IMG/VR virus record: IMGVR_UViG_3300004807_000021 | Span: 1 to 64,000 of that record | Reading direction: 5' to 3' (one strand) | Length of the DNA stretch: 64,000 bases | Origin: a virus | In this document: positions 1 to 64,000 of the stretch, piece after piece | Position numbering within the stretch: the first letter of the stretch is position 1 | Layout: every line of letters starts with the position of its first letter | The notes under the pieces: model-generated | What the model was told of the DNA's origin: nothing | Databases searched by the model: none | The model's input: only the letters and a program-made list of their open reading frames with translations | Translations under genes and position numbers: made by a program

Positions 1-1
1 T

Positions 2-1420
2 ATTGCGGCTACAACAAACACTAGTATAACTGCTGTAAGCGGTACTACAGTTACCGTTGCTAGTACTACTAACTTAAACGTAGGACAGCCTATCCTAGTA
101 GCTGGTGTGTCAGGCGGTATTCAAAACGGTCTATATAACGGTGTATGGTATATTGCGTCACTTAGCCCGTTTACACTGGCTACAACTTTACAAAACGCTT
201 TATGGAATTTACCTTACACATTTGGTAGTGGATCTATGACAGGTACAGTTACAGTTACTAGCCAAATACCTACTTATATCTCACAAGGATTTGTAACATT
301 TTCATTTTCCAGCCTTGGTAGTAGTATTGTGCCTTTTTATCCTGGTCAACAAATACAGATACAAGGTACTGGAACAGGTATTGCAGGTAGCGGAAGTTAT
401 AATCAGTACAACGGTACATGGATTGTTTGGACAGCTTCCAACACTACAGTTACTATCAGTACTGGTGTAACAGGTTCATTAAGTGCTAACGGTACTGTAA
501 CTTCATTGCCAAATGCTTGTCCAACATTGTTTATTAAAGCTCCACAGAGTAACGGACAAGTTTATTACTATCAAGTAAGCTATCCAGGTTATTTAGGAGC
601 AAGTACTCCTACTCATACAGTAGGTCTTGCTGTTAATGGTACCGCAGGTTTAACTTATGTTGGTTCTGTTGCTACTGGTCAATCAGCTATTGGATACAGC
701 GGCATTATTACAGCAGGTGCAGTACATCAAGTTGGTGCAGTAACTAATATTATAATTACCTTTGCAGGAACTGGCTATACTGCTCCTCCGCAAGTATTAC
801 TAAGTGGACCACAAGTTGCTGGTGGACGTCAAGCCATAGCAACAGCTACAGTTGCTAGCGGTAGCATAACTGCTATAAACATTGTTGATGCAGGATCTGG
901 TTACTTATATCCACCAAGTGTAACATTTGTTGGACAGGGCGGTCAAACTGCCGTGGCCAGTGCTACAGCAGTTATTGGTAATCCTGGAGAAAAACCAATT
1001 GTATCTACACTAGTTCCTCAAGTGGCATTTGGTTCAGTCAGTGCTAATACCTATGTGCTAGACTTTGGACTGAACGGACATAATGTGGTATTTTTACAAA
1101 CAGCGGCTTCAAGTACGTTCTACTTTGATAACTACGCACAAGGTTCTCCAAACGCAACTCCTTATAACAAAGGTTTTCCATTGGGACGCAGAATCATTCT
1201 TTATGTAAAGAATACTAGCGGTAGTGGTATTACACTAACATTTAGTAACTTGCAGGCAAACAACGCTGGTTCAACTGGTACTACTCCAACACTAGCGGCT
1301 AACAAAACACTGAAAGTAGAATTCATTGTGTTAAGTCAGGGTAGTTTGTTAAATCAAACTGGAGCAGGATATGCTGGTGGTAGTATACACGATGTATATG
1401 CTACAATGACAACAACCTAA
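2..1420 (+). CDS. Tail fibre / virion structural protein, 5'-truncated by the window edge
   Basis: The frame of ORF 107..1420 is open back to position 2 (IAATTNTSITAVSGTTVTVASTTNLNVGQ...). The protein is Gly/Thr/Ser/Val-rich with 'G-x-G-Y-x-x-x-P-x-V' repeats typical of T4-like phage fibre proteins. Confidence 0.7.
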   Translation: MAATTNTSITAVSGTTVTVASTTNLNVGQPILVAGVSGGIQNGLYNGVWYIASLSPFTLATTLQNALWNLPYTFGSGSMTGTVTVTSQIPTYISQGFVTFSFSSLGSSIVPFYPGQQIQIQGTGTGIAGSGSYNQYNGTWIVWTASNTTVTISTGVTGSLSANGTVTSLPNACPTLFIKAPQSNGQVYYYQVSYPGYLGASTPTHTVGLAVNGTAGLTYVGSVATGQSAIGYSGIITAGAVHQVGAVTNIIITFAGTGYTAPPQVLLSGPQVAGGRQAIATATVASGSITAINIVDAGSGYLYPPSVTFVGQGGQTAVASATAVIGNPGEKPIVSTLVPQVAFGSVSANTYVLDFGLNGHNVVFLQTAASSTFYFDNYAQGSPNATPYNKGFPLGRRIILYVKNTSGSGITLTFSNLQANNAGSTGTTPTLAANKTLKVEFIVLSQGSLLNQTGAGYAGGSIHDVYATMTTT

Positions 1421-1433
1421 ACAACTATGCTTA

Positions 1434-1464
1434 AACAAAAACCCGCTAAGGCGGGTTTTTTGTT
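1434..1464. terminator. Bidirectional intrinsic terminator
   Basis: AACAAAAACCCGC-TAAG-GCGGGTTTTTTGTT inverted repeat with A- and T-tracts, between convergent genes. Confidence 0.85.
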
Positions 1465-1499
1465 GACTAAAATTTTAATTTGTGCAGTTGTATAGTCAC

Positions 1500-1524
1500 A
1501 AAAAAAGGATCTTTCGATCCTTTT
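1500..1524 (-). terminator. Intrinsic terminator after the 1672-aa gene
   Basis: The minus strand reads AAAAGGATC-GAAA-GATCCTTTTTTT (GNRA loop plus U-tract), 20 nt after the stop at 1544. Confidence 0.8.
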
Positions 1525-1543
1525 CTTGTATAAGCGTCGTTGA

Positions 1544-4500
1544 TTACGCTTGTGATTCAGTCCATGAAATACGACTGAAAATTGGGTTTGCATAACGTGT
1601 ATCCAAGTTAGTTGCAAACACTGTGATAACGTCTGGACCGTCTGGGAATACACCGTCACCGCCAAATACGCTGTTACCTAAGTCTTTAACAACTGTCATA
1701 TCAGCACTTGTTGAAGTGAAGAATGTACCACCTGAAGCGTTAGCGTAGAAAGCTAGGATAATATCACCACCAGTTACGATATCACTTGGGTTGTGATAGA
1801 TAACTTGACTTAATGATCCTGAACCTACGCTGTTAGCTGTCCATAGTGCTGGAGTAAACGCAACACTTGCACAGTTATACTTAACTGTAATCAAGAATGG
1901 TCCAGCGTTGAATACGTCCATCTGGTACAACTTGGCTTGCATACGTAGAATAACGTCACGTACACCAAAGTTACGAGCAAAGCCGTTTGAACTACTTGGG
2001 CTTACACGCATACTAATCAATGGTGATGTTTGGTTAGGCTGTACAACCGCCGCTGTCTGACGTGGTGTTGTAAACACATATGAAATATCGCCGTCAAAAC
2101 GTCCGTCCATAATAGCTGACACACCCCAGTGTTGTACGTTTGGTGCTAACAAGATGTTAGAATTCAAAGCGTTACTTAATGGATTACCAGTATTGTTATA
2201 GCTGTAGTGTTGGCTAGCTGTTGGGTTACCACGGTTAATCAAGAACACAGTTTGTGGTCCGCTTGTACCAGTAGACGCAATGTTAGTATATGCAGTTGTA
2301 CCGCTGATACCAACAATCTTAACGTTTACATAGTTCCATGCTGGATGTGCCGCTATTGTACAACCAACAAACAACTGAGCCGCAATAGTTGCACTACCAA
2401 TAGTAATTGCATTTGAACCTTGTGTTGTTGTAACACTGAATCCAGCACCGCTTGAGTTCACTGAACTTACTACTGAACTTTCACGATAGCAACCAATCAA
2501 TTGATTAGCACCAATAACTACAGTTGGAGTACTAGTATAGCCATAACCTGCCGCTGTAACAATAACTTGTGTCACAGAACCGTTAACTACTACTGCACGA
2601 GCTTGAGCTCCTGCACCGCCACCACCAAAGATATTCACTGGTGGAGTACTGGTATAACCAACACCGCCTGATACCACTGGAATACTTGTTACACCGCCAC
2701 CACTAACTACAATAGTACCTGTTTGAGCAACTGCTGTTAGACCTGCAAGTCCAGTTGCCCATGGAGCACTAGTACTCTGTGGAGCGAATGGAACTGAAAT
2801 ATTTTGGTTAACTGCATCTGGGTTACCAGTAAGTTTTTGTGTTGTTTGAGCTGCCACACCTGTGTAGAAGAACAATTCGCCGTCGATAATTACTTCGCCG
2901 TTGAACATCTGTCCTTTATCACCAGTACTGCTTGGCATAAAGTAACGACTTGCATCATACAAGCTGATAGTACCTGCACTTGGGCTTGCACTCATTGTGT
3001 AACCAGTTGAAGGAATATCAACAGTAATTGGGCTACGTGCTGGAGCATTAACTGCTTCAAAACGGCCTGGCAAGTTACCTGAGCGTTGGAACGCTAGATA
3101 TTCACGGTTACCGTGTTGTACCTTGTGAGCGTACACGATATCACCGTTAACCATTCTAACTCCCCAACGGATAAATCCTGCACCGTACCATGTGTAGTCG
3201 ATGTAGATCATCTGGATCTTAGTGTGATCCATGTTAAATCCTGTTGGTCCTGTGCCGTCCATAGTATCCAAGTTGAACTGGAACTGTGGAGTACGTAGCT
3301 CACGTACCATGTATTTCTTAACTGCAATATCTTCAGCAAACATCTTAGTAGTACCATATGTGCTGATAACAGTTGAACCTGTTGTTGTACCAGCTGTTTG
3401 ATACTGTATTGTTGAACCGTCAGATGCAATGTTGATGATTGGCCACATACCGTTTGCGTTGGTTTGTGTAGCACCTACTACAAATATACGTGATCCAAAT
3501 ACCAAGTTAGTAGCACTAGAAACTGTACCACTTAAACCCTGTGTAGTTACAAATGGTGTAAACAATGTGATTACGTTTGTACTTGTGTTGATACCAGTTA
3601 CAAATGTATTCTGTTGAACGTTTGTACCAGTAACAAAACTACCAATTTGAATACCAGCAACGGTGTTCATCGTTAGTGTAGTTGCACCAGAACTTGCACT
3701 TGAACCGCCAGTAGCAATAGTCAATGCATACAATGTTGTGTTAGCTTGGAATGCCAAACTACCAGTAACGTTAGTAGTAATTGGAGTGTTTAGAATAACA
3801 CCAACACCACCAACTGCTAGACCAGCAACCACACAGTTACCTGGAACACCAGAACCAGTAATAGTCATACCTGGAGCAATACCGTATGTAGTATTTAGGC
3901 CAATAACCTGTGTACTTGTTGTATACAAAGCGGCTGATTGATAACCTGGAACTGAACCAATAATCAATGTGCTTGCAGTAGTTGTAAGAATCACCGCCTG
4001 GTTAATGTACAAGTTAATTGTCAAGTTAGCACCGTTGTTACCAGCTGTGTTGGTAAATGATGAAACCTGTGTACCGTTGGCAATAATACCTTGTGCCATT
4101 GAACCGCCAGTTGCTACAATGTTCATACCACTTGCTGGACTGTTATAGAATGCAACAACAATGTTAGCTGTAGTAGCTGTTGTAATACCCTGTGTTAGTG
4201 GAACAACTGTTGAGCCTGAAACATAAGTTGAAGCAACAAATGTGTTAGCTGGCAAATAACCTGCACCAGTAATAACAACTAGTTGTCCTGGTTGGATACT
4301 TGTAGCACTAGCCACTGTGATAGTTGTGCTGTTAACAGCAGTAACTGATGGAATTGAAGTAGCAACGATCTGTGGAATAGTACCTTGTAACTGATATGCA
4401 CCTGTTACACCTACACCGCCTGAGCCAGCTGTACCACTACCTACTAGTGAAGTAAATGTAATACTTGTTGCTGTTGCTGTAGTCTTCATCTGTACTGTTG

Positions 4501-6562
4501 CAGTATTTGTGCTAGAACCAGAAGTAATATATGCAAATGGCAAGCCTGCTGTACCTGATGCCAACGCTGGAGTAGCCGCACGATATGCTGGAGTAATGTT
4601 CAACACGTTATCGTTAACCACCTGGTTGACTTCATAAGTTTGTCCACGGATAATAACTTTATCGCCTGCTTGTACTTGTTTTGTATACTGTGAACCAGTA
4701 CCAATAACAATAGTACTACCAGTCAACACGTTGATTGAACCACGCATGATAGTTGTACCGTTACGACGAACAGCGTTCAAGAATGAACCATCATATTCGT
4801 AGAAGAAACCGTTTTGATCATCAAATAGTCCAAATCTAATGCATGAACCTGTTGCATAACCAACTTCAACTGAACCAATACCAACGCCTGGGTTGGTATC
4901 TGTTGGGCTACCGCTCAACTGTACACCAAAGCTACGTGCTGTTAGTACTACTTGTGGGCTTACACTATATGTGTTGTTATAGAAACCCATATCGGCAACT
5001 GCACTGGCGCCTGCCGCTGTAATGTTACGCAAGTTAACAATCGCACCGTATTGTAAACCATGGTCTTGATCTGTTGTAATTGTTGCAATGTTACCAGATA
5101 CAGTAATACTAGCAATATCAAAGTTTGGTTTGAATGTTGCACTAGTTGAGAACTGAATTCCCTTACCAGCTTGGTAACGGAAATAACGACGTGTTTGACG
5201 CAATGCTTGAGCACCCGCCACTGGGTTACCAGAGAAAATACCGATACCGCCGTCACCTGAACGTTGGATTTGGAATGATTCTGGACGAGCATATACTACT
5301 GTAGTGTTCTGCAACACGTTTGCACTTGGCTGGCTAGTTGGAACACCGGCTGGCACGTTATATGTGAAAGTGTATGGGCTTGGTACACTTTGAATGTACT
5401 GTGGACCGTTACCGTTAGTGATAGCAGTTTGTAAACCACCTACGTAGATAGGAGCACCTGGTACAAAGTTATGGTTACTATAAGTAGTAATTGTGATTGT
5501 ACGACCGTCTGAGCCAGTTGTTATTGCGCTGATAGGCACAATACTTCCAATGCCGTAACCTGCCGCATAGTATCCGCCAACGAATGCAGTAGTTTGTGCT
5601 TTTTGCAATTGGTTTGCGTTGAACTGCTGGTTAATTTTTGGAAAATATGAAAATGCACCTTGGATCTGACTAACAAATGCCGCTACAAATGATCCGTCGC
5701 AATATGGTTCGTTTTGTGTTTCAGCAATTAGAATTGGTGTACCTGGTGTTAAGTTAACACCGGCTGCTGTGATGTTGTTAGATACTTGGAATGCCGCATA
5801 GCTTGGGTTAGCCGCTGTACCTGGTAGAGCACCAATTGTAATGCTTTGTACTGTATAGCTACCAGTTGTACCTGTTACAGGGAATGTAAACTGTGATGTG
5901 CTTGAACTTGCAATAGCGTAACGGAAGTTACTGAACTGAGTGCTTGTACCGTTGGCGTCCACAATGTACACATATGAACCAGCATATGGAGCACTAGATA
6001 ATGAAAGTCCAGTTACAGTACCAACGTTAGCGTTGATGCTGACTGCATAGTTAAGTAGTGTGAATCCAGCTCCACCGTAGTTGATTGATAGAACTGAGTT
6101 ACTGGTGCTGGTATAGATACTAGCATGCCAGTTTTGTGTTTGGAAGAATTCCCACTTGGTTGGTTGGAATGAGTATTCAAAGTCAGTATCAATCAAACTT
6201 TGTGGTAGTGTTACACGTAGTTTGTTTGTAGGATCTTGAAGAGCTTCTGCTGGAGTAAATGTTTCCACATACTCGTCAATCATGATCTGTAGTTTATCAG
6301 TTGCATTAAACGCCGCTGTATTGGTGTTGAAGCCTAATACAATAGTTGTTGTTCCTGCACTTGCACCCCATGACACTTGACCTGCTACTGCTGTATAGCT
6401 AGTAGCTTTCAATGTTGTGTCTGAAAAGTTATATAATACGGTATTGTTGGTGACGTCAGTGATCAGAATCAATCTTTCTCTTGGTATGTATCGTGGAATT
6501 ACGATAGTGGCGGTCGAAGGAGTGAATGTGTATGCTGTGTCAACTAATATTTTTCTTGCCAT
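1544..6562 (-). CDS. Large modular virion structural / tail fibre protein (1672 aa)
   Basis: Long ORF with GGAG SD and an upstream TAAATA. Contains many small beta-rich modules (e.g. ITITTYSNHNFVPG, ATITTDQDHGLQYG, GVGYTSTPPV). Confidence 0.75.
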   Translation of the reverse strand: MARKILVDTAYTFTPSTATIVIPRYIPRERLILITDVTNNTVLYNFSDTTLKATSYTAVAGQVSWGASAGTTTIVLGFNTNTAAFNATDKLQIMIDEYVETFTPAEALQDPTNKLRVTLPQSLIDTDFEYSFQPTKWEFFQTQNWHASIYTSTSNSVLSINYGGAGFTLLNYAVSINANVGTVTGLSLSSAPYAGSYVYIVDANGTSTQFSNFRYAIASSSTSQFTFPVTGTTGSYTVQSITIGALPGTAANPSYAAFQVSNNITAAGVNLTPGTPILIAETQNEPYCDGSFVAAFVSQIQGAFSYFPKINQQFNANQLQKAQTTAFVGGYYAAGYGIGSIVPISAITTGSDGRTITITTYSNHNFVPGAPIYVGGLQTAITNGNGPQYIQSVPSPYTFTYNVPAGVPTSQPSANVLQNTTVVYARPESFQIQRSGDGGIGIFSGNPVAGAQALRQTRRYFRYQAGKGIQFSTSATFKPNFDIASITVSGNIATITTDQDHGLQYGAIVNLRNITAAGASAVADMGFYNNTYSVSPQVVLTARSFGVQLSGSPTDTNPGVGIGSVEVGYATGSCIRFGLFDDQNGFFYEYDGSFLNAVRRNGTTIMRGSINVLTGSTIVIGTGSQYTKQVQAGDKVIIRGQTYEVNQVVNDNVLNITPAYRAATPALASGTAGLPFAYITSGSSTNTATVQMKTTATATSITFTSLVGSGTAGSGGVGVTGAYQLQGTIPQIVATSIPSVTAVNSTTITVASATSIQPGQLVVITGAGYLPANTFVASTYVSGSTVVPLTQGITTATTANIVVAFYNSPASGMNIVATGGSMAQGIIANGTQVSSFTNTAGNNGANLTINLYINQAVILTTTASTLIIGSVPGYQSAALYTTSTQVIGLNTTYGIAPGMTITGSGVPGNCVVAGLAVGGVGVILNTPITTNVTGSLAFQANTTLYALTIATGGSSASSGATTLTMNTVAGIQIGSFVTGTNVQQNTFVTGINTSTNVITLFTPFVTTQGLSGTVSSATNLVFGSRIFVVGATQTNANGMWPIINIASDGSTIQYQTAGTTTGSTVISTYGTTKMFAEDIAVKKYMVRELRTPQFQFNLDTMDGTGPTGFNMDHTKIQMIYIDYTWYGAGFIRWGVRMVNGDIVYAHKVQHGNREYLAFQRSGNLPGRFEAVNAPARSPITVDIPSTGYTMSASPSAGTISLYDASRYFMPSSTGDKGQMFNGEVIIDGELFFYTGVAAQTTQKLTGNPDAVNQNISVPFAPQSTSAPWATGLAGLTAVAQTGTIVVSGGGVTSIPVVSGGVGYTSTPPVNIFGGGGAGAQARAVVVNGSVTQVIVTAAGYGYTSTPTVVIGANQLIGCYRESSVVSSVNSSGAGFSVTTTQGSNAITIGSATIAAQLFVGCTIAAHPAWNYVNVKIVGISGTTAYTNIASTGTSGPQTVFLINRGNPTASQHYSYNNTGNPLSNALNSNILLAPNVQHWGVSAIMDGRFDGDISYVFTTPRQTAAVVQPNQTSPLISMRVSPSSSNGFARNFGVRDVILRMQAKLYQMDVFNAGPFLITVKYNCASVAFTPALWTANSVGSGSLSQVIYHNPSDIVTGGDIILAFYANASGGTFFTSTSADMTVVKDLGNSVFGGDGVFPDGPDVITVFATNLDTRYANPIFSRISWTESQA

Positions 6563-6587
6563 TTTGTTATTTCTCCAATATTTAGGC

Positions 6588-8582
6588 TTAAGTTCCTGTT
6601 GCTATATCTAGTGCAGTGAAAGGATAAGTGGTGTAAACTGGGTTAGTTACGTTACCTATCATTACTATTGCACTAATTATATCTCCATACTGCGGTGGAC
6701 TTGTAAAAACAACTTGTCCAGCGGTTACTGTGTAATCGCCGTATCGTGTCAATGTGTTCCACACTGGTCTACTATTATTTAGCCAAGGTTGCTGATATAC
6801 CCCATTTTTATGCACTAAAAGCTGAACAGGGTAAGTTACGCTTACCGCATTTCCGTTGTTTGTAGGGCTAAAAACAGTGGTTCCGCCGTTTATTGTGTAA
6901 TTGGCGTCAGCGCCTCGATTCCAACTGTCTAACTGTGTGATGTTTGGTAAACTGCTACTAATGTTTGACCATGTAGGTGCTATAGTACCTGTTACTGTAC
7001 CTGCACCCAATGTAAATCCTGTATTACCTAAATTGCTACCCGATGTGGTATATGTTACTGTAGTAGTTGAGCTAGCTGTAACGGTAAAGCTACCATTATA
7101 GCCTACTGGTGTTAGACCGGCTACGTTGATAGCTGATCCTACGCTGAACAACACATATCCAATGCTGGCAAATGTTAAAGTAGCTGTAGTTCCTGAACTG
7201 GCTACACCAGTTACTGCTATTGATTTGCTGGCGCCGTTGGTAATCAATACTTGCCCGGCTGTGCCAGCACTACCACCCATGCGCAATGCGCCTGTCATGT
7301 TAACATCGCCGCCAACATCCAACTGATATGTTGGAGTCATGTTGTTGACACCAGTTTTACCTGTTGATGAAATTGTGACTGAATCTAATGCATTTGTTGC
7401 CGCATTTACTTGTAAGCGAATTGCGTTGGCACTATAAGTTCCAATTGCTAGATCGGTAGTAGCAGATGCTAAAACGCTATATCCGGCGGCATTTAGTGAA
7501 CCAATACCATATGCTGTACTGTTATAGGTTGTAGAGTTGATACCTAATTCTACATAGTTAGCACTTGCGGTACCAGCATTGTTATAGGCAACAATGTTTG
7601 CACTTGCATTATTACCAGCATTGGCATTTTGAATTGTAATCTGATTGTAATTATTGGTGTTGGATACAAAACTGGCTAAAATATTAACATCGTTAAATGT
7701 CTGTGTACCAACAGTGATAGCACCTTGATTGCTTAAACTACCTGTTCCAACACTAACTGATAAACTTGTCAGTGTTCCAACACTGGTCAAACTTGAGTTT
7801 AATACTGTTGAATTTAATGTTGCGCCAGTTAGTGTACCAGCTGCCGCTGTAATTGTACTTGTTCCACCCAATGTTAATGTTGAACCGTTAACAGTAATTG
7901 TGCTGTTGGCCAACATTGAATTGCTAACGCCACCACCAGCCAATGCTGATTGAATATTAGCAGTAGTTGCGTACTTGTTGGTTGTTCCTTGAGAAATTTG
8001 ATCTGTAGTTAGAACAATAACACCAGTTTGATTATTAACACTTGTAATTGATTGAACAAAAGTAAAAACACCGTTAGCACTATTATAAGTCAAAGAATTG
8101 CTAGGATCACTAACACTCAATTGATTTAGAACATTTGACGATGTCAAATAGTTAACGTCGTTAATAAATGCTGATATGTTAGTAGGCTGTGTATAACTAA
8201 ACACACCTGTACTGCTGTTATAGTTGATACTACCAGTAGCACTAACTGAACTTCTTGCACGAGACTGTGTAAAATACTGATTGCTACCTTCTGATACACT
8301 AGTAGTAGTCAAACTAGGTGTATAGTTGGCCACTGCTGTGGTTACAAACGCTGTTGTAGCCACCTGTGTTGTATTTGTGCCGGCTGTAGCTGTAGGAGCT
8401 GTAGGTGTTCCTGTAAATGCTGGACTTGCCAAAGGTGCTTGAGCAAAACCACCAACCGTTGTACCATCGTGTACTACTAGGCTGTTAGTAGTTGTGTTGA
8501 CAATGACCTCGCCGACTGCACCAGTAAAGGTAGCATTGTCTGCTGTGGTTCCTCTGCGTAATTGTAATGTGGTTTTTGCCAT
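6588..8582 (-). CDS. Tail fibre protein with Mtd N-terminal domain
   Basis: N-terminus LQLRRGT...FTGAVGEV...VHDG.T.GG is the major tropism determinant N-terminal motif. It is followed by the tail fibre repeat APLASPAFTGTPTAPT...TTQVATTAFV. Confidence 0.8.
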   Translation of the reverse strand: MAKTTLQLRRGTTADNATFTGAVGEVIVNTTTNSLVVHDGTTVGGFAQAPLASPAFTGTPTAPTATAGTNTTQVATTAFVTTAVANYTPSLTTTSVSEGSNQYFTQSRARSSVSATGSINYNSSTGVFSYTQPTNISAFINDVNYLTSSNVLNQLSVSDPSNSLTYNSANGVFTFVQSITSVNNQTGVIVLTTDQISQGTTNKYATTANIQSALAGGGVSNSMLANSTITVNGSTLTLGGTSTITAAAGTLTGATLNSTVLNSSLTSVGTLTSLSVSVGTGSLSNQGAITVGTQTFNDVNILASFVSNTNNYNQITIQNANAGNNASANIVAYNNAGTASANYVELGINSTTYNSTAYGIGSLNAAGYSVLASATTDLAIGTYSANAIRLQVNAATNALDSVTISSTGKTGVNNMTPTYQLDVGGDVNMTGALRMGGSAGTAGQVLITNGASKSIAVTGVASSGTTATLTFASIGYVLFSVGSAINVAGLTPVGYNGSFTVTASSTTTVTYTTSGSNLGNTGFTLGAGTVTGTIAPTWSNISSSLPNITQLDSWNRGADANYTINGGTTVFSPTNNGNAVSVTYPVQLLVHKNGVYQQPWLNNSRPVWNTLTRYGDYTVTAGQVVFTSPPQYGDIISAIVMIGNVTNPVYTTYPFTALDIATGT

Positions 8583-8600
8583 CTTATTTTCCTAAAAATT

Positions 8601-11051
8601 TTAATCGCCCAACATGCTGTGCATGGTAAAACGTGGAACACCGTTGTTGTTACTTGTAGTTTGTACTTTGTAATACAAATAGATGTAGTTTACACCGCCC
8701 TGTATTCCTGTCGAGACGTTGTTACTAGTACCGTCTACACCGCAGAATAATACTTGTCCGTCATCTGTAATGAATCCTGACAAATCATTACCTGGTACGC
8801 CAAAGCCCATAATGGTTGTTATTCTCACGTTGCTAGGCATACGTGCTGGCCAGTAGTGATACCATCCACCTGTTTCTGGATCTTGTGTTTGATCGTTGCT
8901 AGATACTGCGGCAGCTTGTGAGCTATATCCTAAACTCAAACTACCATAACTGTTGGTTCCCTGACCCCATACGCGACCGCTTTCATCCAACATCATAATA
9001 GTAAATTGGCTGGTGGAAGTTGCGCCTTGATTACCCTGTTCATTGTTAGTAATAGTCACTACGTTGCGCGGACCACGAATCAATGCCCATGGACCAGTAG
9101 CGCCTTGAGCGTTAGTACTGTAGTTGCTTGACTGTGGAGAAATAGTATTTCTTCTGTTGTCGCCCATACCGTAGGTTAATCCTGTGTCTTTTTCACGGAT
9201 GAACACATTGTTTGAATAAGCATCGCCTAGAATCCATACATTTTCTACCTGTTTAATATTATAGTTGGTAGTTTGATACTTAGTGAATCTATTTAGATAG
9301 TTACCTGCGCCATTGGTTACCTGCGCCGCAACTGAATACATAGGAGTTAATGGGCTCATCGCTTGAGGTATTGCACCAGCACCAAATAAACTGCCGTCGT
9401 TAGTTAGTATTAGTACCCAACGGTTGTTGGCTCCAGTATAATGAGCAAATGTCATCTTTTTAATGCCGCCAAATTTCTTAAAGTCAAATGGCACACGAGT
9501 AGGTATATCTCTATAGTTGTTGGTACTAACTTGCCCACCCATACCTAATTCGCCTGACCAATCTGATCCCCAACCCCATAGGTCACCGTCTTCATCTATG
9601 GCTAATACTGATCCTGTATCACCACCAAATGCAATAAAGTCAACAATCTTTTTGTTATCAAAAAATACGCCTGGAATTCTGATAGGCTGTGTTTGGTTTA
9701 CATAAGAACCAGTGATAGTAGTGTTAGTTGTTGTTGCACCTAACCCTAGTTGTCCTGATTGGTTGTATCCCCATGCCCACATACTGCCATCGCTACCCAG
9801 TGCATACCATGACAACTGTAACGAACTTTGTAGACCTGATCCTGAAGAATCAACTTTAACAATCTTAGTTTGATTAAAACTGCGAGGTAGTGTGTCGCCT
9901 AACCAACCAGTTGTACCTACGTTGGTTACTCGGGTAGTGTTGTTGTATTGGCTAGTACCTGAATTGCCTGCTTGGCCCGATGCATTGTTATATCCTGAAA
10001 AATAAACTTCACCATTGTTAAATACCCAGCATGACTGGTTAAATGTTCTTACCCATTGAATGCATCTTGGAGGCAATCCATCTGGTGTAGGTAACCATGT
10101 GTTTGGTAATGCGCCTAGTCCTAAACTAGAAGCATTATCAGTAGAACGTAACCAATCTACAAATGTAAATGTAGCAGGTTGCCAACTATTTGTGTAATCT
10201 CTAATGCCTCGACCTACAGCGTTAAGGGACACACTAGACCAGCCGTTACTATAAGGAACACCGTCTGCTCCAATCCAATTTATAGTATTACCATCTGAAA
10301 CTTGTGTATTTGGATAGTCACCATTGTTACGAGTCCAACCTAAAGGTTGATGGTTAGCAAAAACTGTGGCATACAAACGTCTAGAATCTCTGCTAGGGCT
10401 TTGAAATACTCTTACCCAATAGGTAGGATCTTCTGGATGTGTGTTACGTACAGGAGCAAAGTTAAAAAATACTGTAGGCGCTGTTTGATAGCCAATACCT
10501 GGGCTTGTTATTACCACACCGGTAACTGCACCTGTTGGTGATATAGTGGCATATCCTTGAGCGCCAAAACTGCCTCTCAAGCTGTCAAATCCAAATGTTA
10601 CCAGTGGAGCTTGACTGTAACCAGTACCTCCGTTAGTTATGATTACGTTAACAATACTGCCTTGGCCGTTGATAACTGCTGTTGCTGTTGCGCCTTGGCC
10701 TGGCATACCAGTATACATATAAAGATCGCCACCGTAACGCACTATGTCGCCATACACATAAACTCTGTGAGGCGCCCAACCACGTTTGAACTGATTACCA
10801 CGTACAATCAAACGGAAATATTGTGTTTCTAGATCAGGACGCTTGTCTACAAAATAAATTTCAGGAGTTCCAGTGTAAGAGGATTGTGTATTAACATCCT
10901 TTTCCATGGCAATTTTCCACTCGTCTTGAACGTCTTGCAAGCAAACATAAGCGGCATTGTTATATTGTACTATATCGTTCTTTTTGTACAGTGTAGATGA
11001 TTGCCATTGGCCTCTGTAGCTAAATTTGAATTGAGAAACGGTTAATCCCAT
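8601..11051 (-). CDS. RCC1-like beta-propeller virion protein with N-terminal carbohydrate-binding-type (WxxxxxYxxxDxV) repeats
   Basis: RCC1 repeats (DGSMWAWGYNQSGQLGLG, DGDLWGWG..SGELGMG) and N-terminal GQWQSSTLYKKNDIVQY. Confidence 0.8.
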   Translation of the reverse strand: MGLTVSQFKFSYRGQWQSSTLYKKNDIVQYNNAAYVCLQDVQDEWKIAMEKDVNTQSSYTGTPEIYFVDKRPDLETQYFRLIVRGNQFKRGWAPHRVYVYGDIVRYGGDLYMYTGMPGQGATATAVINGQGSIVNVIITNGGTGYSQAPLVTFGFDSLRGSFGAQGYATISPTGAVTGVVITSPGIGYQTAPTVFFNFAPVRNTHPEDPTYWVRVFQSPSRDSRRLYATVFANHQPLGWTRNNGDYPNTQVSDGNTINWIGADGVPYSNGWSSVSLNAVGRGIRDYTNSWQPATFTFVDWLRSTDNASSLGLGALPNTWLPTPDGLPPRCIQWVRTFNQSCWVFNNGEVYFSGYNNASGQAGNSGTSQYNNTTRVTNVGTTGWLGDTLPRSFNQTKIVKVDSSGSGLQSSLQLSWYALGSDGSMWAWGYNQSGQLGLGATTTNTTITGSYVNQTQPIRIPGVFFDNKKIVDFIAFGGDTGSVLAIDEDGDLWGWGSDWSGELGMGGQVSTNNYRDIPTRVPFDFKKFGGIKKMTFAHYTGANNRWVLILTNDGSLFGAGAIPQAMSPLTPMYSVAAQVTNGAGNYLNRFTKYQTTNYNIKQVENVWILGDAYSNNVFIREKDTGLTYGMGDNRRNTISPQSSNYSTNAQGATGPWALIRGPRNVVTITNNEQGNQGATSTSQFTIMMLDESGRVWGQGTNSYGSLSLGYSSQAAAVSSNDQTQDPETGGWYHYWPARMPSNVRITTIMGFGVPGNDLSGFITDDGQVLFCGVDGTSNNVSTGIQGGVNYIYLYYKVQTTSNNNGVPRFTMHSMLGD

Positions 11052-11063
11052 GATGTTGTCCTG

Positions 11064-11465
11064 TTAAAATCCTAGATTACTTAGGTAATCGTCGTGTTCT
11101 TTTTTAAGTGCTGTTAGTGTATCTATAGTATATTTATCGCCAACTGCTAAGTTGGTTAATACTGTAAATAGATCCATGGTCAGCTTGCTTTTAATATCTT
11201 GTAATTCTTCTCTTACTACCCATAGTTTGTCTTTTACTGAATCAAGGTAGGCTTTGTCTGCTGGATCAGTGACATCGTATATTTTCATTTGAAATTTTTC
11301 ATCGTTGTCAGCTGGTATTACCACAGCAGTATCAAAACTATAAAACTCCTTGTCGTCCACAGTGCCAAGCAATTTATAACTGACTTTAGGAATAAATCCG
11401 TCAAGATGTTCAGCATCTTGAAAGCCAGTTAAATCTCCAGTAATGTGACTAAGAATTTTTCTCAT
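11064..11465 (-). CDS. Small hypothetical protein, possible fibre assembly chaperone (start probably ATG at 11465)
   Basis: Charged ~133-aa ORF between two RCC1 genes. ATG at 11465 lies 1 nt after the upstream stop codon. Function is inferred from position only. Confidence 0.55.
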   Translation of the reverse strand: MRKILSHITGDLTGFQDAEHLDGFIPKVSYKLLGTVDDKEFYSFDTAVVIPADNDEKFQMKIYDVTDPADKAYLDSVKDKLWVVREELQDIKSKLTMDLFTVLTNLAVGDKYTIDTLTALKKEHDDYLSNLGF

Positions 11466-11466
11466 G

Positions 11467-13917
11467 TTACCTTGCATATTGTATGTTAGTTGGCATGAAT
11501 ACGCCTAGGCCTTGTGTGCCGCCGCTAACGTTCAATAGGAATCCTGTAAAAGACATACTATCTGCTGTAGTTACAGCCACGTTACCGTTGCCTTCGCCCC
11601 AAGCAAATACTTGGCCACTATCAGCTATAGCAAACATGGCATGTGGATAACTTTGATCAGTGTTGCCCCAACCGCTAGGCATAAGTTGTACTAGCTTGGT
11701 TCCAGGTGGAACATAAGTTGATACTGGATAGTATGTGCTACCACTTTCGTCAACTGGATTAGATGTACCGCCAGGAACGCCAGGGTTGCCTAGTTCGCCA
11801 TAGTAATTATAGCCTTGGCTGAATACTTTGCCGGAAGCAGTTAAAAATGTAATGGTTCTGTAAGCGCCTGAACTGGCAAGATGTATAAACACATCTACCA
11901 CGTTTACAATTCCTTGACTGCTACCTAATGTTAATGCTAGAGGATTATTTGTTGATGTTATCAACTGTCCAGTAGCAGGTGTAGTAGCACTGCTATAACC
12001 CAGTGTGTTATTTCCAGAAGTTAAAGTAGAACTAGCGCCACAGATATAAGTTTGGCCGTTTACAGCTCTTACAACGTTTTGTACAAACGCAGAGTTATCA
12101 CTACTCCATAATAGCCAAAAGTTTGTGATAGAACCGTTGATACCAATTGTTGATTTAGTTAATTGTGTTCTGGTAGAAGCAATAGCATTACCAGAAGCTC
12201 CGTATGCATCTGCACCAGTTTGCCACAAGAAACCTTGACCATCTAGTAACATAAACGTAGCATTAGAACCTACGTTGGCTGCTTGCCATTTGGTAATACC
12301 AAGACTAGTAGTCGGTGTCCAGTTTGTCATTTGTGTTGGACGATATCTAGTGTTAGTATCGTTAGTACCCAATTGGCTTGCGGCATTATAGCCCCATGCA
12401 TACAAGTTGTTCTGAGCTGTACGTGCATAACTAACGCCTGAACCTGCTGGGCCCATTGCCAATATGTCTATCACACGCTCGTTATTGAAATATGTACGTG
12501 GCAAACGTTGTGCGGTCCACATATCACTTGTGGTACCTAATCCCAATTGACCTACGTTGTTTGCACCCCAAGTCCATACGTTACCTTGATCATCTAATGC
12601 TAATACATGGTGTGCATCACTAGCTGGGCCATAAGGAGCTGAAATTTTAATAATTTTTACATCGTTAAGACCAATTACACGCTTAGGCATACCAATATTA
12701 GTGTTATCACCTGTACCCAAGTATCCTTGTGAATTGTTTCCGTTGCCCCAAACTTCACCGTTATTAAACAAATAGTGAGCCCACTGATATCCAGCTTCGA
12801 TTTGGATGCAACGTGGCGGCATACCATCTGGGGTAACTAGACGGCCTGGACCGCCATTATCACGACTGTTCCACCAATCAGCATGATTGAATGTTATTTC
12901 TTGCGGGAAACTAATTTGTATAGGAGCAGTACCGTTACCGCCGTTAGCTGTGTTATTTAATCCGTTATTATAAGTATCGCCAGTGCCGTGTTGATACACG
13001 CGACCAGAACGACTGATCCACTTCATACTTTTACTATGATTACCGTTACCGCTGTTTCCGTGTGGATAAGGCCAGTTGATTGGTCCTTTGTTCATAAACC
13101 AGCCCACACTATTGTGTTCTGTTCTACGATCTCCGTTAACCAATAGCATCCAGTTATGCCCAGCACTGCCAGTTATAGGATTAGTTGGGAATGATCCAAT
13201 TGAATCTGCAAGAGCTAGATAAGTTGCTCCTTGATATTCTACTATATCGTTATAGTAGTACTGTGTAATTGCATTATAGGCTCCTTGGAATCTATAGCCA
13301 GAAGTCAACTGATCCCAATACTGATATCCTCTAAATGACGGAGTCACAGTAATTGCTGGTTTAGGAGTTAAAGCGGCTCCGCCATATCCTGTATCAGTAG
13401 CTGAGAAATAATATAAAGTACCAACCAAAGAGCTAGGTAAAATTACATCTAATACACCATCAATGCCAGGAGTTCCATTATATTGATATGTATAAGTTGT
13501 AGAACTAGTGCTTAGTTCTACACCGTTAGTTCCAAAATAACCATCTGCTGTAGTTGATAAAGCAAATCTGTGTGTAAGATTGCTGTTATCTTTCTGATAA
13601 AATCTATAGTGAACGTTAGCATATAATGTTAAACTTGGGTAAGCTCTACCGTCTATAAAAAAGTAGTTAACGTTACTGACGGTTCCTACAGTTACATAAA
13701 ACACGTTGATTTCATTTGCATCCACTGTTTTTGACAAAACATTTGAACGATCTCTTTTACCTGGGCTAAATTCAGTGCTTGTGCCAACACCGTGACCTTG
13801 GGTACAAATCCAAACAGCGCCGTTGTATGCCACAATATCGTTGGGCAAATAGCTGTTGCTAGGACTCCAAGTACCTCTCCAAAGTTGTTTAATTTTTCCT
13901 AAATCTAATGTTGACAT
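11467..13917 (-). CDS. RCC1-like beta-propeller virion protein (paralog 2)
   Basis: RCC1 repeats (QGNVWTWGANNVGQLGLG, NLYAWGYNAASQLG). N-terminus LGKIKQLWRGTW...YLPNDIV. Shares TPDGxPPRCIQ with the 8601 gene. Confidence 0.8.
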   Translation of the reverse strand: MSTLDLGKIKQLWRGTWSPSNSYLPNDIVAYNGAVWICTQGHGVGTSTEFSPGKRDRSNVLSKTVDANEINVFYVTVGTVSNVNYFFIDGRAYPSLTLYANVHYRFYQKDNSNLTHRFALSTTADGYFGTNGVELSTSSTTYTYQYNGTPGIDGVLDVILPSSLVGTLYYFSATDTGYGGAALTPKPAITVTPSFRGYQYWDQLTSGYRFQGAYNAITQYYYNDIVEYQGATYLALADSIGSFPTNPITGSAGHNWMLLVNGDRRTEHNSVGWFMNKGPINWPYPHGNSGNGNHSKSMKWISRSGRVYQHGTGDTYNNGLNNTANGGNGTAPIQISFPQEITFNHADWWNSRDNGGPGRLVTPDGMPPRCIQIEAGYQWAHYLFNNGEVWGNGNNSQGYLGTGDNTNIGMPKRVIGLNDVKIIKISAPYGPASDAHHVLALDDQGNVWTWGANNVGQLGLGTTSDMWTAQRLPRTYFNNERVIDILAMGPAGSGVSYARTAQNNLYAWGYNAASQLGTNDTNTRYRPTQMTNWTPTTSLGITKWQAANVGSNATFMLLDGQGFLWQTGADAYGASGNAIASTRTQLTKSTIGINGSITNFWLLWSSDNSAFVQNVVRAVNGQTYICGASSTLTSGNNTLGYSSATTPATGQLITSTNNPLALTLGSSQGIVNVVDVFIHLASSGAYRTITFLTASGKVFSQGYNYYGELGNPGVPGGTSNPVDESGSTYYPVSTYVPPGTKLVQLMPSGWGNTDQSYPHAMFAIADSGQVFAWGEGNGNVAVTTADSMSFTGFLLNVSGGTQGLGVFMPTNIQYAR

Positions 13918-13928
13918 TTTTATTTTCC

Positions 13929-16900
13929 TTAATCAGTCAGTGGTATAGTCATGGATTCTGCGTTGGCAAAGTTACTAGCATAGGTAGTGTACACTTGTCC
14001 GAACACGTTTACAGTAGTACCAGTTGCCGCACTGGCTGCCGATCCAGACAACATCAATCTTCCATCTTTATTAACCCATACTAACCATTTGTATGCATCG
14101 CCTGGGCCTGCATATCCCATGCAATTATCCATGTAGCCCTGCATGCCTGGAGCACTACGCAGTGGCTGCCATGCAAATGAGTTTACAATTTCAATACCGT
14201 TGGCATCACTACCATTGGTACCGCCAAATGATGCTACGTTGGGTGCAGTTGATATTGCGCCGTATGATGCGTTTGGACCACTTCCGCTAAATCCAGTACT
14301 ACATTGTCCGTAAAAATTATTACCTATACTAAAACTCATACCGTTGTCTAGTACTATGGTTGCTGAAACATAACTGTTCCAAGCACTAAACGCCAGTTGT
14401 TTTACGTTTGTAAGATTATAAAAACTTCCAGCAATATTAATTTTGCTAACTGTTGCTGTGCTGTTATTTGAAGTTACTAGACCAGTAGCTCCTAATTGTC
14501 CTTGTCCGTTATATCCGCAAGTATAGCAAAGTCCTGTATTTTTATCACGTTGCATCATTGTAGTATAAGAACCGCCTGATCCGTATAACCACATGTCAAC
14601 GCATGCACTGTTGGCCACAGTACCTGGGCCGCTACCTACTGGAGACCATTGAGGATTAGCTACAGTACCACTTCCTGCCCAGCCACTTGCATTGTTACCT
14701 GCTATGTAAACTTGACCTGTACTGGTTAAAACAGCCGAGCAAGCATTTGTGGCTGCACTACCGGTAAAGTTGTCTGACACTTGTATTTTTACTATGGAAC
14801 CTACTGCACCACCACCAAACGGTGTGCTTGGAGCACCGGCTGTTGTAACTTGCACTGGTTGGAATCTGTTGGTTGTATCATTTAATCCTAATTGTCCACT
14901 TCCATTTGCGCCCCACGCCCACAAGTTGCCGTCCGCGGTTACAGCAAAACTCCAACCGTTAGTAGAAGCTCCACATGCCCAAATAGCTACAACCGATTGT
15001 CCTGGTCCAACACCGCCCACTGCAAATGCTGTTCTTGGCAACTGTTGTGGTATGCTATAGTTGGTTGTATTATTTGTTCCTGTAATGAAACCCACGCCCA
15101 ACTGTCCGTTGTTGTTTGATCCCCATACCCACACGTTACCGTTCTCGTCAATTGCCATGCAATGACGTCTGCTATCAGCAAATCCGCAACCACCGCTCAT
15201 ACTGATACGTTTGATACGCACATTGCTAAACGCATGTCCAGCAGTTAAAATAGTACCAGTAGAATAAGTAGTTCCAGTTGCAGTTGTGTTAGCATTGACA
15301 CTAACTAAAGATCCGCCTACACGCACTGGATATGCTCTATTATTAGTAGATGCGTCTCCGTTTTCACCGCCTGTAGCACTGCCCCATGCAAATACTTCAC
15401 CCGAATTCATTAATACTAGATTACCGTCATAACTTTTTTCCCACTGTATTACACGAGGTAAATTGTTATCTGGTGTTGAATGTACACCGTTTCCGCTATT
15501 ACTAGCTGAACGCCAGTAATCATAGAATGGAAATGATAATGCAGTTAATGCAAAAGCACTAGCACCGCTAGTTGCTTGTCCGCCTTGTGGAACACCTACG
15601 CTTCCGTTAACATCTAATCCCCATGACATAGCTTGACCATTGTAAGCTACGTATCCAAAACTAGGACTATCTGTAGTATTTTTAGTTGAACCATTATAAT
15701 AGTTAGGACTGTTATCAAATGCAATGCCCCTGTTAGGCTGTACTAGTACTTGATAATTGTTGTTACCATACACACCAAGATTATAACCGCCCTGTGTACT
15801 GCTTGGTGCAATTTGTGTACCCAACAATCCTCTACGTGTTACAGGAGTCCAATAAGCTGAATCTATAGGAGTGATAACTGGAGATGTTAAACTGGCAGTA
15901 TGTGCTTGAATACAATAATATGCCTGTGTTACGGTTCTGCTTAAACTATAGTTACCAGCAATACTAGTCGGTACTGTTAACAAACTTGTAGGAGTAGCAT
16001 AAACTACTGTGTCTCCTACGGAATAAGTTTGTCCGTTTGTCCATGTACCGTTGTTATTGAATAATTGTGTAAATGAAGTCCAGTATGCACTTCCTACTGC
16101 TGGAACTCCTGGTGCAACTGTTGTGTAAGTCAAATTGTTGGTAGGAGTAACTACTAACGAACTTAGTGTATAAACACCAGTTCCATTACCAGCGGCTGCC
16201 GCTGTAATGGTAGTAACGTTAGATGTGCTTGAAACTGTTCCTAAACTTCCGCTTTGCATGCTAAGTGTTGTAGTATTAGCATACGTCACTGTAGTAGAAG
16301 TACTAGTCAATACTACAAATGTTCCGTTGTAGCCTAATGGAGTAATACCTTGCACAACAATGGTAGAACCGCTAGCAAATGGAGTGCCTGTTGATTGAAT
16401 TGGAAATGTTAGTGTAGCAACTGAACCAGTGCCAGTTGCATTGGTTACAACTAACGGTGTTGTAGAACCTGCTATTACCTGGCCTACTGCTAAAGATCCG
16501 TATGCAACAAAAGATGTGCCTGTAATCAGTGCAGATCCTGAACTTACTGATCCAAATGTATAAGCTGTAAATGTTATGTAAGTGCCTGCTATAGCATTGG
16601 CGTAACTTGTTGATAGAGTTAATGTTGTTGCAGAAAGTACGTTACCAACAAAATATGTAGTTGCTGTTAACCCGCCACCAGCGTTTCCACTTACAACAAA
16701 TCTGTTACCAGTTTGCAACCCTGCTGTACTGGCTACTGTTACAGTAGTTCCAGCTGATGTAGAAATAATGCTAGTTCCAGTCGATAGTGTGATTGGATTT
16801 AGTGATGTTACTGTTAGGGTATAGTTAGTTTGACTACCTACAAACGATGCAGTTTGTGTTGGCTGTGTACATACCCATTGTTGTTGACGATATGTCACAA

Positions 16901-16985
16901 TATCGTTTGCAACATAGGCAGTAGACGGATTGAAATCACCTCTCCAATCCAGTCTTAATTTTCCTAAATTTATTGTTTGTGCCAT
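13929..16985 (-). CDS. RCC1-like beta-propeller virion protein (paralog 3)
   Basis: RCC1 repeats (NGNVWVWGSNNNGQLGVG, DGNLWAWGANGSGQLGL) and N-terminus LGKLRLDWRGDF...YVANDIV. Confidence 0.8.
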   Translation of the reverse strand: MAQTINLGKLRLDWRGDFNPSTAYVANDIVTYRQQQWVCTQPTQTASFVGSQTNYTLTVTSLNPITLSTGTSIISTSAGTTVTVASTAGLQTGNRFVVSGNAGGGLTATTYFVGNVLSATTLTLSTSYANAIAGTYITFTAYTFGSVSSGSALITGTSFVAYGSLAVGQVIAGSTTPLVVTNATGTGSVATLTFPIQSTGTPFASGSTIVVQGITPLGYNGTFVVLTSTSTTVTYANTTTLSMQSGSLGTVSSTSNVTTITAAAAGNGTGVYTLSSLVVTPTNNLTYTTVAPGVPAVGSAYWTSFTQLFNNNGTWTNGQTYSVGDTVVYATPTSLLTVPTSIAGNYSLSRTVTQAYYCIQAHTASLTSPVITPIDSAYWTPVTRRGLLGTQIAPSSTQGGYNLGVYGNNNYQVLVQPNRGIAFDNSPNYYNGSTKNTTDSPSFGYVAYNGQAMSWGLDVNGSVGVPQGGQATSGASAFALTALSFPFYDYWRSASNSGNGVHSTPDNNLPRVIQWEKSYDGNLVLMNSGEVFAWGSATGGENGDASTNNRAYPVRVGGSLVSVNANTTATGTTYSTGTILTAGHAFSNVRIKRISMSGGCGFADSRRHCMAIDENGNVWVWGSNNNGQLGVGFITGTNNTTNYSIPQQLPRTAFAVGGVGPGQSVVAIWACGASTNGWSFAVTADGNLWAWGANGSGQLGLNDTTNRFQPVQVTTAGAPSTPFGGGAVGSIVKIQVSDNFTGSAATNACSAVLTSTGQVYIAGNNASGWAGSGTVANPQWSPVGSGPGTVANSACVDMWLYGSGGSYTTMMQRDKNTGLCYTCGYNGQGQLGATGLVTSNNSTATVSKINIAGSFYNLTNVKQLAFSAWNSYVSATIVLDNGMSFSIGNNFYGQCSTGFSGSGPNASYGAISTAPNVASFGGTNGSDANGIEIVNSFAWQPLRSAPGMQGYMDNCMGYAGPGDAYKWLVWVNKDGRLMLSGSAASAATGTTVNVFGQVYTTYASNFANAESMTIPLTD

Positions 16986-16998
16986 GCTATTATCCTAA

Positions 16999-19900
16999 TT
17001 AGTATGTGAGTTGTAAGTTACCAGTCGCGTTATTTATTAACAAGTTTGTTCCACGAGACACCATTGCATAATCAACATACGATGATGCATCTACTAGAGA
17101 TGCGGTACCTCCAGCATCATTAACCCATATCAAGTTGCCGTTTACATCCACTGCTAGTGAATGTACGTTTTCTCTAGTACCTTGATCCACATAGTCTTTA
17201 TTAGCCAATACTGCATAAGACTGTGTTTGAATTTGAGCATTAGTGTAGTTGTAGTTAGTTAAACTATTAAATTGTACCGCTCCCACTCCGTCTGGTGCAA
17301 ATACAATGTCTGAACCAGTGCCCGGTGAACTACTGATAATGTTATTTTGAATATAAACCTTACCAGCTGTCAACACGTTAACTTGTAAATTGTTACTACC
17401 AGAACCTAACTGGCTACTGATGTATGTTCTGATTGCTTTTTGTGTTGGTACTATGGCATCGCTGTTTGCACTTAGTGTTCCGTCTGTTGAGAACTGGCTT
17501 ACAAATGCTCCAGTTGTACCCAACTGCAAACTGTTCAAACCTGCCAAATTAAACGCACTTACGTTCAATGTAGCTTGTCCAGTTGCTTGGTTAATCTTAA
17601 ACAAATCACCAACGCTAAAGTTACCGTCTTGGTCAGTACTGGTGTAGAACACACGACCATTATTTTGTCCCAAGTGCTGATTAGCTGTAATATACGAAGC
17701 TGTGTTTACACTAGGATATGCTGTGCTGGCAAAGTTACCAGTACCAATAGCCAGATAATCATGTCCTGTCAAACGTATTTGACTGAATTTTTGGTATACT
17801 GTAGCAGTTGCGCCTTGTGTTAGTGGATTTGTAGTTGAAACTGATGAACCAACTGTTACATTACACTTACCAGTTCCTGCTGTATAGCTGTTAGTTGATA
17901 CAACTAGGAACGGAGCTGCCTGACCGCTGATAATAATAATGCTTCCAACACGCGGTGCTTGACTGAATCCTAAGAAATTCAATACATTTCCAGTTTGTGC
18001 AATATTTGCATAACCTGTAGCATCTGATATACTTGTAGCTAGACCAACTTGGTTGAATACAATATATCCAGCTCCTCTGTTTGTATACGTTACACTACTA
18101 ATTGCTCCACTTAGAATTTGTGGAGTAAATGTTGCACCAGAACCTTGTGGGTCTGTGACTGTAAATGTTGGAGTACCGGTATAACCAGCACCACCATTAA
18201 GAATATAAACACCTGCAAAAGTAAATGTACTTGGATCAATATTAGCTCTTACCACAGCTTGAGTGCTATATCCACCACCGACTATAGTAACTTCAGGAAG
18301 AATAGTATACTGACTAGAAGCATCTAGTGCTGTAACAATGCCAGCGCCAGTTACTAGTGTTTCCCATCCTTGCGCACCAGCAGTTGTTTGAACATACACT
18401 ACTTTAGTGGTGCCGCTTGGAGTATCTACCAAATAGCTATTGGCAATAATACCTGTTTGCCCTGCACCTGTACCACTAACGATAGTGATACGCATGCCTT
18501 GATATTGATTATTTGCTGTTGCTTTGTCTGTTGCGGCTAGTGCAAACCACACACCGCTTGAACTTGTTCCGCCGTTACGTCCTGTACCAGCAACAAATTG
18601 ATATCCAGAACCTGGACTTGTTACAACCACGTGGCTAAGTGCATTGCTAGTAATAACACCTGATACACTGGCATTGGTACCGTTTGTAGGAGCCGAGTCT
18701 AAACTGATTGTTGGATTTGTGTAGGCTTGTCCACAGTAGTTCCAATAGATAGCTAGAATTTGTCCATTACCTACTAGAATGTTTCCAATTTGTGCGCTGT
18801 TGGCCAAGTTGTTAACTGTACCTGGGTATCCAACATCGGTTGGATCTGTGTCGGCAGCAACATCACCATAAGTACCATAACTGTTATTACCGTTAGTAGC
18901 ACGTAGTACACCACCTGACTGGCAAAGATAACCAATGTAAGCATAATAAGTGAACACGCTAACTGCTTCGCAACGGCCGCCATTAAGACACATGATACCG
19001 ATACCGTCATCGATGACTTGTGTGAAATCGTTACATACCATAGAAATAGTACCAGTACGATTTTGATCTAATCCGTTAATATATAATCCTACTGCCTTGC
19101 TTCCAAATGTTGAACAATTTTGAATATAAGGACTCTTGCTAGTGATAGATCCGTTTGGATCTAGTGCGCAATAAGCACCACTGGCTGTTGCACTAGGCCA
19201 TGTACCAACTGTCAAACGTTGAATACCTGATCCGCCTGTTGTATCGCCTGCAAGATATGGAGTACCTGTAAATTGACCTGTCAATCCGCCCATTGTCATA
19301 TTACGAAGTACGCAGGCTTGATTTAGCAAGAACATTCTTGAACGGTTATTTGGAGTAACCCCATCTGAACTTAGACCAGCGGCTGGCTGTACAATGGTTG
19401 TACGCAATTCGTCGCCTACTAAACTAACGTATGCTGGCACTGTGATTGGCAATAGTTCGCTGTATGTACCTGTTTTGATAAAAATAGTAACTGGCGAAGT
19501 ACTAGTTGCTACACTGGCAGCTTGAATACAAGCGTAACGAATAGTTGCAAAAGGTCTATCTATTGTGCGACCATAACTAGTTCCGTCTGATCCCGATGTG
19601 GCGCTAACATAAAAAATGTTGCTGATATATCCATACTCGCCCCAACGCGGTTGCATTGTGGTATCGCCCTGTGTACGAGCTTTTAATACATAACCGTCTA
19701 ATACTGCACTACCTGATTGTGTACCGTTGGCCATGTGTAGGCCAGTAACTGTACCATCGCTATAGCGATAGGCCAAGTCACCAATTTCAGTTAGTGTTGC
19801 ACCAACACCGCCTTGACCAATAATTTGCCAATAAACTGAATTAGGAGGAGATACGTTACTGCTGATACCAGTAGCCACGTATGTAGAACTAGTATTAAGA

Positions 19901-20994
19901 ACTACGTCACCTGGATAGTAAATGCCTGCCACAGTACCTGTACTTGAAGTATATGTACCAGGTGTGCTTGATATTTGATATTGAACTTGTGTATTTGAAC
20001 CTGTACCTGAAACTACGAATACACCGTTATATGATCCTGTTGTACTAGATACACCAGTAACTACAATGTTAGTTCCTACAGTAAATGGTGTGCTAGATTG
20101 TGTAGCAAATGTCAAAGTAACTGTGCTACCACTGCGAGTTGCATTGGTAACAGTTAGTGCTTTTGCATAAGCACCGCGATGGTTGAAACCTTTTACAATT
20201 AATGACCAGTAAGCAGAATTAACGCCAGTTCCTTGAACATATGGTTGTTGATTTGTACAATCTTGTACGCAAACATAAGTCCAGCCACCAAATGTAACTA
20301 CATGACCTGTTTTATAAGCAGTTGCTAAATTCCAATCACCTTGTTGGCTGTAGCCTGTTGTAACCACACTCCAATATGATACTGCTGTACTAGGAGTTTG
20401 ATTTACGTTAACTGATATTGCGTTGTAAACATAACCGCCATAAGTAACTTGGTCACCAATTGCGTATGTTGTTGAACTATTCCAAGTGTTAACGTACTCT
20501 AAGCCTTGAACAAAAATTGTCCAGTTAGATAAGTCTGAACTAAAAGCAGAACTAGAAAGATTAGCTGTAGTACAAATATAAATGTCAGCACCATACTTAA
20601 CTAAATCGTTAATATAATATTGTGTGCTGGCAGTCCATGTATTACGGAATTTAACACCTGGGCTATATAGTACCCAGTTGCTGATGTCACTTAACCAAGT
20701 ACTGGCACTGGTATGTGCAGTTGTACAATAGTAAACGTTTCCGTTAACTGTGACAAGATCACCAGGATTAAACCCTGTGCTAGCGGACCAACCACCTGTA
20801 ACAAAATTTGTACCACCGGCCATTTTTTGCCAGTTAGCTTGATCTGTTGCAAATGATGAACTGCTGGTGTATGCGTTGATACACATGTAGCTAACGCCAC
20901 CAACAATGACCACGTCATCTTTGTAGTATGGTGTACTAGCCTGCCATGGGCCTTTCCATACAAATTTGATCCTACCTAGTTTGAATTCTGCCAT
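16999..20994 (-). CDS. Tailspike-like protein: tandem WxxxxxYxxGDxV repeats plus a pectin-lyase-like beta-helix
   Basis: About six W...Y..xD.V repeats, then FYVS..GSD...G.TIDRPFATI, IFIKTGTYSE.LPITVP..VSLVGDELR and SPYIQNCS, typical of right-handed beta-helix spike proteins. Confidence 0.7.
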   Translation of the reverse strand: MAEFKLGRIKFVWKGPWQASTPYYKDDVVIVGGVSYMCINAYTSSSSFATDQANWQKMAGGTNFVTGGWSASTGFNPGDLVTVNGNVYYCTTAHTSASTWLSDISNWVLYSPGVKFRNTWTASTQYYINDLVKYGADIYICTTANLSSSAFSSDLSNWTIFVQGLEYVNTWNSSTTYAIGDQVTYGGYVYNAISVNVNQTPSTAVSYWSVVTTGYSQQGDWNLATAYKTGHVVTFGGWTYVCVQDCTNQQPYVQGTGVNSAYWSLIVKGFNHRGAYAKALTVTNATRSGSTVTLTFATQSSTPFTVGTNIVVTGVSSTTGSYNGVFVVSGTGSNTQVQYQISSTPGTYTSSTGTVAGIYYPGDVVLNTSSTYVATGISSNVSPPNSVYWQIIGQGGVGATLTEIGDLAYRYSDGTVTGLHMANGTQSGSAVLDGYVLKARTQGDTTMQPRWGEYGYISNIFYVSATSGSDGTSYGRTIDRPFATIRYACIQAASVATSTSPVTIFIKTGTYSELLPITVPAYVSLVGDELRTTIVQPAAGLSSDGVTPNNRSRMFLLNQACVLRNMTMGGLTGQFTGTPYLAGDTTGGSGIQRLTVGTWPSATASGAYCALDPNGSITSKSPYIQNCSTFGSKAVGLYINGLDQNRTGTISMVCNDFTQVIDDGIGIMCLNGGRCEAVSVFTYYAYIGYLCQSGGVLRATNGNNSYGTYGDVAADTDPTDVGYPGTVNNLANSAQIGNILVGNGQILAIYWNYCGQAYTNPTISLDSAPTNGTNASVSGVITSNALSHVVVTSPGSGYQFVAGTGRNGGTSSSGVWFALAATDKATANNQYQGMRITIVSGTGAGQTGIIANSYLVDTPSGTTKVVYVQTTAGAQGWETLVTGAGIVTALDASSQYTILPEVTIVGGGYSTQAVVRANIDPSTFTFAGVYILNGGAGYTGTPTFTVTDPQGSGATFTPQILSGAISSVTYTNRGAGYIVFNQVGLATSISDATGYANIAQTGNVLNFLGFSQAPRVGSIIIISGQAAPFLVVSTNSYTAGTGKCNVTVGSSVSTTNPLTQGATATVYQKFSQIRLTGHDYLAIGTGNFASTAYPSVNTASYITANQHLGQNNGRVFYTSTDQDGNFSVGDLFKINQATGQATLNVSAFNLAGLNSLQLGTTGAFVSQFSTDGTLSANSDAIVPTQKAIRTYISSQLGSGSNNLQVNVLTAGKVYIQNNIISSSPGTGSDIVFAPDGVGAVQFNSLTNYNYTNAQIQTQSYAVLANKDYVDQGTRENVHSLAVDVNGNLIWVNDAGGTASLVDASSYVDYAMVSRGTNLLINNATGNLQLTY

Positions 20995-21044
20995 TTTTTA
21001 TTCCTCGATGTCTTATTTATTCATACTTAATGAACTAAATTAGC

Positions 21045-21614
21045 TTATGCTATGGTCCCCATATCTATTGCGTACAATGTACCTTCTATGTCACTTACTG
21101 TGCTAAGATTGCTGGCGTTAATATTTTCTAAAGGATTGCCAGTACCAATTATAGTACCAAACGAATAGCCGTTAGCCAAAATATGTGCTACCGGATTGGC
21201 AGCCGCTGTGCTACCAGTTAACAATGTTTCTGCTAGAACTTGTGTAGTTACTCCAAACGCATAGTTATATGGAACATCAACTCTTACACTAAGTACTCCG
21301 TTGGCGTCAACATAATAATATAAATCGTCTGGGCTCCATTTATACTGTTCAAAGTTAAGTCCAGAATAGTTAGGCATATGAGTTGTGCCGTCTACTCCTT
21401 CAAAGAAATCCACACCTTGCTCAAGATTGTCATAAAATCCAGTGGTGTTTAAGGTAGTTAAGTCTTCTAGGCTAACTGGATCAGGATCTGAGTCTAGATT
21501 AATCTTGGTAACTTTTAAGAAACCATCAGCTGTTCTATTCATGCCATAGAAGTATCTAGCAGTCTGATTAAAGAACTCTTCTGGTGTTTGACCTAGATAA
21601 AAATTATTTGCCAT
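21045..21614 (-). CDS. Hypothetical virion structural protein
   Basis: 189-aa ORF with AGGA SD inside the structural operon; no recognisable motif. Confidence 0.6.
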   Translation of the reverse strand: MANNFYLGQTPEEFFNQTARYFYGMNRTADGFLKVTKINLDSDPDPVSLEDLTTLNTTGFYDNLEQGVDFFEGVDGTTHMPNYSGLNFEQYKWSPDDLYYYVDANGVLSVRVDVPYNYAFGVTTQVLAETLLTGSTAAANPVAHILANGYSFGTIIGTGNPLENINASNLSTVSDIEGTLYAIDMGTIA

Positions 21615-21623
21615 ATACTATCC

Positions 21624-21989
21624 TTAACTTATACTCACGTAACTGACAACAGCATCTATACTGTTATTGGCATTAGAATTGATTAATACTGCATTGTTGC
21701 CTGCAAGAATCAATTTTTCACTGTTGGTTATTAATTTCAAACTGCTTTGTGGTGCCATCATAATATTTTTAGCAATAAATGCTTGACTGATCACATTGCT
21801 AGTATTGTTTGTACCATCCCCGTTGGCACCATAGGTGAATAATTGAACACTGATCTGTACCATAGCGTTAGTAGTATTGGCTAAGTTTAAGCCAATAACT
21901 GTGTATGATCCAACGTTGTTGGTAGACAGCACAGCAACTGGTGTTATTCCTATATTTTGAGAGATACTGTTTAAGAATTGCGTTGCCAT
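21624..21989 (-). CDS. Small beta-rich virion protein (paralog of 26114..26458)
   Basis: 121 aa. Pattern 'GLNLAN...I.K..MAP.SSL.L...EKLIL..N' resembles 'TIMICN...IPPTETV.L..EKLVLGNN'. Confidence 0.6.
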   Translation of the reverse strand: MATQFLNSISQNIGITPVAVLSTNNVGSYTVIGLNLANTTNAMVQISVQLFTYGANGDGTNNTSNVISQAFIAKNIMMAPQSSLKLITNSEKLILAGNNAVLINSNANNSIDAVVSYVSIS

Positions 21990-21992
21990 GTT

Positions 21993-23048
21993 TTATCCAA
22001 ATATTAATGCCGCTGTGATGCTTAAATTTTGTACTTGTGTCAAAGTTAATCCACCACTGGTAGTTCCTGCAGGTTGCCATGCGGCTGTTGCTGTATTGTA
22101 GTTTTCTAAATATTGTAAATCTGTATTGTATCTAATCATACCAGCAGTTCCAACTGGACGCTGTAGAGTTGTTCCGCTAGGAATAACAACACCATTTGTA
22201 CCTTGTAGCACTACATAGCCAGTACCTGATTCTGTAAACACAGTGTTAGAATTGGCCACTGTGTTTGTTATTGTGTTGTTATAAATTCTAAAATTACCTA
22301 GAAAAACACCACCAGCTCCGCTAGTTGTTAGATTAATATCTGTATCTGCACTAGCAGTTGTAATTGTGTTTCCGCTTAGAACCAAATTGCCCACATTTAA
22401 TGTAGTAGCGTTCAAAGTAGGCAATGTTAATGCATTACTGATGTTTAGTGTGTTGGCATACAAACTATTCCACTGTAGTGCATTGCTACCTAAGTTATAA
22501 GTGTTAGTTGCGCTGGGAATAATATCACTGTTTACTTCACCAGTAAAAGTAATAGTGTCAGTTGTTTGATTACCTAGGCTGATATTACCATCAGCTGTAA
22601 TGGTGCCAGTGGCATGCAAATTACCATTAATCAGTGTATTACTATTGATAATAGTAGTACCTGTACCTGTTGGGGTTATATTAATGTTGGTATTTGTACC
22701 AGTAGCACTGATTGTGCTTCCTGCAATGCTAAACTGACCAACTGTGATAGTTCCTTGGTAAACTACACCGTTACCATTATTTGGAACAAGATTGATTGTA
22801 TTGCTTGTGCTGGCAATAGTGCTGCCAGATATAGTAAACGAAGCCAATTGGGCCTGTGTGTTTACTGTTAAATTTGTTGTTCTTGTAGTTCCGACTACTT
22901 GTAGGTCATTGGAAGGCGTTGTTGTATTAATGCCCACGCGGCTGTTTACAACATCTAGATAAAGTAAGTTCGTCTCAAAAGCTAAATTTACTCCGTTGCG
23001 AAGCAAATTATCTTTTAAGAGCGGACCCGAAATTCGACCAACAGCCAT
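21993..23048 (-). CDS. Virion structural / short fibre protein
   Basis: N-terminal GRISGPLLKDNLLRNG and C-terminal IPSGTTLQRP...GMIRYNT motif; AAGGAG SD. Confidence 0.7.
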   Translation of the reverse strand: MAVGRISGPLLKDNLLRNGVNLAFETNLLYLDVVNSRVGINTTTPSNDLQVVGTTRTTNLTVNTQAQLASFTISGSTIASTSNTINLVPNNGNGVVYQGTITVGQFSIAGSTISATGTNTNINITPTGTGTTIINSNTLINGNLHATGTITADGNISLGNQTTDTITFTGEVNSDIIPSATNTYNLGSNALQWNSLYANTLNISNALTLPTLNATTLNVGNLVLSGNTITTASADTDINLTTSGAGGVFLGNFRIYNNTITNTVANSNTVFTESGTGYVVLQGTNGVVIPSGTTLQRPVGTAGMIRYNTDLQYLENYNTATAAWQPAGTTSGGLTLTQVQNLSITAALIFG

Positions 23049-23168
23049 TTACGCTCCTTTGACCCCGTGTTTCACGGTTAACCACTTTTTCAGCTGGACG
23101 CTCTTAGCGGGTTTACCACTGTTTAATATCGTAGAACCTTTGGTCAAGCTCTACAGTAATAGTATTTA
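23049..23168 (-). promoter_or_regulatory. Late promoter (TAAATA 23163-23168) plus structured ~110-nt 5' leader with candidate pseudoknot at the RBS
   Basis: Stem GTAGAGCT/GGTTCTAC. Loop TTGACC is complementary to GGTCAA, which abuts the AAGGAG SD. Two copies of AGTGGTWAACC. Confidence 0.5.
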
Positions 23169-23182
23169 GCTGTTTGGACTTT

Positions 23183-25084
23183 TTAGCCTAGTATTAGGCT
23201 CCAAATTGTGGTCTGGTCGCTTTCTACACTAGAGCTGGCACTGACGCCTGCAAGATTTTGCCAGCTGGTTCCATTCCATATTTCATTGGTTTGGATGGTA
23301 GTATTATAACGAGTCATTCCAAGTTGAGGGCTTGCAGGTTGCTCTGCTGTAGAGCCTGCCGGTATTTCTATAGCACCGGTACCGCTGAATACAGTATAAC
23401 CAATACCAGTGTTGATAATTTCTAAAGGAAGTGCTGTAACTTCTGCGGCTATGATAACAGAATTTTCTGCAACAATAATATAAGACCCAGATTCAGCAGT
23501 AAAGTAAGGACTGCTAAAACTTGGATTGTTGATCGTGTTGCCAGAAAATAATGCAGAACCATTGATTTTAACTTGCCCAATACCTAGGGTGGACAGATTC
23601 AAATCTGCTGTACCATCTCCTATCTTATTGCTCGATATGCTGATATTTCCAGCAGTCAATGCAGTTGTAGTAACAGTATTCGAAGTTAGTGCAGACGATA
23701 AGTTTGCATTTTTAAGCCATACATTATTCCACTCAAGTGCGCTGGAACCAAGATTATAGCTGGCGCTTTGAGTATAAGACGCACCTGGATTAGTGAATAA
23801 GCCAATGCTAGTTTGAGTTGTTAGTGCATTGCCCAGTTGATCGGTTATTGCTACAGTTACCGGTGTAATTGTAGTTGTTCCTGCTAAGGGAATAATGTCA
23901 CTGGCTACTTCTGCTGGAATCGAAATCCTGTCGGTAACTGCATCGCCCAACTGAATATTTCCATCAAAGGTAATGTCACCGGTAGCATGGAGAGCACCAT
24001 TTACTAGAGTATTTGAATTAATCTGAGTAATACCGCCAGTAGTTCCTTGTAGTATAGTTGAAACACTGTCTAAATAAAATATAGCGTTGTCATTTCTCAA
24101 ACTAAAAGTCAGTACATCTGATCCAGAAGCTGTGACAGTAAATGAATATTTGGTATATTCCCAATAGCTAGATGCCGGTGAGCTGTAGGGTAAGCTGGGC
24201 CCAGTTCCAACAGGGCTTCCACCTGTTAATGCAACACCATTCCATAAAACTGAAAAATCTGCTTGTCCAGAATTTGTTGCTGGAACTACTGAAAGGATGT
24301 TATTTGCATCTTCAGTGGTCATTATTGAACTGCTATCTTCTGTAGTTAAAAACAGATTAATGGTGTTTTTTAGAGCAAAAGTTATTATATAGGTCTGACC
24401 AACAGCCGTTGCAAGTGTCTGCGATACTGTAGATTTTGTTATGTAAGAACTTGCAGATAATGCATAGTTGCCTGTAGCGGCATTTGTGCTATCTGCTATC
24501 GTAATAGTTGAAACAGATCCTAGTACAGTCCAGCCAGACAATGTTCCAGTTTCAAAATCTCCATTTGTTACATAATTTGGATTCTGAAACGGTGTAATGT
24601 TTATATTAGCATTGGCTGTGCCTGTTATGGTATTGGTTGCAAAATTTAAGTTGGCAGTATTAAGTCCGCCGTTAACAGCTATCGTTGGATTACTAGACTG
24701 ATTAGGATATAGAGTAATCGGAAGATTATAAGTGTTAAAAATTTGATTGGTAGTTATTTGAAATCCAACACCCAGATCTGCTTCTGTATCTACAATAAGA
24801 TTATCTGTTGTGGCAGAGCCGCCCATGTCAAGCGCACGAACTGGTGTGCTATTTTTAATACCAACAAATCCACTGTTAACACTTAGATACAGTAAATCAG
24901 TTTCAAAAGATAAATCGTGTCCGTTACGTAGTAAATTAGCTGACAACAAAGGTCCGCTGATTCTTCCAAACTCACGACCAGCTTGGCCAAAGGGGTTATT
25001 TTGCGGCAAGACTGCCGCAGGAGAGACTGCTTGTGGTAGACTTACGCTTTTTGCGCTTATCTTTGGAGATATTTTATGGGCCAT
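23183..25084 (-). CDS. Virion structural protein, paralog of 21993..23048 with an inserted carbohydrate-binding-like domain
   Basis: Same GRISGPLL..NLLRNG and GMxRYNT motifs. Extra domain begins VTNGDFETG.LSGW. Confidence 0.7.
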   Translation of the reverse strand: MAHKISPKISAKSVSLPQAVSPAAVLPQNNPFGQAGREFGRISGPLLSANLLRNGHDLSFETDLLYLSVNSGFVGIKNSTPVRALDMGGSATTDNLIVDTEADLGVGFQITTNQIFNTYNLPITLYPNQSSNPTIAVNGGLNTANLNFATNTITGTANANINITPFQNPNYVTNGDFETGTLSGWTVLGSVSTITIADSTNAATGNYALSASSYITKSTVSQTLATAVGQTYIITFALKNTINLFLTTEDSSSIMTTEDANNILSVVPATNSGQADFSVLWNGVALTGGSPVGTGPSLPYSSPASSYWEYTKYSFTVTASGSDVLTFSLRNDNAIFYLDSVSTILQGTTGGITQINSNTLVNGALHATGDITFDGNIQLGDAVTDRISIPAEVASDIIPLAGTTTITPVTVAITDQLGNALTTQTSIGLFTNPGASYTQSASYNLGSSALEWNNVWLKNANLSSALTSNTVTTTALTAGNISISSNKIGDGTADLNLSTLGIGQVKINGSALFSGNTINNPSFSSPYFTAESGSYIIVAENSVIIAAEVTALPLEIINTGIGYTVFSGTGAIEIPAGSTAEQPASPQLGMTRYNTTIQTNEIWNGTSWQNLAGVSASSSVESDQTTIWSLILG

Positions 25085-25094
25085 AATTGACCTC

Positions 25095-26114
25095 TTATTG
25101 ATCGAATCCGATCAAGACCGTAACAACTTTTCCTATTGGTACAGGAGTTGTAAATTGTAAGTAGTATTCACCAGTGGCTACAGTTCTAGTAGACTCTACT
25201 AGAGTTAGTCCGGTATTTGTGGCTATTGTTGCGTTTGTTGTTTTGTTAAGAGTAATACTAGTTAACGCATCTGTTACAGAATCTATAGTATAGCTAGATA
25301 CCGTAGTAGCTGATTGTATACCAGTTCCTGATACTGTTGATCCTACTAGATTAATAGTTGGGAATGTTGCAGTTTTACTAGTAATATTACCAGGAAAAGT
25401 CATAGTTGTGTTAAATGTACTATTATAAGTTACAGAGTTGGTAGTACAAGAAACAACAGTATAATTGCCATTGTAGCCTTGAGGAATAAATCCAGTCACT
25501 ACAATAATTGAACCTACTGCAAAAGGTGCGGCACTTTGAGTAGGAAATGTTAAAGTCACTAGTGAACCACTGCCGCTTGCACCAGTTGCTGTTAAACTGC
25601 TGTTCAAATAAAGCACGTTTGATCCGCTCGAAGTTGCTATACTGGTTGTAACAGTATAGGTTTCACTAGAAAATGTTGGATTTTGAACAACTGTATAGTT
25701 GATATTGTTTAACTGAATAACGTTTTCAACTACAACAATTAAATTTTGTCCGCCCCATGTACTGTTGCTGGATACTATACTAGGTGGGCGAGGGCTTAAT
25801 GGTCCAAAGATTGTATTAACATCATCGCCAGCACCGAGATTTTGTTGTGTTATTCCAGTTGACTCTTTGAATCTCAAACTTCTCCAAGCATTGTTTTGAT
25901 AAATTTCTACTTCGCCGCCTGTATCAACATCTGTATTGTAACGCATCATACCATTAATTGGACTGCTAGGACGTTGTGCGCTAGTTCCAGAAGGTAACAC
26001 TACACTACCTAGATTGACTGGACTTAAAATCACATTCGTGTCAGTATAATCCACATACACACTGGTGTGATTAGCTGTTCTACGATTTAAGTTTTGTTGT
26101 TTTAAGTATCTCAT
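25095..26114 (-). CDS. Virion structural protein
   Basis: LPSGTSAQRP...GMMRYNT motif shared with neighbours, plus an inserted TLTF...PF.VG...GYNG module. Confidence 0.65.
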   Translation of the reverse strand: MRYLKQQNLNRRTANHTSVYVDYTDTNVILSPVNLGSVVLPSGTSAQRPSSPINGMMRYNTDVDTGGEVEIYQNNAWRSLRFKESTGITQQNLGAGDDVNTIFGPLSPRPPSIVSSNSTWGGQNLIVVVENVIQLNNINYTVVQNPTFSSETYTVTTSIATSSGSNVLYLNSSLTATGASGSGSLVTLTFPTQSAAPFAVGSIIVVTGFIPQGYNGNYTVVSCTTNSVTYNSTFNTTMTFPGNITSKTATFPTINLVGSTVSGTGIQSATTVSSYTIDSVTDALTSITLNKTTNATIATNTGLTLVESTRTVATGEYYLQFTTPVPIGKVVTVLIGFDQ

Positions 26115-26458
26115 TATACGGCCAAAGTGCTCACTGTCACTGTTAAAATATTTGCCACACTGGCTTTTGCCACTAGCAGATCATTGTTGCCTAATACTAA
26201 TTTTTCTTGATCTAAACTTACAGTTTCTGTTGGCGGAATAGTAATAGCGTTAATAATCATATTATTAACACCAGCCGTTCCTTGAGATCCTCCTGCATTT
26301 GGTACTGCATATAAAGTAAATGTTGCAGACGTGCTTGAACTAGTATTACAAATCATTATAGTTGTAATGGCATTTCCCAGCACTGGAGAAACTGCTGTGC
26401 TAGTAAACACTGTAGTGTTTGTATTTGCTGTTGAAATTAAAGTCGATGTTAGTGCCAT
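26114..26458 (-). CDS. Small beta-rich virion protein
   Basis: 114 aa with AGGA SD. Its stop overlaps the next start. Paralog of 21624..21989. Confidence 0.6.
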   Translation of the reverse strand: MALTSTLISTANTNTTVFTSTAVSPVLGNAITTIMICNTSSSTSATFTLYAVPNAGGSQGTAGVNNMIINAITIPPTETVSLDQEKLVLGNNDLLVAKASVANILTVTVSTLAV

Positions 26459-26467
26459 TGCTATTCC

Positions 26468-27454
26468 TTATAATAAAATACTTAGTGCTACAGCTCGACT
26501 TCTGCTGACTAATTCGTCTGGAGTTTGTGACGCATTGTTATTGTTAAAAAACAATCCTGTTTTTCCTGGTCCAGGAGTGGCTTTAGAATATAAATTAGTA
26601 GTACCTGCAACTATGCTTGGGTCTGCTCCTTGATCGTTTAATGTAAGAACACCGTTCAATTCTATTTTTCCAGTATTGGCTTGTAGAACTAAATTGTTGC
26701 TGTTACTTCCAGTATTACTAATGCTGTTTTGATATACAGTAATATTGCCCATGGTAAAACCACCGCTGGCCAATGTTGCCTGTGTAATACCGCCCAATTG
26801 AAAAACAATACTAGAAGCAAATGCCTGTACACTTGCAGTTGCATCAACTAGTGGTGTTACTGTAGGATACCATAATGCACTAACTGCAATAGTTCCTGCG
26901 GCATTTTGTACATACTGTTGTACATATTTTCTGTTAGGAATATCATTATCGTTAAGCACACGAGCTTCATAACTGCCGCCGTTGGCTATTCTAAGTACAT
27001 AGGGATTATTTTGAAAATCAAAAACAAAGTTGCTGGTACTTGGAGTTACCAATGTAGCTAATTGTAATCCAGATGGAATTCCATCTGCGGTCTTAGCTGT
27101 AAACGTACCTGCTAGATTTGTGCTAGTGCTTGGATTGTAGTGACTGACATTTTCGTCGAATAAAAATGTTGCTGTGCTACGACTTCCTCGCCAAATAGAT
27201 AATCCAGCTTGTCCATTAATTGGACTTGCTGTGGGAATACCATCACCGTTGTAAACATTATTAGGATCGTAATTGATCTGTATAAGATTGTCTTGTATAA
27301 TTGCTGTAGTGCTTTCAATATTAGTTTGAGCACCCATTACATCAAGATTGCCCGTGATGGTCACTGTACCAGTAGTACCTGGATCGAGAATAATGTTCCC
27401 GCCAGACAATACTCTGATTCGATAATCACCACTGAGGTTTAAGACTCTTGACAT
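26468..27454 (-). CDS. Virion structural / fibre-like protein
   Basis: 328-aa beta-rich ORF (VTITGNLDVMG...DNLIQIN) in the structural operon. Confidence 0.6.
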   Translation of the reverse strand: MSRVLNLSGDYRIRVLSGGNIILDPGTTGTVTITGNLDVMGAQTNIESTTAIIQDNLIQINYDPNNVYNGDGIPTASPINGQAGLSIWRGSRSTATFLFDENVSHYNPSTSTNLAGTFTAKTADGIPSGLQLATLVTPSTSNFVFDFQNNPYVLRIANGGSYEARVLNDNDIPNRKYVQQYVQNAAGTIAVSALWYPTVTPLVDATASVQAFASSIVFQLGGITQATLASGGFTMGNITVYQNSISNTGSNSNNLVLQANTGKIELNGVLTLNDQGADPSIVAGTTNLYSKATPGPGKTGLFFNNNNASQTPDELVSRSRAVALSILL

Positions 27455-27468
27455 TGTGTATCCTTAAG

Positions 27469-27486
27469 TAGGAGCCGAAGCCCCTA
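27469..27486 (-). terminator. cUUCGg hairpin (weak terminator or RNA-stabilising stem)
   Basis: The minus strand reads TAGGGGC-TTCG-GCTCCTA just after the stop of 27494..29263. The U-tract is poor. Confidence 0.5.
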
Positions 27487-27493
27487 TTGGTTA

Positions 27494-29263
27494 TTAAGCG
27501 TTGTCGATCTTAACAGAAACGTTGGCTGTTGGTGCACCAAATGTCCAGTTAACTGTTGATCCATCTGTAAACTGTGTACCTGTATTACGAGTTACACGGC
27601 AACGACGATTAGTAATCTTAGTTACCCAATATGTACCACCAGCGGAATCAGTAGCGTTGATAGCCATTGTTCCACCAACTGTTGGGAAAGTGTTAACTAA
27701 TTTAGCGTAGAATACACCGTCAGAACTTTCAACACGGAAACGTTGTGTGTTTTCTTGTTTGATAATGTCTGTATCTTGACGAACAACACCGCCTGTTGTA
27801 ATTAATGACTGTGCTTGGATAGCGGCATAGTTACCAGTATAACCAGTTGTTACCTGTGCGGCAAATGTCATTGTTGCAACTGCGACACCTGAACCAAATG
27901 TGATTGCTGTGTTACCACTTACTACTGTAGTAATTGTCAAACTTGATGCTGAAGTTACCACTGCGGCACTACCACCTACTGAGCTACTTAGAACAATTTC
28001 AGTTGATCCGTTAACTGCAATAATGTAGTATGTACCAGCCGTCAAGCTACCGCCTGAACCAGTTGTAACAACCTTCATACCTGGAACTAATTGGTCTGTG
28101 GAACTTACTGTTTCTTTGTACAATACAATTGATAAACCAGTTACTGCACCTGCGGCACCACCTGATAGTGCTGTACCGTCAAGTTTTGTCAATGTTAAAG
28201 TACTTGTACCATTAGTAGCACTGACCAAATAACTGTTGCCAGATGCAAAGCCGCTGTCGATGAATGCTGTGTTGCCGCCTGGTGTGCCAGTAAACGAAAC
28301 AACTTGACCAACATAGAATGTATTAGCAGATTGTGCTGTACCCAATGTGATTGAGTTGAAAGGTGTAGCACCAACTGTGATTGTACCATAAGTACCACTA
28401 GCAATAGTTGTTGCAGTTGTAGCACTAATACCAGGAGTTACTGGAACTGTGTTGATATAGCCGTTACCAGCATTAGAATATGACACACCATTAACACCAA
28501 ATGTTGCTGGGGCGATTGTCAAACCAGAACCAAATGCGGCTGTAGTTGCTTGAGCGGCAGCTAGACCAGATGTAACACCTGACTGAGCGTATGTACCGCC
28601 CGATACTACTGCTACAGAAGCTACTGATGCATAAGTTGTACCAATTGTTAGTGTTAGAGTACCTGTTGGTGTACCACCAGCAATACTAATTGCGGCGCCA
28701 CCGTAAGATGCACTTAGAGTCACTGTTGAACTTGATGTTACACTTGTTGTAATGTAATATGTTGAGCCAGCTGTTAGACCAGTTGAGCCAGTCAAACCAG
28801 CGTTAAATATAACGCTTGTTCCAGCCAAAGCTGTAATTGTACCACCAGATAATGTCATTACACCGCCCGATGTAATACTAGCAATGCTAAAACCACTGTA
28901 AGTTGTTAGTGTTGGAGTATATGTGCTTGTAACACCACCATACGTAACCGAAATGCTACCAGCTGTTGGGGCATAAGCTGTTGTTTGTGAACCAACTGCG
29001 TTAGTTGTACCAGTTAAAATAGTAAATGTTGGTGTACCAACTGCTGTTACAGCACCTTCGCCAGATAGTGCTGGCTTTGGAAATGTTGTTGTTAGAGCGG
29101 CAGCCTGCGATTGAGTATAAGAACCAGCTGTTGTAACGTTTGCGTTAAGAGCTTTTAGACCACCTAAGTCGTAGTCTGTTGGCAACAAGTTTGTGTTACC
29201 AAATGTGCCTGCGGCACCTGTATTACGTTTACCAATATATTTTTTATTTAAGGGACGTCCCAT
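27494..29263 (-). CDS. Virion structural protein (MGRPLNKK N-terminus; Thr/Gly/Ser-rich modules)
   Basis: 589-aa ORF with strong AGGAG SD and its own late promoter. Basic N-terminus, charged C-terminal domain, low-complexity beta modules between. Confidence 0.65.
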   Translation of the reverse strand: MGRPLNKKYIGKRNTGAAGTFGNTNLLPTDYDLGGLKALNANVTTAGSYTQSQAAALTTTFPKPALSGEGAVTAVGTPTFTILTGTTNAVGSQTTAYAPTAGSISVTYGGVTSTYTPTLTTYSGFSIASITSGGVMTLSGGTITALAGTSVIFNAGLTGSTGLTAGSTYYITTSVTSSSTVTLSASYGGAAISIAGGTPTGTLTLTIGTTYASVASVAVVSGGTYAQSGVTSGLAAAQATTAAFGSGLTIAPATFGVNGVSYSNAGNGYINTVPVTPGISATTATTIASGTYGTITVGATPFNSITLGTAQSANTFYVGQVVSFTGTPGGNTAFIDSGFASGNSYLVSATNGTSTLTLTKLDGTALSGGAAGAVTGLSIVLYKETVSSTDQLVPGMKVVTTGSGGSLTAGTYYIIAVNGSTEIVLSSSVGGSAAVVTSASSLTITTVVSGNTAITFGSGVAVATMTFAAQVTTGYTGNYAAIQAQSLITTGGVVRQDTDIIKQENTQRFRVESSDGVFYAKLVNTFPTVGGTMAINATDSAGGTYWVTKITNRRCRVTRNTGTQFTDGSTVNWTFGAPTANVSVKIDNA

Positions 29264-29357
29264 TTTGTTTTCTCCTGTAGAAAAACGGCGTTCTAGGCCG
29301 TACGCAGTTGGATTTCTGCATAAAACTCACCCCATGTGAGTCGTACATTGTATTTAT
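29264..29357 (-). promoter_or_regulatory. Late promoter (ATAAATA 29351-29357) plus three-hairpin 5' leader
   Basis: Minus-strand stems GACTCAC/GTGAGTT, TATGCAG/CTGCGTA and ACGGC/GCCGT packed between the promoter and the SD. Confidence 0.5.
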
Positions 29358-30409
29358 GCGTAGGTGATTCTTAAGCCTGCTTGATGTATATAAGCAAAAT
29401 CGCTATGAGGAAGTACTTGATTACTTCTAAAACTTAACACTACGCCAAACGTTGAATTGGTAATTTGATCTTCGGCTAGACCTAAAAAAGTAGGAATATT
29501 TGTAATTATTCTCACGTTTCCTATGTAAACATAACTAGGATCTTCACGTAGTCCAAAAGTCAATGTTGTAGTGGTATCAGTTGTAGTTACGTGAAATTCA
29601 TGATATTGCCAAGTATTAAGTAATACATTATTTTCGTCCAATAAAACTTGATTGCCCTGTATGTTGGTCATTGTGACCTTGAGTTCTTCTGGAGCATTGA
29701 AATTATAACTGTAAAAACTAACAACTAAATTGTCTCCAAAATTACAACTGACTGTTTGGCTTATGAGTCCCAATTGACTCACTCGGCCTCCTCCAATTAC
29801 ATATTGTGCGCTGAGAGTTGGTACCCCTGACAACGCCGAAACAAGATCTATATTAATTCCGGCACTGATACCAAGAGTCCACCCGGTGAAATCTCCTGTA
29901 CCAAAATCTCCGTTTGTTAATAATTCTGTTGGAGTAAATGTGGTTAAGGGTGCATCTAAACCCCATACATCTGAACCGCTTCCATATATATGATAATCAC
30001 CAACTGGTTGTGGAAGGTCTATAGCATTACCGGTATAGATATCTGTTTGAGCTGGATTAACTGTGGATGCTTTGTTATTGCCTATTAGGGATCCACTATA
30101 GGTAAGTTGTATAATCAAATCTTCAATTCTAGCATTTCGTTGCATGTCCAGTATCAGCTCTATGCCTAAAATTTTCTTACCTGTACTGGGTATATTATAA
30201 CCAGTACACCACAATTGGCTTGTGTTAGATAGATATTTTTCCATCCATATGCCTGATATAGTATATAATGGTTTGTTGCTTACCGCATAAACATTAGGTA
30301 CTAATGCTGTTGGATTGAATTTCCAATCTATACTAGGTATGTTGGTTATTGCATTAAGTATATTAACATTGGCCAACTGCGTGGGATTGTAAACAATAGA
30401 AGTAGTCAT
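29354..30409 (-). CDS. Virion protein with inserted carbohydrate-binding-like domain (start revised to ATG 30409)
   Basis: The track's start (30436) lies inside the capsid terminator. ATG at 30409 follows TAAATA by 4 nt. Contains LLTNGDFGTGDFTGW. Confidence 0.6.
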   Translation of the reverse strand: MTTSIVYNPTQLANVNILNAITNIPSIDWKFNPTALVPNVYAVSNKPLYTISGIWMEKYLSNTSQLWCTGYNIPSTGKKILGIELILDMQRNARIEDLIIQLTYSGSLIGNNKASTVNPAQTDIYTGNAIDLPQPVGDYHIYGSGSDVWGLDAPLTTFTPTELLTNGDFGTGDFTGWTLGISAGINIDLVSALSGVPTLSAQYVIGGGRVSQLGLISQTVSCNFGDNLVVSFYSYNFNAPEELKVTMTNIQGNQVLLDENNVLLNTWQYHEFHVTTTDTTTTLTFGLREDPSYVYIGNVRIITNIPTFLGLAEDQITNSTFGVVLSFRSNQVLPHSDFAYIHQAGLRITYA

Positions 30410-30422
30410 ATTATATTTACCC

Positions 30423-30456
30423 AAACAAAAAGGCATCCGAAGATGCCCTTTGTTTT
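30423..30456 (-). terminator. Intrinsic terminator after the major capsid gene
   Basis: The minus strand reads AAAACAAAGGGCATC-TTCG-GATGCCTTTTTGTTT, a T4-type cUUCGg hairpin plus U-tract. Confidence 0.9.
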
Positions 30457-30483
30457 ATTACAATAATCGCTAGGATTATCAGA

Positions 30484-31659
30484 TTAGCTGAACTTAACGT
30501 TAGCTGAAGTGATAGCTACTAGACCTAAATAGTCAGCGGCGTTACCTAGTGATGATGCTGTGTTTGTCAACTCAACATAACCATAACGTGTCATGAATGA
30601 TACGACTGGTTCAAATGTTGATGGATCCAATACAACACCACTGCTCATCAATGGGATATATGGGCAATAGAAAGCAGGAGCATCGCTCTCGCTTGAGCCT
30701 TTGTATCCAATTAGAATTGGAGCATTGTCATATGCATAGCTGTTAACATAAATCTTCATAGCACCGTTCAATGTACCAACGAATTTTGTATTTGTTGGAG
30801 CTTCGAATGTACCTTCTGTTGTACGAGCAAAAGCTGAAGTAGTAGCAGATTGTAGAATTGTTAAAGCAAATGGGCTTACAACAGCGTAGTTACCAGCACC
30901 ACGACGTGTACGTTGAGCGATCAAGTTGCTTACGCGATTGATCTGAACTGCCAATGCGGCATGCTCATCACCAACGAATGTTGCTGTACCAGATACTGCT
31001 GATTGATCATAAGTTTGTGTAGCTGTACCAGCTAGACTTGTTAATGATGCAATAATTTCTTGGTCGATTTCAGCTGTAATTTCTTGAGCCAAAGCAGCCA
31101 TAACTTCTGCTTCAACGTCAATACCTTGTTGGGCTTGAGCGTCTTGAGCGGCTTCAAATGTCCAACGAGCAGACAATTTACGAGTTTTAGCTTCAACTGT
31201 TTGTTTCAAGATTTGAATTGACATACGGTTACCAGCTTGACCTTCTAAAGAAGCTGTAGTAGCTGCCTTAGGTAAAGTCTCAACTTGGTTACCTGAGTAT
31301 GAAGACGCAATCTTGAATGGGCTTAATGCCTCTTCACCAGCTAGGATGCTAGCACCTGATGATGAATCTGCATAACGCACACGCAATGTGTGGATTTGAC
31401 CGACTGGGCCAGTCATTGGTTGTACACCAACTAACTCGTTAGCGATAACGGTTGGCATAACGCGACGGATCACTGGAAGGATCACGCGATTTAGTGTTGC
31501 AACGTTGCCAGCAGAAGTAGCACCAGCAGTTGGAGATTCCATCAAATACTTGCGAGTATTTTCTAGAGTTACACCCATTACTGATTTTTTAGTGCCTTGT
31601 AAGCCTTCTAATAGGGCTTCCTTAGTTTCTGCCCAACGTCCGTTTAATAGTTCTGACAT
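30484..31659 (-). CDS. gp23: Major capsid protein (T4 gp23 family)
   Basis: Motifs IRRVMP..IA.ELVGVQPMTGP.G, VEAKTRKL.ARWT.EAAQD, EITAEID.EI, FYCPYIPL and F.P...FMTRYG. Confidence 0.97.
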   Translation of the reverse strand: MSELLNGRWAETKEALLEGLQGTKKSVMGVTLENTRKYLMESPTAGATSAGNVATLNRVILPVIRRVMPTVIANELVGVQPMTGPVGQIHTLRVRYADSSSGASILAGEEALSPFKIASSYSGNQVETLPKAATTASLEGQAGNRMSIQILKQTVEAKTRKLSARWTFEAAQDAQAQQGIDVEAEVMAALAQEITAEIDQEIIASLTSLAGTATQTYDQSAVSGTATFVGDEHAALAVQINRVSNLIAQRTRRGAGNYAVVSPFALTILQSATTSAFARTTEGTFEAPTNTKFVGTLNGAMKIYVNSYAYDNAPILIGYKGSSESDAPAFYCPYIPLMSSGVVLDPSTFEPVVSFMTRYGYVELTNTASSLGNAADYLGLVAITSANVKFS

Positions 31660-31671
31660 TTAATATTCTCC

Positions 31672-32763
31672 TTAGAATTTTAGTCCAGCGAGTTTGCGGA
31701 TATCGACGATATCAGCCGTTTCGCTACTACGGGTTGTGTTGGAAATTTTATTTCCGGTTATTTCTTTAGCCTCTACTAGTGCCTGTTTCTTCTGCGGAGC
31801 CTTACCATTCAATACTGATGGCAAGTACTTTTCAAAACTTTCGTTAAGACGTTCTGTTTTCACAGACTCCATTAACTCGCTCATGATTTCACGTTGCTCA
31901 CTGTTAAGTGGGCTCAGTAACTCGCTCATGATTTCTTTTCTTGTTTGACTCTCTTTAAGAGCACGGACTTGAGCTTCTTTACTTTCTAATAGTTTCTCAG
32001 CATCTGCAACAGCTTTGGCGGCTTCTTGCATTGCTAGATCTTTCAAGTCTATGACTTTGAGTAATTTTGCTGTTTCCGATTTTTCATTTAGGTAACTTGC
32101 TTGATACTCTGAAGCAAAAGCTTCAAATAACTTGCGACCAAAATCTTGACGACGAGCGGCTTCGATGTCTTCTTTCAAGCTGTGAATTTCAGAAGTTAAA
32201 TTCTCAGTCACTACTTGATCAACCATCTTAGCGGCACGTTCAACAAATTGTTGTTTTACCTTCTTGATTTCTTGACGACCTTCGCGAACTAGGCGTACCT
32301 TAGTTTCAGCTAGATCCTTTTTGTCTTGCATAAACTCTGTAATTTCTTGAGCAAGAGCCTCAACTACAAAATGTTCTAACTTACCAAACTTGTTGGCCAT
32401 AGTAACTTGATCTTCGTGCAATTCTTTAACTTCAGAAGCCAATTGACGTGTAACAAATTCCTTCATTACAGCGGCATCTTGCTTCATCTTTTTAGCATAC
32501 TTGACTTTCATCTCAGCTAATTGCTTACGATCATCTGCAAACTCAACAAGCTCTGTAGAAAGTTGCTCGCTGATCATGCGATCAACAGCTTCAATCATTG
32601 TATTCTTGTCGTGTTCGTATTTTTGTGCGAATTCTTCGCGTAGTTGTTGAGTTAGTACTTCACGTGACTCGCTGATGCGAGCTTCGAAAGCCTGTTCAAT
32701 TGACTCTTTGATCTCTTCAGAAATCACATTGTTTTCAAATAACTGTTTTAGCGCATCCAACAT
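31672..32763 (-). CDS. gp22: Prohead core scaffolding protein (gp22-like)
   Basis: Glu/Lys-rich coiled-coil protein between protease and capsid genes; GRKLFEAF motif. Confidence 0.8.
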   Translation of the reverse strand: MLDALKQLFENNVISEEIKESIEQAFEARISESREVLTQQLREEFAQKYEHDKNTMIEAVDRMISEQLSTELVEFADDRKQLAEMKVKYAKKMKQDAAVMKEFVTRQLASEVKELHEDQVTMANKFGKLEHFVVEALAQEITEFMQDKKDLAETKVRLVREGRQEIKKVKQQFVERAAKMVDQVVTENLTSEIHSLKEDIEAARRQDFGRKLFEAFASEYQASYLNEKSETAKLLKVIDLKDLAMQEAAKAVADAEKLLESKEAQVRALKESQTRKEIMSELLSPLNSEQREIMSELMESVKTERLNESFEKYLPSVLNGKAPQKKQALVEAKEITGNKISNTTRSSETADIVDIRKLAGLKF

Positions 32764-32778
32764 ATATGATTCTCCTTG

Positions 32779-33414
32779 TTATTGGAGTTTGCTTATTATT
32801 GATAATAAGCTCTCTTTGAGATATTTCTGTGCTTTAGGATCTCCCTTGACCTCTTGCGCTATACGCAAGGCATTTAGACCACCGCGATTATTCATCAAGT
32901 GTTCGTAAATTGGTGTAGGATATGCTCCTGGAGCACTGGGTTGAGCTACCATATCTACTGTGATAATCTCAAAATCTGATACTTCACCGGATCCGTCATC
33001 TCTGACGTTTCCGGATCCGCGACTTGAAACACCTAGCTTGACTCCGCTTTCCAGCATTGTCTTGATAAGCTGTCCCATAGGGGTTGGTAAAATTTTCAGT
33101 TTACCGTAACCATTAGGACCGTCCATCCACATATTAACTATCATGTGACTTACACGATCCAGGTTAATTTTTAGATCATCTGGATGATCTACTTCTCCGA
33201 GAACTGAATAACCGTTCTGAATCTGATCGTTAAGGGTCTTAACAGCCTTGCCAATCTCATTAACAGGGTAAACACGCTGGTTAGCGTTACGTATACCGCC
33301 CTGGATACAAATCCCGGACATGTACAAGTTCTTACCGTCTTTGTCATCAGATTCAACGATCATTTTTGCTTCGTTGAAACTGAGATTCTCTCGGAGGTAT
33401 AACATATTTTTCAA
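32779..33414 (-). CDS. gp21: Prohead protease (T4 gp21 family)
   Basis: N.N.RVYP, LGEVDHP, RVSH, ILPTPMG, GVSSRGSG (catalytic Ser) and D.VAQPSAP.A. Confidence 0.95.
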   Translation of the reverse strand: MKNMLYLRENLSFNEAKMIVESDDKDGKNLYMSGICIQGGIRNANQRVYPVNEIGKAVKTLNDQIQNGYSVLGEVDHPDDLKINLDRVSHMIVNMWMDGPNGYGKLKILPTPMGQLIKTMLESGVKLGVSSRGSGNVRDDGSGEVSDFEIITVDMVAQPSAPGAYPTPIYEHLMNNRGGLNALRIAQEVKGDPKAQKYLKESLLSIISKLQ

Positions 33415-33426
33415 TGTCGTCTCTTA

Positions 33427-34260
33427 TTACTTACGTGCTTTCAAGATGCTCTGCTTGTTATCAGCAGTTTCTTTCTTGCCAGCTTTTTCTGGACCATGAC
33501 CTGGTTCATGCTTCTTAAATGCTGTTTTACCTGCATTTGATTGTACACGATTGTGTACGTTCATGCCTTTAGTCAAGTCGTCTGGTGTATTCTTAGCTAG
33601 TCCGCCAGTTGTTCCACCGCTTGTTGTGCTGAAGTTCTTAGCGATATTAGCAGTTGTTCCACCCATATCGTTCTTCATGTTGTCAATTGTTGACTTTGTA
33701 TTTTGTCCATTGTCACCATGTGTTACGGATACTTTCTTGTAGTATTCCATCATTGGCTCTGGACTACCCATACCATCTTCTTCGTCCATGCCCATGTCCA
33801 TGTCATGTCCTGCGTCATGGATTGCGTCCATGTCGTGATGTCCTTCTTCGCCTTCTTGTGACAATAGTTGTTCAAATTCTGCTTTTAGGTCTTCCAATGC
33901 ATCTTCTAGATCCATTACGCGATCTTCGATATCACCGTCTTCACCCTCTTCGTCACCAAAATCTGGCTCTTCTTCGCCGTCATCTTCTGGATCTTCACCA
34001 TCATCTTCTGGCTCTTCACCATCATCTTCTGGTTCTTCGGATTCTTCCTCGTCACCTACAGATTCTTCTTCTTCCTCTTCTTCCTCTTCTTCCTTAGCAT
34101 AAGGATTGCCTTTGTCTTGTTCAAAGTCTTCGGCTAGTAGTTCTTCGTAAATTTCACGTGATTTAGAAACTACGATATTGTGGAATATTTCTTTAGCTTG
34201 GTCAGTATCATCATTGATTAAAGCTTCAAGCATTGCTTCGAATTGAGCGCGGTCAGTCAT
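33427..34260 (-). CDS. Highly acidic prohead core protein (gp67-like by position and composition)
   Basis: Poly-Glu/Asp tracts; located between portal and protease genes. Confidence 0.65.
   Translation of the reverse strand: MTDRAQFEAMLEALINDDTDQAKEIFHNIVVSKSREIYEELLAEDFEQDKGNPYAKEEEEEEEEEESVGDEEESEEPEDDGEEPEDDGEDPEDDGEEEPDFGDEEGEDGDIEDRVMDLEDALEDLKAEFEQLLSQEGEEGHHDMDAIHDAGHDMDMGMDEEDGMGSPEPMMEYYKKVSVTHGDNGQNTKSTIDNMKNDMGGTTANIAKNFSTTSGGTTGGLAKNTPDDLTKGMNVHNRVQSNAGKTAFKKHEPGHGPEKAGKKETADNKQSILKARK
33971..34038. repeat. 21-bp tandem repeat, 3 copies plus partial (EPEDDGE-type peptide)
   Basis: TCTTCRCCRTCATCTTCTGGN at 33971, 33992 and 34013, inside the acidic core gene. Confidence 0.85.
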
Positions 34261-34338
34261 GTTAAATTCTCCTGTTGTTGTGATACAAGGCTGTCTATTA
34301 TTTACACTAAATGAGAATATTAGTGCATATAAAGGCTG

Positions 34339-34363
34339 AAAATAGTCAGTTTTTGACTATTTT
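34339..34363. terminator. AT-rich inverted repeat, possible terminator
   Basis: AAAATAGTCA-GTTTT-TGACTATTTT just after the 80-aa gene. Confidence 0.4.
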
Positions 34364-34374
34364 TACTTATTTTG

Positions 34375-34617
34375 TTAGGCACCAGCTGGAGCTGGTGGTG
34401 TGGCGTACATTGAATGTATAAATTCTAATTCGCTTTCCTGTTCCAATATGTGAGCTTCCGTACTCTTACGTAGCTCGTTAATTTGTTTAAGAGTTAATCT
34501 TGTTTTACGAGTATCACTTCTATGCACCATATCGCCATCGCGATTAGGTTCGTAGCGCAGATCATTAGCCACATGGCGTGTGTCTGGATCGATGTAAAAC
34601 AATTCTCTAAGTATCAT
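34375..34617 (-). CDS. Small head-module protein
   Basis: 80 aa (RKTRLTLKQINELRK), directly after the portal gene, preceded by TAAATA-N4-ATG. Confidence 0.65.
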   Translation of the reverse strand: MILRELFYIDPDTRHVANDLRYEPNRDGDMVHRSDTRKTRLTLKQINELRKSTEAHILEQESELEFIHSMYATPPAPAGA

Positions 34618-34624
34618 ATTGTAT

Positions 34625-36352
34625 TTATGCGGCTGGTGCGGCGCCAGCGGCTGGAGGAGCTGCCGCGGCTCCTGGACTTGGTGTAGCTTCGTCGGAACTC
34701 ATATCATCTGGTGCTGACAAGTCTCCTGCGGCATCTGCATCGCCTGCCATACCTGCGGCACTAAGTCCTGCGCTACGCAATTCACCTGCGGCGTCAGTAC
34801 TTGTAGGTTGTCCCTTGCCATTTTCTTCTGCCCAGAAACGTTCGTTTTCTGCTACTTCTTCGTCTGTCAAACCCAAGAAACGTTTCAATGCAAAACGCTT
34901 TGACATGAAAGGAACTGCTTGAATTGTATTAAATGTGTTGATACGCTCTGCATCTATGGCCGCTTGACGACTACTTGCAAAGTTCATTGGAGGATTAAAC
35001 TCTACTTCAAACAATGCTGGATCAATGTTCATGCCTTTACTGCTCATGAACATCTTAAATTCTTCGTCAAATACTGTGGTAATTAAACTTTGTAAGCGTT
35101 CGCAATACTTGTTGAAGCGCAGTTCCTGTATGTAAGCTGTGCCCACACGACCGTCATTAAAGTTACTTTGACTGTCGTCTTGCCCTGTTGGCAAGTAACT
35201 GCTAGGTATACGTAATCCACGGAATAACTTGTTAGTAAAGTACTTCAAGTCATCAATTTCGCCTATATTCTTACCGCCTTCTAGCATCTTGACGTCTGAT
35301 CCTTTGCCGTCTGCTGTTTTAGGGAAGAAGTAATCTTCATTGATGCTGAGAGGGTTGTATGCAGAGTCTATGACGTTCTGTCCGCCTCCTGTTTGTGACG
35401 GAATACGACGTTGGTGGATTTCGTTTTTAACACGCTCAACAAAGGCCATGGCCAAATGACTGGGCATATTACCCACGTCAATGGTAAACACACGACGTTC
35501 TGGAGCACGACTTATACGATAGATAAGAATCGCATCTTCTAATAATTCTTTTTGTTTGTAAACTTTGTAGACATTTTCTAATAAACTATTGCCAAATGGA
35601 TAGTTATTGTCTAACCCTTCACTCAAACTTAAATGCACTACATGTTCTGCGTTTATAGCATGTTCTGTCATTTGTAAACCAAAACGACTGCTACTGCTAG
35701 AACCTGCACTGCCTTTAGCTCCACCGCTTTGTCCTGAGTAACCGCCTACAGACTGTGGGCCACCTCCACCTTGTCGTGGATTAATATTAGGAGTGATTTG
35801 TGTAGCAACTAGATTAACAAAATTAGGTGCTAGGTCTTTAATAATGTACTGCTCTGGCTTTTTGCCTTCGCTTTCGTTAACAATAACTTTGATAATTTGA
35901 CTTGTCTCAACCCATGACCATTTTTGATTTTCTGGATCACGAATAAAGAAAGCATCACCATACTTAAAAGTATTACGTACAATACGGAATATACGTTTAT
36001 CAAAGTCTTGCAAGCGATTCCACTGCTGTAGATACTCGCCTACAATTTTAATTTCAGCATTAGTGGCCTTTTGTCGCCACTTGACAGCAAAGGCACTTTT
36101 ACCATCTTTGAGTTTTTGTGTACAGAATTCGGCCAAAATATCCAATGCGGCATTGACTTCTGGATCTGAGTCCATAACTTCATATTGTTGATAGCGTTCA
36201 ACACGATTTGGACTGCCTGTGTATACATCAGGAAGATAACTGGAGTAATTAGTACGTGCAGGTCCTGGTCGGCCGCCACTGCCATTAAGTCCGCTGATTG
36301 GGCTTAATTGACTATCAACCGTTACAGGTTGGAAATACTTTTTCCATGTCAT
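34625..36352 (-). CDS. gp20: Portal protein (T4 gp20 family)
   Basis: LLEDAILIYRISRAPERRVF.IDVGNMP...A, EDYFFP, DDLKYF..KLFRGLRIP.S.L and ELRF.K..ERLQ. Confidence 0.96.
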   Translation of the reverse strand: MTWKKYFQPVTVDSQLSPISGLNGSGGRPGPARTNYSSYLPDVYTGSPNRVERYQQYEVMDSDPEVNAALDILAEFCTQKLKDGKSAFAVKWRQKATNAEIKIVGEYLQQWNRLQDFDKRIFRIVRNTFKYGDAFFIRDPENQKWSWVETSQIIKVIVNESEGKKPEQYIIKDLAPNFVNLVATQITPNINPRQGGGGPQSVGGYSGQSGGAKGSAGSSSSSRFGLQMTEHAINAEHVVHLSLSEGLDNNYPFGNSLLENVYKVYKQKELLEDAILIYRISRAPERRVFTIDVGNMPSHLAMAFVERVKNEIHQRRIPSQTGGGQNVIDSAYNPLSINEDYFFPKTADGKGSDVKMLEGGKNIGEIDDLKYFTNKLFRGLRIPSSYLPTGQDDSQSNFNDGRVGTAYIQELRFNKYCERLQSLITTVFDEEFKMFMSSKGMNIDPALFEVEFNPPMNFASSRQAAIDAERINTFNTIQAVPFMSKRFALKRFLGLTDEEVAENERFWAEENGKGQPTSTDAAGELRSAGLSAAGMAGDADAAGDLSAPDDMSSDEATPSPGAAAAPPAAGAAPAA

Positions 36353-36364
36353 CGTATGTTATCC

Positions 36365-38650
36365 TTAGGTGGCAAACTTGTTGCCTGACAAACTCTTAGT
36401 GGCCTTAACTTGGGCTTGGGCTGCCGTAGCAGTCTGTTGTGTATAAGTCAGCACTTGCTTCATAGTTATATTTAACTGATGTAAGCTGGCATTGAGATCT
36501 TTCATGGATATTTCTCCAACAGCAGGCGCAGTTTTTTGATCTGCAGGCTGTTCTTTAGCAGTCTTAGCTTTGGCTTCTGCATCAGCTTTGGCCTTAGTTT
36601 CTGCATCAGCTTTGTTGTCAACTTTGGGAGGACTAATTTTAGTTGCTGTCTTTTCAATTTCATCAAAGTTTGGTAATTTTATTCCGCCAAATCCTTCTAT
36701 GCCTTTTGGTAATGCTTCTGTTATTTTGTCGGCGCCGGATGCTTTAACTAATTTATTGCTTTCCTCACTTGCTTTTTTCTTGGCAGCTTCTAATCCACCT
36801 CCTGCATCTAGTTTAGGTATATCTTCTATCTTAAGGCTTTCAAACCTACGTTTGGCTTCCTCCATTATTTCTTTTGGATCTTTGCCTCCTGGTCCGCCTG
36901 CACTGCTAATAGTAGTCTGAACCATTTTACTCATTTCAGACATCTTAAGACCCATGTTTTGCACAGCTTCGGGTTTTAGCACAGCTTCACCTTTGTGAAT
37001 TTTTGCAATCACGTCAGCAGGTTCTACAGGACTTCCAGTTTTTTCCAGTGTACCACCGTCTCGTTGTTCTTTAGGTTGTGTGCCATTGATTGCTTCTTTA
37101 CCAAAATCTACAACCTTGCCTACACCTTTAGCAACAGTTTCTGCTCCTTTGCCTACAGCTCCTACTGTACTCAATGCTTTACTGCCTAAATCTGTAGGTG
37201 TAGGACTTTTACCATCGTAGCCTTTATATCCTTGTGTAACTCCTAGTTCAAATGCTTGAGGTTTAGTTACTACTTGTCCATTGCTGAGTTTAGTTTGTGC
37301 TCCTAGTGCAGTATCTGCAAATTTATTAATAGAAGGTCCTGCTTTTTCATTTAGCGGATTTACCAACTTGTTCATTACTGCCGAGCCAGCATCATTCATG
37401 CGTTGTTCAATGTTTAATGCGGCTTTAGTAGTTGCGGCGCCTTCTTTATCTGTACCATCTTTCTTTTTGGCGGCAGCATCTTCAGCAACTTGTTTGTCAA
37501 TTGCGGCTAGTTTTTGTTGATCACTTAGTTTAGCAAAATTAGCATCTTGTTCTAATTTCTTACGTGCATCGTATACTGCTTGATCGTTTTTTAATTGTTG
37601 CTGTGCTTGTTTGTTGTATGCTCCGCCTACATCACCATACAGGGCCGCAGTCATTATGGAAGTATTTTTACTGTTGGCTAGTTGTTCAACACGGGCTTGT
37701 TCATTAAATTTACTAGCGGCTTCGTGGTCGCCTCTTGCTGTGGCCTTAGCTTGTTCAGCTGTAGCAATAGCTTGTTTGCCCAACATTGCACTTTGAGTTG
37801 CGGCTTCTTGACTGATGGCATGACCTGTAGCAAATACTTCTTTGAAGAACTGACCTTGACCACGTGCTTCAGCCTGTTGCATTTGAATAGCGAATTCTTT
37901 ACGTGCTTTGGCTTCTGCTTCAGGACCTTGTTGTGCGCCCAGTAATCTAAACTTGGCTTCAACCATCGAGTCTGCTTGTGCTTTCTTCAAAGCATCTTCT
38001 TGTTCTTGACGACTCTTACCTGTCAAGATAGCAGTTTTATTCATTTGATCCGCTAGTTCCGTAGCGGCTTTGATACTTTCTTCGTGACCTTCTTTATTAT
38101 CTTTGAAACTTCCTCGTTGGAAACTGATTTGTAATGCTAGAGTATCGTTAAGTTCTTTGTTGGTAATACCCATTGAGCGCAGTCTATCTGTCTCAACGGC
38201 ATTGTTATCATACATTTCTTTTGTAAGTTTAGCAAAGTTTTCTGCTCCCTTACTGACGTTACCACCTAAGCCAACAAACGCTGTATTGTTTTTTTGTATG
38301 GTATCTGTAAATTCACCTAGACTGACTCGACTGCCTGCTTGAGCGGCTCGCATGCCCACTAGGTCGTTGCTGAAATTTGCACCAGATTTACTTAGATTCT
38401 GAAAAGCACCTATGTTTTCTTGAGTGGCAGCCTTTAGATCACTCAGACCTTTACCGGCCGCGTCCGCTCCTACACCTAATCTTTCTTTTAGTTTGTCACC
38501 AACTGATCCAGCATAAGAGTCTGCTTTTTCAAATCCAGTTGTTACTGGGCCTGTGCTTTTAGGAGCCGAGTTACCACCTTGGTTCTTGGCAATAGCATCA
38601 GCAATCAGCTTGGCACCGCGTTCGTCAATTGGTGGTGGAGTGTCGGCCAT
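36365..38650 (-). CDS. Tape-measure-like protein
   Basis: Long Ala/Lys/Gln-rich helical protein with the 'DGG....G...IHKGEAVL' motif common in tape-measure C-termini. Lies near the gp26-like chaperone. Confidence 0.6.
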   Translation of the reverse strand: MADTPPPIDERGAKLIADAIAKNQGGNSAPKSTGPVTTGFEKADSYAGSVGDKLKERLGVGADAAGKGLSDLKAATQENIGAFQNLSKSGANFSNDLVGMRAAQAGSRVSLGEFTDTIQKNNTAFVGLGGNVSKGAENFAKLTKEMYDNNAVETDRLRSMGITNKELNDTLALQISFQRGSFKDNKEGHEESIKAATELADQMNKTAILTGKSRQEQEDALKKAQADSMVEAKFRLLGAQQGPEAEAKARKEFAIQMQQAEARGQGQFFKEVFATGHAISQEAATQSAMLGKQAIATAEQAKATARGDHEAASKFNEQARVEQLANSKNTSIMTAALYGDVGGAYNKQAQQQLKNDQAVYDARKKLEQDANFAKLSDQQKLAAIDKQVAEDAAAKKKDGTDKEGAATTKAALNIEQRMNDAGSAVMNKLVNPLNEKAGPSINKFADTALGAQTKLSNGQVVTKPQAFELGVTQGYKGYDGKSPTPTDLGSKALSTVGAVGKGAETVAKGVGKVVDFGKEAINGTQPKEQRDGGTLEKTGSPVEPADVIAKIHKGEAVLKPEAVQNMGLKMSEMSKMVQTTISSAGGPGGKDPKEIMEEAKRRFESLKIEDIPKLDAGGGLEAAKKKASEESNKLVKASGADKITEALPKGIEGFGGIKLPNFDEIEKTATKISPPKVDNKADAETKAKADAEAKAKTAKEQPADQKTAPAVGEISMKDLNASLHQLNITMKQVLTYTQQTATAAQAQVKATKSLSGNKFAT

Positions 38651-38674
38651 AAAAAATCCTAGAAATATATTTTA

Positions 38675-38698
38675 TATTTATAGGATTGAATTAACTGC
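38675..38698 (-). promoter_or_regulatory. Late promoter TATAAATA with upstream GCAGTTAAT element
   Basis: The minus strand reads GCAGTTAAT-TCAATCCT-ATAAATA; perfect T4 late -10 at 38675-38682. Confidence 0.7.
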
Positions 38699-38715
38699 TA
38701 GTTTAACCAACTGTG

Positions 38716-39828
38716 CTACATGCTGTCAAAACTTCCATATCCGGGTTGTTTTTCTGCGGCAGTTGCTGGTGGTTTGCCCTTGGCCACAACAGCATCATAC
38801 TTGGCTTTTTCTTTGGGATCATATTGTATAGCATACTTGACCTGTCCCCAGCTGTCTGCATAGGGCAAGAGATAGCCATCCTTGTCTGTAATGCGCACTC
38901 CGCCCACTACCACAGAGTTAGTGCCAGATTGTACATTATCTGCATTGCCCAGTTCGGCATCTCGTTTGGCCAGCCTAGGATCTTTATCTCTTTCAGCTTT
39001 GGTAACATCATAGTAGTTGTCGCCCTTGGCTAGATCTGACATGTCGCCACTCTTCATGGCTTTCTTAAATCCACTTACACCTTTGTAGAATATTAGCCAA
39101 GCGTCTTCACCCACTTCACCAGCAAGTGTTAACGGACCAAATAAATTTTTCACAGCCCATTCTTGTCCTTGTGGACTCATTAACCACCACTGCACTGCCT
39201 GTGTCAATACTTCAAAACTGACAAATCCTAGAAATGCTCCGCCAAATGTGGCCAAGCTGCCAGCAACACTGAGTATGCCCACTATGGCTCTAGTGAGCAT
39301 GAACACATTGCTGATCTTTTTGATCATGCCAACTATCAAAGGCAGTGCCACTTGTGCTTCCCATAGACCAATATAGAATCTGCGCCATTCTTTGTATTCG
39401 CCTTCGTTGAATTCCATGGAAGCATCGCCAGGCATGTCTTTGACCAGTCCTGTTGGATCTGGATTTTTCTGTCCACGCTGTCCTGCACGATAGTCTGCTT
39501 CCACTGCGGCCAAGTGTGCCCACAGTTCATAACAGGCAGTGGCAAAACCAATGGCCTTGAACACTCCCCACCAAGTCATGCCCATGCGACTAGTGCCTGC
39601 GCTCTTGGCCGCTTCAATGTCCTTGGCAAACTCGCCTGCTTCAATACGCTTGTTAATTACTTTTAAGTAGGCTGCTGGATCTTTTTTGATGTTTTTCAAG
39701 GCCGCCGCCATTTCTTTAGGCGTAACAGCGGCCACTGCCTTGGTCACAGGATTTACTGTTGGAGCGGCTGACTGTCCCCAAGTCAAGGGATTGTACCAAG
39801 TTTCAGATATAATTTCGTAGACTTTCAT
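38716..39828 (-). CDS. Hypothetical membrane-interacting protein with capsid-targeting-like N-terminus
   Basis: Starts MKVYEIISE. Has long hydrophobic segments (AIVGILSVAGSLATFGGAFLGFVSF). TAAATA lies 6 nt before the ATG. Confidence 0.6.
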   Translation of the reverse strand: MKVYEIISETWYNPLTWGQSAAPTVNPVTKAVAAVTPKEMAAALKNIKKDPAAYLKVINKRIEAGEFAKDIEAAKSAGTSRMGMTWWGVFKAIGFATACYELWAHLAAVEADYRAGQRGQKNPDPTGLVKDMPGDASMEFNEGEYKEWRRFYIGLWEAQVALPLIVGMIKKISNVFMLTRAIVGILSVAGSLATFGGAFLGFVSFEVLTQAVQWWLMSPQGQEWAVKNLFGPLTLAGEVGEDAWLIFYKGVSGFKKAMKSGDMSDLAKGDNYYDVTKAERDKDPRLAKRDAELGNADNVQSGTNSVVVGGVRITDKDGYLLPYADSWGQVKYAIQYDPKEKAKYDAVVAKGKPPATAAEKQPGYGSFDSM

Positions 39829-39883
39829 ATCGTATATTTACCTGTTAGACTGTTTGAATAAAAAATACACCAAAAAATACGCA

Positions 39884-39891
39884 TATAAATA
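39884..39891 (+). promoter_or_regulatory. T4-type late promoter TATAAATA
   Basis: Exact gp55 consensus 25 nt upstream of the gp26-like start, with a GGAG SD in between. Confidence 0.8.
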
Positions 39892-39916
39892 ACACATAAT
39901 CCCATTTGGAGACAGC

Positions 39917-40741
39917 ATGAATAACCCCTTACAAAAGTATTTTAGACAACCCAAAATTTTTATTCGCCTGCCCAGCGGAGGAGTTTTCAATCAGCCTGGT
40001 GCTATTCAGGGCGATCCTGAACACATTCCTGTCTATGGCATGACTGGCATGGACGAAATTATAATTAAAACGCCCGACAGCCTGTTGACAGGAGAAAGTA
40101 CGGCAGCCATTGTGGCCAGTTGCTGTCCCACTATTAAAGATCCATGGGATGTCAGCAACATTGACCTGCCCATTATCATGGCAGCCATACGCATTGCCAC
40201 ATTTGGTCCCGAGCTGGGCGTTAGTCACAAGTGTGACAACTGCGGTACTGTAAACGAATATGACTTGGAACTCAATAAAATCATTGAATACTACATGACC
40301 ACACAGTTTGACAATCAATTGATTGTGGGCGAGCTGGCAGTTAAACTGCGCCCTTTGAACTATAAAGAAAGCACAGACGTCAGTATTAAAAACTTCAAGA
40401 TACAACAACAGATTTCACAAGTGGAAGCCATTGAAGATGCTGACCAACGTCAAACTGTATTGAATAGACTGTTTGTTGAACTGGCACAGGTCAACAATGA
40501 AATATTCAAAATGGTAGTGGAAAGCGTTGAGATTGACAATCAAGTGGTAACTGAACGCAGATTCCTAGAAGAGTGGATTGACAACTGCGAAAAACATGTG
40601 TTTGATCAAATCAGAGATCACAACAAGGGCAATGCAGATCGCTTTAGCATGCCCTTGTTTCCTGTCAAGTGTGACAACTGCGGAACCGAAGTCAAACTGT
40701 CTGTGGATCTAGATCAAAGCAGTTTTTTCGTTCAAGCCTAA
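39917..40741 (+). CDS. gp26: Baseplate hub assembly / tail chaperone protein (T4 gp26-like)
   Basis: I.LPS.G, M.T..DE..I, IRIATFG, two CxxC pairs (CDNCG) and a C-terminal SFF. Confidence 0.75.
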   Translation: MNNPLQKYFRQPKIFIRLPSGGVFNQPGAIQGDPEHIPVYGMTGMDEIIIKTPDSLLTGESTAAIVASCCPTIKDPWDVSNIDLPIIMAAIRIATFGPELGVSHKCDNCGTVNEYDLELNKIIEYYMTTQFDNQLIVGELAVKLRPLNYKESTDVSIKNFKIQQQISQVEAIEDADQRQTVLNRLFVELAQVNNEIFKMVVESVEIDNQVVTERRFLEEWIDNCEKHVFDQIRDHNKGNADRFSMPLFPVKCDNCGTEVKLSVDLDQSSFFVQA

Positions 40742-40962
40742 TTAGTCTCTCACCCCAAGAGATTGAACAGAAATTAATTAGGCTAGACAATCAAGTTAAA
40801 GAATTCAAACAAGACTTATTTAGAATCAGTTGGTATATGCGAGGGGGTGTAACTGTTAATGATCTACTACAGACCTACAGTTACGAAGATCGTGAAATGA
40901 TATACAACATTATCAACGACAATATCAAAGCCACTCAAGACACGCGAATGCCATTACTGTAA
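40723..40962 (+). CDS. Start-less -1 frame ORF (gp51-like), probably expressed by a programmed -1 frameshift from the gp26-like gene
   Basis: The -1 frame is open 40675-40962 and reads RSSLISLSPQEIEQKLIRLDNQVKEFKQDLFRISWYMRGGVTVNDLLQTYSYEDREMIYNIINDNIKATQDTRMPLL*. Slippery T_TTT_TTC at 40723-40729. First ATG (40837) has no SD. Absent from the ORF track. Confidence 0.65.
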   Translation, partial: FFRSSLISLSPQEIEQKLIRLDNQVKEFKQDLFRISWYMRGGVTVNDLLQTYSYEDREMIYNIINDNIKATQDTRMPLL

Positions 40963-41395
40963 AGAAGAACTGCGTTCTTCTGTTCTTCGCTTTCGCTCGA
41001 ACTATTCTAGCTTCACAATTAAACGCGAAGCGTTAAGATATTATCTAGATCGTTCAGTCACACTTTGCCCTAGCGGGCAAAGCGAATGGACATTATCTGA
41101 GTCGAACAATATCACTTAGCGTTAGCACTAGAACGTAGGCGGTCATCCGGTACCTACTCATGCTGTCTTTATATGACGGCGGGCTTGTTGCATACGCTAA
41201 CACACAACAAACCGTGGGGCTACAACCCCTCTTTTAGCCTTTTGAAATCTTTCTAAACAGCAAAACCAGTTGTATGAAGGCATATCTGATCCACGTCCTG
41301 TCAAGGATAGTTGCTGAGTACTCCTACGGCTGGAGAATTCCGTCCCTCTTATTATCGAGTTGTCATGGGCGCATGATGTTGGCCTGCGCTAGCTT
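40963..41395 (-). ncRNA. Candidate large structured non-coding RNA (~430 nt) of unrecognised class
   Basis: The only long ORF-free gap in the window. At least ten stems; several use G-U pairs only on the minus strand. Loop TTAGCG can pair with a downstream CGCTAA. Ends in a hairpin plus TTT. Confidence 0.6.
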
Positions 41396-41833
41396 TTAAC
41401 CGTTTAACTGTTTGCCTTTGATGTGGGAGCCGTGGACACGAACAGATATCTGACCATTGTAATAGTCGTCAGATTCCAATACCCTGCGTGTAAATTGTTC
41501 TCGTGCCTCTATGTATGACGTTTCGGCTTTACTGGTACAGTAAAATAATATTTCTCGCCGAAAGTTTTCTTGACCTAACTGCGCGACATCCTTGAGTAGT
41601 TCGTCTGAAGATCCATAATAGTCTCTCCAGTCTGAATCAATTTTGCCACGGATTTTCTTTTTTTTCTTAGTGCCGTTCTTTAATTTAACTACTTTGTATG
41701 TGGTTTTAGAAAATTTAGCTAGTTTTTTGCCTATGTACATACGCCCTGTGACTGTATTTGTTATAAGATATACAAACCCAACACAGGTTTCGGGCAATTC
41801 TGTTATTAATTGATTTTCATAGTACCAGGACAT
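41396..41833 (-). CDS. Minimal GIY-YIG endonuclease (Seg-like catalytic domain only)
   Basis: GFVYLITN..TGRMYIGKK, YYGSS, ENF.REIL, conserved Glu (YIEAREQ) and YYN. Only 145 aa. Confidence 0.85.
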   Translation of the reverse strand: MSWYYENQLITELPETCVGFVYLITNTVTGRMYIGKKLAKFSKTTYKVVKLKNGTKKKKKIRGKIDSDWRDYYGSSDELLKDVAQLGQENFRREILFYCTSKAETSYIEAREQFTRRVLESDDYYNGQISVRVHGSHIKGKQLNG

Positions 41834-41845
41834 TAACTATGTAGT

Positions 41846-42115
41846 TTATTCTGTCCCAGAGTCCTTGTCATTTTGGTTTGCCTTGCGTTCAGCCTTAGAT
41901 TGATCTAGATACACACGATACTGCTGTACGTGTTCTCTACGTTGTCGTGCTATAATACGGATCTGCGCTAGCCAGTAGCGCATGTTTTCGCCTGCTCGTC
42001 TTGTGCCTTTGCGTTGCCAATCCTGATTGGCCTTAAAGTATTCTCTAAAGGCCGCCATGAGTTGCTCATGCGACTCTTCATTTTGATAGGGACTGGGCTC
42101 AACGTGCTTACTCAT
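41846..42115 (-). CDS. Small basic helical protein, possibly DNA-binding (Hc1-like family)
   Basis: 89 aa. KGTRRAGENMRYWL..I....R resembles the KGxxAAGxRxR helical-hairpin pattern. Confidence 0.5.
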   Translation of the reverse strand: MSKHVEPSPYQNEESHEQLMAAFREYFKANQDWQRKGTRRAGENMRYWLAQIRIIARQRREHVQQYRVYLDQSKAERKANQNDKDSGTE

Positions 42116-43889
42116 TTACTTCTAGATCATTGGCATACGAAGTATAGCCATTCTCTTTGATAACTTTGAGCACGTTGTTGACACGGCCAATCAGTTCATC
42201 ACGGTGCGATATCAAGAAAATATTCTTTTTACGTTCACGCGACATCTTTTTAAGCACTGCCAGTGCGCCTTCAACACCCGACGCATCGAGTCCGTTGTCA
42301 ATAAGCTCGTCCACAAACAGCAAGTTAATGGGCTGATATAGACTTTCCCACACATCTCTAAAGGCCCATGACAGGGACAGTATCAAGCGATTACGCTCGC
42401 CACGGCTCAAGTTATCAAAGTCTAGGTCCTGACCCAGCTGAGTAATCAGCACACTTAGGTCGTTTTGGAACATGACAGTATGTGGCAAGCCCATCTTATC
42501 AAGATAATAAGTCAATCGATTGTTTAGATAGGCCAAGTTTTGATCAATAATCTTCTTACGAATAAAGCTATCCTTGCTGGTTAGTAGTTTAAGCAAGAAC
42601 TCTTGATGATCTTTCAGCTGTGTAAGCGTGTTGACTGTGTCCCAAGTGACTTCTTGTATGGCAGTATTGGTCAATTCATCAATCTGTTCCTGGTAAGGAT
42701 CGGACTCGCCCGCCTTGATCTGTAGCTGTGTTTCAAGAGTTTTAAGATTGTTTTGATGTTTAAGCGCCTGTTCAACGCTGTCATAGTAGGTAGTGGGCTT
42801 GCGAGGAACGTCTCCAATGGCGGCAATTTCTTTTTGTATTTTGTTGAAATCTTTTGTGACCTTGTCCAAATATTTTCGGGCCTCATCAAGGTGCTGTTGT
42901 GCCGTAGCAGTCATTTCTTCATGTTTATGGTCATGGAGAGTTTGTTCACAAGCGTGACAGGTCTTGTTAGCCAACTTGGCGAGCTCGCCGTCATACTTTG
43001 TGACGCTTCGCTCCGCTTGCGCTATCGCGCTATTTAACGTAGCTTGTTCCTTTTCTAGGCTTTTTAGCTTTGCTGATTTCTCAGCAAACTCCTTGAGCTC
43101 CGTATGCTTCGCAAGCTCAGCTTCAATATCTACGCCCTCAAGTTCTACAATAGCCCTGCCAATCTTTTCAACTTCGGTGGCATGTTGATTGCGCCAAGCA
43201 CTTTGCCTAGTTAGAATGCCATCAATACTCTTTTGAATGTTTTCATTGCTACGTTTGATAGCTTCTATGTTGGCTGATTCTTGTGTAATATTGTCTTTAG
43301 TTTGTCTAATTTGTTCTTTAAGAGCTTCAGCTTTCTCACTTAACAGAGTAATACCTAGAAGTTGTTCAATGATCACTCGCTGATCATTGGCCCGCATACT
43401 TAAAAACGGTTCTGTATATGTGTTTAATGCAACAATGTGCTTGAACATGTCGTGACTCATGCCCAGAAGATCGTCTAAATCCTTCTGAGTTTCACGCATG
43501 TCGCCCTGACTGTCATCTGTTTCTTCAACATCTTGTGCTTGATCGTTGACAAAAAATTGCATGACAGTGGGTTTGCGTCCACGTTCAATACGATAATCTA
43601 TTCCGTCTTTTTCAAAAGACAGAGTAACCAACATGTTTTTGTTGTTAATCTTGTTGATTAAGTTGTCTTTCTTGATATTAGTAAGTGCATTACCAAATAA
43701 AGCAAAACTCAATGCGTTGACAATAGTAGTCTTACCCGTACCATTACGGCTTCCGCTGTCGTCGCCGCCTTGATCTAAGTTTTCGCCTAGTACAAGTGTT
43801 AAATTTTCTTGTGCAAAGTTTACAGCCTGGGTTTGATTACCCACACTCATAAAGTTTTTAACTGTTAATTCTTTTAATTTTATTGTCAT
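42108..43889 (-). CDS. gp46: Recombination endonuclease ATPase subunit (Rad50/SbcC-like)
   Basis: Walker A NGTGKT, coiled coil with zinc hook CHAC, signature LSRGE, Walker B LFVDE and H-loop ISH. Confidence 0.95.
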   Translation of the reverse strand: MTIKLKELTVKNFMSVGNQTQAVNFAQENLTLVLGENLDQGGDDSGSRNGTGKTTIVNALSFALFGNALTNIKKDNLINKINNKNMLVTLSFEKDGIDYRIERGRKPTVMQFFVNDQAQDVEETDDSQGDMRETQKDLDDLLGMSHDMFKHIVALNTYTEPFLSMRANDQRVIIEQLLGITLLSEKAEALKEQIRQTKDNITQESANIEAIKRSNENIQKSIDGILTRQSAWRNQHATEVEKIGRAIVELEGVDIEAELAKHTELKEFAEKSAKLKSLEKEQATLNSAIAQAERSVTKYDGELAKLANKTCHACEQTLHDHKHEEMTATAQQHLDEARKYLDKVTKDFNKIQKEIAAIGDVPRKPTTYYDSVEQALKHQNNLKTLETQLQIKAGESDPYQEQIDELTNTAIQEVTWDTVNTLTQLKDHQEFLLKLLTSKDSFIRKKIIDQNLAYLNNRLTYYLDKMGLPHTVMFQNDLSVLITQLGQDLDFDNLSRGERNRLILSLSWAFRDVWESLYQPINLLFVDELIDNGLDASGVEGALAVLKKMSRERKKNIFLISHRDELIGRVNNVLKVIKENGYTSYANDLEVNE

Positions 43890-44899
43890 AGGCTGTTATA
43901 AATTGCTAGTAATGTATTTTTGTCGTAAGTATCACTGTCAATATTGACAATTTGACTAGATACAATTTGATCTACACTTTCAAATGCTTGTACATCTATG
44001 TTGGTATTGATTTCAACATCTTTCTTTTCAGCAATAAGTGTAAGTTCTCTAATGTCATAGTCTGCTACAAACTTTTCTTTGATAAAACTAGCTTCTTCAT
44101 ATGTGATATCTATGTCTAGTGTAACACGTAAATGTTGCTTGGGCAATATTATTTTGTCCGCTTCATCAATTAGTTGACTTAATTTAATAGTTCTAAAGGT
44201 AGGTTGTCCTGGCCAACTATGATATTCTGGAGTTCCTCCCCATTCTAAAGTCATCATTCCACGCTCGTCGTCCCATGCATCTGCATAATTGTGCGGAAAT
44301 GCATTGCCAATATAGATCATATTGCCTTTTTGTTGACGTTTATGAAAGTGTCCGCTAAATCCTAGCTCATATTGTTTGAAACTATCTAACTGAATCTCTC
44401 CGTGATCCGGCATTTGCACCATTGCATTCATGAAGAAGCTGGGGAGTTCGAAGTGTCCGAAGATGTATTTTCCGCCTTTTTTGCTAATGGATCTCCACTC
44501 TTCGCCAACCAACCACGGACAAAGGGTGACATCTCCAATAGTAGTAGGCTCGTGTACGACAGTGACACCAGGAATATACTTTCCAAATTCCACACTGTGT
44601 ATGTCCCGCTTATCCTTGTAATATAAATCATGATTACCAGGAAAGAAATAGAAGTTATCAAACGCCTGCCCCAGCTTTTCCAGGGCCCTAAGGCTATAAT
44701 CCATTGTAGTAATGTTAAGGCTATTACGATTATGATGCCAATCGCCCATAAAGATACCTGTATCACAACCTTCCTCCTTTGCTTTTGCAATGTACCAATC
44801 TACAAAGTCTTCACAGTCTTGGTTGTGTACACTACTGTTAGACTTTAATCCGAAATGAATGTCCGTAAAACAAGCTACTTTCTTAAACAACTGTGTCAT
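43886..44899 (-). CDS. gp47: Recombination endonuclease nuclease subunit (Mre11/SbcD-like)
   Basis: Metallophosphoesterase motifs TDIHFG, GDWHH, GNHD, GHFE and SGHFH. Confidence 0.95.
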   Translation of the reverse strand: MTQLFKKVACFTDIHFGLKSNSSVHNQDCEDFVDWYIAKAKEEGCDTGIFMGDWHHNRNSLNITTMDYSLRALEKLGQAFDNFYFFPGNHDLYYKDKRDIHSVEFGKYIPGVTVVHEPTTIGDVTLCPWLVGEEWRSISKKGGKYIFGHFELPSFFMNAMVQMPDHGEIQLDSFKQYELGFSGHFHKRQQKGNMIYIGNAFPHNYADAWDDERGMMTLEWGGTPEYHSWPGQPTFRTIKLSQLIDEADKIILPKQHLRVTLDIDITYEEASFIKEKFVADYDIRELTLIAEKKDVEINTNIDVQAFESVDQIVSSQIVNIDSDTYDKNTLLAIYNSL

Positions 44900-45729
44900 T
44901 CTGTGTCCTCTGAATAACGTTTCAATGCCGCCGCATGTTCTCCAGCACCAGTTCTACTGTAGCTAGGATTCATACCATTAATTTCTAAGATATCGTCACG
45001 TATGTTTTGATTACGTTTTTCTGTGTTGATAACACGGACAAAACTATTAGTTACTGCCGCAGTAAAATAAGCAAAGGGGTTATCGCTTTTACTTTCATCA
45101 AATTGCAATCCGATCTGTGTTAATTGCAATATAGCCATACCTTTCATCTCATCGTTATAAGTATAACCTCGCACATTACCGCGAGTAGCATAGCGTTCGC
45201 ATAGTTTAATCATCATACGTGCCAGGGTATTAGTGATTTGTCCAGCATCTTTATCAAACTTGCCCTTTTCTAAATCACCTTTCCAATGGCTTTTGCCTAC
45301 ACATATGAGTTTTTCTGGATCTTTATCATCAAACTTCCAATGTTGAAATGGTGGAAAGTTAACTTTGTCTCTATGATCAGCAAGACTTTTAGGATTTTTC
45401 TTACGTGTTCCATTTAATGGAATATGATCAAATGTCATAACACGGAATACAACACTGGTCTTTGCTATCTTTTTATAGTCAATTTCACAATCAGCTAATT
45501 TAATCTTTTCGCCAGCTTTCTTTCTTTGTTCAAAATCTTGTTGTCCCAGTCGTTTAGCCTGTACACGTTTGGCTTCTGCAATAGTTCTAACATTAATTTT
45601 GTCTAAACTGGGTACAATCAAATCATATTGATGATATTCTGGTTTGGTGAAACTACAATATGATGTTTTTGATCTATGTATTTCTAACAACATATCCTTG
45701 TTGTTTAAGTAATTTACTTTTGCTGTCAT
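44896..45729 (-). CDS. gp55: Late-transcription sigma factor (T4 gp55 family)
   Basis: YLNNKD, GYTYNDEM, FD..KS.NPFAYFT and F.R.I..EK motifs; T4-like gene order gp55-gp47-gp46. Confidence 0.9.
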   Translation of the reverse strand: MTAKVNYLNNKDMLLEIHRSKTSYCSFTKPEYHQYDLIVPSLDKINVRTIAEAKRVQAKRLGQQDFEQRKKAGEKIKLADCEIDYKKIAKTSVVFRVMTFDHIPLNGTRKKNPKSLADHRDKVNFPPFQHWKFDDKDPEKLICVGKSHWKGDLEKGKFDKDAGQITNTLARMMIKLCERYATRGNVRGYTYNDEMKGMAILQLTQIGLQFDESKSDNPFAYFTAAVTNSFVRVINTEKRNQNIRDDILEINGMNPSYSRTGAGEHAAALKRYSEDTE

Positions 45730-45752
45730 CCGGTAGAGTCCTCTAATAAGTT

Positions 45753-45781
45753 ATTATAAACTACGCACATAATAAAGTCAA
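45753..45781 (-). promoter_or_regulatory. Sigma70-type promoter for the gp55-gp47-gp46 operon
   Basis: The minus strand reads TTGACT (45781-45776), 17 nt, TATAAT (45758-45753), with an AGGA SD downstream. Confidence 0.8.
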
Positions 45782-45788
45782 ATAAATA
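45762..45788 (+). promoter_or_regulatory. Late promoter ATAAATA with upstream TACGCACATAAT element
   Basis: ATAAATA at 45782-45788 upstream of an AAGGAG SD and the 45813 start. Confidence 0.65.
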
Positions 45789-45812
45789 ATACATCAAAAG
45801 GAGTATTTTATT

Positions 45813-46799
45813 ATGGCATTGGGTGATAGTCTTTCTCAATCGATTTCTAGCGCATCTGGTTTAATTGGAGCCGCGTCATCGGGCCTAAATACGCTTAGTG
45901 ATTTATCGGGTTCTTTTAATCTAGCAGATAGCCTGTTAAACGGCACTGGACTAGCCGCGGGCGCAGAAGCAATTGGAGATATTGCAGGTGCTGTTTCAAG
46001 TTTTGGGGGCGATGCGGCCGCCAATGACTGGCGTGTAAGATTAAGTTTGGCCAACTGGACTAGCTTCAAAGGTAGCCCTGTGTTAAAACCATTAAAAGAC
46101 GCTGGTGGACTCATTTTCCCTTATACTCCAGAAATAACAATACAAAGTAGTGCTTCATATAGCAAAATTGATACGGTACACAACAACTATACCTTTCAAT
46201 CATTCAAAAGTAGCGACCCTGGATCGATAACAATTACTGCACCATTCAACGTTGAAGATGCTACACAAGGATTATACTGGATTGCCGCGGTTCATTATTT
46301 ACGTAGCCTTACCAAAATGTTTGTTGGAAATGATCCAAAGGCTGGAAATCCTCCTCCTGTGGTATTCTTAAACGGGTATGGTAACTATGTTTTTAAGAAT
46401 GTTCCAGTAGTAGTAACACAAATGTCAGTGTCATTAAATTCACAATGCGATTACATTGGCGTTAATGTAGTAGGAAGTGCCGCAGGAGAAATACAAGGTA
46501 TTGCAGGAGGCATAGGCGGCCTTGCAGATACCATAGGCGGATTTGGAGATCCAGGAGGACTACTGTCCAGTGTAGCTGGTGGTATAAGTAGTGTAGCTGG
46601 AGCAGTTGGTAATATTGCTGGAGTTGCAGGATCGCTAGGCCTAGGAGGGCAAACTAGTGGTGGTGTAACACACGTACCAACTAAAAGTAGCTTTACTGTA
46701 ACACTAGCACCTATCTATAGTAGAAATAGTGCTAAGAATTTTAGTCTTGATAGATTTGTTCAAGGCGGTTATCTAAACAGCCCATTCGGATACATTTAA
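45813..46799 (+). CDS. Baseplate / tail-tube initiator-like protein (gp48/gp54-like)
   Basis: LIFPYTP.I, G.PPP...L.GYG...F.NVPVVV and VP......V.L.P motifs; first gene of the baseplate cluster; Gly-rich inserts. Confidence 0.55.
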   Translation: MALGDSLSQSISSASGLIGAASSGLNTLSDLSGSFNLADSLLNGTGLAAGAEAIGDIAGAVSSFGGDAAANDWRVRLSLANWTSFKGSPVLKPLKDAGGLIFPYTPEITIQSSASYSKIDTVHNNYTFQSFKSSDPGSITITAPFNVEDATQGLYWIAAVHYLRSLTKMFVGNDPKAGNPPPVVFLNGYGNYVFKNVPVVVTQMSVSLNSQCDYIGVNVVGSAAGEIQGIAGGIGGLADTIGGFGDPGGLLSSVAGGISSVAGAVGNIAGVAGSLGLGGQTSGGVTHVPTKSSFTVTLAPIYSRNSAKNFSLDRFVQGGYLNSPFGYI

Positions 46800-46800
46800 C

Positions 46801-47100
46801 ATGGCCAACTATTCAAACACAAGTCCTTGGTATACTACAGAAGTCACAAATAATTATTTGGACGTACTGGCTATTCGACCTGTCAGTGCATCTGCAGACG
46901 ATATTTTATATACAATAGATGCAAAATTTGCCTATCGCCCAGATTTATTAGCATTTGCTTTGTACGGAAATTCTAGCCTATGGTGGGTCTTTATGCAACG
47001 TAATATGGACGTACTTCAAGATCCTGTTTTAGATTTTGCTCCAGGCACACAAATTTATCTTTGCAAACTAAGTGAATTAACATCTGCGTTAGGACTATAA
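46801..47100 (+). CDS. gp53: Baseplate wedge protein (gp53/LysM-like)
   Basis: Y.I......RPDLLA..LYG...LWWVF...N....DP..DF..G..I. Confidence 0.8.
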   Translation: MANYSNTSPWYTTEVTNNYLDVLAIRPVSASADDILYTIDAKFAYRPDLLAFALYGNSSLWWVFMQRNMDVLQDPVLDFAPGTQIYLCKLSELTSALGL

Positions 47101-47101
47101 C

Positions 47102-49324
47102 ATGAGTGACTTTTCAAACCTAGTTGACTCTGCAACTACTTCAGTATCTAATGCCGCATCATCTGCTGTAGATTTTGTTAGTTCTGGAGTAGCAGGTGGA
47201 TTATCTGCCATAGCAGGCGCTGCCGGTGGACTTGTTTCCTCGCTTACGTCAGGCATTAAACCATTAAGTGGAATCAAATTACCTTTAGCTAATCCTTTAT
47301 TTGCCTATGCTAGTTACGATTATATTTTAGGCATTGCATCTATTACTAATGAACAGTTGAATAATCCAGATAAAGGTTATATGGGTAACACTTCCAAGTT
47401 TGATTGGATTTGTAAATCAGCTAACATAGATCCCGGCAACCGAGTACAAACTGCCTTTGGAAAATTTGATTTCTATATAGACAAATTAGAAATTAATTCT
47501 AGCATGGGCATGGAGGGTAACAGTTCGTCAAACATGCTGAACATGTCGTTTGATATCATCGAGCCTTACAGTATGGGTATTTTTTTAATGGCAATTGAAG
47601 AAGCCGCTTGGAAAAATAAGCATGACAATTATACAATGGCTCCGTATTTGTTAACTATTGATTTTAGAGGCAACACAGAAACAGGAAAAATTTCCACTAT
47701 ACCTCAAACTAGTAGAAAGATTCCTTTCAAATTTTTGAATATCGAAATGACAGTGAACGAACACGGGTCAGTTTATCATTGCGAATGTACAGCAGCCAAC
47801 GGAGAAGCACACAGCGCACACAACAGTGAAATAAAAACTGATGTAAGTGTAAAAGGTATTACTGTACAAGAAGTTTTGCAAACAGGAGAAAAAAGTTTGC
47901 AAGTGGTTATCAATCAACGACTAAAAGATCAAGTAAAAAAAGGTATTGTAAAAACTCCTGATCAAATTTTTATTCTTTTTCCCAAAGATATTTCTTCTTC
48001 GGCAGCTGGATCAACACAGTCAAAGGGTGAAAATTCGTCTGGAGCAACTATATCTACATCAACAATGTCTGCAATCACACAGCAATTACATTTGGTGCAA
48101 AGCAAAGTTCCAGGCAACAATACATTTGTACAAGATCCTGCCAATGTGAACGAACTTGGCAAAGCCAAAATGGGATTTAGCGACACTAGAAAAGGTGATG
48201 CACCTGTGGGCAAAGACAACAAGGTAATTGACAGTAAAGGCAATGTTATACGCAGTAACAATACTGTAGATCCTAAAATTAGTGACATTAGGTTTAGCCA
48301 AGATACTGATATACCAACAGCAATAAATCAAGTATTGTTAAACAGCGAATATGCATCCAGCGCACTAGGCGAAGCACAAGTAACTAAAGACGGTATGAAA
48401 GTGTGGTGGAGAATTGACACACAAGTTTTTATTGTCAGCGATAATTCTAATGAAAAAACTACAGGTAGACAACCTAGAATTATAGTGTACAGGGTAGTGC
48501 CCTATGAAGTACATTCTACTAAACTTATGGCACCTAATACAAAAGCTTCAGGGTTTACTGAACTTAAAAAACAAATTGTTAAAGAATACAATTACATCTA
48601 TACTGGAAAAAACGTTGATGTTATAAGATTTAATTTAAGTTTCAAAACTTCTTTTGCAGCCATAATGGGAGCAACGGCAATAGATCAAACAGCCGATGCA
48701 AAATTAGCCGACTCAGACAGTGCCGCAGAACCTAAATTAAATAATTCTAATCCTTTGCCAGATGGACAAAAAGCTCAAAAAGGAACAGTTCCGTCACAAG
48801 TTAGATATACTGGCACTAAAACAAAATCAGATAACAAAGGCGGCGGTGGACTTGAAACTCCTAATACCCGTGCGGCTAGACTATTTCACGATGCTGTAAA
48901 TGATCAGTCAGCCATGCAACAGTTAGAGATGGACATAATAGGCGATCCTTACTATATTGCACAAAGTGGCAACGGCAATTATACAGCTAAACCAAGTCAA
49001 TACAAAAATCTCAATAGTGATATGACTATTAATCATCAAAATGGAGAAGTGCATATCGTTATTAATTTTAGAACACCAGTTGATTTGAATCAAGCTACTG
49101 GTTTATATGACTTTGGAAAAAGTACAAAGAGCGCACCTGTATTAATGTGGAGTGGATTTTATCATCTATTAACTGTTACAAGCAAATTTGCTGGCGGACA
49201 ATTTACACAAACGCTTAAAGGCAATCGTGTACCAAGTCAGGAATTCAAAGGTACCGGTTCTGCATCAAATACATTTAACGTTAACGTTCCAGAAAAAGCC
49301 AAAGTACAGGAACCATCTAAATGA
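47102..49324 (+). CDS. Baseplate hub protein (gp27/gpD-like)
   Basis: F.IIEPY near the N-terminus, IIGDPY, and SG.Y.L..V.SKF.GGQFTQ.L at the C-terminus; directly upstream of gp5. Confidence 0.6.
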   Translation: MSDFSNLVDSATTSVSNAASSAVDFVSSGVAGGLSAIAGAAGGLVSSLTSGIKPLSGIKLPLANPLFAYASYDYILGIASITNEQLNNPDKGYMGNTSKFDWICKSANIDPGNRVQTAFGKFDFYIDKLEINSSMGMEGNSSSNMLNMSFDIIEPYSMGIFLMAIEEAAWKNKHDNYTMAPYLLTIDFRGNTETGKISTIPQTSRKIPFKFLNIEMTVNEHGSVYHCECTAANGEAHSAHNSEIKTDVSVKGITVQEVLQTGEKSLQVVINQRLKDQVKKGIVKTPDQIFILFPKDISSSAAGSTQSKGENSSGATISTSTMSAITQQLHLVQSKVPGNNTFVQDPANVNELGKAKMGFSDTRKGDAPVGKDNKVIDSKGNVIRSNNTVDPKISDIRFSQDTDIPTAINQVLLNSEYASSALGEAQVTKDGMKVWWRIDTQVFIVSDNSNEKTTGRQPRIIVYRVVPYEVHSTKLMAPNTKASGFTELKKQIVKEYNYIYTGKNVDVIRFNLSFKTSFAAIMGATAIDQTADAKLADSDSAAEPKLNNSNPLPDGQKAQKGTVPSQVRYTGTKTKSDNKGGGGLETPNTRAARLFHDAVNDQSAMQQLEMDIIGDPYYIAQSGNGNYTAKPSQYKNLNSDMTINHQNGEVHIVINFRTPVDLNQATGLYDFGKSTKSAPVLMWSGFYHLLTVTSKFAGGQFTQTLKGNRVPSQEFKGTGSASNTFNVNVPEKAKVQEPSK

Positions 49325-50841
49325 TGAATGAAGATTATTCCTCACAAGGAACGGAACCAAAACCAGGCCCGTTTTTAGCAAAGGTTGTCAGCAATCTTGA
49401 TCCTACCTACATGGGTATCCTTGAAGTTGAAATTTTAAGACCCGTAGGATCAACTGATAGTGAAACACAACTACATCAAGTAAAATATCTAAGTCCTTTT
49501 TATGGCGTAACCAGTGTAGATTTTACTGGACCTAATAATGATTATCAGGATACACAAAAAAGTTACGGCATGTGGATGGTACCACCTGATGTAGGTACTA
49601 TTGTCATGATAATGTTTGTCAACGGAGATCCTAAGCGAGGTTACTGGTTAGGGTGTGTAATTGATGACACAATGAATTTTATGATTCCAGGTTTGGCTGC
49701 CACACAACAAGTAGTGGGCGGTGCAATAGACACCAATTACGGCAGTGCTAGTCGAGTGCCAACTTCTGAATATAACAAAGCGGCTCCAGACAGTGCCACT
49801 ACAGGAGATCCTGAAAAAAATCTCAAACCCGTTCATCCCTTTGCACAGATACTAAAAAACCAAGGATTGTTGTTAGATGACATTCGTGGAATTACTACCA
49901 GCAGTGCTAGAAGAGAAAGTCCTAGTATGGTATTTGGTATTAGCACTCCTGGCCCAACAGATAAGCAAACAGATGCAAAACGTGCAGACGTTGGTAAAGC
50001 AGAGTGGAAAAGATTAAATGCTCCAGTAAGTAGGCTGGGCGGTAGTACATTTGTTATGGATGATGGAGATGCCAACTGGCTTAGAAAAAAAGCTCCTACG
50101 GATGGTCCTCCAGAATACGCCAGTATTGATAATGGTGATACAGACGGCGATGTTACAAAACCTGCCAACGAACTAATTAGGTTACGTACAAGAACTGGTC
50201 ATCAGATATTAATGCATAATACTGAGGATTTAATTTATATTACCAATAGTCGAGGCACTGCTTGGATAGAATTAACCAGTGATGGTAAAATAGATATCTA
50301 TGCTCAGGACAGCGTAAGTGTTCATTCTAGTAACGACTTAAATTTTTATGCTGATCGAGACATTAATTTTGAAGCAGGCCGCAACGTTAATATCAAAGCC
50401 GCAGAAAGATTTCAATCAGAGTCGGGCAAAGATTATAATGTGATTGTCGGAGGCGATGGCAAACTTACTATTACTGGAAAATATGATGTTCATACTGGCT
50501 CTAGTAACAAATTTACATCAGGCGGAGATACGCATATCATGGCAGCCAATACTGCCATCGATGGCGGTAACATTAATTTTAATTCAGGTGTTGCAACCAG
50601 CGCAGCCAGTGCAACTGCATTGTCTACCATAGACAATCCAACAGAAACTGACGGTACAACAATTACAAGTATAATGGCTCGAATACCAACTACAGAACCT
50701 TATCCGCACCATGAAAATCTAGATGGGTCTTTGTTTAAGCCTGATGCTACTGATAGGGAAAAAGCCTCAGCTATCAGTGTTCCAAAATCTTGGAAAACAT
50801 ATACATCTTCGTCAGATACCTTCTTAAAAGGAAACAATTGA
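49321..50841 (+). CDS. gp5: Baseplate central spike (gp5/VgrG-like OB-fold plus beta-helix)
   Basis: A.V....DP..MG.L.V, YGMW.VPPDVG..V...F.NGD...YWLGC, IRLRTRTGHQI and beta-helix repeats. No lysozyme domain is evident. Confidence 0.85.
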   Translation: MMNEDYSSQGTEPKPGPFLAKVVSNLDPTYMGILEVEILRPVGSTDSETQLHQVKYLSPFYGVTSVDFTGPNNDYQDTQKSYGMWMVPPDVGTIVMIMFVNGDPKRGYWLGCVIDDTMNFMIPGLAATQQVVGGAIDTNYGSASRVPTSEYNKAAPDSATTGDPEKNLKPVHPFAQILKNQGLLLDDIRGITTSSARRESPSMVFGISTPGPTDKQTDAKRADVGKAEWKRLNAPVSRLGGSTFVMDDGDANWLRKKAPTDGPPEYASIDNGDTDGDVTKPANELIRLRTRTGHQILMHNTEDLIYITNSRGTAWIELTSDGKIDIYAQDSVSVHSSNDLNFYADRDINFEAGRNVNIKAAERFQSESGKDYNVIVGGDGKLTITGKYDVHTGSSNKFTSGGDTHIMAANTAIDGGNINFNSGVATSAASATALSTIDNPTETDGTTITSIMARIPTTEPYPHHENLDGSLFKPDATDREKASAISVPKSWKTYTSSSDTFLKGNN

Positions 50842-50842
50842 T

Positions 50843-51277
50843 ATGACCATTTATACTGTTCCACAATTACCACAAAATCAACCTAACAGCCCTGTCAAAA
50901 CACAGTTCTACAGGGGCTTCAGTACTGTTAGCAAAGATACACAAAATTATGCACTATACGATTTTGCACTTATCAAGCAAGACTTGTTGAATAATTTCTT
51001 TGTAAGAAAAGGTGAACGTTTGATGCAACCTGAGTTTGGATCTATAATCTGGGATCTACTGTTTGAGCCATTGACACCTGATGTACAAAATGCAATATTA
51101 GAAAATGTTAACGAGATTTTTAACAGTGATCCTCGTGTTCAGGCAACAAATATTTTAGTTACACCTTATGATAATGGCATACAAATACAATGTGATTTGA
51201 AATATTTTCTATACAATTTGCAAGAATCTATACAATTGAAATTTGATCAAGACAACGGTCTGCTAGGTCCGGCATAA
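50843..51277 (+). CDS. gp25: Baseplate wedge / sheath initiator (gp25 family)
   Basis: IKQDL.N...RKGERLMQPEFGS.IWDLLFEP...DPRV. Confidence 0.92.
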   Translation: MTIYTVPQLPQNQPNSPVKTQFYRGFSTVSKDTQNYALYDFALIKQDLLNNFFVRKGERLMQPEFGSIIWDLLFEPLTPDVQNAILENVNEIFNSDPRVQATNILVTPYDNGIQIQCDLKYFLYNLQESIQLKFDQDNGLLGPA

Positions 51278-51279
51278 AA

Positions 51280-51306
51280 TACGCACTTAATTTGTTTCAA
51301 TAAATA
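51280..51306 (+). promoter_or_regulatory. Late promoter ATAAATA with upstream TACGCACTTAAT element
   Basis: Near copy of 45762-45788 with identical spacing, upstream of gp6. Confidence 0.65.
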
Positions 51307-51325
51307 CAAGTACTAGGAAAAAATA

Positions 51326-54300
51326 ATGAGTTCAACGGACAGACAAAATAATTTATTAGTGTCAGAAAATTGGCAAAAAATCTATCAATCTTTCAAGAAT
51401 GCCGATTTTCAAAGCTATGACTTTGAAAATTTACGTCGTACAATGATTGAATATGTCCGTACAAATTTTCCTGAAGATTTTAATGACTATATTGAGTCTA
51501 GTGAATACCTTGCCCTAATAGATCTTATAGCATTTGTTGGTCAAAGTATAGCGTTCCGTGTGGACTTGAACGCCCGCGAGAACTTTTTAGAGTTAGCAGA
51601 ACGCAGAGAAAGTGTACTACGCTTATCTCGTATGATTAACTACACTGCCCATAGAAACGTTCCAGCAAACGGCCTACTAAAATTCAGTGCAATCAGCACA
51701 ACAGAAACAGTGTTTGATAGCAATGGCAGGAATCTATCAGGACAATATGTTACTTGGAATGATCCTAGTAATTCTAATTGGCACAATCAGTTTATTTCAG
51801 TATTAAATGCCGCATTGCCATCTACTCATCAATTTGGAAATCCTATAGATTCTGCTACGATTTACGGAGTTCCTACAGCACAATATAGATTTAATTCTAA
51901 TCCAACAGAAGTGCCTGTTTATCCTTTTACAAAAAATATTGCTGGTCGTAGTATGAATTTTGAAATCACCAGTACTACATTCAAAAATCAAACTTACATA
52001 TACGAAGAGCCTCCTAAAATAGGAAACGCCTTGGCATTTATATACTCTGATGACGGACATAGTGCAAGTAGTCCAGGCACTGGATTCTTTTTTAATTTTG
52101 TGCAGGGTACTCTAAATCAAAGTACATTTACAATAACAAATCCAACAGCCAATCAAACCATAGATATTAACACACAACAAATTAATGATACAGATGTGTG
52201 GTTATATTCATTAAATCAACAAACTGGTTTAGAAGACACATTGTGGACACAGGTTCCTTCTACATCAGGTAGCAACTCAATCTATAATAGTATTAACAAT
52301 TCTATTAAAAATATTTTTAGTATAATAACTAAAGCACAAGATGCAATAAGTCTTTCTTTTAGCGACGGTACATTTGGTAATTTACCAATTGGAAATTTTA
52401 GAGTTTATTATAGAACCAGTAATGGATTAAACTATACTATCAATGCCAATGATATTGTAAATGTTTTGTTCAGCGTGCCTTATACATCGGCAAGCAACCA
52501 AACAGAAACGTTAACAATTAGTTTAAGTCTAGCAACCAGTGTAATAAATTCAGCACCTTCAGAGTCAAACGCCAGTATTAAGACAAATGCTCCACAGACA
52601 TATTATACTCAAAATCGTATGATTACTGGCGAAGATTATAATATTAGTCCGTTGAGTGCTAATTTACAAATTGCAAAAGTCAAAGCAGTCAACAGAACTA
52701 GTAGTGGTATAAGTAGATATTTTGACTTGCTTGACCCTACAGGAAAATATAGCACAACTAATTTGTTTGGTGATGACGGGATCATATATCAAGAAACATA
52801 CACCTATTCAACAAATTTTTCCTATGTAACTGATTTAGATATTCAAGGTGTAATTGATAATACAATTTATGATATATTAAATTCTCCTGATTTAAGAAAT
52901 TTTTATTACGCAAATTTTTTAGATTATCTTAGTGTTAGTATCAATGCTGCCTGGACTAGCGTTACTATTGACAGTAATACAGTTAGCGGATTTATTAATG
53001 CCCCAGGACAAACTATTCCATATATTGTAGGATCATCTACTGCTACAGATTTGAAATATATTACTCCAGGATCTTTGATTAAATTTATAGCCCCTGCAGG
53101 ACAATGTTTTAATTTAACTACAAACACATTGATAACATCTACAGTAAATTTTGTAGGAAATATTTCTGGTAATACGTTAGTTATAACTAATGTAACTGGT
53201 AATGTTGTTACCGGCATGTCTTTAAGCGGTGGAACAGTTGCCGCTGGAACATATATTGTTTCAGGATCTGGAACAACATGGATAGTAAACAAGTCTCAAA
53301 CAGCAACAGCAACAACTGGATCAATATCAGCAGATAACACAGCCAATTATATATGGGCGCAAGTTGTTAAAGTAACTGACGATGGTACTGCTGGCGGTAG
53401 CGGAGTGTTGACTGACGGATCAGGACCAATCGTATTAGATAAAGTTATTCCATCGAAAGCAATTTTATCTCAGATAATGCCGCAATTTAATAGAACATTA
53501 ACCCCGTCTATTATAACAGCAATGATTGATTTAATTAAGGCAAATGATAATTTTGGTTTGCGATACGATGCATTAACAACTACGTGGCAAATTGTCTATG
53601 CAAATAATTTGAATTCTGTTAACGCATTTAGTCTTGCTAACCAAGGCGATACAACGTTACAAAATTTAGATTCAAGCTGGATTTTATTGTTTACATCCAA
53701 CACAGTACAATATACAATTAACACAAGAAAATTGCGTTATATATTTGAAAGCGATGCAGAACTGACATTCTATTTTGACTCTAATGTGCCAGTATACGAT
53801 AGTACTTCTAGTTCTACAGTATTAGATACTGTTAAAATTCTTAGTGTTAATCCACAACCTGATTTGCCAACTCCTTTCACACAGGATCTTACTTGGCAAA
53901 TTGTATCCGAATATTATGGACAAGATGGCTACATTGATCCTAAGAAGATTGTAGTTACCTTTGCAGATTCAACAGGCAGTGGAGTAGTAGATAATCCTCA
54001 GTTGTTTGTGGATATTGTAAGTCCATTAACAGGTGATGTTACAACCAAATATATTGTAGAAGAAAGATATACAATTTCTTCTGGCCAAGAAGATTACAGA
54101 TATGTAGCCAATGATCCAATATTGGGACCTGTGATAGTATTGCCTTCACAAGGCAATGCTTCTTTTGCATCTTATGCGGACGGTACATATTTTTATTTTA
54201 TAGATACTGCTACAGTTGTTAAACTAAATCTGTCAGGTGTACTAAAATTAGTTCCAACACTTGATTATAAAGTATATGTTGGTCGTTCTAAATTAAAATT

Positions 54301-54967
54301 TCAATATGTACACAGTGCAGACTACGACAGTAGAATAGATCCAGGATCTAGTAATATCATGGATGTGTATGTATTAACAAAAAATTACGATATTGCATTC
54401 AGACAATGGTTGTCATCAGGCGGCACGTTACCGTTACCACCAAGCTCTGATGAATTACATTCGTTGTTATCAACAAATTTAGATTTAATTAAATCTATAT
54501 CAGATGAAATTATATATCATCCAGTCAGTTACAAATTATTATTTGGATCAAATGCAGATCCTAGTGTACAAGCTACCTTCAATGTTATGATCAACCCATC
54601 GGGTACTGCATCCAACTCTGATATTAAAGCAAGAATACTCACAGCTATAAACACATTTTTTAGTTTAGATAACTGGAACTTTGGCGACTCTTTTTATTTT
54701 ACAGAATTATCTACTTACGTTATGAATCAATTAACACCTGACATTATTAATTTTGCTATTGTTCCAACACAGCCAGGATTATATTTTGGCAATTTGTTTG
54801 AAATCCAATGTCCTAGCGATCAGATTTTAATAAGCTCAGCTACTACAGATAATATAGTTGTGGTGTCTGGCTTTACTGGATCTAATCTAAAAACAGTAAC
54901 ACCTCAAAATACAAATTTTTCAAATAATCAATCGGTTACTAGCACAGCGTATGGGGGCAATTTGTAA
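51326..54967 (+). CDS. gp6: Baseplate wedge protein (T4 gp6 family, extended)
   Basis: DF..LR..MI.Y, NE/RE.FL..A..R.SV, FSDG.FG..P and ES..SIK.NAP..Y..QNRMITGEDY. Confidence 0.88.
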   Translation: MSSTDRQNNLLVSENWQKIYQSFKNADFQSYDFENLRRTMIEYVRTNFPEDFNDYIESSEYLALIDLIAFVGQSIAFRVDLNARENFLELAERRESVLRLSRMINYTAHRNVPANGLLKFSAISTTETVFDSNGRNLSGQYVTWNDPSNSNWHNQFISVLNAALPSTHQFGNPIDSATIYGVPTAQYRFNSNPTEVPVYPFTKNIAGRSMNFEITSTTFKNQTYIYEEPPKIGNALAFIYSDDGHSASSPGTGFFFNFVQGTLNQSTFTITNPTANQTIDINTQQINDTDVWLYSLNQQTGLEDTLWTQVPSTSGSNSIYNSINNSIKNIFSIITKAQDAISLSFSDGTFGNLPIGNFRVYYRTSNGLNYTINANDIVNVLFSVPYTSASNQTETLTISLSLATSVINSAPSESNASIKTNAPQTYYTQNRMITGEDYNISPLSANLQIAKVKAVNRTSSGISRYFDLLDPTGKYSTTNLFGDDGIIYQETYTYSTNFSYVTDLDIQGVIDNTIYDILNSPDLRNFYYANFLDYLSVSINAAWTSVTIDSNTVSGFINAPGQTIPYIVGSSTATDLKYITPGSLIKFIAPAGQCFNLTTNTLITSTVNFVGNISGNTLVITNVTGNVVTGMSLSGGTVAAGTYIVSGSGTTWIVNKSQTATATTGSISADNTANYIWAQVVKVTDDGTAGGSGVLTDGSGPIVLDKVIPSKAILSQIMPQFNRTLTPSIITAMIDLIKANDNFGLRYDALTTTWQIVYANNLNSVNAFSLANQGDTTLQNLDSSWILLFTSNTVQYTINTRKLRYIFESDAELTFYFDSNVPVYDSTSSSTVLDTVKILSVNPQPDLPTPFTQDLTWQIVSEYYGQDGYIDPKKIVVTFADSTGSGVVDNPQLFVDIVSPLTGDVTTKYIVEERYTISSGQEDYRYVANDPILGPVIVLPSQGNASFASYADGTYFYFIDTATVVKLNLSGVLKLVPTLDYKVYVGRSKLKFQYVHSADYDSRIDPGSSNIMDVYVLTKNYDIAFRQWLSSGGTLPLPPSSDELHSLLSTNLDLIKSISDEIIYHPVSYKLLFGSNADPSVQATFNVMINPSGTASNSDIKARILTAINTFFSLDNWNFGDSFYFTELSTYVMNQLTPDIINFAIVPTQPGLYFGNLFEIQCPSDQILISSATTDNIVVVSGFTGSNLKTVTPQNTNFSNNQSVTSTAYGGNL

Positions 54968-57900
54968 TGGCTATACCTTCTAAAAGAAATGGATTTAGTG
55001 TAAATTTATTACCTAAATTTTATCAGACCGACGCTAATAAAAAGTTTTTACAATCGACAGTTGATCAATTATACCGTCCAGGTACACTGACAAAAACTAG
55101 CGGATATATTGGCCGAAAAAATGCTAAGGCCAGTACAGGTGAAGATGTTTATGTCAAGGCTGCTGATTCAGTAAGACAAAATTATCAATTAGAACCTGCA
55201 ATCACTATTAAAGATAATTTAGACAATGTAGTATTTTATAAAGATTATATTGATTATATTAATCAACTTTCAGTATTTGGTGGCAATACTAGTAACCACA
55301 CTCGCTTAAACAACCAAGAAATGTATTCTTGGGATCCACATATTGACTGGGATAAATTTGTTAATTTTCAAAACTATTACTGGTTGCCTTATGGCCCTGA
55401 AACCATCACGGTATACGGGCATGAAATTCCATTAGAAAGTTCTTTTTCAGTTCAAGTACAAGCAGAAGGTTCCAACAACCAATACATTTTTACCCCAGAT
55501 GGATTAACACCTAACCCAGTATTGCGACTATACAAAGGTCAAACATACACATTTTATATTGATAGTATTGGTAATCCTTTCAGTATTAAAACTCTAAGAT
55601 CAACAGGCACAACCGATCGTTATATATTTCCAAATGCTATAGACAACTATGCAGTTGAATCAGGAACAATAACATTTGTGGTTCCAATTGATGCTCCATC
55701 AATACTTTATTATCAAAGTGAAACTGATATTAATCTTGGCGGAACCATACAAATATATGCCGCATCAGATGCTACATCTATCAATGTTGAATCTGAAATA
55801 CTAGGAAAAGTTAATTATACGTTGTCTAACGGAACTCCGTTGAGCAATGGAATGAAATTAAATTTCAAAGGACAAGTATATCCAACAAGTTATGCTACGG
55901 GTGAATACTATGTAGAGGGCGTAGGCACTGCTATTAAACTAATCGATTCTAATACTTTAGAAATTATTGGAGCTTATACAACATCTATTAATGTAGAATT
56001 TGATCAAACACCGTTTGATCAAGAACCATTTGATACTGCTAGAGGATACGCAGGCAATTTAGATTATATATTAGTTAATCGAGCCAGTAAGGATCACAAT
56101 CCGTGGAGTCGTTATAATCGATGGTTTCATAAAGATGTAATTTCTACAAGTGCTATGTATAATGGCAATAATCCGTCGTTAGATCAAACACTTAGAGCAA
56201 AAAGACCTATCATAGAGTTTTCAGCAGATCTACGACTTTTCAATTTTGGCACAGTTGCAACTGTGGATGTTGATTTAGTTGACAGCTTCACTACAACAGC
56301 GTTTGCAACTATAGAAGGTGCCGCTGGATATAACATCGACGGAGTTACAGTACAAGCAGGTATGCTGATATTATTTACAGCAGACACTGATCCACTAGTT
56401 GCTGGTAAAATTTTTCAAGTAGAATACATTGATGTGTTACATTTAGATACCGGAAGCAATCAATTGCATCTAGTAGAAGTAGCATCTCCAATGAAAGATC
56501 GAGTGGTGTTAGCACGTCAAGGCATTACTAATCAAGGAAGCATGTACTGGTACAATGGTACCAACTGGACAAAAGCACAACAAAAAACGTCAGCTAATCA
56601 GCCGCCACTATTTGATATTTACGATTCTAACGGATTTAGTTACGGCGACTCATCTGTTTATTCTGGATCAACATTTAAGGGAACTGCGTTGTTCAGTTAT
56701 GCTACTGGTTCGGGTACTAACGATTTAGTTCTAGGATTTCCTTTACAATATCAAAATGTAAGTAATATAGGTGATATTGTTTTTAATTTTAACCTAGCAA
56801 TAGATACTTTTCAATATAAAAATCTAAACACTAATTCACTAGAATCTAAAGCCATCGATGTAGGATTTTTATCCAGTTTAGATTATTCTAACAATACTAT
56901 CTATTTGAACGGCTGGCAATTGTGCAAGACTAAAAATCTACAAGCCGCAATTAGAATCTATGATAATTCTGGATTAGTAAATAATTTTCCAGTTGATATC
57001 TATGACAATATAAACAATTTAACAGATCTCGAAGTTAAAATTTATGTAAACGGACAGAGACTTGATAAATCTTTATGGTCAATAGTTGCTAAAAACACAT
57101 ACTATCAGGTAGTATTAAACAAAGATCTAGCACCAACTGACATACTAACAATTAGAGCTTTTTCAGATCAACCAATAAATTCAAACGGATTTTATGAAAT
57201 TCCGTTAAATCTACAAAACAATCCGTTGAATGATGATATTGGTAATTTTACACTAGGTGAAGTAATTGACCATGTCAACAGTATTGTTGATAATACAGCA
57301 TCATTTTCTGGAAATTTTCCAGGAGCAAGCAATCTTCGCGATTTAGGAAACATAACACAATACGGTACAAAGTTTGTTCAACACAGTGGTCCTTTAAGTC
57401 TTGCAGTATATCATATTACAACAGAATCAAACAATGTTGTCAAAGCGTTGACACAAGCCAAAACTGATTATAGTGATTTCAAAAGACTTTTTATAAACAC
57501 TGCCAGTTCTTTAGGTGTACATACTGATCCTGTACAATTTGTAGAATTAATAATGACAAAAATTAATTCTAACAAACCTAAAGTGGCTCCTTACTATTTC
57601 AGCGATATGGTTCCGTACGGCGCCAATGTTAAAACTGACCTGTCTGTAGTTGATTATAGAATTAAAAAATATCCGTTAAACAACACATTTAATTTAACAA
57701 CGCTTTCAAATAAAGCAGTTGGGGTATATCTAAACAATTCACAATTATTATATGGAACTCAATATATATTTGATGACCAAGGCTTCATTGAAATATCATC
57801 GAGCGTGTCATTAAGTAACGGTGATATTATTACAACTATAGAATATGATAGTACAGACGGTAGTTTTGTTCCAGCCACTCCAACTAAATTAGGGTTATGG

Positions 57901-60900
57901 CCAAAGTTTGAACCAAGAAAATATCTTGATACAACACTGATTTCTCCACAAAATGTAATACAAGGTCATGATGGCAGTATTGTCTTGGCTTACAATGACT
58001 ACCGAGATGATATACTATTAGAATTAGAAAAAAGAATTTTTAATAACATTAAAGTTGAATACGATCCAACAATCTTTGATCTTACAGATATTATTCCTAG
58101 TTACAATAGAGATACACCTTATTCTAAAAAAGAATTTGATAGTGTGTTATCTACTAATTTTTATAGTTGGATTGGGTTAGTCGGTAAGGATTTATCAACT
58201 CCATTGAATTACGATAGAACAAATAGTTTTACTTATAATTACTCGCTAAACTCTGCTCCCAACGGTACTTCTTTACCAGGCTACTGGAGAGGTGTGTATA
58301 AATGGTTGTTGGACACAGATAGACCTCATTTGTGCCCTTGGGAAATGCTAGGATTTTCAGTAAGACCGACTTGGTGGACAAAGTTATATGGAGACGCTCC
58401 TTATACTAGCGATAACATTCCTATGTGGACTGATATTGCAAACGGCGTAATAAAAGCACCGGGAGTTCCAGCAACTGTAAATGCAAAATATGTAAAACCA
58501 TTTTTAATCAAACACATACCAGTAGATAGCTCTGGAAACTTAATTAGTCCACAGGCTTCCGGTTTAGCATCGGGCCTTGTGCAACCAAACATTGATAATA
58601 ATTTTGTGTTTGGAGACGTGAGTCCTGTAGAAAATGCTTGGACCCGTAGTAGTTATTATCCTTTTAGTGTAATTTCAACTGCAATATTACTTAATCCTGC
58701 AAAAACTTTTGGATTGATATTAGACAGACATAATATTATTCGAAATCTAGCCAATCAATTGATTTATAAGCCAACTGGATTACGTATCAAACCAGCAGAT
58801 ATTATTTTACCATCAATTTATTCTAGTATTACTCGTGTACAAACAGCCGGCCTCGTTAACTATGTTGTAGATTTAATTTTTAATTATATTTTTAGTAATG
58901 ACATAGCAGGGTATAATAGCTATTTGTTTGATTTGCAAAACATGACTCCTCGACTTGGATATCGTGTAGGAGCATTTACAAATCAGGCTCAATTTAATAT
59001 ATTATTAGAATCTAAAACTCCTAGTAGTACTGGTAACGTGTTTATACCAGTAGAAAATTATAAAGTTTTTCTTAATAAATCATCAACTGTAAAAAAATTA
59101 GTTTATAGTGGAGTTATTATTACCAAACTATCTACTGGTTTTGAAATTAAAGGATATAGTTTAACACAACCTTACTTTAATTATTATCAATATAATGGTT
59201 CAGGAGCCACCATAAATGTAGGCGGAATCAGCGAAAGTTATGCAGAGTGGACTGTTGGTCAACAATACATTGCAGGTACCGTAATATTATACAATGGAAA
59301 GTACTACAGAGCATTAGCTAATTTCACAGCATTAAGTACATTTAATTCTCAAGTACTAGCATCATTACCTTCATTGCCTATGACTGGAGGAGCTACAGCA
59401 ACTTTGCGCAATTCATGGGATAAAGAAACAACTACAGTTGCTCCTTATGGTACATTATTTGCCACCGTGCAACAAGTAGTAGACTTTTTGTTAGGCTACG
59501 GTGAGTGGTTAAAAGATCAGGGATTTGTATTTGATAATTTTAATAACAACTTAGGCACTGTGTCTAACTGGGAAACAAGTGCAAGAGAATTTATGTTCTG
59601 GACTACACAAAACTGGAGTACAGGACACGACAAGTGGGAAGACTGGGAACCAAATAAATCTTACAAATACGCAACTATTGTTCGATATGACGGTGATTAT
59701 TATAGTGCTTTACAAAATATCCCATTAACTAACGAATTTGAATTCACAAAATGGAATTTATTATCGGGCCTCAACGTAGAAGGCGCAAGTGTAATTAGTT
59801 TAAGCCCTAGTGCAAATACTATTAATTTTAATACAGTATTATCTGTAGTGGACAGTATTACTAACGGTTTTAATTCATACGAGATTGTTAAAGTTAATGG
59901 AACACCGTTTGATGTACAAAATCTTGATAGTTATAGACAAGAAAATACTGTAAGTTATACTCCAAGAAACAGTGACGGCATCTATGGTGCAAGTTTTTAT
60001 CTAGTACAAAATGAACACGTAATTGTTATAGATAATAAAACAATTTTTAATGATGTCATTTATAGTCCAACAACTGGTTACAGACAAGAAAGATTAAAAA
60101 TATCAGGCTACACCACAACCGATTGGTATGGTGGTCTTGATATCCCAGGATTTATTTTTGATAGTGCTGTTGTAAAAGAATGGCAACCTTGGCAAGATTA
60201 TAATATTGGGGATATTGTAAACCATCACAGTTATTATTATTCTGCAAATGCGTTCATAGCTGGATCCGCTGTTTTCAATTCTTCAAATTGGAAAAAATTA
60301 GATAAAAAACCAACACCGGCTATTATTCCTAACTGGACTAATATTGCTACACAGTTTACAGATTTTTATAGCCTAGAAGTTGATAGTTTCGATGCTCCTC
60401 AACAACAAATGGCTCAGCACTTAATAGGATATCAAAAACGTCAATACTTGAATAATATTATTCAAGACGATGTTAGTGAATTCAAATTTTATCAAGGCAT
60501 GATCCGAGACAAAGGTACTCAGAATGTTCTTAATAAATTGTTTGGTGTCTTAAATTCTGAAAATAAAGAAAGTCTAACTTTTTATGAAGAGTGGGCTATT
60601 CGAGTATCGCAATACGGTGCTAGTAAAGCATTTGAGGATATTGAATTTGTATTAGATCAGGCAAAATACAATATTAATAATCCTCAAGGAACAGTACTGA
60701 TAAAACGAGTTGATCCTACAATAAATCCATTTATTATTCAACTTACTCCTAATGACATTTACGTCAAGCCTCACGGATATAATTCAAGACCTTTCTTAGA
60801 ATTAAAGACAACAGTAGATTCTGAAAACGGTCCAGTTGCTATTAATCAGTTTTTAAGAAGTGCAGGTTACGTTGATAATACAGATGTATTTGTATCTATT

Positions 60901-63900
60901 GGCCAGTTAAAAGATCTAACAGGGCAGTCGGCATCTTCAATTGTTGTTGGATTAAGTTATAAAATTTCAACAGTTGGTACAACCGATTTTACACAAATAG
61001 GTGCTAGTGCTAGTACAGTTGGCACTACATTTGTTGCTACTGGAACTGGAACTGGAACTGGAACAGTGGTTTTAGATATTTCACAAATAAATGAAGGTGC
61101 ATATTTCTGGTGTGCATTTGATGGTGCAAATAGTTGGAACGTTTATAGATTTACAGATATAAATTTGAATGTAACAAATGTAACTTACAACAAAACCACG
61201 CATACTCTTACACTAACAACACAATATGAGACATCATTGAAGGTTGGGACTTATATAGGCATAGGACAGTCTGAATCTATTCAGGGCTTTTATAAAATTG
61301 ACAGTATTACATTAAACAACATTAATATTATAGCCCCTGGATTATCGGTACCTTCGCCTTTTACTGATTTAGATAATTTAACAGTCTATACATTGTTATC
61401 TCAACGTACTGGGTATATTGATACTATAGATAATATTCTTCCTGCTAGATTAGAAGATGGCAATATTGTATGGACTGATTATGCTAGTTCTGATATCAAT
61501 AGCGGTTGGGCAACTTGGAAATATAAAAAAGTTTATCAATCTACTACGAAAAATTCACCTGTAGTTGGTGCCGGAATAAATTTTGCTCAGTTTATTGCTG
61601 TAAGTAAAAACGGAAATACAGCCGCGGTGTCTGTTGGAACATCGCAAATTGCCACTTATGACAAAGTGTCAACAGCAGTTCCTTGGACACAGCGACAGTT
61701 AATACAACCGCCATTCAACAGTGTAGGTTCACCAGCATCAGCAACCGTAATTAGTACCGCGGCAGTTAGTCCTGATGGAACATGGTTGGCTACTGGAAGT
61801 CCTACATCGGGTTCTTCTAGCACATACTATATTGGAGTATATTCTCCTGCAACTGTATATGCTGTTAACACTATCGTGTCTTACAACAGTATACTTTATC
61901 AAGCATTGTTCCCAGTGCCTGCCGGAAATACACCAAATCAAAACAGTGTTTTCTGGAATCAAATTTTTTACACACCTATATCTGATACATCCACTTACAA
62001 TACTGGAGTAACAGCAAATGGTATGATAACGCTGTATCAAAAAGATGCAAACAATATCTATCAGATAGTTGATTCTATTCTAAGTCCAGTTATTTCAAAT
62101 GAAAAATTTGGATCTGCTATTGTATTTGATTCAAGCAATATGTATGTAAGTGCTCCTGCCTATAACAATAACACTGGAAGAGTTTATCAATTTTCGTATA
62201 CAACTACCCCGCAAGTAACGTCAATTTACGACGAAGTTAATAGTACAGGCACTGTATTAAAATTACAATCTACTGCTGGAATATCTGCTGGAATGATAAT
62301 TTCTGGTAATGATATCTTTGGAAATTCTGCTTTTAATTCCGATCAAGTAGTTGAATATGTTCTTACAAGATTATTGTTTTCACCAGCTATAGACACAACT
62401 GGGAAAGAAGTAATTAATACTGTTTATAATACTAGTTCAACACAAATAAATGTTTCTAGTATCCTATCAGGCGCTACTGTTTCTCTATATAATAGTTCAT
62501 ATGCTTACAGTATTCCAAACTTAACAGTATCGTCAACAGGATTGACGTCAATTAACCAGTTGGTCACTACACATACGTTGTCTAGCGGTGGCGTTACTGG
62601 CACAAATACATTTATTTTAACAACAACTGTATCTGACATAGCTGTTGGATATCTCATTGTTGGTTATGGATTACCGCCAAGCAGTTATGTTGGCGCAATA
62701 TCAAGTGTCGGTGCGCCCGCCAAAACACAAATTACTGTAGTAGATTCGCAAGGTGCATCTAGGGCTATACAAAATTTTATAGCAACAGGTACTGGAACGT
62801 ATGCTTTTTATAAAATTATAAATTACAATTTTGTTGAAATAAAAGGTCAAAAAGATCTTGTAACTAATTCATCGACCTTACCAATTACTCGAGTAACATT
62901 TGGTAGTACAAGTTTTCCTAACGGAGATCCTACTTTAACCTTTAATATAAGTTCTACATACGTTCAGAGTAGTAAAGCTGTAATTTTATCATCTGCACCT
63001 GATTTAACTCCAAATGGAAGTTTAACATTCTCATCAGTTGGATGGTCATATACTCGATCATTTGCTGGCGATACAGTTAATAGTTATTTTGGATCTCAGT
63101 TAGCATTGAGTCGAGATGGTAGCACATTAGCAGTGTCAGCAATAGGCGGTTCTGTAGGAAAAGTTTATGTGTATCAAGCAGGAGTCTTAATACAGACCTT
63201 GACAGGATTTTTACCAACATTCGGTCAAGGAATTACAGTATCAGATGATGGAACATATATTGCTGTAAGCGATAACACCACTGGAGTTTCTAATATAAAT
63301 CAACGAGGCAGTGTTGGTGTTTATCAACTGTCATCAAACAACACGTATCAATTAGTTTCAAACCTAGTACCGCACACTCCTGAAACAAATGGAGAATTTG
63401 GTACTTCGATCTCCTTCATGAATGACTACAAGACACTAGCAGTTTATAGTCGTTATGGATCTAGTACAACAACAACTACTTTTGATAAAACTTCTGTAGC
63501 AACTACTTTTGATAAAAAATCTACCAATTTTATTACCACACAGATTGCCAGCGGACGGGTCGATGTGTATGATAGATATAATGTAAATTGGGTTTACAGT
63601 GAAAGTTTACCTCACACATTTGATTTTACTAGCGGCTATGGCCAAGGATTGTCAGTGGGCGCAAATAATATATTTGTTGGGGCACCACTATTAACAGTTG
63701 GTACAGCAGGAGCTCAGGGACTATTAACAATTTATTCAAAAGATCCAAATGCAGTATCGTGGACTATAGATAAAACACCTGTGCCTATAGCCGATGTATC
63801 AAAAATTAAGAAAGCATTTTTGTATAGCAGATCAACAAATAAATTATTAACTTATATTGATATAATTGATCCTTTACAGGGAAAAATTGCTGGACCTGCT

Positions 63901-64000
63901 GAGGAAGAATTAAAATATAAAACATTTTACGATCCAGCAACATATTCATACAGTAATGGATCTGCATCCGTAACAGTTAATTCTAGCGGATTCTGGTCTA
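54967..64000 (+). CDS. Giant baseplate / virion structural protein (gp7-like position), >3000 aa, 3'-truncated
   Basis: ATG overlaps the gp6 stop (TAATG). Begins MAIPSKRNGFSVNLLPKFYQTDANKKFL. No in-frame stop was seen to the window end, which explains its absence from the ORF track. Has W...Y..G..V.Y repeats and FG-x-x-(I/L) propeller-type repeats near 62-63.7 kb. Confidence 0.8.
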   Translation, partial: MAIPSKRNGFSVNLLPKFYQTDANKKFLQSTVDQLYRPGTLTKTSGYIGRKNAKASTGEDVYVKAADSVRQNYQLEPAITIKDNLDNVVFYKDYIDYINQLSVFGGNTSNHTRLNNQEMYSWDPHIDWDKFVNFQNYYWLPYGPETITVYGHEIPLESSFSVQVQAEGSNNQYIFTPDGLTPNPVLRLYKGQTYTFYIDSIGNPFSIKTLRSTGTTDRYIFPNAIDNYAVESGTITFVVPIDAPSILYYQSETDINLGGTIQIYAASDATSINVESEILGKVNYTLSNGTPLSNGMKLNFKGQVYPTSYATGEYYVEGVGTAIKLIDSNTLEIIGAYTTSINVEFDQTPFDQEPFDTARGYAGNLDYILVNRASKDHNPWSRYNRWFHKDVISTSAMYNGNNPSLDQTLRAKRPIIEFSADLRLFNFGTVATVDVDLVDSFTTTAFATIEGAAGYNIDGVTVQAGMLILFTADTDPLVAGKIFQVEYIDVLHLDTGSNQLHLVEVASPMKDRVVLARQGITNQGSMYWYNGTNWTKAQQKTSANQPPLFDIYDSNGFSYGDSSVYSGSTFKGTALFSYATGSGTNDLVLGFPLQYQNVSNIGDIVFNFNLAIDTFQYKNLNTNSLESKAIDVGFLSSLDYSNNTIYLNGWQLCKTKNLQAAIRIYDNSGLVNNFPVDIYDNINNLTDLEVKIYVNGQRLDKSLWSIVAKNTYYQVVLNKDLAPTDILTIRAFSDQPINSNGFYEIPLNLQNNPLNDDIGNFTLGEVIDHVNSIVDNTASFSGNFPGASNLRDLGNITQYGTKFVQHSGPLSLAVYHITTESNNVVKALTQAKTDYSDFKRLFINTASSLGVHTDPVQFVELIMTKINSNKPKVAPYYFSDMVPYGANVKTDLSVVDYRIKKYPLNNTFNLTTLSNKAVGVYLNNSQLLYGTQYIFDDQGFIEISSSVSLSNGDIITTIEYDSTDGSFVPATPTKLGLWPKFEPRKYLDTTLISPQNVIQGHDGSIVLAYNDYRDDILLELEKRIFNNIKVEYDPTIFDLTDIIPSYNRDTPYSKKEFDSVLSTNFYSWIGLVGKDLSTPLNYDRTNSFTYNYSLNSAPNGTSLPGYWRGVYKWLLDTDRPHLCPWEMLGFSVRPTWWTKLYGDAPYTSDNIPMWTDIANGVIKAPGVPATVNAKYVKPFLIKHIPVDSSGNLISPQASGLASGLVQPNIDNNFVFGDVSPVENAWTRSSYYPFSVISTAILLNPAKTFGLILDRHNIIRNLANQLIYKPTGLRIKPADIILPSIYSSITRVQTAGLVNYVVDLIFNYIFSNDIAGYNSYLFDLQNMTPRLGYRVGAFTNQAQFNILLESKTPSSTGNVFIPVENYKVFLNKSSTVKKLVYSGVIITKLSTGFEIKGYSLTQPYFNYYQYNGSGATINVGGISESYAEWTVGQQYIAGTVILYNGKYYRALANFTALSTFNSQVLASLPSLPMTGGATATLRNSWDKETTTVAPYGTLFATVQQVVDFLLGYGEWLKDQGFVFDNFNNNLGTVSNWETSAREFMFWTTQNWSTGHDKWEDWEPNKSYKYATIVRYDGDYYSALQNIPLTNEFEFTKWNLLSGLNVEGASVISLSPSANTINFNTVLSVVDSITNGFNSYEIVKVNGTPFDVQNLDSYRQENTVSYTPRNSDGIYGASFYLVQNEHVIVIDNKTIFNDVIYSPTTGYRQERLKISGYTTTDWYGGLDIPGFIFDSAVVKEWQPWQDYNIGDIVNHHSYYYSANAFIAGSAVFNSSNWKKLDKKPTPAIIPNWTNIATQFTDFYSLEVDSFDAPQQQMAQHLIGYQKRQYLNNIIQDDVSEFKFYQGMIRDKGTQNVLNKLFGVLNSENKESLTFYEEWAIRVSQYGASKAFEDIEFVLDQAKYNINNPQGTVLIKRVDPTINPFIIQLTPNDIYVKPHGYNSRPFLELKTTVDSENGPVAINQFLRSAGYVDNTDVFVSIGQLKDLTGQSASSIVVGLSYKISTVGTTDFTQIGASASTVGTTFVATGTGTGTGTVVLDISQINEGAYFWCAFDGANSWNVYRFTDINLNVTNVTYNKTTHTLTLTTQYETSLKVGTYIGIGQSESIQGFYKIDSITLNNINIIAPGLSVPSPFTDLDNLTVYTLLSQRTGYIDTIDNILPARLEDGNIVWTDYASSDINSGWATWKYKKVYQSTTKNSPVVGAGINFAQFIAVSKNGNTAAVSVGTSQIATYDKVSTAVPWTQRQLIQPPFNSVGSPASATVISTAAVSPDGTWLATGSPTSGSSSTYYIGVYSPATVYAVNTIVSYNSILYQALFPVPAGNTPNQNSVFWNQIFYTPISDTSTYNTGVTANGMITLYQKDANNIYQIVDSILSPVISNEKFGSAIVFDSSNMYVSAPAYNNNTGRVYQFSYTTTPQVTSIYDEVNSTGTVLKLQSTAGISAGMIISGNDIFGNSAFNSDQVVEYVLTRLLFSPAIDTTGKEVINTVYNTSSTQINVSSILSGATVSLYNSSYAYSIPNLTVSSTGLTSINQLVTTHTLSSGGVTGTNTFILTTTVSDIAVGYLIVGYGLPPSSYVGAISSVGAPAKTQITVVDSQGASRAIQNFIATGTGTYAFYKIINYNFVEIKGQKDLVTNSSTLPITRVTFGSTSFPNGDPTLTFNISSTYVQSSKAVILSSAPDLTPNGSLTFSSVGWSYTRSFAGDTVNSYFGSQLALSRDGSTLAVSAIGGSVGKVYVYQAGVLIQTLTGFLPTFGQGITVSDDGTYIAVSDNTTGVSNINQRGSVGVYQLSSNNTYQLVSNLVPHTPETNGEFGTSISFMNDYKTLAVYSRYGSSTTTTTFDKTSVATTFDKKSTNFITTQIASGRVDVYDRYNVNWVYSESLPHTFDFTSGYGQGLSVGANNIFVGAPLLTVGTAGAQGLLTIYSKDPNAVSWTIDKTPVPIADVSKIKKAFLYSRSTNKLLTYIDIIDPLQGKIAGPAEEELKYKTFYDPATYSYSNGSASVTVNSSGFWS

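What the first reader, a model, noticed from the sequence alone, without database searches (positions are those of the whole stretch)
40963..41833. Catalytic-domain-only GIY-YIG nuclease followed immediately by a ~430-nt pseudoknotted structured RNA: candidate nuclease-RNA system
Seen: 40963-41395 is the only long ORF-free stretch in an otherwise tightly packed 64 kb, and it starts at the nuclease stop codon on the same strand. Minus-strand stems include GCGCA/TGCGC, CTC/GAG, CTCC/GGAG, a multibranch domain closed by CAGCAA/TTGCTG (holding TCCT/AGGA and TATG/CATA), and GGGG/CCCC. There is also a 13-bp stem GGTTTGTTGTGTG/TATGCAACAAGCC with four G-U pairs that would be A-C mismatches on the plus strand, plus GTAGG..CGG-ATGA-CCG/CCTAC and CGCTTTGCCC-GCTA-GGGCAAAGTG. 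The loop of the 13-bp stem (TTAGCG, 41195-41200) is exactly complementary to CGCTAA at 41116-41121, a long-range pseudoknot. Known: T4 Seg/I-TevI GIY-YIG homing nucleases need a separate C-terminal DNA-binding region, and this 145-aa protein ends just after the catalytic domain. TnpB and IscB nucleases get their specificity from an adjacent structured RNA. Inference: the RNA may be a scaffold or guide partner of the nuclease, or an independent new large phage ncRNA. I do not recognise it as a group I/II intron, RNase P RNA or tmRNA.
Basis: partly seen in the sequence, partly recalled or inferred. Interest (0 to 1): 0.85.

Follow-up and report, generated by a model that had tools for sequence, protein, structure and literature searches.

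The report
Full-length Polynucleobacter-1 twin-box phage RNA
The gene-free gap behind a small nuclease gene of this uncultured freshwater T4-like phage encodes a real, doubly knotted RNA of about 433 bases; its first third is the catalogued orphan motif Polynucleobacter-1, nothing indicates that it guides the nuclease, and its uncatalogued tail shows one 7-letter word twice to a reader that is still unknown.

Summary
Window 40963-41395 (minus strand) is a conserved structured RNA of about 433 nt. About 250 viral contigs carry it. On 63 sequences under 90% alike, 92.6% of pair cells form standard pairs, 65 pairs show changes on both sides, and no shuffle out of 500 reaches this.

It is only partly new. 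Nucleotides 2-141 are a full-length match to Rfam RF01718 (Polynucleobacter-1, 90.9 bits, function unknown). The remaining 290 nt match no Rfam family and are the more widely conserved part. A sister lineage joins the same 3' core to a different 5' module.

The nuclease-partner idea is not supported:
- The upstream GIY-YIG gene is replaced by an unrelated PD-(D/E)XK nuclease in some phages, and separated from the RNA by inserted genes in others.
- Its family occurs in hundreds of cultured phages without the RNA.
- No GIY-YIG residue tracks the RNA's variable words.

The 3' core carries the same 7-nt word twice (41092-41098 and 41040-41046). The two copies are identical in 197 of 198 distinct RNAs, across more than 12 variants. 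This points to an unknown common reader acting in trans.

Earlier follow-ups in this scan reached the same reading on sister phages.

The parts
40963..41395 (-). Whole structured RNA, about 433 nt (RNA position p = 41396-p)
   Evidence: Conserved end to end in about 150 of 199 loci (nhmmer positions 2-439). Conservation falls off beyond position 440. Covariation was tested.
41255..41394 (-). 5' module part 1: Polynucleobacter-1 motif (Rfam RF01718), RNA positions 2-141
   Evidence: cmscan 90.9 bits (gathering score 37), E 8e-20, model positions 1-141 of 141. Helices 1-8 covary.
41182..41213 (-). 13-bp stem (183-195/202-214) with conserved loop GUUAGCGU
   Evidence: 12 of 13 pairs change on both sides, with up to 6 pair types per position (helix 12).
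41195..41200 (-). Pseudoknot 1, 5' strand (loop UUAGCG, positions 196-201)
   Evidence: Pairs with 275-280. All 6 pairs change on both sides and 98.4% of cells are paired (helix 13).
41116..41121 (-). Pseudoknot 1, 3' strand (CGCUAA, positions 275-280)
   Evidence: Same as for the 5' strand.
41173..41177 (-). Pseudoknot 2, 5' strand (GUCAU, positions 219-223)
   Evidence: Pairs with 250-254. Pair counts: CG 34 / UA 29; GC 38 / AU 23; UA 46 / GC 10 (helix 14). The complement is also kept in type-B RNAs (GUUGA/UCAAC).
41142..41146 (-). Pseudoknot 2, 3' strand (AUGAC, positions 250-254)
40963..41179 (-). 3' core (positions 217-433). This is the universally conserved part and matches no Rfam family.
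   Evidence: Found with either 5' module: A5+C3 in 196 loci, B5+C3 in 35. No Rfam match even at E up to 10. It is the most conserved segment, with column identity 0.75-0.89 over positions 241-360.
41092..41098 (-). Twin box 1 (AGAUAAU, positions 298-304)
   Evidence: Identical to box 2 in 197 of 198 distinct RNAs across more than 12 variants. Mutual information between 298 and 350 is 0.94 bit, against at most 0.13 with any other column. In 10 of 10 independent supported pairs the two change together.
41040..41046 (-). Twin box 2 (AGAUAAU, positions 350-356)
41063..41083 (-). Hairpin between the boxes (positions 313-333)
   Evidence: 8 pairs, 3 of them with changes on both sides (helix 21).
40963..40981 (-). 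Terminal hairpin (positions 415-433)
   Evidence: Stem sequences differ between phages while staying paired. Median dG is -9.5 kcal/mol. It is not followed by a U-run in most loci.
41396..41833 (-). Single-domain GIY-YIG nuclease gene (145 aa). It is a neighbour, not shown to be a partner.
   Evidence: PF19835, E 2.5e-33. phrog_447, E 2e-37. AlphaFold2 model with pLDDT 86.8. Fold matches: I-TevI catalytic domain Z 7.1, PD-T4-3 Z 6.2, UvrC N-terminal domain Z 4.9, T4 EndoII Z 4.6.
41846..44899 (-). Upstream genes of the same strand: 89-aa basic ORF, gp46-like (593 aa) and gp47-like (337 aa)
   Evidence: This gene order is kept across the clade.
39917..40962 (+). Convergent late genes: baseplate protein (PF12322) and a conserved 41-aa ORF that ends where the RNA ends

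Best explanation
Window 40963-41395 (minus strand) is a gene for a stable, compactly folded non-coding RNA of about 433 nt. It acts in its own right, not as a helper of the adjacent nuclease.

How it is made (inferred). It is the last element of the early or middle gp47-gp46-(p89)-nuclease transcription unit. It starts within 30 nt of the preceding stop codon and ends at a covarying terminal hairpin.

Architecture (shown).
- The 5' module is the Polynucleobacter-1 motif followed by a 13-bp stem.
- That module is locked to the 3' core by pseudoknot 1. A second pseudoknot folds the core.
- The 5' module is exchangeable. A sister lineage carries a different 'type B' module of about 185 nt on the same core.

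Function (inferred). The core presents two copies of one 7-nt word, each followed a few nucleotides later by a hairpin. The copies have changed together many times. Most likely a dimeric or twice-bound factor acting in trans reads both words, so the RNA works as the scaffold of a ribonucleoprotein or as a decoy.

The neighbouring GIY-YIG protein is most simply a free-standing structure-specific DNA nuclease of the recombination gene cluster. In some phages a PD-(D/E)XK nuclease takes its place.
For: RNA and fold.
- 92.6% of pair cells form standard pairs, against 80% in shuffles and about 38% with partners slid. 65 pairs change on both sides. The covariation score is 0.402 against 0.163, reached by 0 of 500 shuffles.
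- Both pseudoknots covary.
- G-U cells number 476 against 130 A-C cells.
- No reading frame stays open across the element.

Identity. RF01718 matches at full length. The 3' part has no Rfam match.

Independence from the nuclease.
- Counts of distinct RNAs by 5' module and upstream gene: A+GIY 136, A+PDDEXK 4, B+GIY 19, B+PDDEXK 5, other upstream ORFs 16.
- The GIY-YIG family occurs without the RNA in cultured phages and in L174.
- No GIY-YIG residue tracks the box variant.

Not a leader of the downstream gene.
- 17 of 60 loci, including this window, have no same-strand gene downstream.
- The downstream ORFs belong to at least 4 unrelated families.
- In 46 of 46 loci that have such an ORF, a TAAATA late-promoter core lies between the RNA and the ORF.

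Co-transcription with the upstream genes.
- The gap to the upstream same-strand stop codon is at most 12 nt in 49 loci and 13-30 nt in 20, whatever the upstream gene.
- No TAAATA lies within 70 nt upstream in any of 62 loci.

Twin boxes. They are identical in 197 of 198 RNAs. Mutual information is 0.94 bit for 298/350 and 0.77 bit for 302/354. On a tree built without the box columns, each box changes at least 54 times, and in 10 of 10 independent pairs the two go the same way (p about 0.002).
Against: - No transcript has been seen. The only runs holding related sequence are probably DNA.
No complementary word occurs at a fixed place within 3 kb either side. A phage's own word is not enriched in its flanks. 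None of GIY-YIG, gp46, p89, p41 or the baseplate protein covaries with the boxes.
- A nuclease gene of some kind lies directly upstream in 164 of 180 loci that have enough upstream sequence to judge. I attribute this to conserved gene order, but it could reflect a functional link.
- The local fold around the boxes is unresolved. The predicted box1:box2 helix never covaries and is broken in the GCAU and GAAU variants. An alternative helix gained no support.
Confidence: 0.6

Rival explanations
1. Nuclease-RNA system: the RNA is a scaffold or guide of the nuclease encoded directly upstream, and the twin boxes are its specificity words.
For: - A nuclease gene (GIY-YIG or PD-(D/E)XK) lies directly upstream in 164 of 180 loci with room to judge.
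- The RNA starts within 30 nt of the upstream gene's stop codon.
- The nuclease has no DNA-binding domain.
- The twin boxes are short variable words inside a conserved scaffold.
Against: - Two unrelated nuclease folds would have to use the same RNA. All four combinations of nuclease type and 5' module exist.
- 16 loci have unrelated genes inserted between the nuclease and the RNA.
- The GIY-YIG family is widespread without the RNA.
- Mutual information between box state and any GIY-YIG residue is at most 0.12-0.28 bit, below the values for gp46.
- Box variation is narrow, mostly purine transitions, and no complementary target was found.
Confidence: 0.1
2. Cis-regulatory leader (5' UTR) of the gene downstream. 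This is how the Polynucleobacter-1 motif was provisionally classed in 2010.
For: - 43 of 60 loci have a same-strand ORF starting 17-65 nt after the RNA.
- The table in Weinberg et al. 2010 marks the motif as a likely cis-regulator (PMC2864571).
Against: - This window and 16 other loci have no such gene.
- The downstream ORFs fall into at least 4 unrelated families with no Pfam or PHROG match.
- In 46 of 46 loci a TAAATA late-promoter core lies between the RNA and the ORF, so the late transcript would not contain the RNA.
- 290 further structured nucleotides and a terminal hairpin separate the motif from any start codon.
Confidence: 0.08
3. The twin boxes, or the whole stretch, act at the DNA level. 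It would be a protein-bound site such as a replication origin, a recombination hot spot or a homing-nuclease target at the junction of the early and late gene clusters.
For: - Direct repeats that change in parallel are typical of binding sites for one DNA-binding protein.
- The stretch lies between convergent transcription units, next to recombination nuclease genes.
- Nuclease genes are swapped at this spot, as at homing sites.
- The word AGATAAT occurs 23 times in the window against 12.0 +/- 3.4 expected.
Against: - 65 base pairs with compensatory changes and a 476:130 excess of G-U over A-C show selection on one RNA strand.
- The spacing between the boxes varies (37-48 nt between them).
- Nuclease identity falls in step with gp46 identity, and a nuclease is present in every locus. 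That is unlike sporadic homing genes.
Confidence: 0.1
4. A purely structural 3' end of the operon mRNA, serving as a barrier to exonucleases or a terminator, with no role in trans.
For: - It always sits at the 3' end of the upstream genes.
- It ends in a terminal hairpin.
Against: - 433 nt with two pseudoknots, near-invariant single-stranded segments and co-varying twin words is far more than 3'-end protection needs.
- In 43 of 60 loci further genes follow.
Confidence: 0.07

Closest known systems
Polynucleobacter-1 RNA motif (Rfam RF01718; Weinberg et al. 2010, Genome Biol 11:R31, PMC2864571)
   Same: Positions 2-141 match the whole model at 90.9 bits and all its helices covary. The fresh-water habitat and unknown function also agree.
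   Different: - The catalogued motif is only the first third of a 433-nt RNA.
- The uncatalogued 3' 290 nt are tied to it by a pseudoknot and are the more widely conserved part.
- In a sister lineage the motif is replaced by another 5' module.
- The provisional cis-regulatory reading does not fit.
Omega RNAs of TnpB and IscB (OMEGA systems; HEARO RNA)
   Same: It is a large structured RNA encoded next to a small nuclease gene on the same strand.
   Different: - The nuclease is GIY-YIG or PD-(D/E)XK, not RuvC/HNH.
- There are no transposon ends.
- There is no freely variable guide at an RNA end.
- The nuclease is swappable and occurs widely without the RNA.
- There is no Rfam match.
Large orphan phage-associated ncRNAs such as GOLLD and ROOL (from my own knowledge of the Breaker and Weinberg motif surveys)
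   Same: It is several hundred nucleotides long and multiply pseudoknotted. It is carried by phages, found by comparative genomics, and has no known function. It is likely to be the core of a particle or ribonucleoprotein.
   Different: - It has no sequence or structure match to those Rfam families.
- It is confined to one syntenic slot of fresh-water T4-like phages.
- It carries the twin co-varying 7-nt words.
Stand-alone GIY-YIG nucleases: T4 endonuclease II (2wsh), the I-TevI catalytic domain (1ln0) and PD-T4-3 (9u75)
   Same: The neighbouring 145-aa protein has the GIY-YIG fold (Z 7.1, 6.2 and 4.6). Like EndoII it lacks a separate DNA-binding domain.
   Different: - Sequence identity to the solved structures is only 12-20%.
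- It carries a long inserted beta-hairpin (residues 40-66).
- It sits at a fixed position beside gp46/gp47.

Membership tests
Rfam RF01718 Polynucleobacter-1 | Covariance-model score above the curated gathering score over the full model | tested here: met
   90.9 bits against 37, model positions 1-141 of 141, at 41255-41394 on the minus strand.
Rfam RF01718 Polynucleobacter-1 | The model's helices are kept by compensatory changes in relatives | tested here: met
   Helices 1-8 are 85-99.7% paired, with 24 of 30 pairs changed on both sides.
Rfam RF01718 Polynucleobacter-1 | Located in the 5' UTR of a downstream gene (the provisional cis-regulatory classification) | tested here: not met
   This window and 16 of 59 other loci have no downstream same-strand gene. 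A TAAATA late-promoter core intervenes in 46 of 46 loci that do have one.
RNA-guided nuclease systems (OMEGA: TnpB/IscB with omega RNA) | RuvC and/or HNH nuclease that carries an RNA-binding scaffold | tested here: not met
   The protein is a single GIY-YIG domain.
RNA-guided nuclease systems (OMEGA: TnpB/IscB with omega RNA) | Nuclease and RNA always occur together | tested here: not met
   The nuclease is replaced or displaced in 25 distinct loci. The family occurs without the RNA.
RNA-guided nuclease systems (OMEGA: TnpB/IscB with omega RNA) | A freely variable guide segment complementary to a target | tested here: inconclusive
   The only variable words are the twin 7-mers, which vary narrowly. 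No complement was found within 3 kb either side or enriched in the flanks. Whole genomes were not searched.
Free-standing GIY-YIG homing endonucleases (T4 Seg proteins, I-TevI) | GIY-YIG catalytic domain | tested here: met
   PF19835 at E 2.5e-33. Fold match to 1ln0 at Z 7.1, rmsd 2.7 A over 82 residues.
Free-standing GIY-YIG homing endonucleases (T4 Seg proteins, I-TevI) | C-terminal DNA-binding domain joined by a linker | tested here: not met
   The protein is 145 aa and the domain model covers residues 3-129. The phrog_447 profile is 148 positions long.
Free-standing GIY-YIG homing endonucleases (T4 Seg proteins, I-TevI) | Sporadic presence or absence among close relatives | tested here: not met
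   It is present at the same slot in nearly all loci. It is 70-93% identical where gp46 is 49-90% identical.
Intrinsic (Rho-independent) terminator | G+C-rich hairpin followed by a U-run | tested here: inconclusive
   The terminal hairpin covaries and has a median dG of -9.5 kcal/mol. Only 1-4 U follow in the next 10 nt in 60 of 63 loci. The consensus scan did not call it a terminator.
tRNA, tmRNA, group I/II introns, RNase P RNA, 6S RNA and other Rfam families | A match to the family model | tested here: not met
   There is no tRNA or tmRNA in the window. In 40600-41900 there is no Rfam match other than RF01718 at E below 0.5.

The most novel reading that the evidence does not exclude
The twin 7-nt boxes are exchangeable specificity words. 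The RNA would be the programmable subunit of a two-fold symmetric ribonucleoprotein, whose protein could still be a nuclease encoded nearby or elsewhere in the phage. It would recognise a nucleic-acid target through both copies of the word. That would be a new kind of RNA-specified recognition system in T4-like phages.
Probability: 0.08. Interest if true: 0.9.

Novelty: new variant of a known kind. Interest (0 to 1): 0.6.

Why it matters
Polynucleobacter-1 has sat in Rfam since 2010 as an orphan 141-nt motif, provisionally classed as a leader. The data here change that picture in three ways.
- It is the exchangeable front end of a doubly pseudoknotted RNA of about 430 nt.
- That RNA is fixed in a large clade of uncultured fresh-water T4-like phages, with hundreds of contigs in IMG/VR.
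- The conserved business end is the uncatalogued 3' core.

RNAs of this size and complexity are few. They have usually turned out to be ribozymes or cores of ribonucleoprotein machines.

The parallel, many-times-repeated co-change of two identical 7-nt words is an unusual signal, and it is directly testable. Whatever reads them should be recoverable with the RNA as bait.

The work also removes a tempting but unsupported 'RNA-guided GIY-YIG' story. It suggests instead that the small nuclease, mislabelled 'NAD synthetase' in many phage records, is a stand-alone recombination-cluster nuclease that a PD-(D/E)XK enzyme can replace.

Tried and rejected
- Transcript evidence. No RNA holder is listed. 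The two lake-water 'metatranscriptomic WGS' runs are probably DNA, and what they hold are contigs of relatives.
- blastn of the stretch against 50,697 phage records found no match.
- Bacterial copies. The 5' pattern gave only chance hits in genome contigs. RF01718 was not found in 3 and then 151 Burkholderiaceae genomes searched, so the Polynucleobacter instance behind the Rfam name was not recovered.
- The 34 viral loci that matched only the pattern have no RF01718 and are chance matches.
- Reader of the twin boxes:
  - No complement at a fixed place within 3 kb either side, and no third copy.
  - No enrichment of a phage's own word or its complement in about 1.5 Mb of flanks.
  - No covarying residue in GIY-YIG, gp46, p89, p41 or the baseplate protein.
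  - No covarying column elsewhere in the 3' core.
- Local fold at the boxes. The RNAalifold helix 296-301/346-352 never covaries and is broken in the GCAU and GAAU variants. The alternative helix 289-293/340-344 is no better with a sequence's own partner than with a swapped one (-0.75 against -0.59 +/- 0.13 kcal/mol).
- The GIY-YIG protein found nothing in PDB by sequence or by Foldseek. Only VIA-align gave the GIY-YIG folds.
- A literature search for RNA-guided GIY-YIG systems found nothing relevant. Only the 2010 paper names the motif.
- The apparent second ORF-free region at 54968-61737 is an artefact of an open-ended giant ORF.
- No covariance models were built. nhmmer and the Rfam model sufficed.
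Full report
**What is there.** The window comes from a 74.7-kb IMG/VR record of a T4-like phage, estimated about 21% complete. On the minus strand the order is gp47-like (43886-44899), gp46-like (42108-43889), an 89-aa basic ORF (41846-42115) and a 145-aa GIY-YIG ORF (41396-41833; PF19835, E 2.5e-33). Then come 433 nt with no ORF longer than 41 aa (40963-41395). They meet a convergent 41-aa ORF and a baseplate gene on the plus strand. With ORFs of at least 80 aa this is the only long gap in the window. A seeming 6.8-kb gap near the window's end is one open-ended ORF of at least 3011 aa.

**Part of it is known.** Rfam 15 matches 41255-41394 (minus strand) to RF01718, the Polynucleobacter-1 RNA. 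The match scores 90.9 bits against a gathering score of 37 and covers model positions 1-141 of 141. Weinberg et al. 2010 described this motif from fresh-water metagenomes and one Burkholderiales genome. They marked it as a likely cis-regulator and gave no function (PMC2864571). The remaining 292 nt have no Rfam match even at E up to 10. On their own they fold with z = -4.35.

**The whole 433 nt is one conserved RNA.** I ran two scans of IMG/VR. One used a pattern from the motif. The other used the GIY-YIG protein, which found at least 587 relatives. Together they gave 198 loci. A profile built from full-length matches hits 151 of the 199 loci then held, including the window's own, and most hits run from profile position 2 to 439. 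Column identity stays at 0.6-0.9 throughout, peaks at RNA positions 241-360, and drops after 440.

I aligned 63 sequences under 90% identical (A1) and counted pairs for a structure of 95 pairs.
- 92.6% of cells form standard pairs, against 80.0% in shuffles and about 38% with partners slid.
- 65 pairs change on both sides.
- The covariation score is 0.402 against 0.163, reached by 0 of 500 shuffles.
- The 13-bp stem (183-195/202-214) changes on both sides at 12 of 13 pairs.

A covariation scan over all column pairs turned up a second long-range helix, 219-223 with 250-254. Its pair counts are CG 34 / UA 29, GC 38 / AU 23 and UA 46 / GC 10. G-U cells outnumber A-C cells 476 to 130, which fixes the strand. 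No reading frame stays open across the element.

**Where it sits and how it is probably made.** The order gp47, gp46, (p89), nuclease, RNA, then the convergent baseplate genes, is kept across a clade in which gp46 falls to about 50% identity. In all 69 distinct loci examined the RNA starts within 30 nt of the stop codon of a same-strand ORF, and within 12 nt in 49 of them. No TAAATA late-promoter core lies in the 70 nt upstream in any of 62 loci. I infer that the RNA is transcribed with the upstream genes and perhaps cut out of that transcript. This step is not shown.

Downstream, 43 of 60 loci have a same-strand ORF 17-65 nt after the terminal hairpin. This window and 16 others do not. Those ORFs fall into at least four unrelated families with no Pfam or PHROG match. 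In 46 of 46 such loci a TAAATA core lies between the RNA and the ORF, against 7 of 27 loci that have no ORF there. The downstream genes are therefore late genes with their own promoter, and the RNA is not their leader.

**Is it the nuclease's partner?** Five lines of evidence say no.
1. In L013, L056, L069 and L102 the ORF directly upstream is a 172-173-aa PD-(D/E)XK nuclease instead (PF24608, E 1e-27 to 2.5e-29; phrog_244). The RNA is unchanged.
2. In other loci, ORFs of 98-356 aa lie between the nuclease and the RNA. They include a methyltransferase-like protein, and in L089 a 458-aa radical-SAM/B12 protein next to a 151-aa ORF.
3. A scan with a pattern from the 3' core found a sister form of the RNA. 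It has the same core (positions 217-433) behind a different 5' module of about 185 nt, 'type B', which has no Rfam match. Both nuclease types occur with both modules: A+GIY 136, A+PDDEXK 4, B+GIY 19, B+PDDEXK 5, other upstream ORFs 16.
4. The nuclease family is a family of single-domain proteins and is far wider than the RNA. The phrog_447 profile is 148 positions long. Many records label the family 'NAD synthetase'. Homologues 38-47% identical lie in 522 cultured-phage records, including cyanophages, Melnitz, ACP17 and the phiM12 group. In ACP17, S-SRM01 and P-HM1 there is no room for such an RNA, and none of the four genomes inspected, Melnitz-3 included, has RF01718. L174 carries a copy 81% identical in another context, with no RNA in its 57-kb contig.
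5. The only variable words of the RNA share at most 0.12 bit (position 298) to 0.28 bit of mutual information with any GIY-YIG residue. That is less than with gp46.

The AlphaFold2 model (pLDDT 86.8) is a GIY-YIG fold. Its best matches are the I-TevI catalytic domain (Z 7.1), PD-T4-3 (6.2), the UvrC N-terminal domain (4.9) and T4 EndoII (4.6). Its position beside gp46/gp47, and its replacement by a protein of a PHROG family annotated as a Holliday-junction resolvase, suggest a structure-specific DNA nuclease. This is an inference.

**The twin boxes.** The 3' core holds the word AGAUAAU twice, at 41092-41098 and 41040-41046. Each copy is followed a few nucleotides later by a hairpin. Across 198 distinct RNAs of both types, the two 7-mers are identical in 197. 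More than 12 variants occur, among them AGAUAAU, GGAUAAU, GGAUGAU, AGAUGAU, GGAUGAA, GCAUAAU and GAAUAAU.

Mutual information between positions 298 and 350 is 0.94 of 1.0 bit, against at most 0.13 with any other column. For 302 and 354 it is 0.77. On a tree built without the box columns, each box changes at least 54 times. In 10 of 10 independent, supported pairs that differ at 298, position 350 goes the same way (p about 0.002). That tree rests on about 200 columns, so the raw count of changes is rough.

This is same-letter covariation, not Watson-Crick covariation. The helix that RNAalifold draws between the boxes never covaries and is broken in two variants. An alternative helix has no support. 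I found no complementary word nearby, no enrichment in the flanks, and no covarying neighbour protein. The simplest reading is a common reader acting in trans that binds both words, such as a dimeric protein.

**Relation to earlier work in this scan.** I reached these conclusions first and then looked up earlier notes. Follow-up agents had examined sister phages in six other reports and came to the same reading: a full-length Polynucleobacter-1 RNA, independent of the nuclease, carrying twin boxes with an unknown reader. Their reports are not independent evidence, but every point repeated here was tested on this window.
- the counts for the PD-(D/E)XK replacement;
- the type-B 5' module and the table of all four combinations;
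- the late promoter between the RNA and the downstream genes;
- the negative tests for a box reader in the neighbourhood.

**Verdict.** The 'new nuclease-RNA system' reading is not supported. The 'independent large phage ncRNA' reading is supported, with one third of the RNA already in Rfam. I rate it a new variant of a known kind, of solid interest to RNA biologists because of its size, its two pseudoknots, its modular 5' end and the unexplained twin boxes.

Noticed in passing
window 29261-29341 (-): A second orphan Rfam motif, freshwater-2 RNA (RF02980), matches at 71.9 bits against a gathering score of 49.9. It lies in front of a structural gene.
   Followed up: no
window 40837-40962 (+): The 41-aa ORF just after the baseplate gene is conserved in relatives (37-73% identity by tblastn). 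It ends exactly where the RNA's terminal hairpin ends. Earlier first-reader notes (e1-6079726, e1-6079721) propose that it is reached by a -1 frameshift from the 274-aa gene. I did not test this.
   Followed up: no
window 54967-64000 (+): One reading frame is open for at least 3011 codons and runs off the window's end. It starts at an ATG that overlaps the stop of the 1213-aa gene before it. It is a giant protein, probably structural.
   Followed up: partly
L013:3963-4484, L056:1666-2184, L102:13755-14273: In some sister phages a 172-173-aa PD-(D/E)XK nuclease (PF24608; phrog_244, annotated 'RusA-like Holliday junction resolvase') occupies the slot of the GIY-YIG gene between gp46 and the RNA.
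   Followed up: partly
L348:3671-4250 and about 35 other loci (for example L427, L355, L368, L341): Type-B form of the RNA. A different, conserved 5' module of about 185 nt is joined to the same 3' core. It has no Rfam match.
   Followed up: partly
loci such as L002:4633-5733, L004:11745-12827, L068:4617-5588, L013:4979-5917: The space between the RNA and the baseplate genes is a variable slot. It holds late genes of at least 4 unrelated families with no Pfam or PHROG match, each preceded by a TAAATA core.
   Followed up: partly
window, whole: The box word AGATAAT occurs 23 times on both strands, against 12.0 +/- 3.4 expected (0 of 100 shuffles reach 23). Flanks of sister loci show no enrichment specific to a phage's own word.
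   Followed up: partly
public phage records, for example NC_041997.1 9483-9905 and NC_015280.1 157848-158333: Homologues of the 145-aa GIY-YIG protein (phrog_447) are annotated 'NAD synthetase' in many cultured T4-like phage genomes. This looks like a propagated misnomer.
   Followed up: no
L434 (record of L180), record positions 2430-2495: A divergent RNA copy has both boxes changed in the same way, to CACAUGA. This is a further instance of the parallel change.
   Followed up: no
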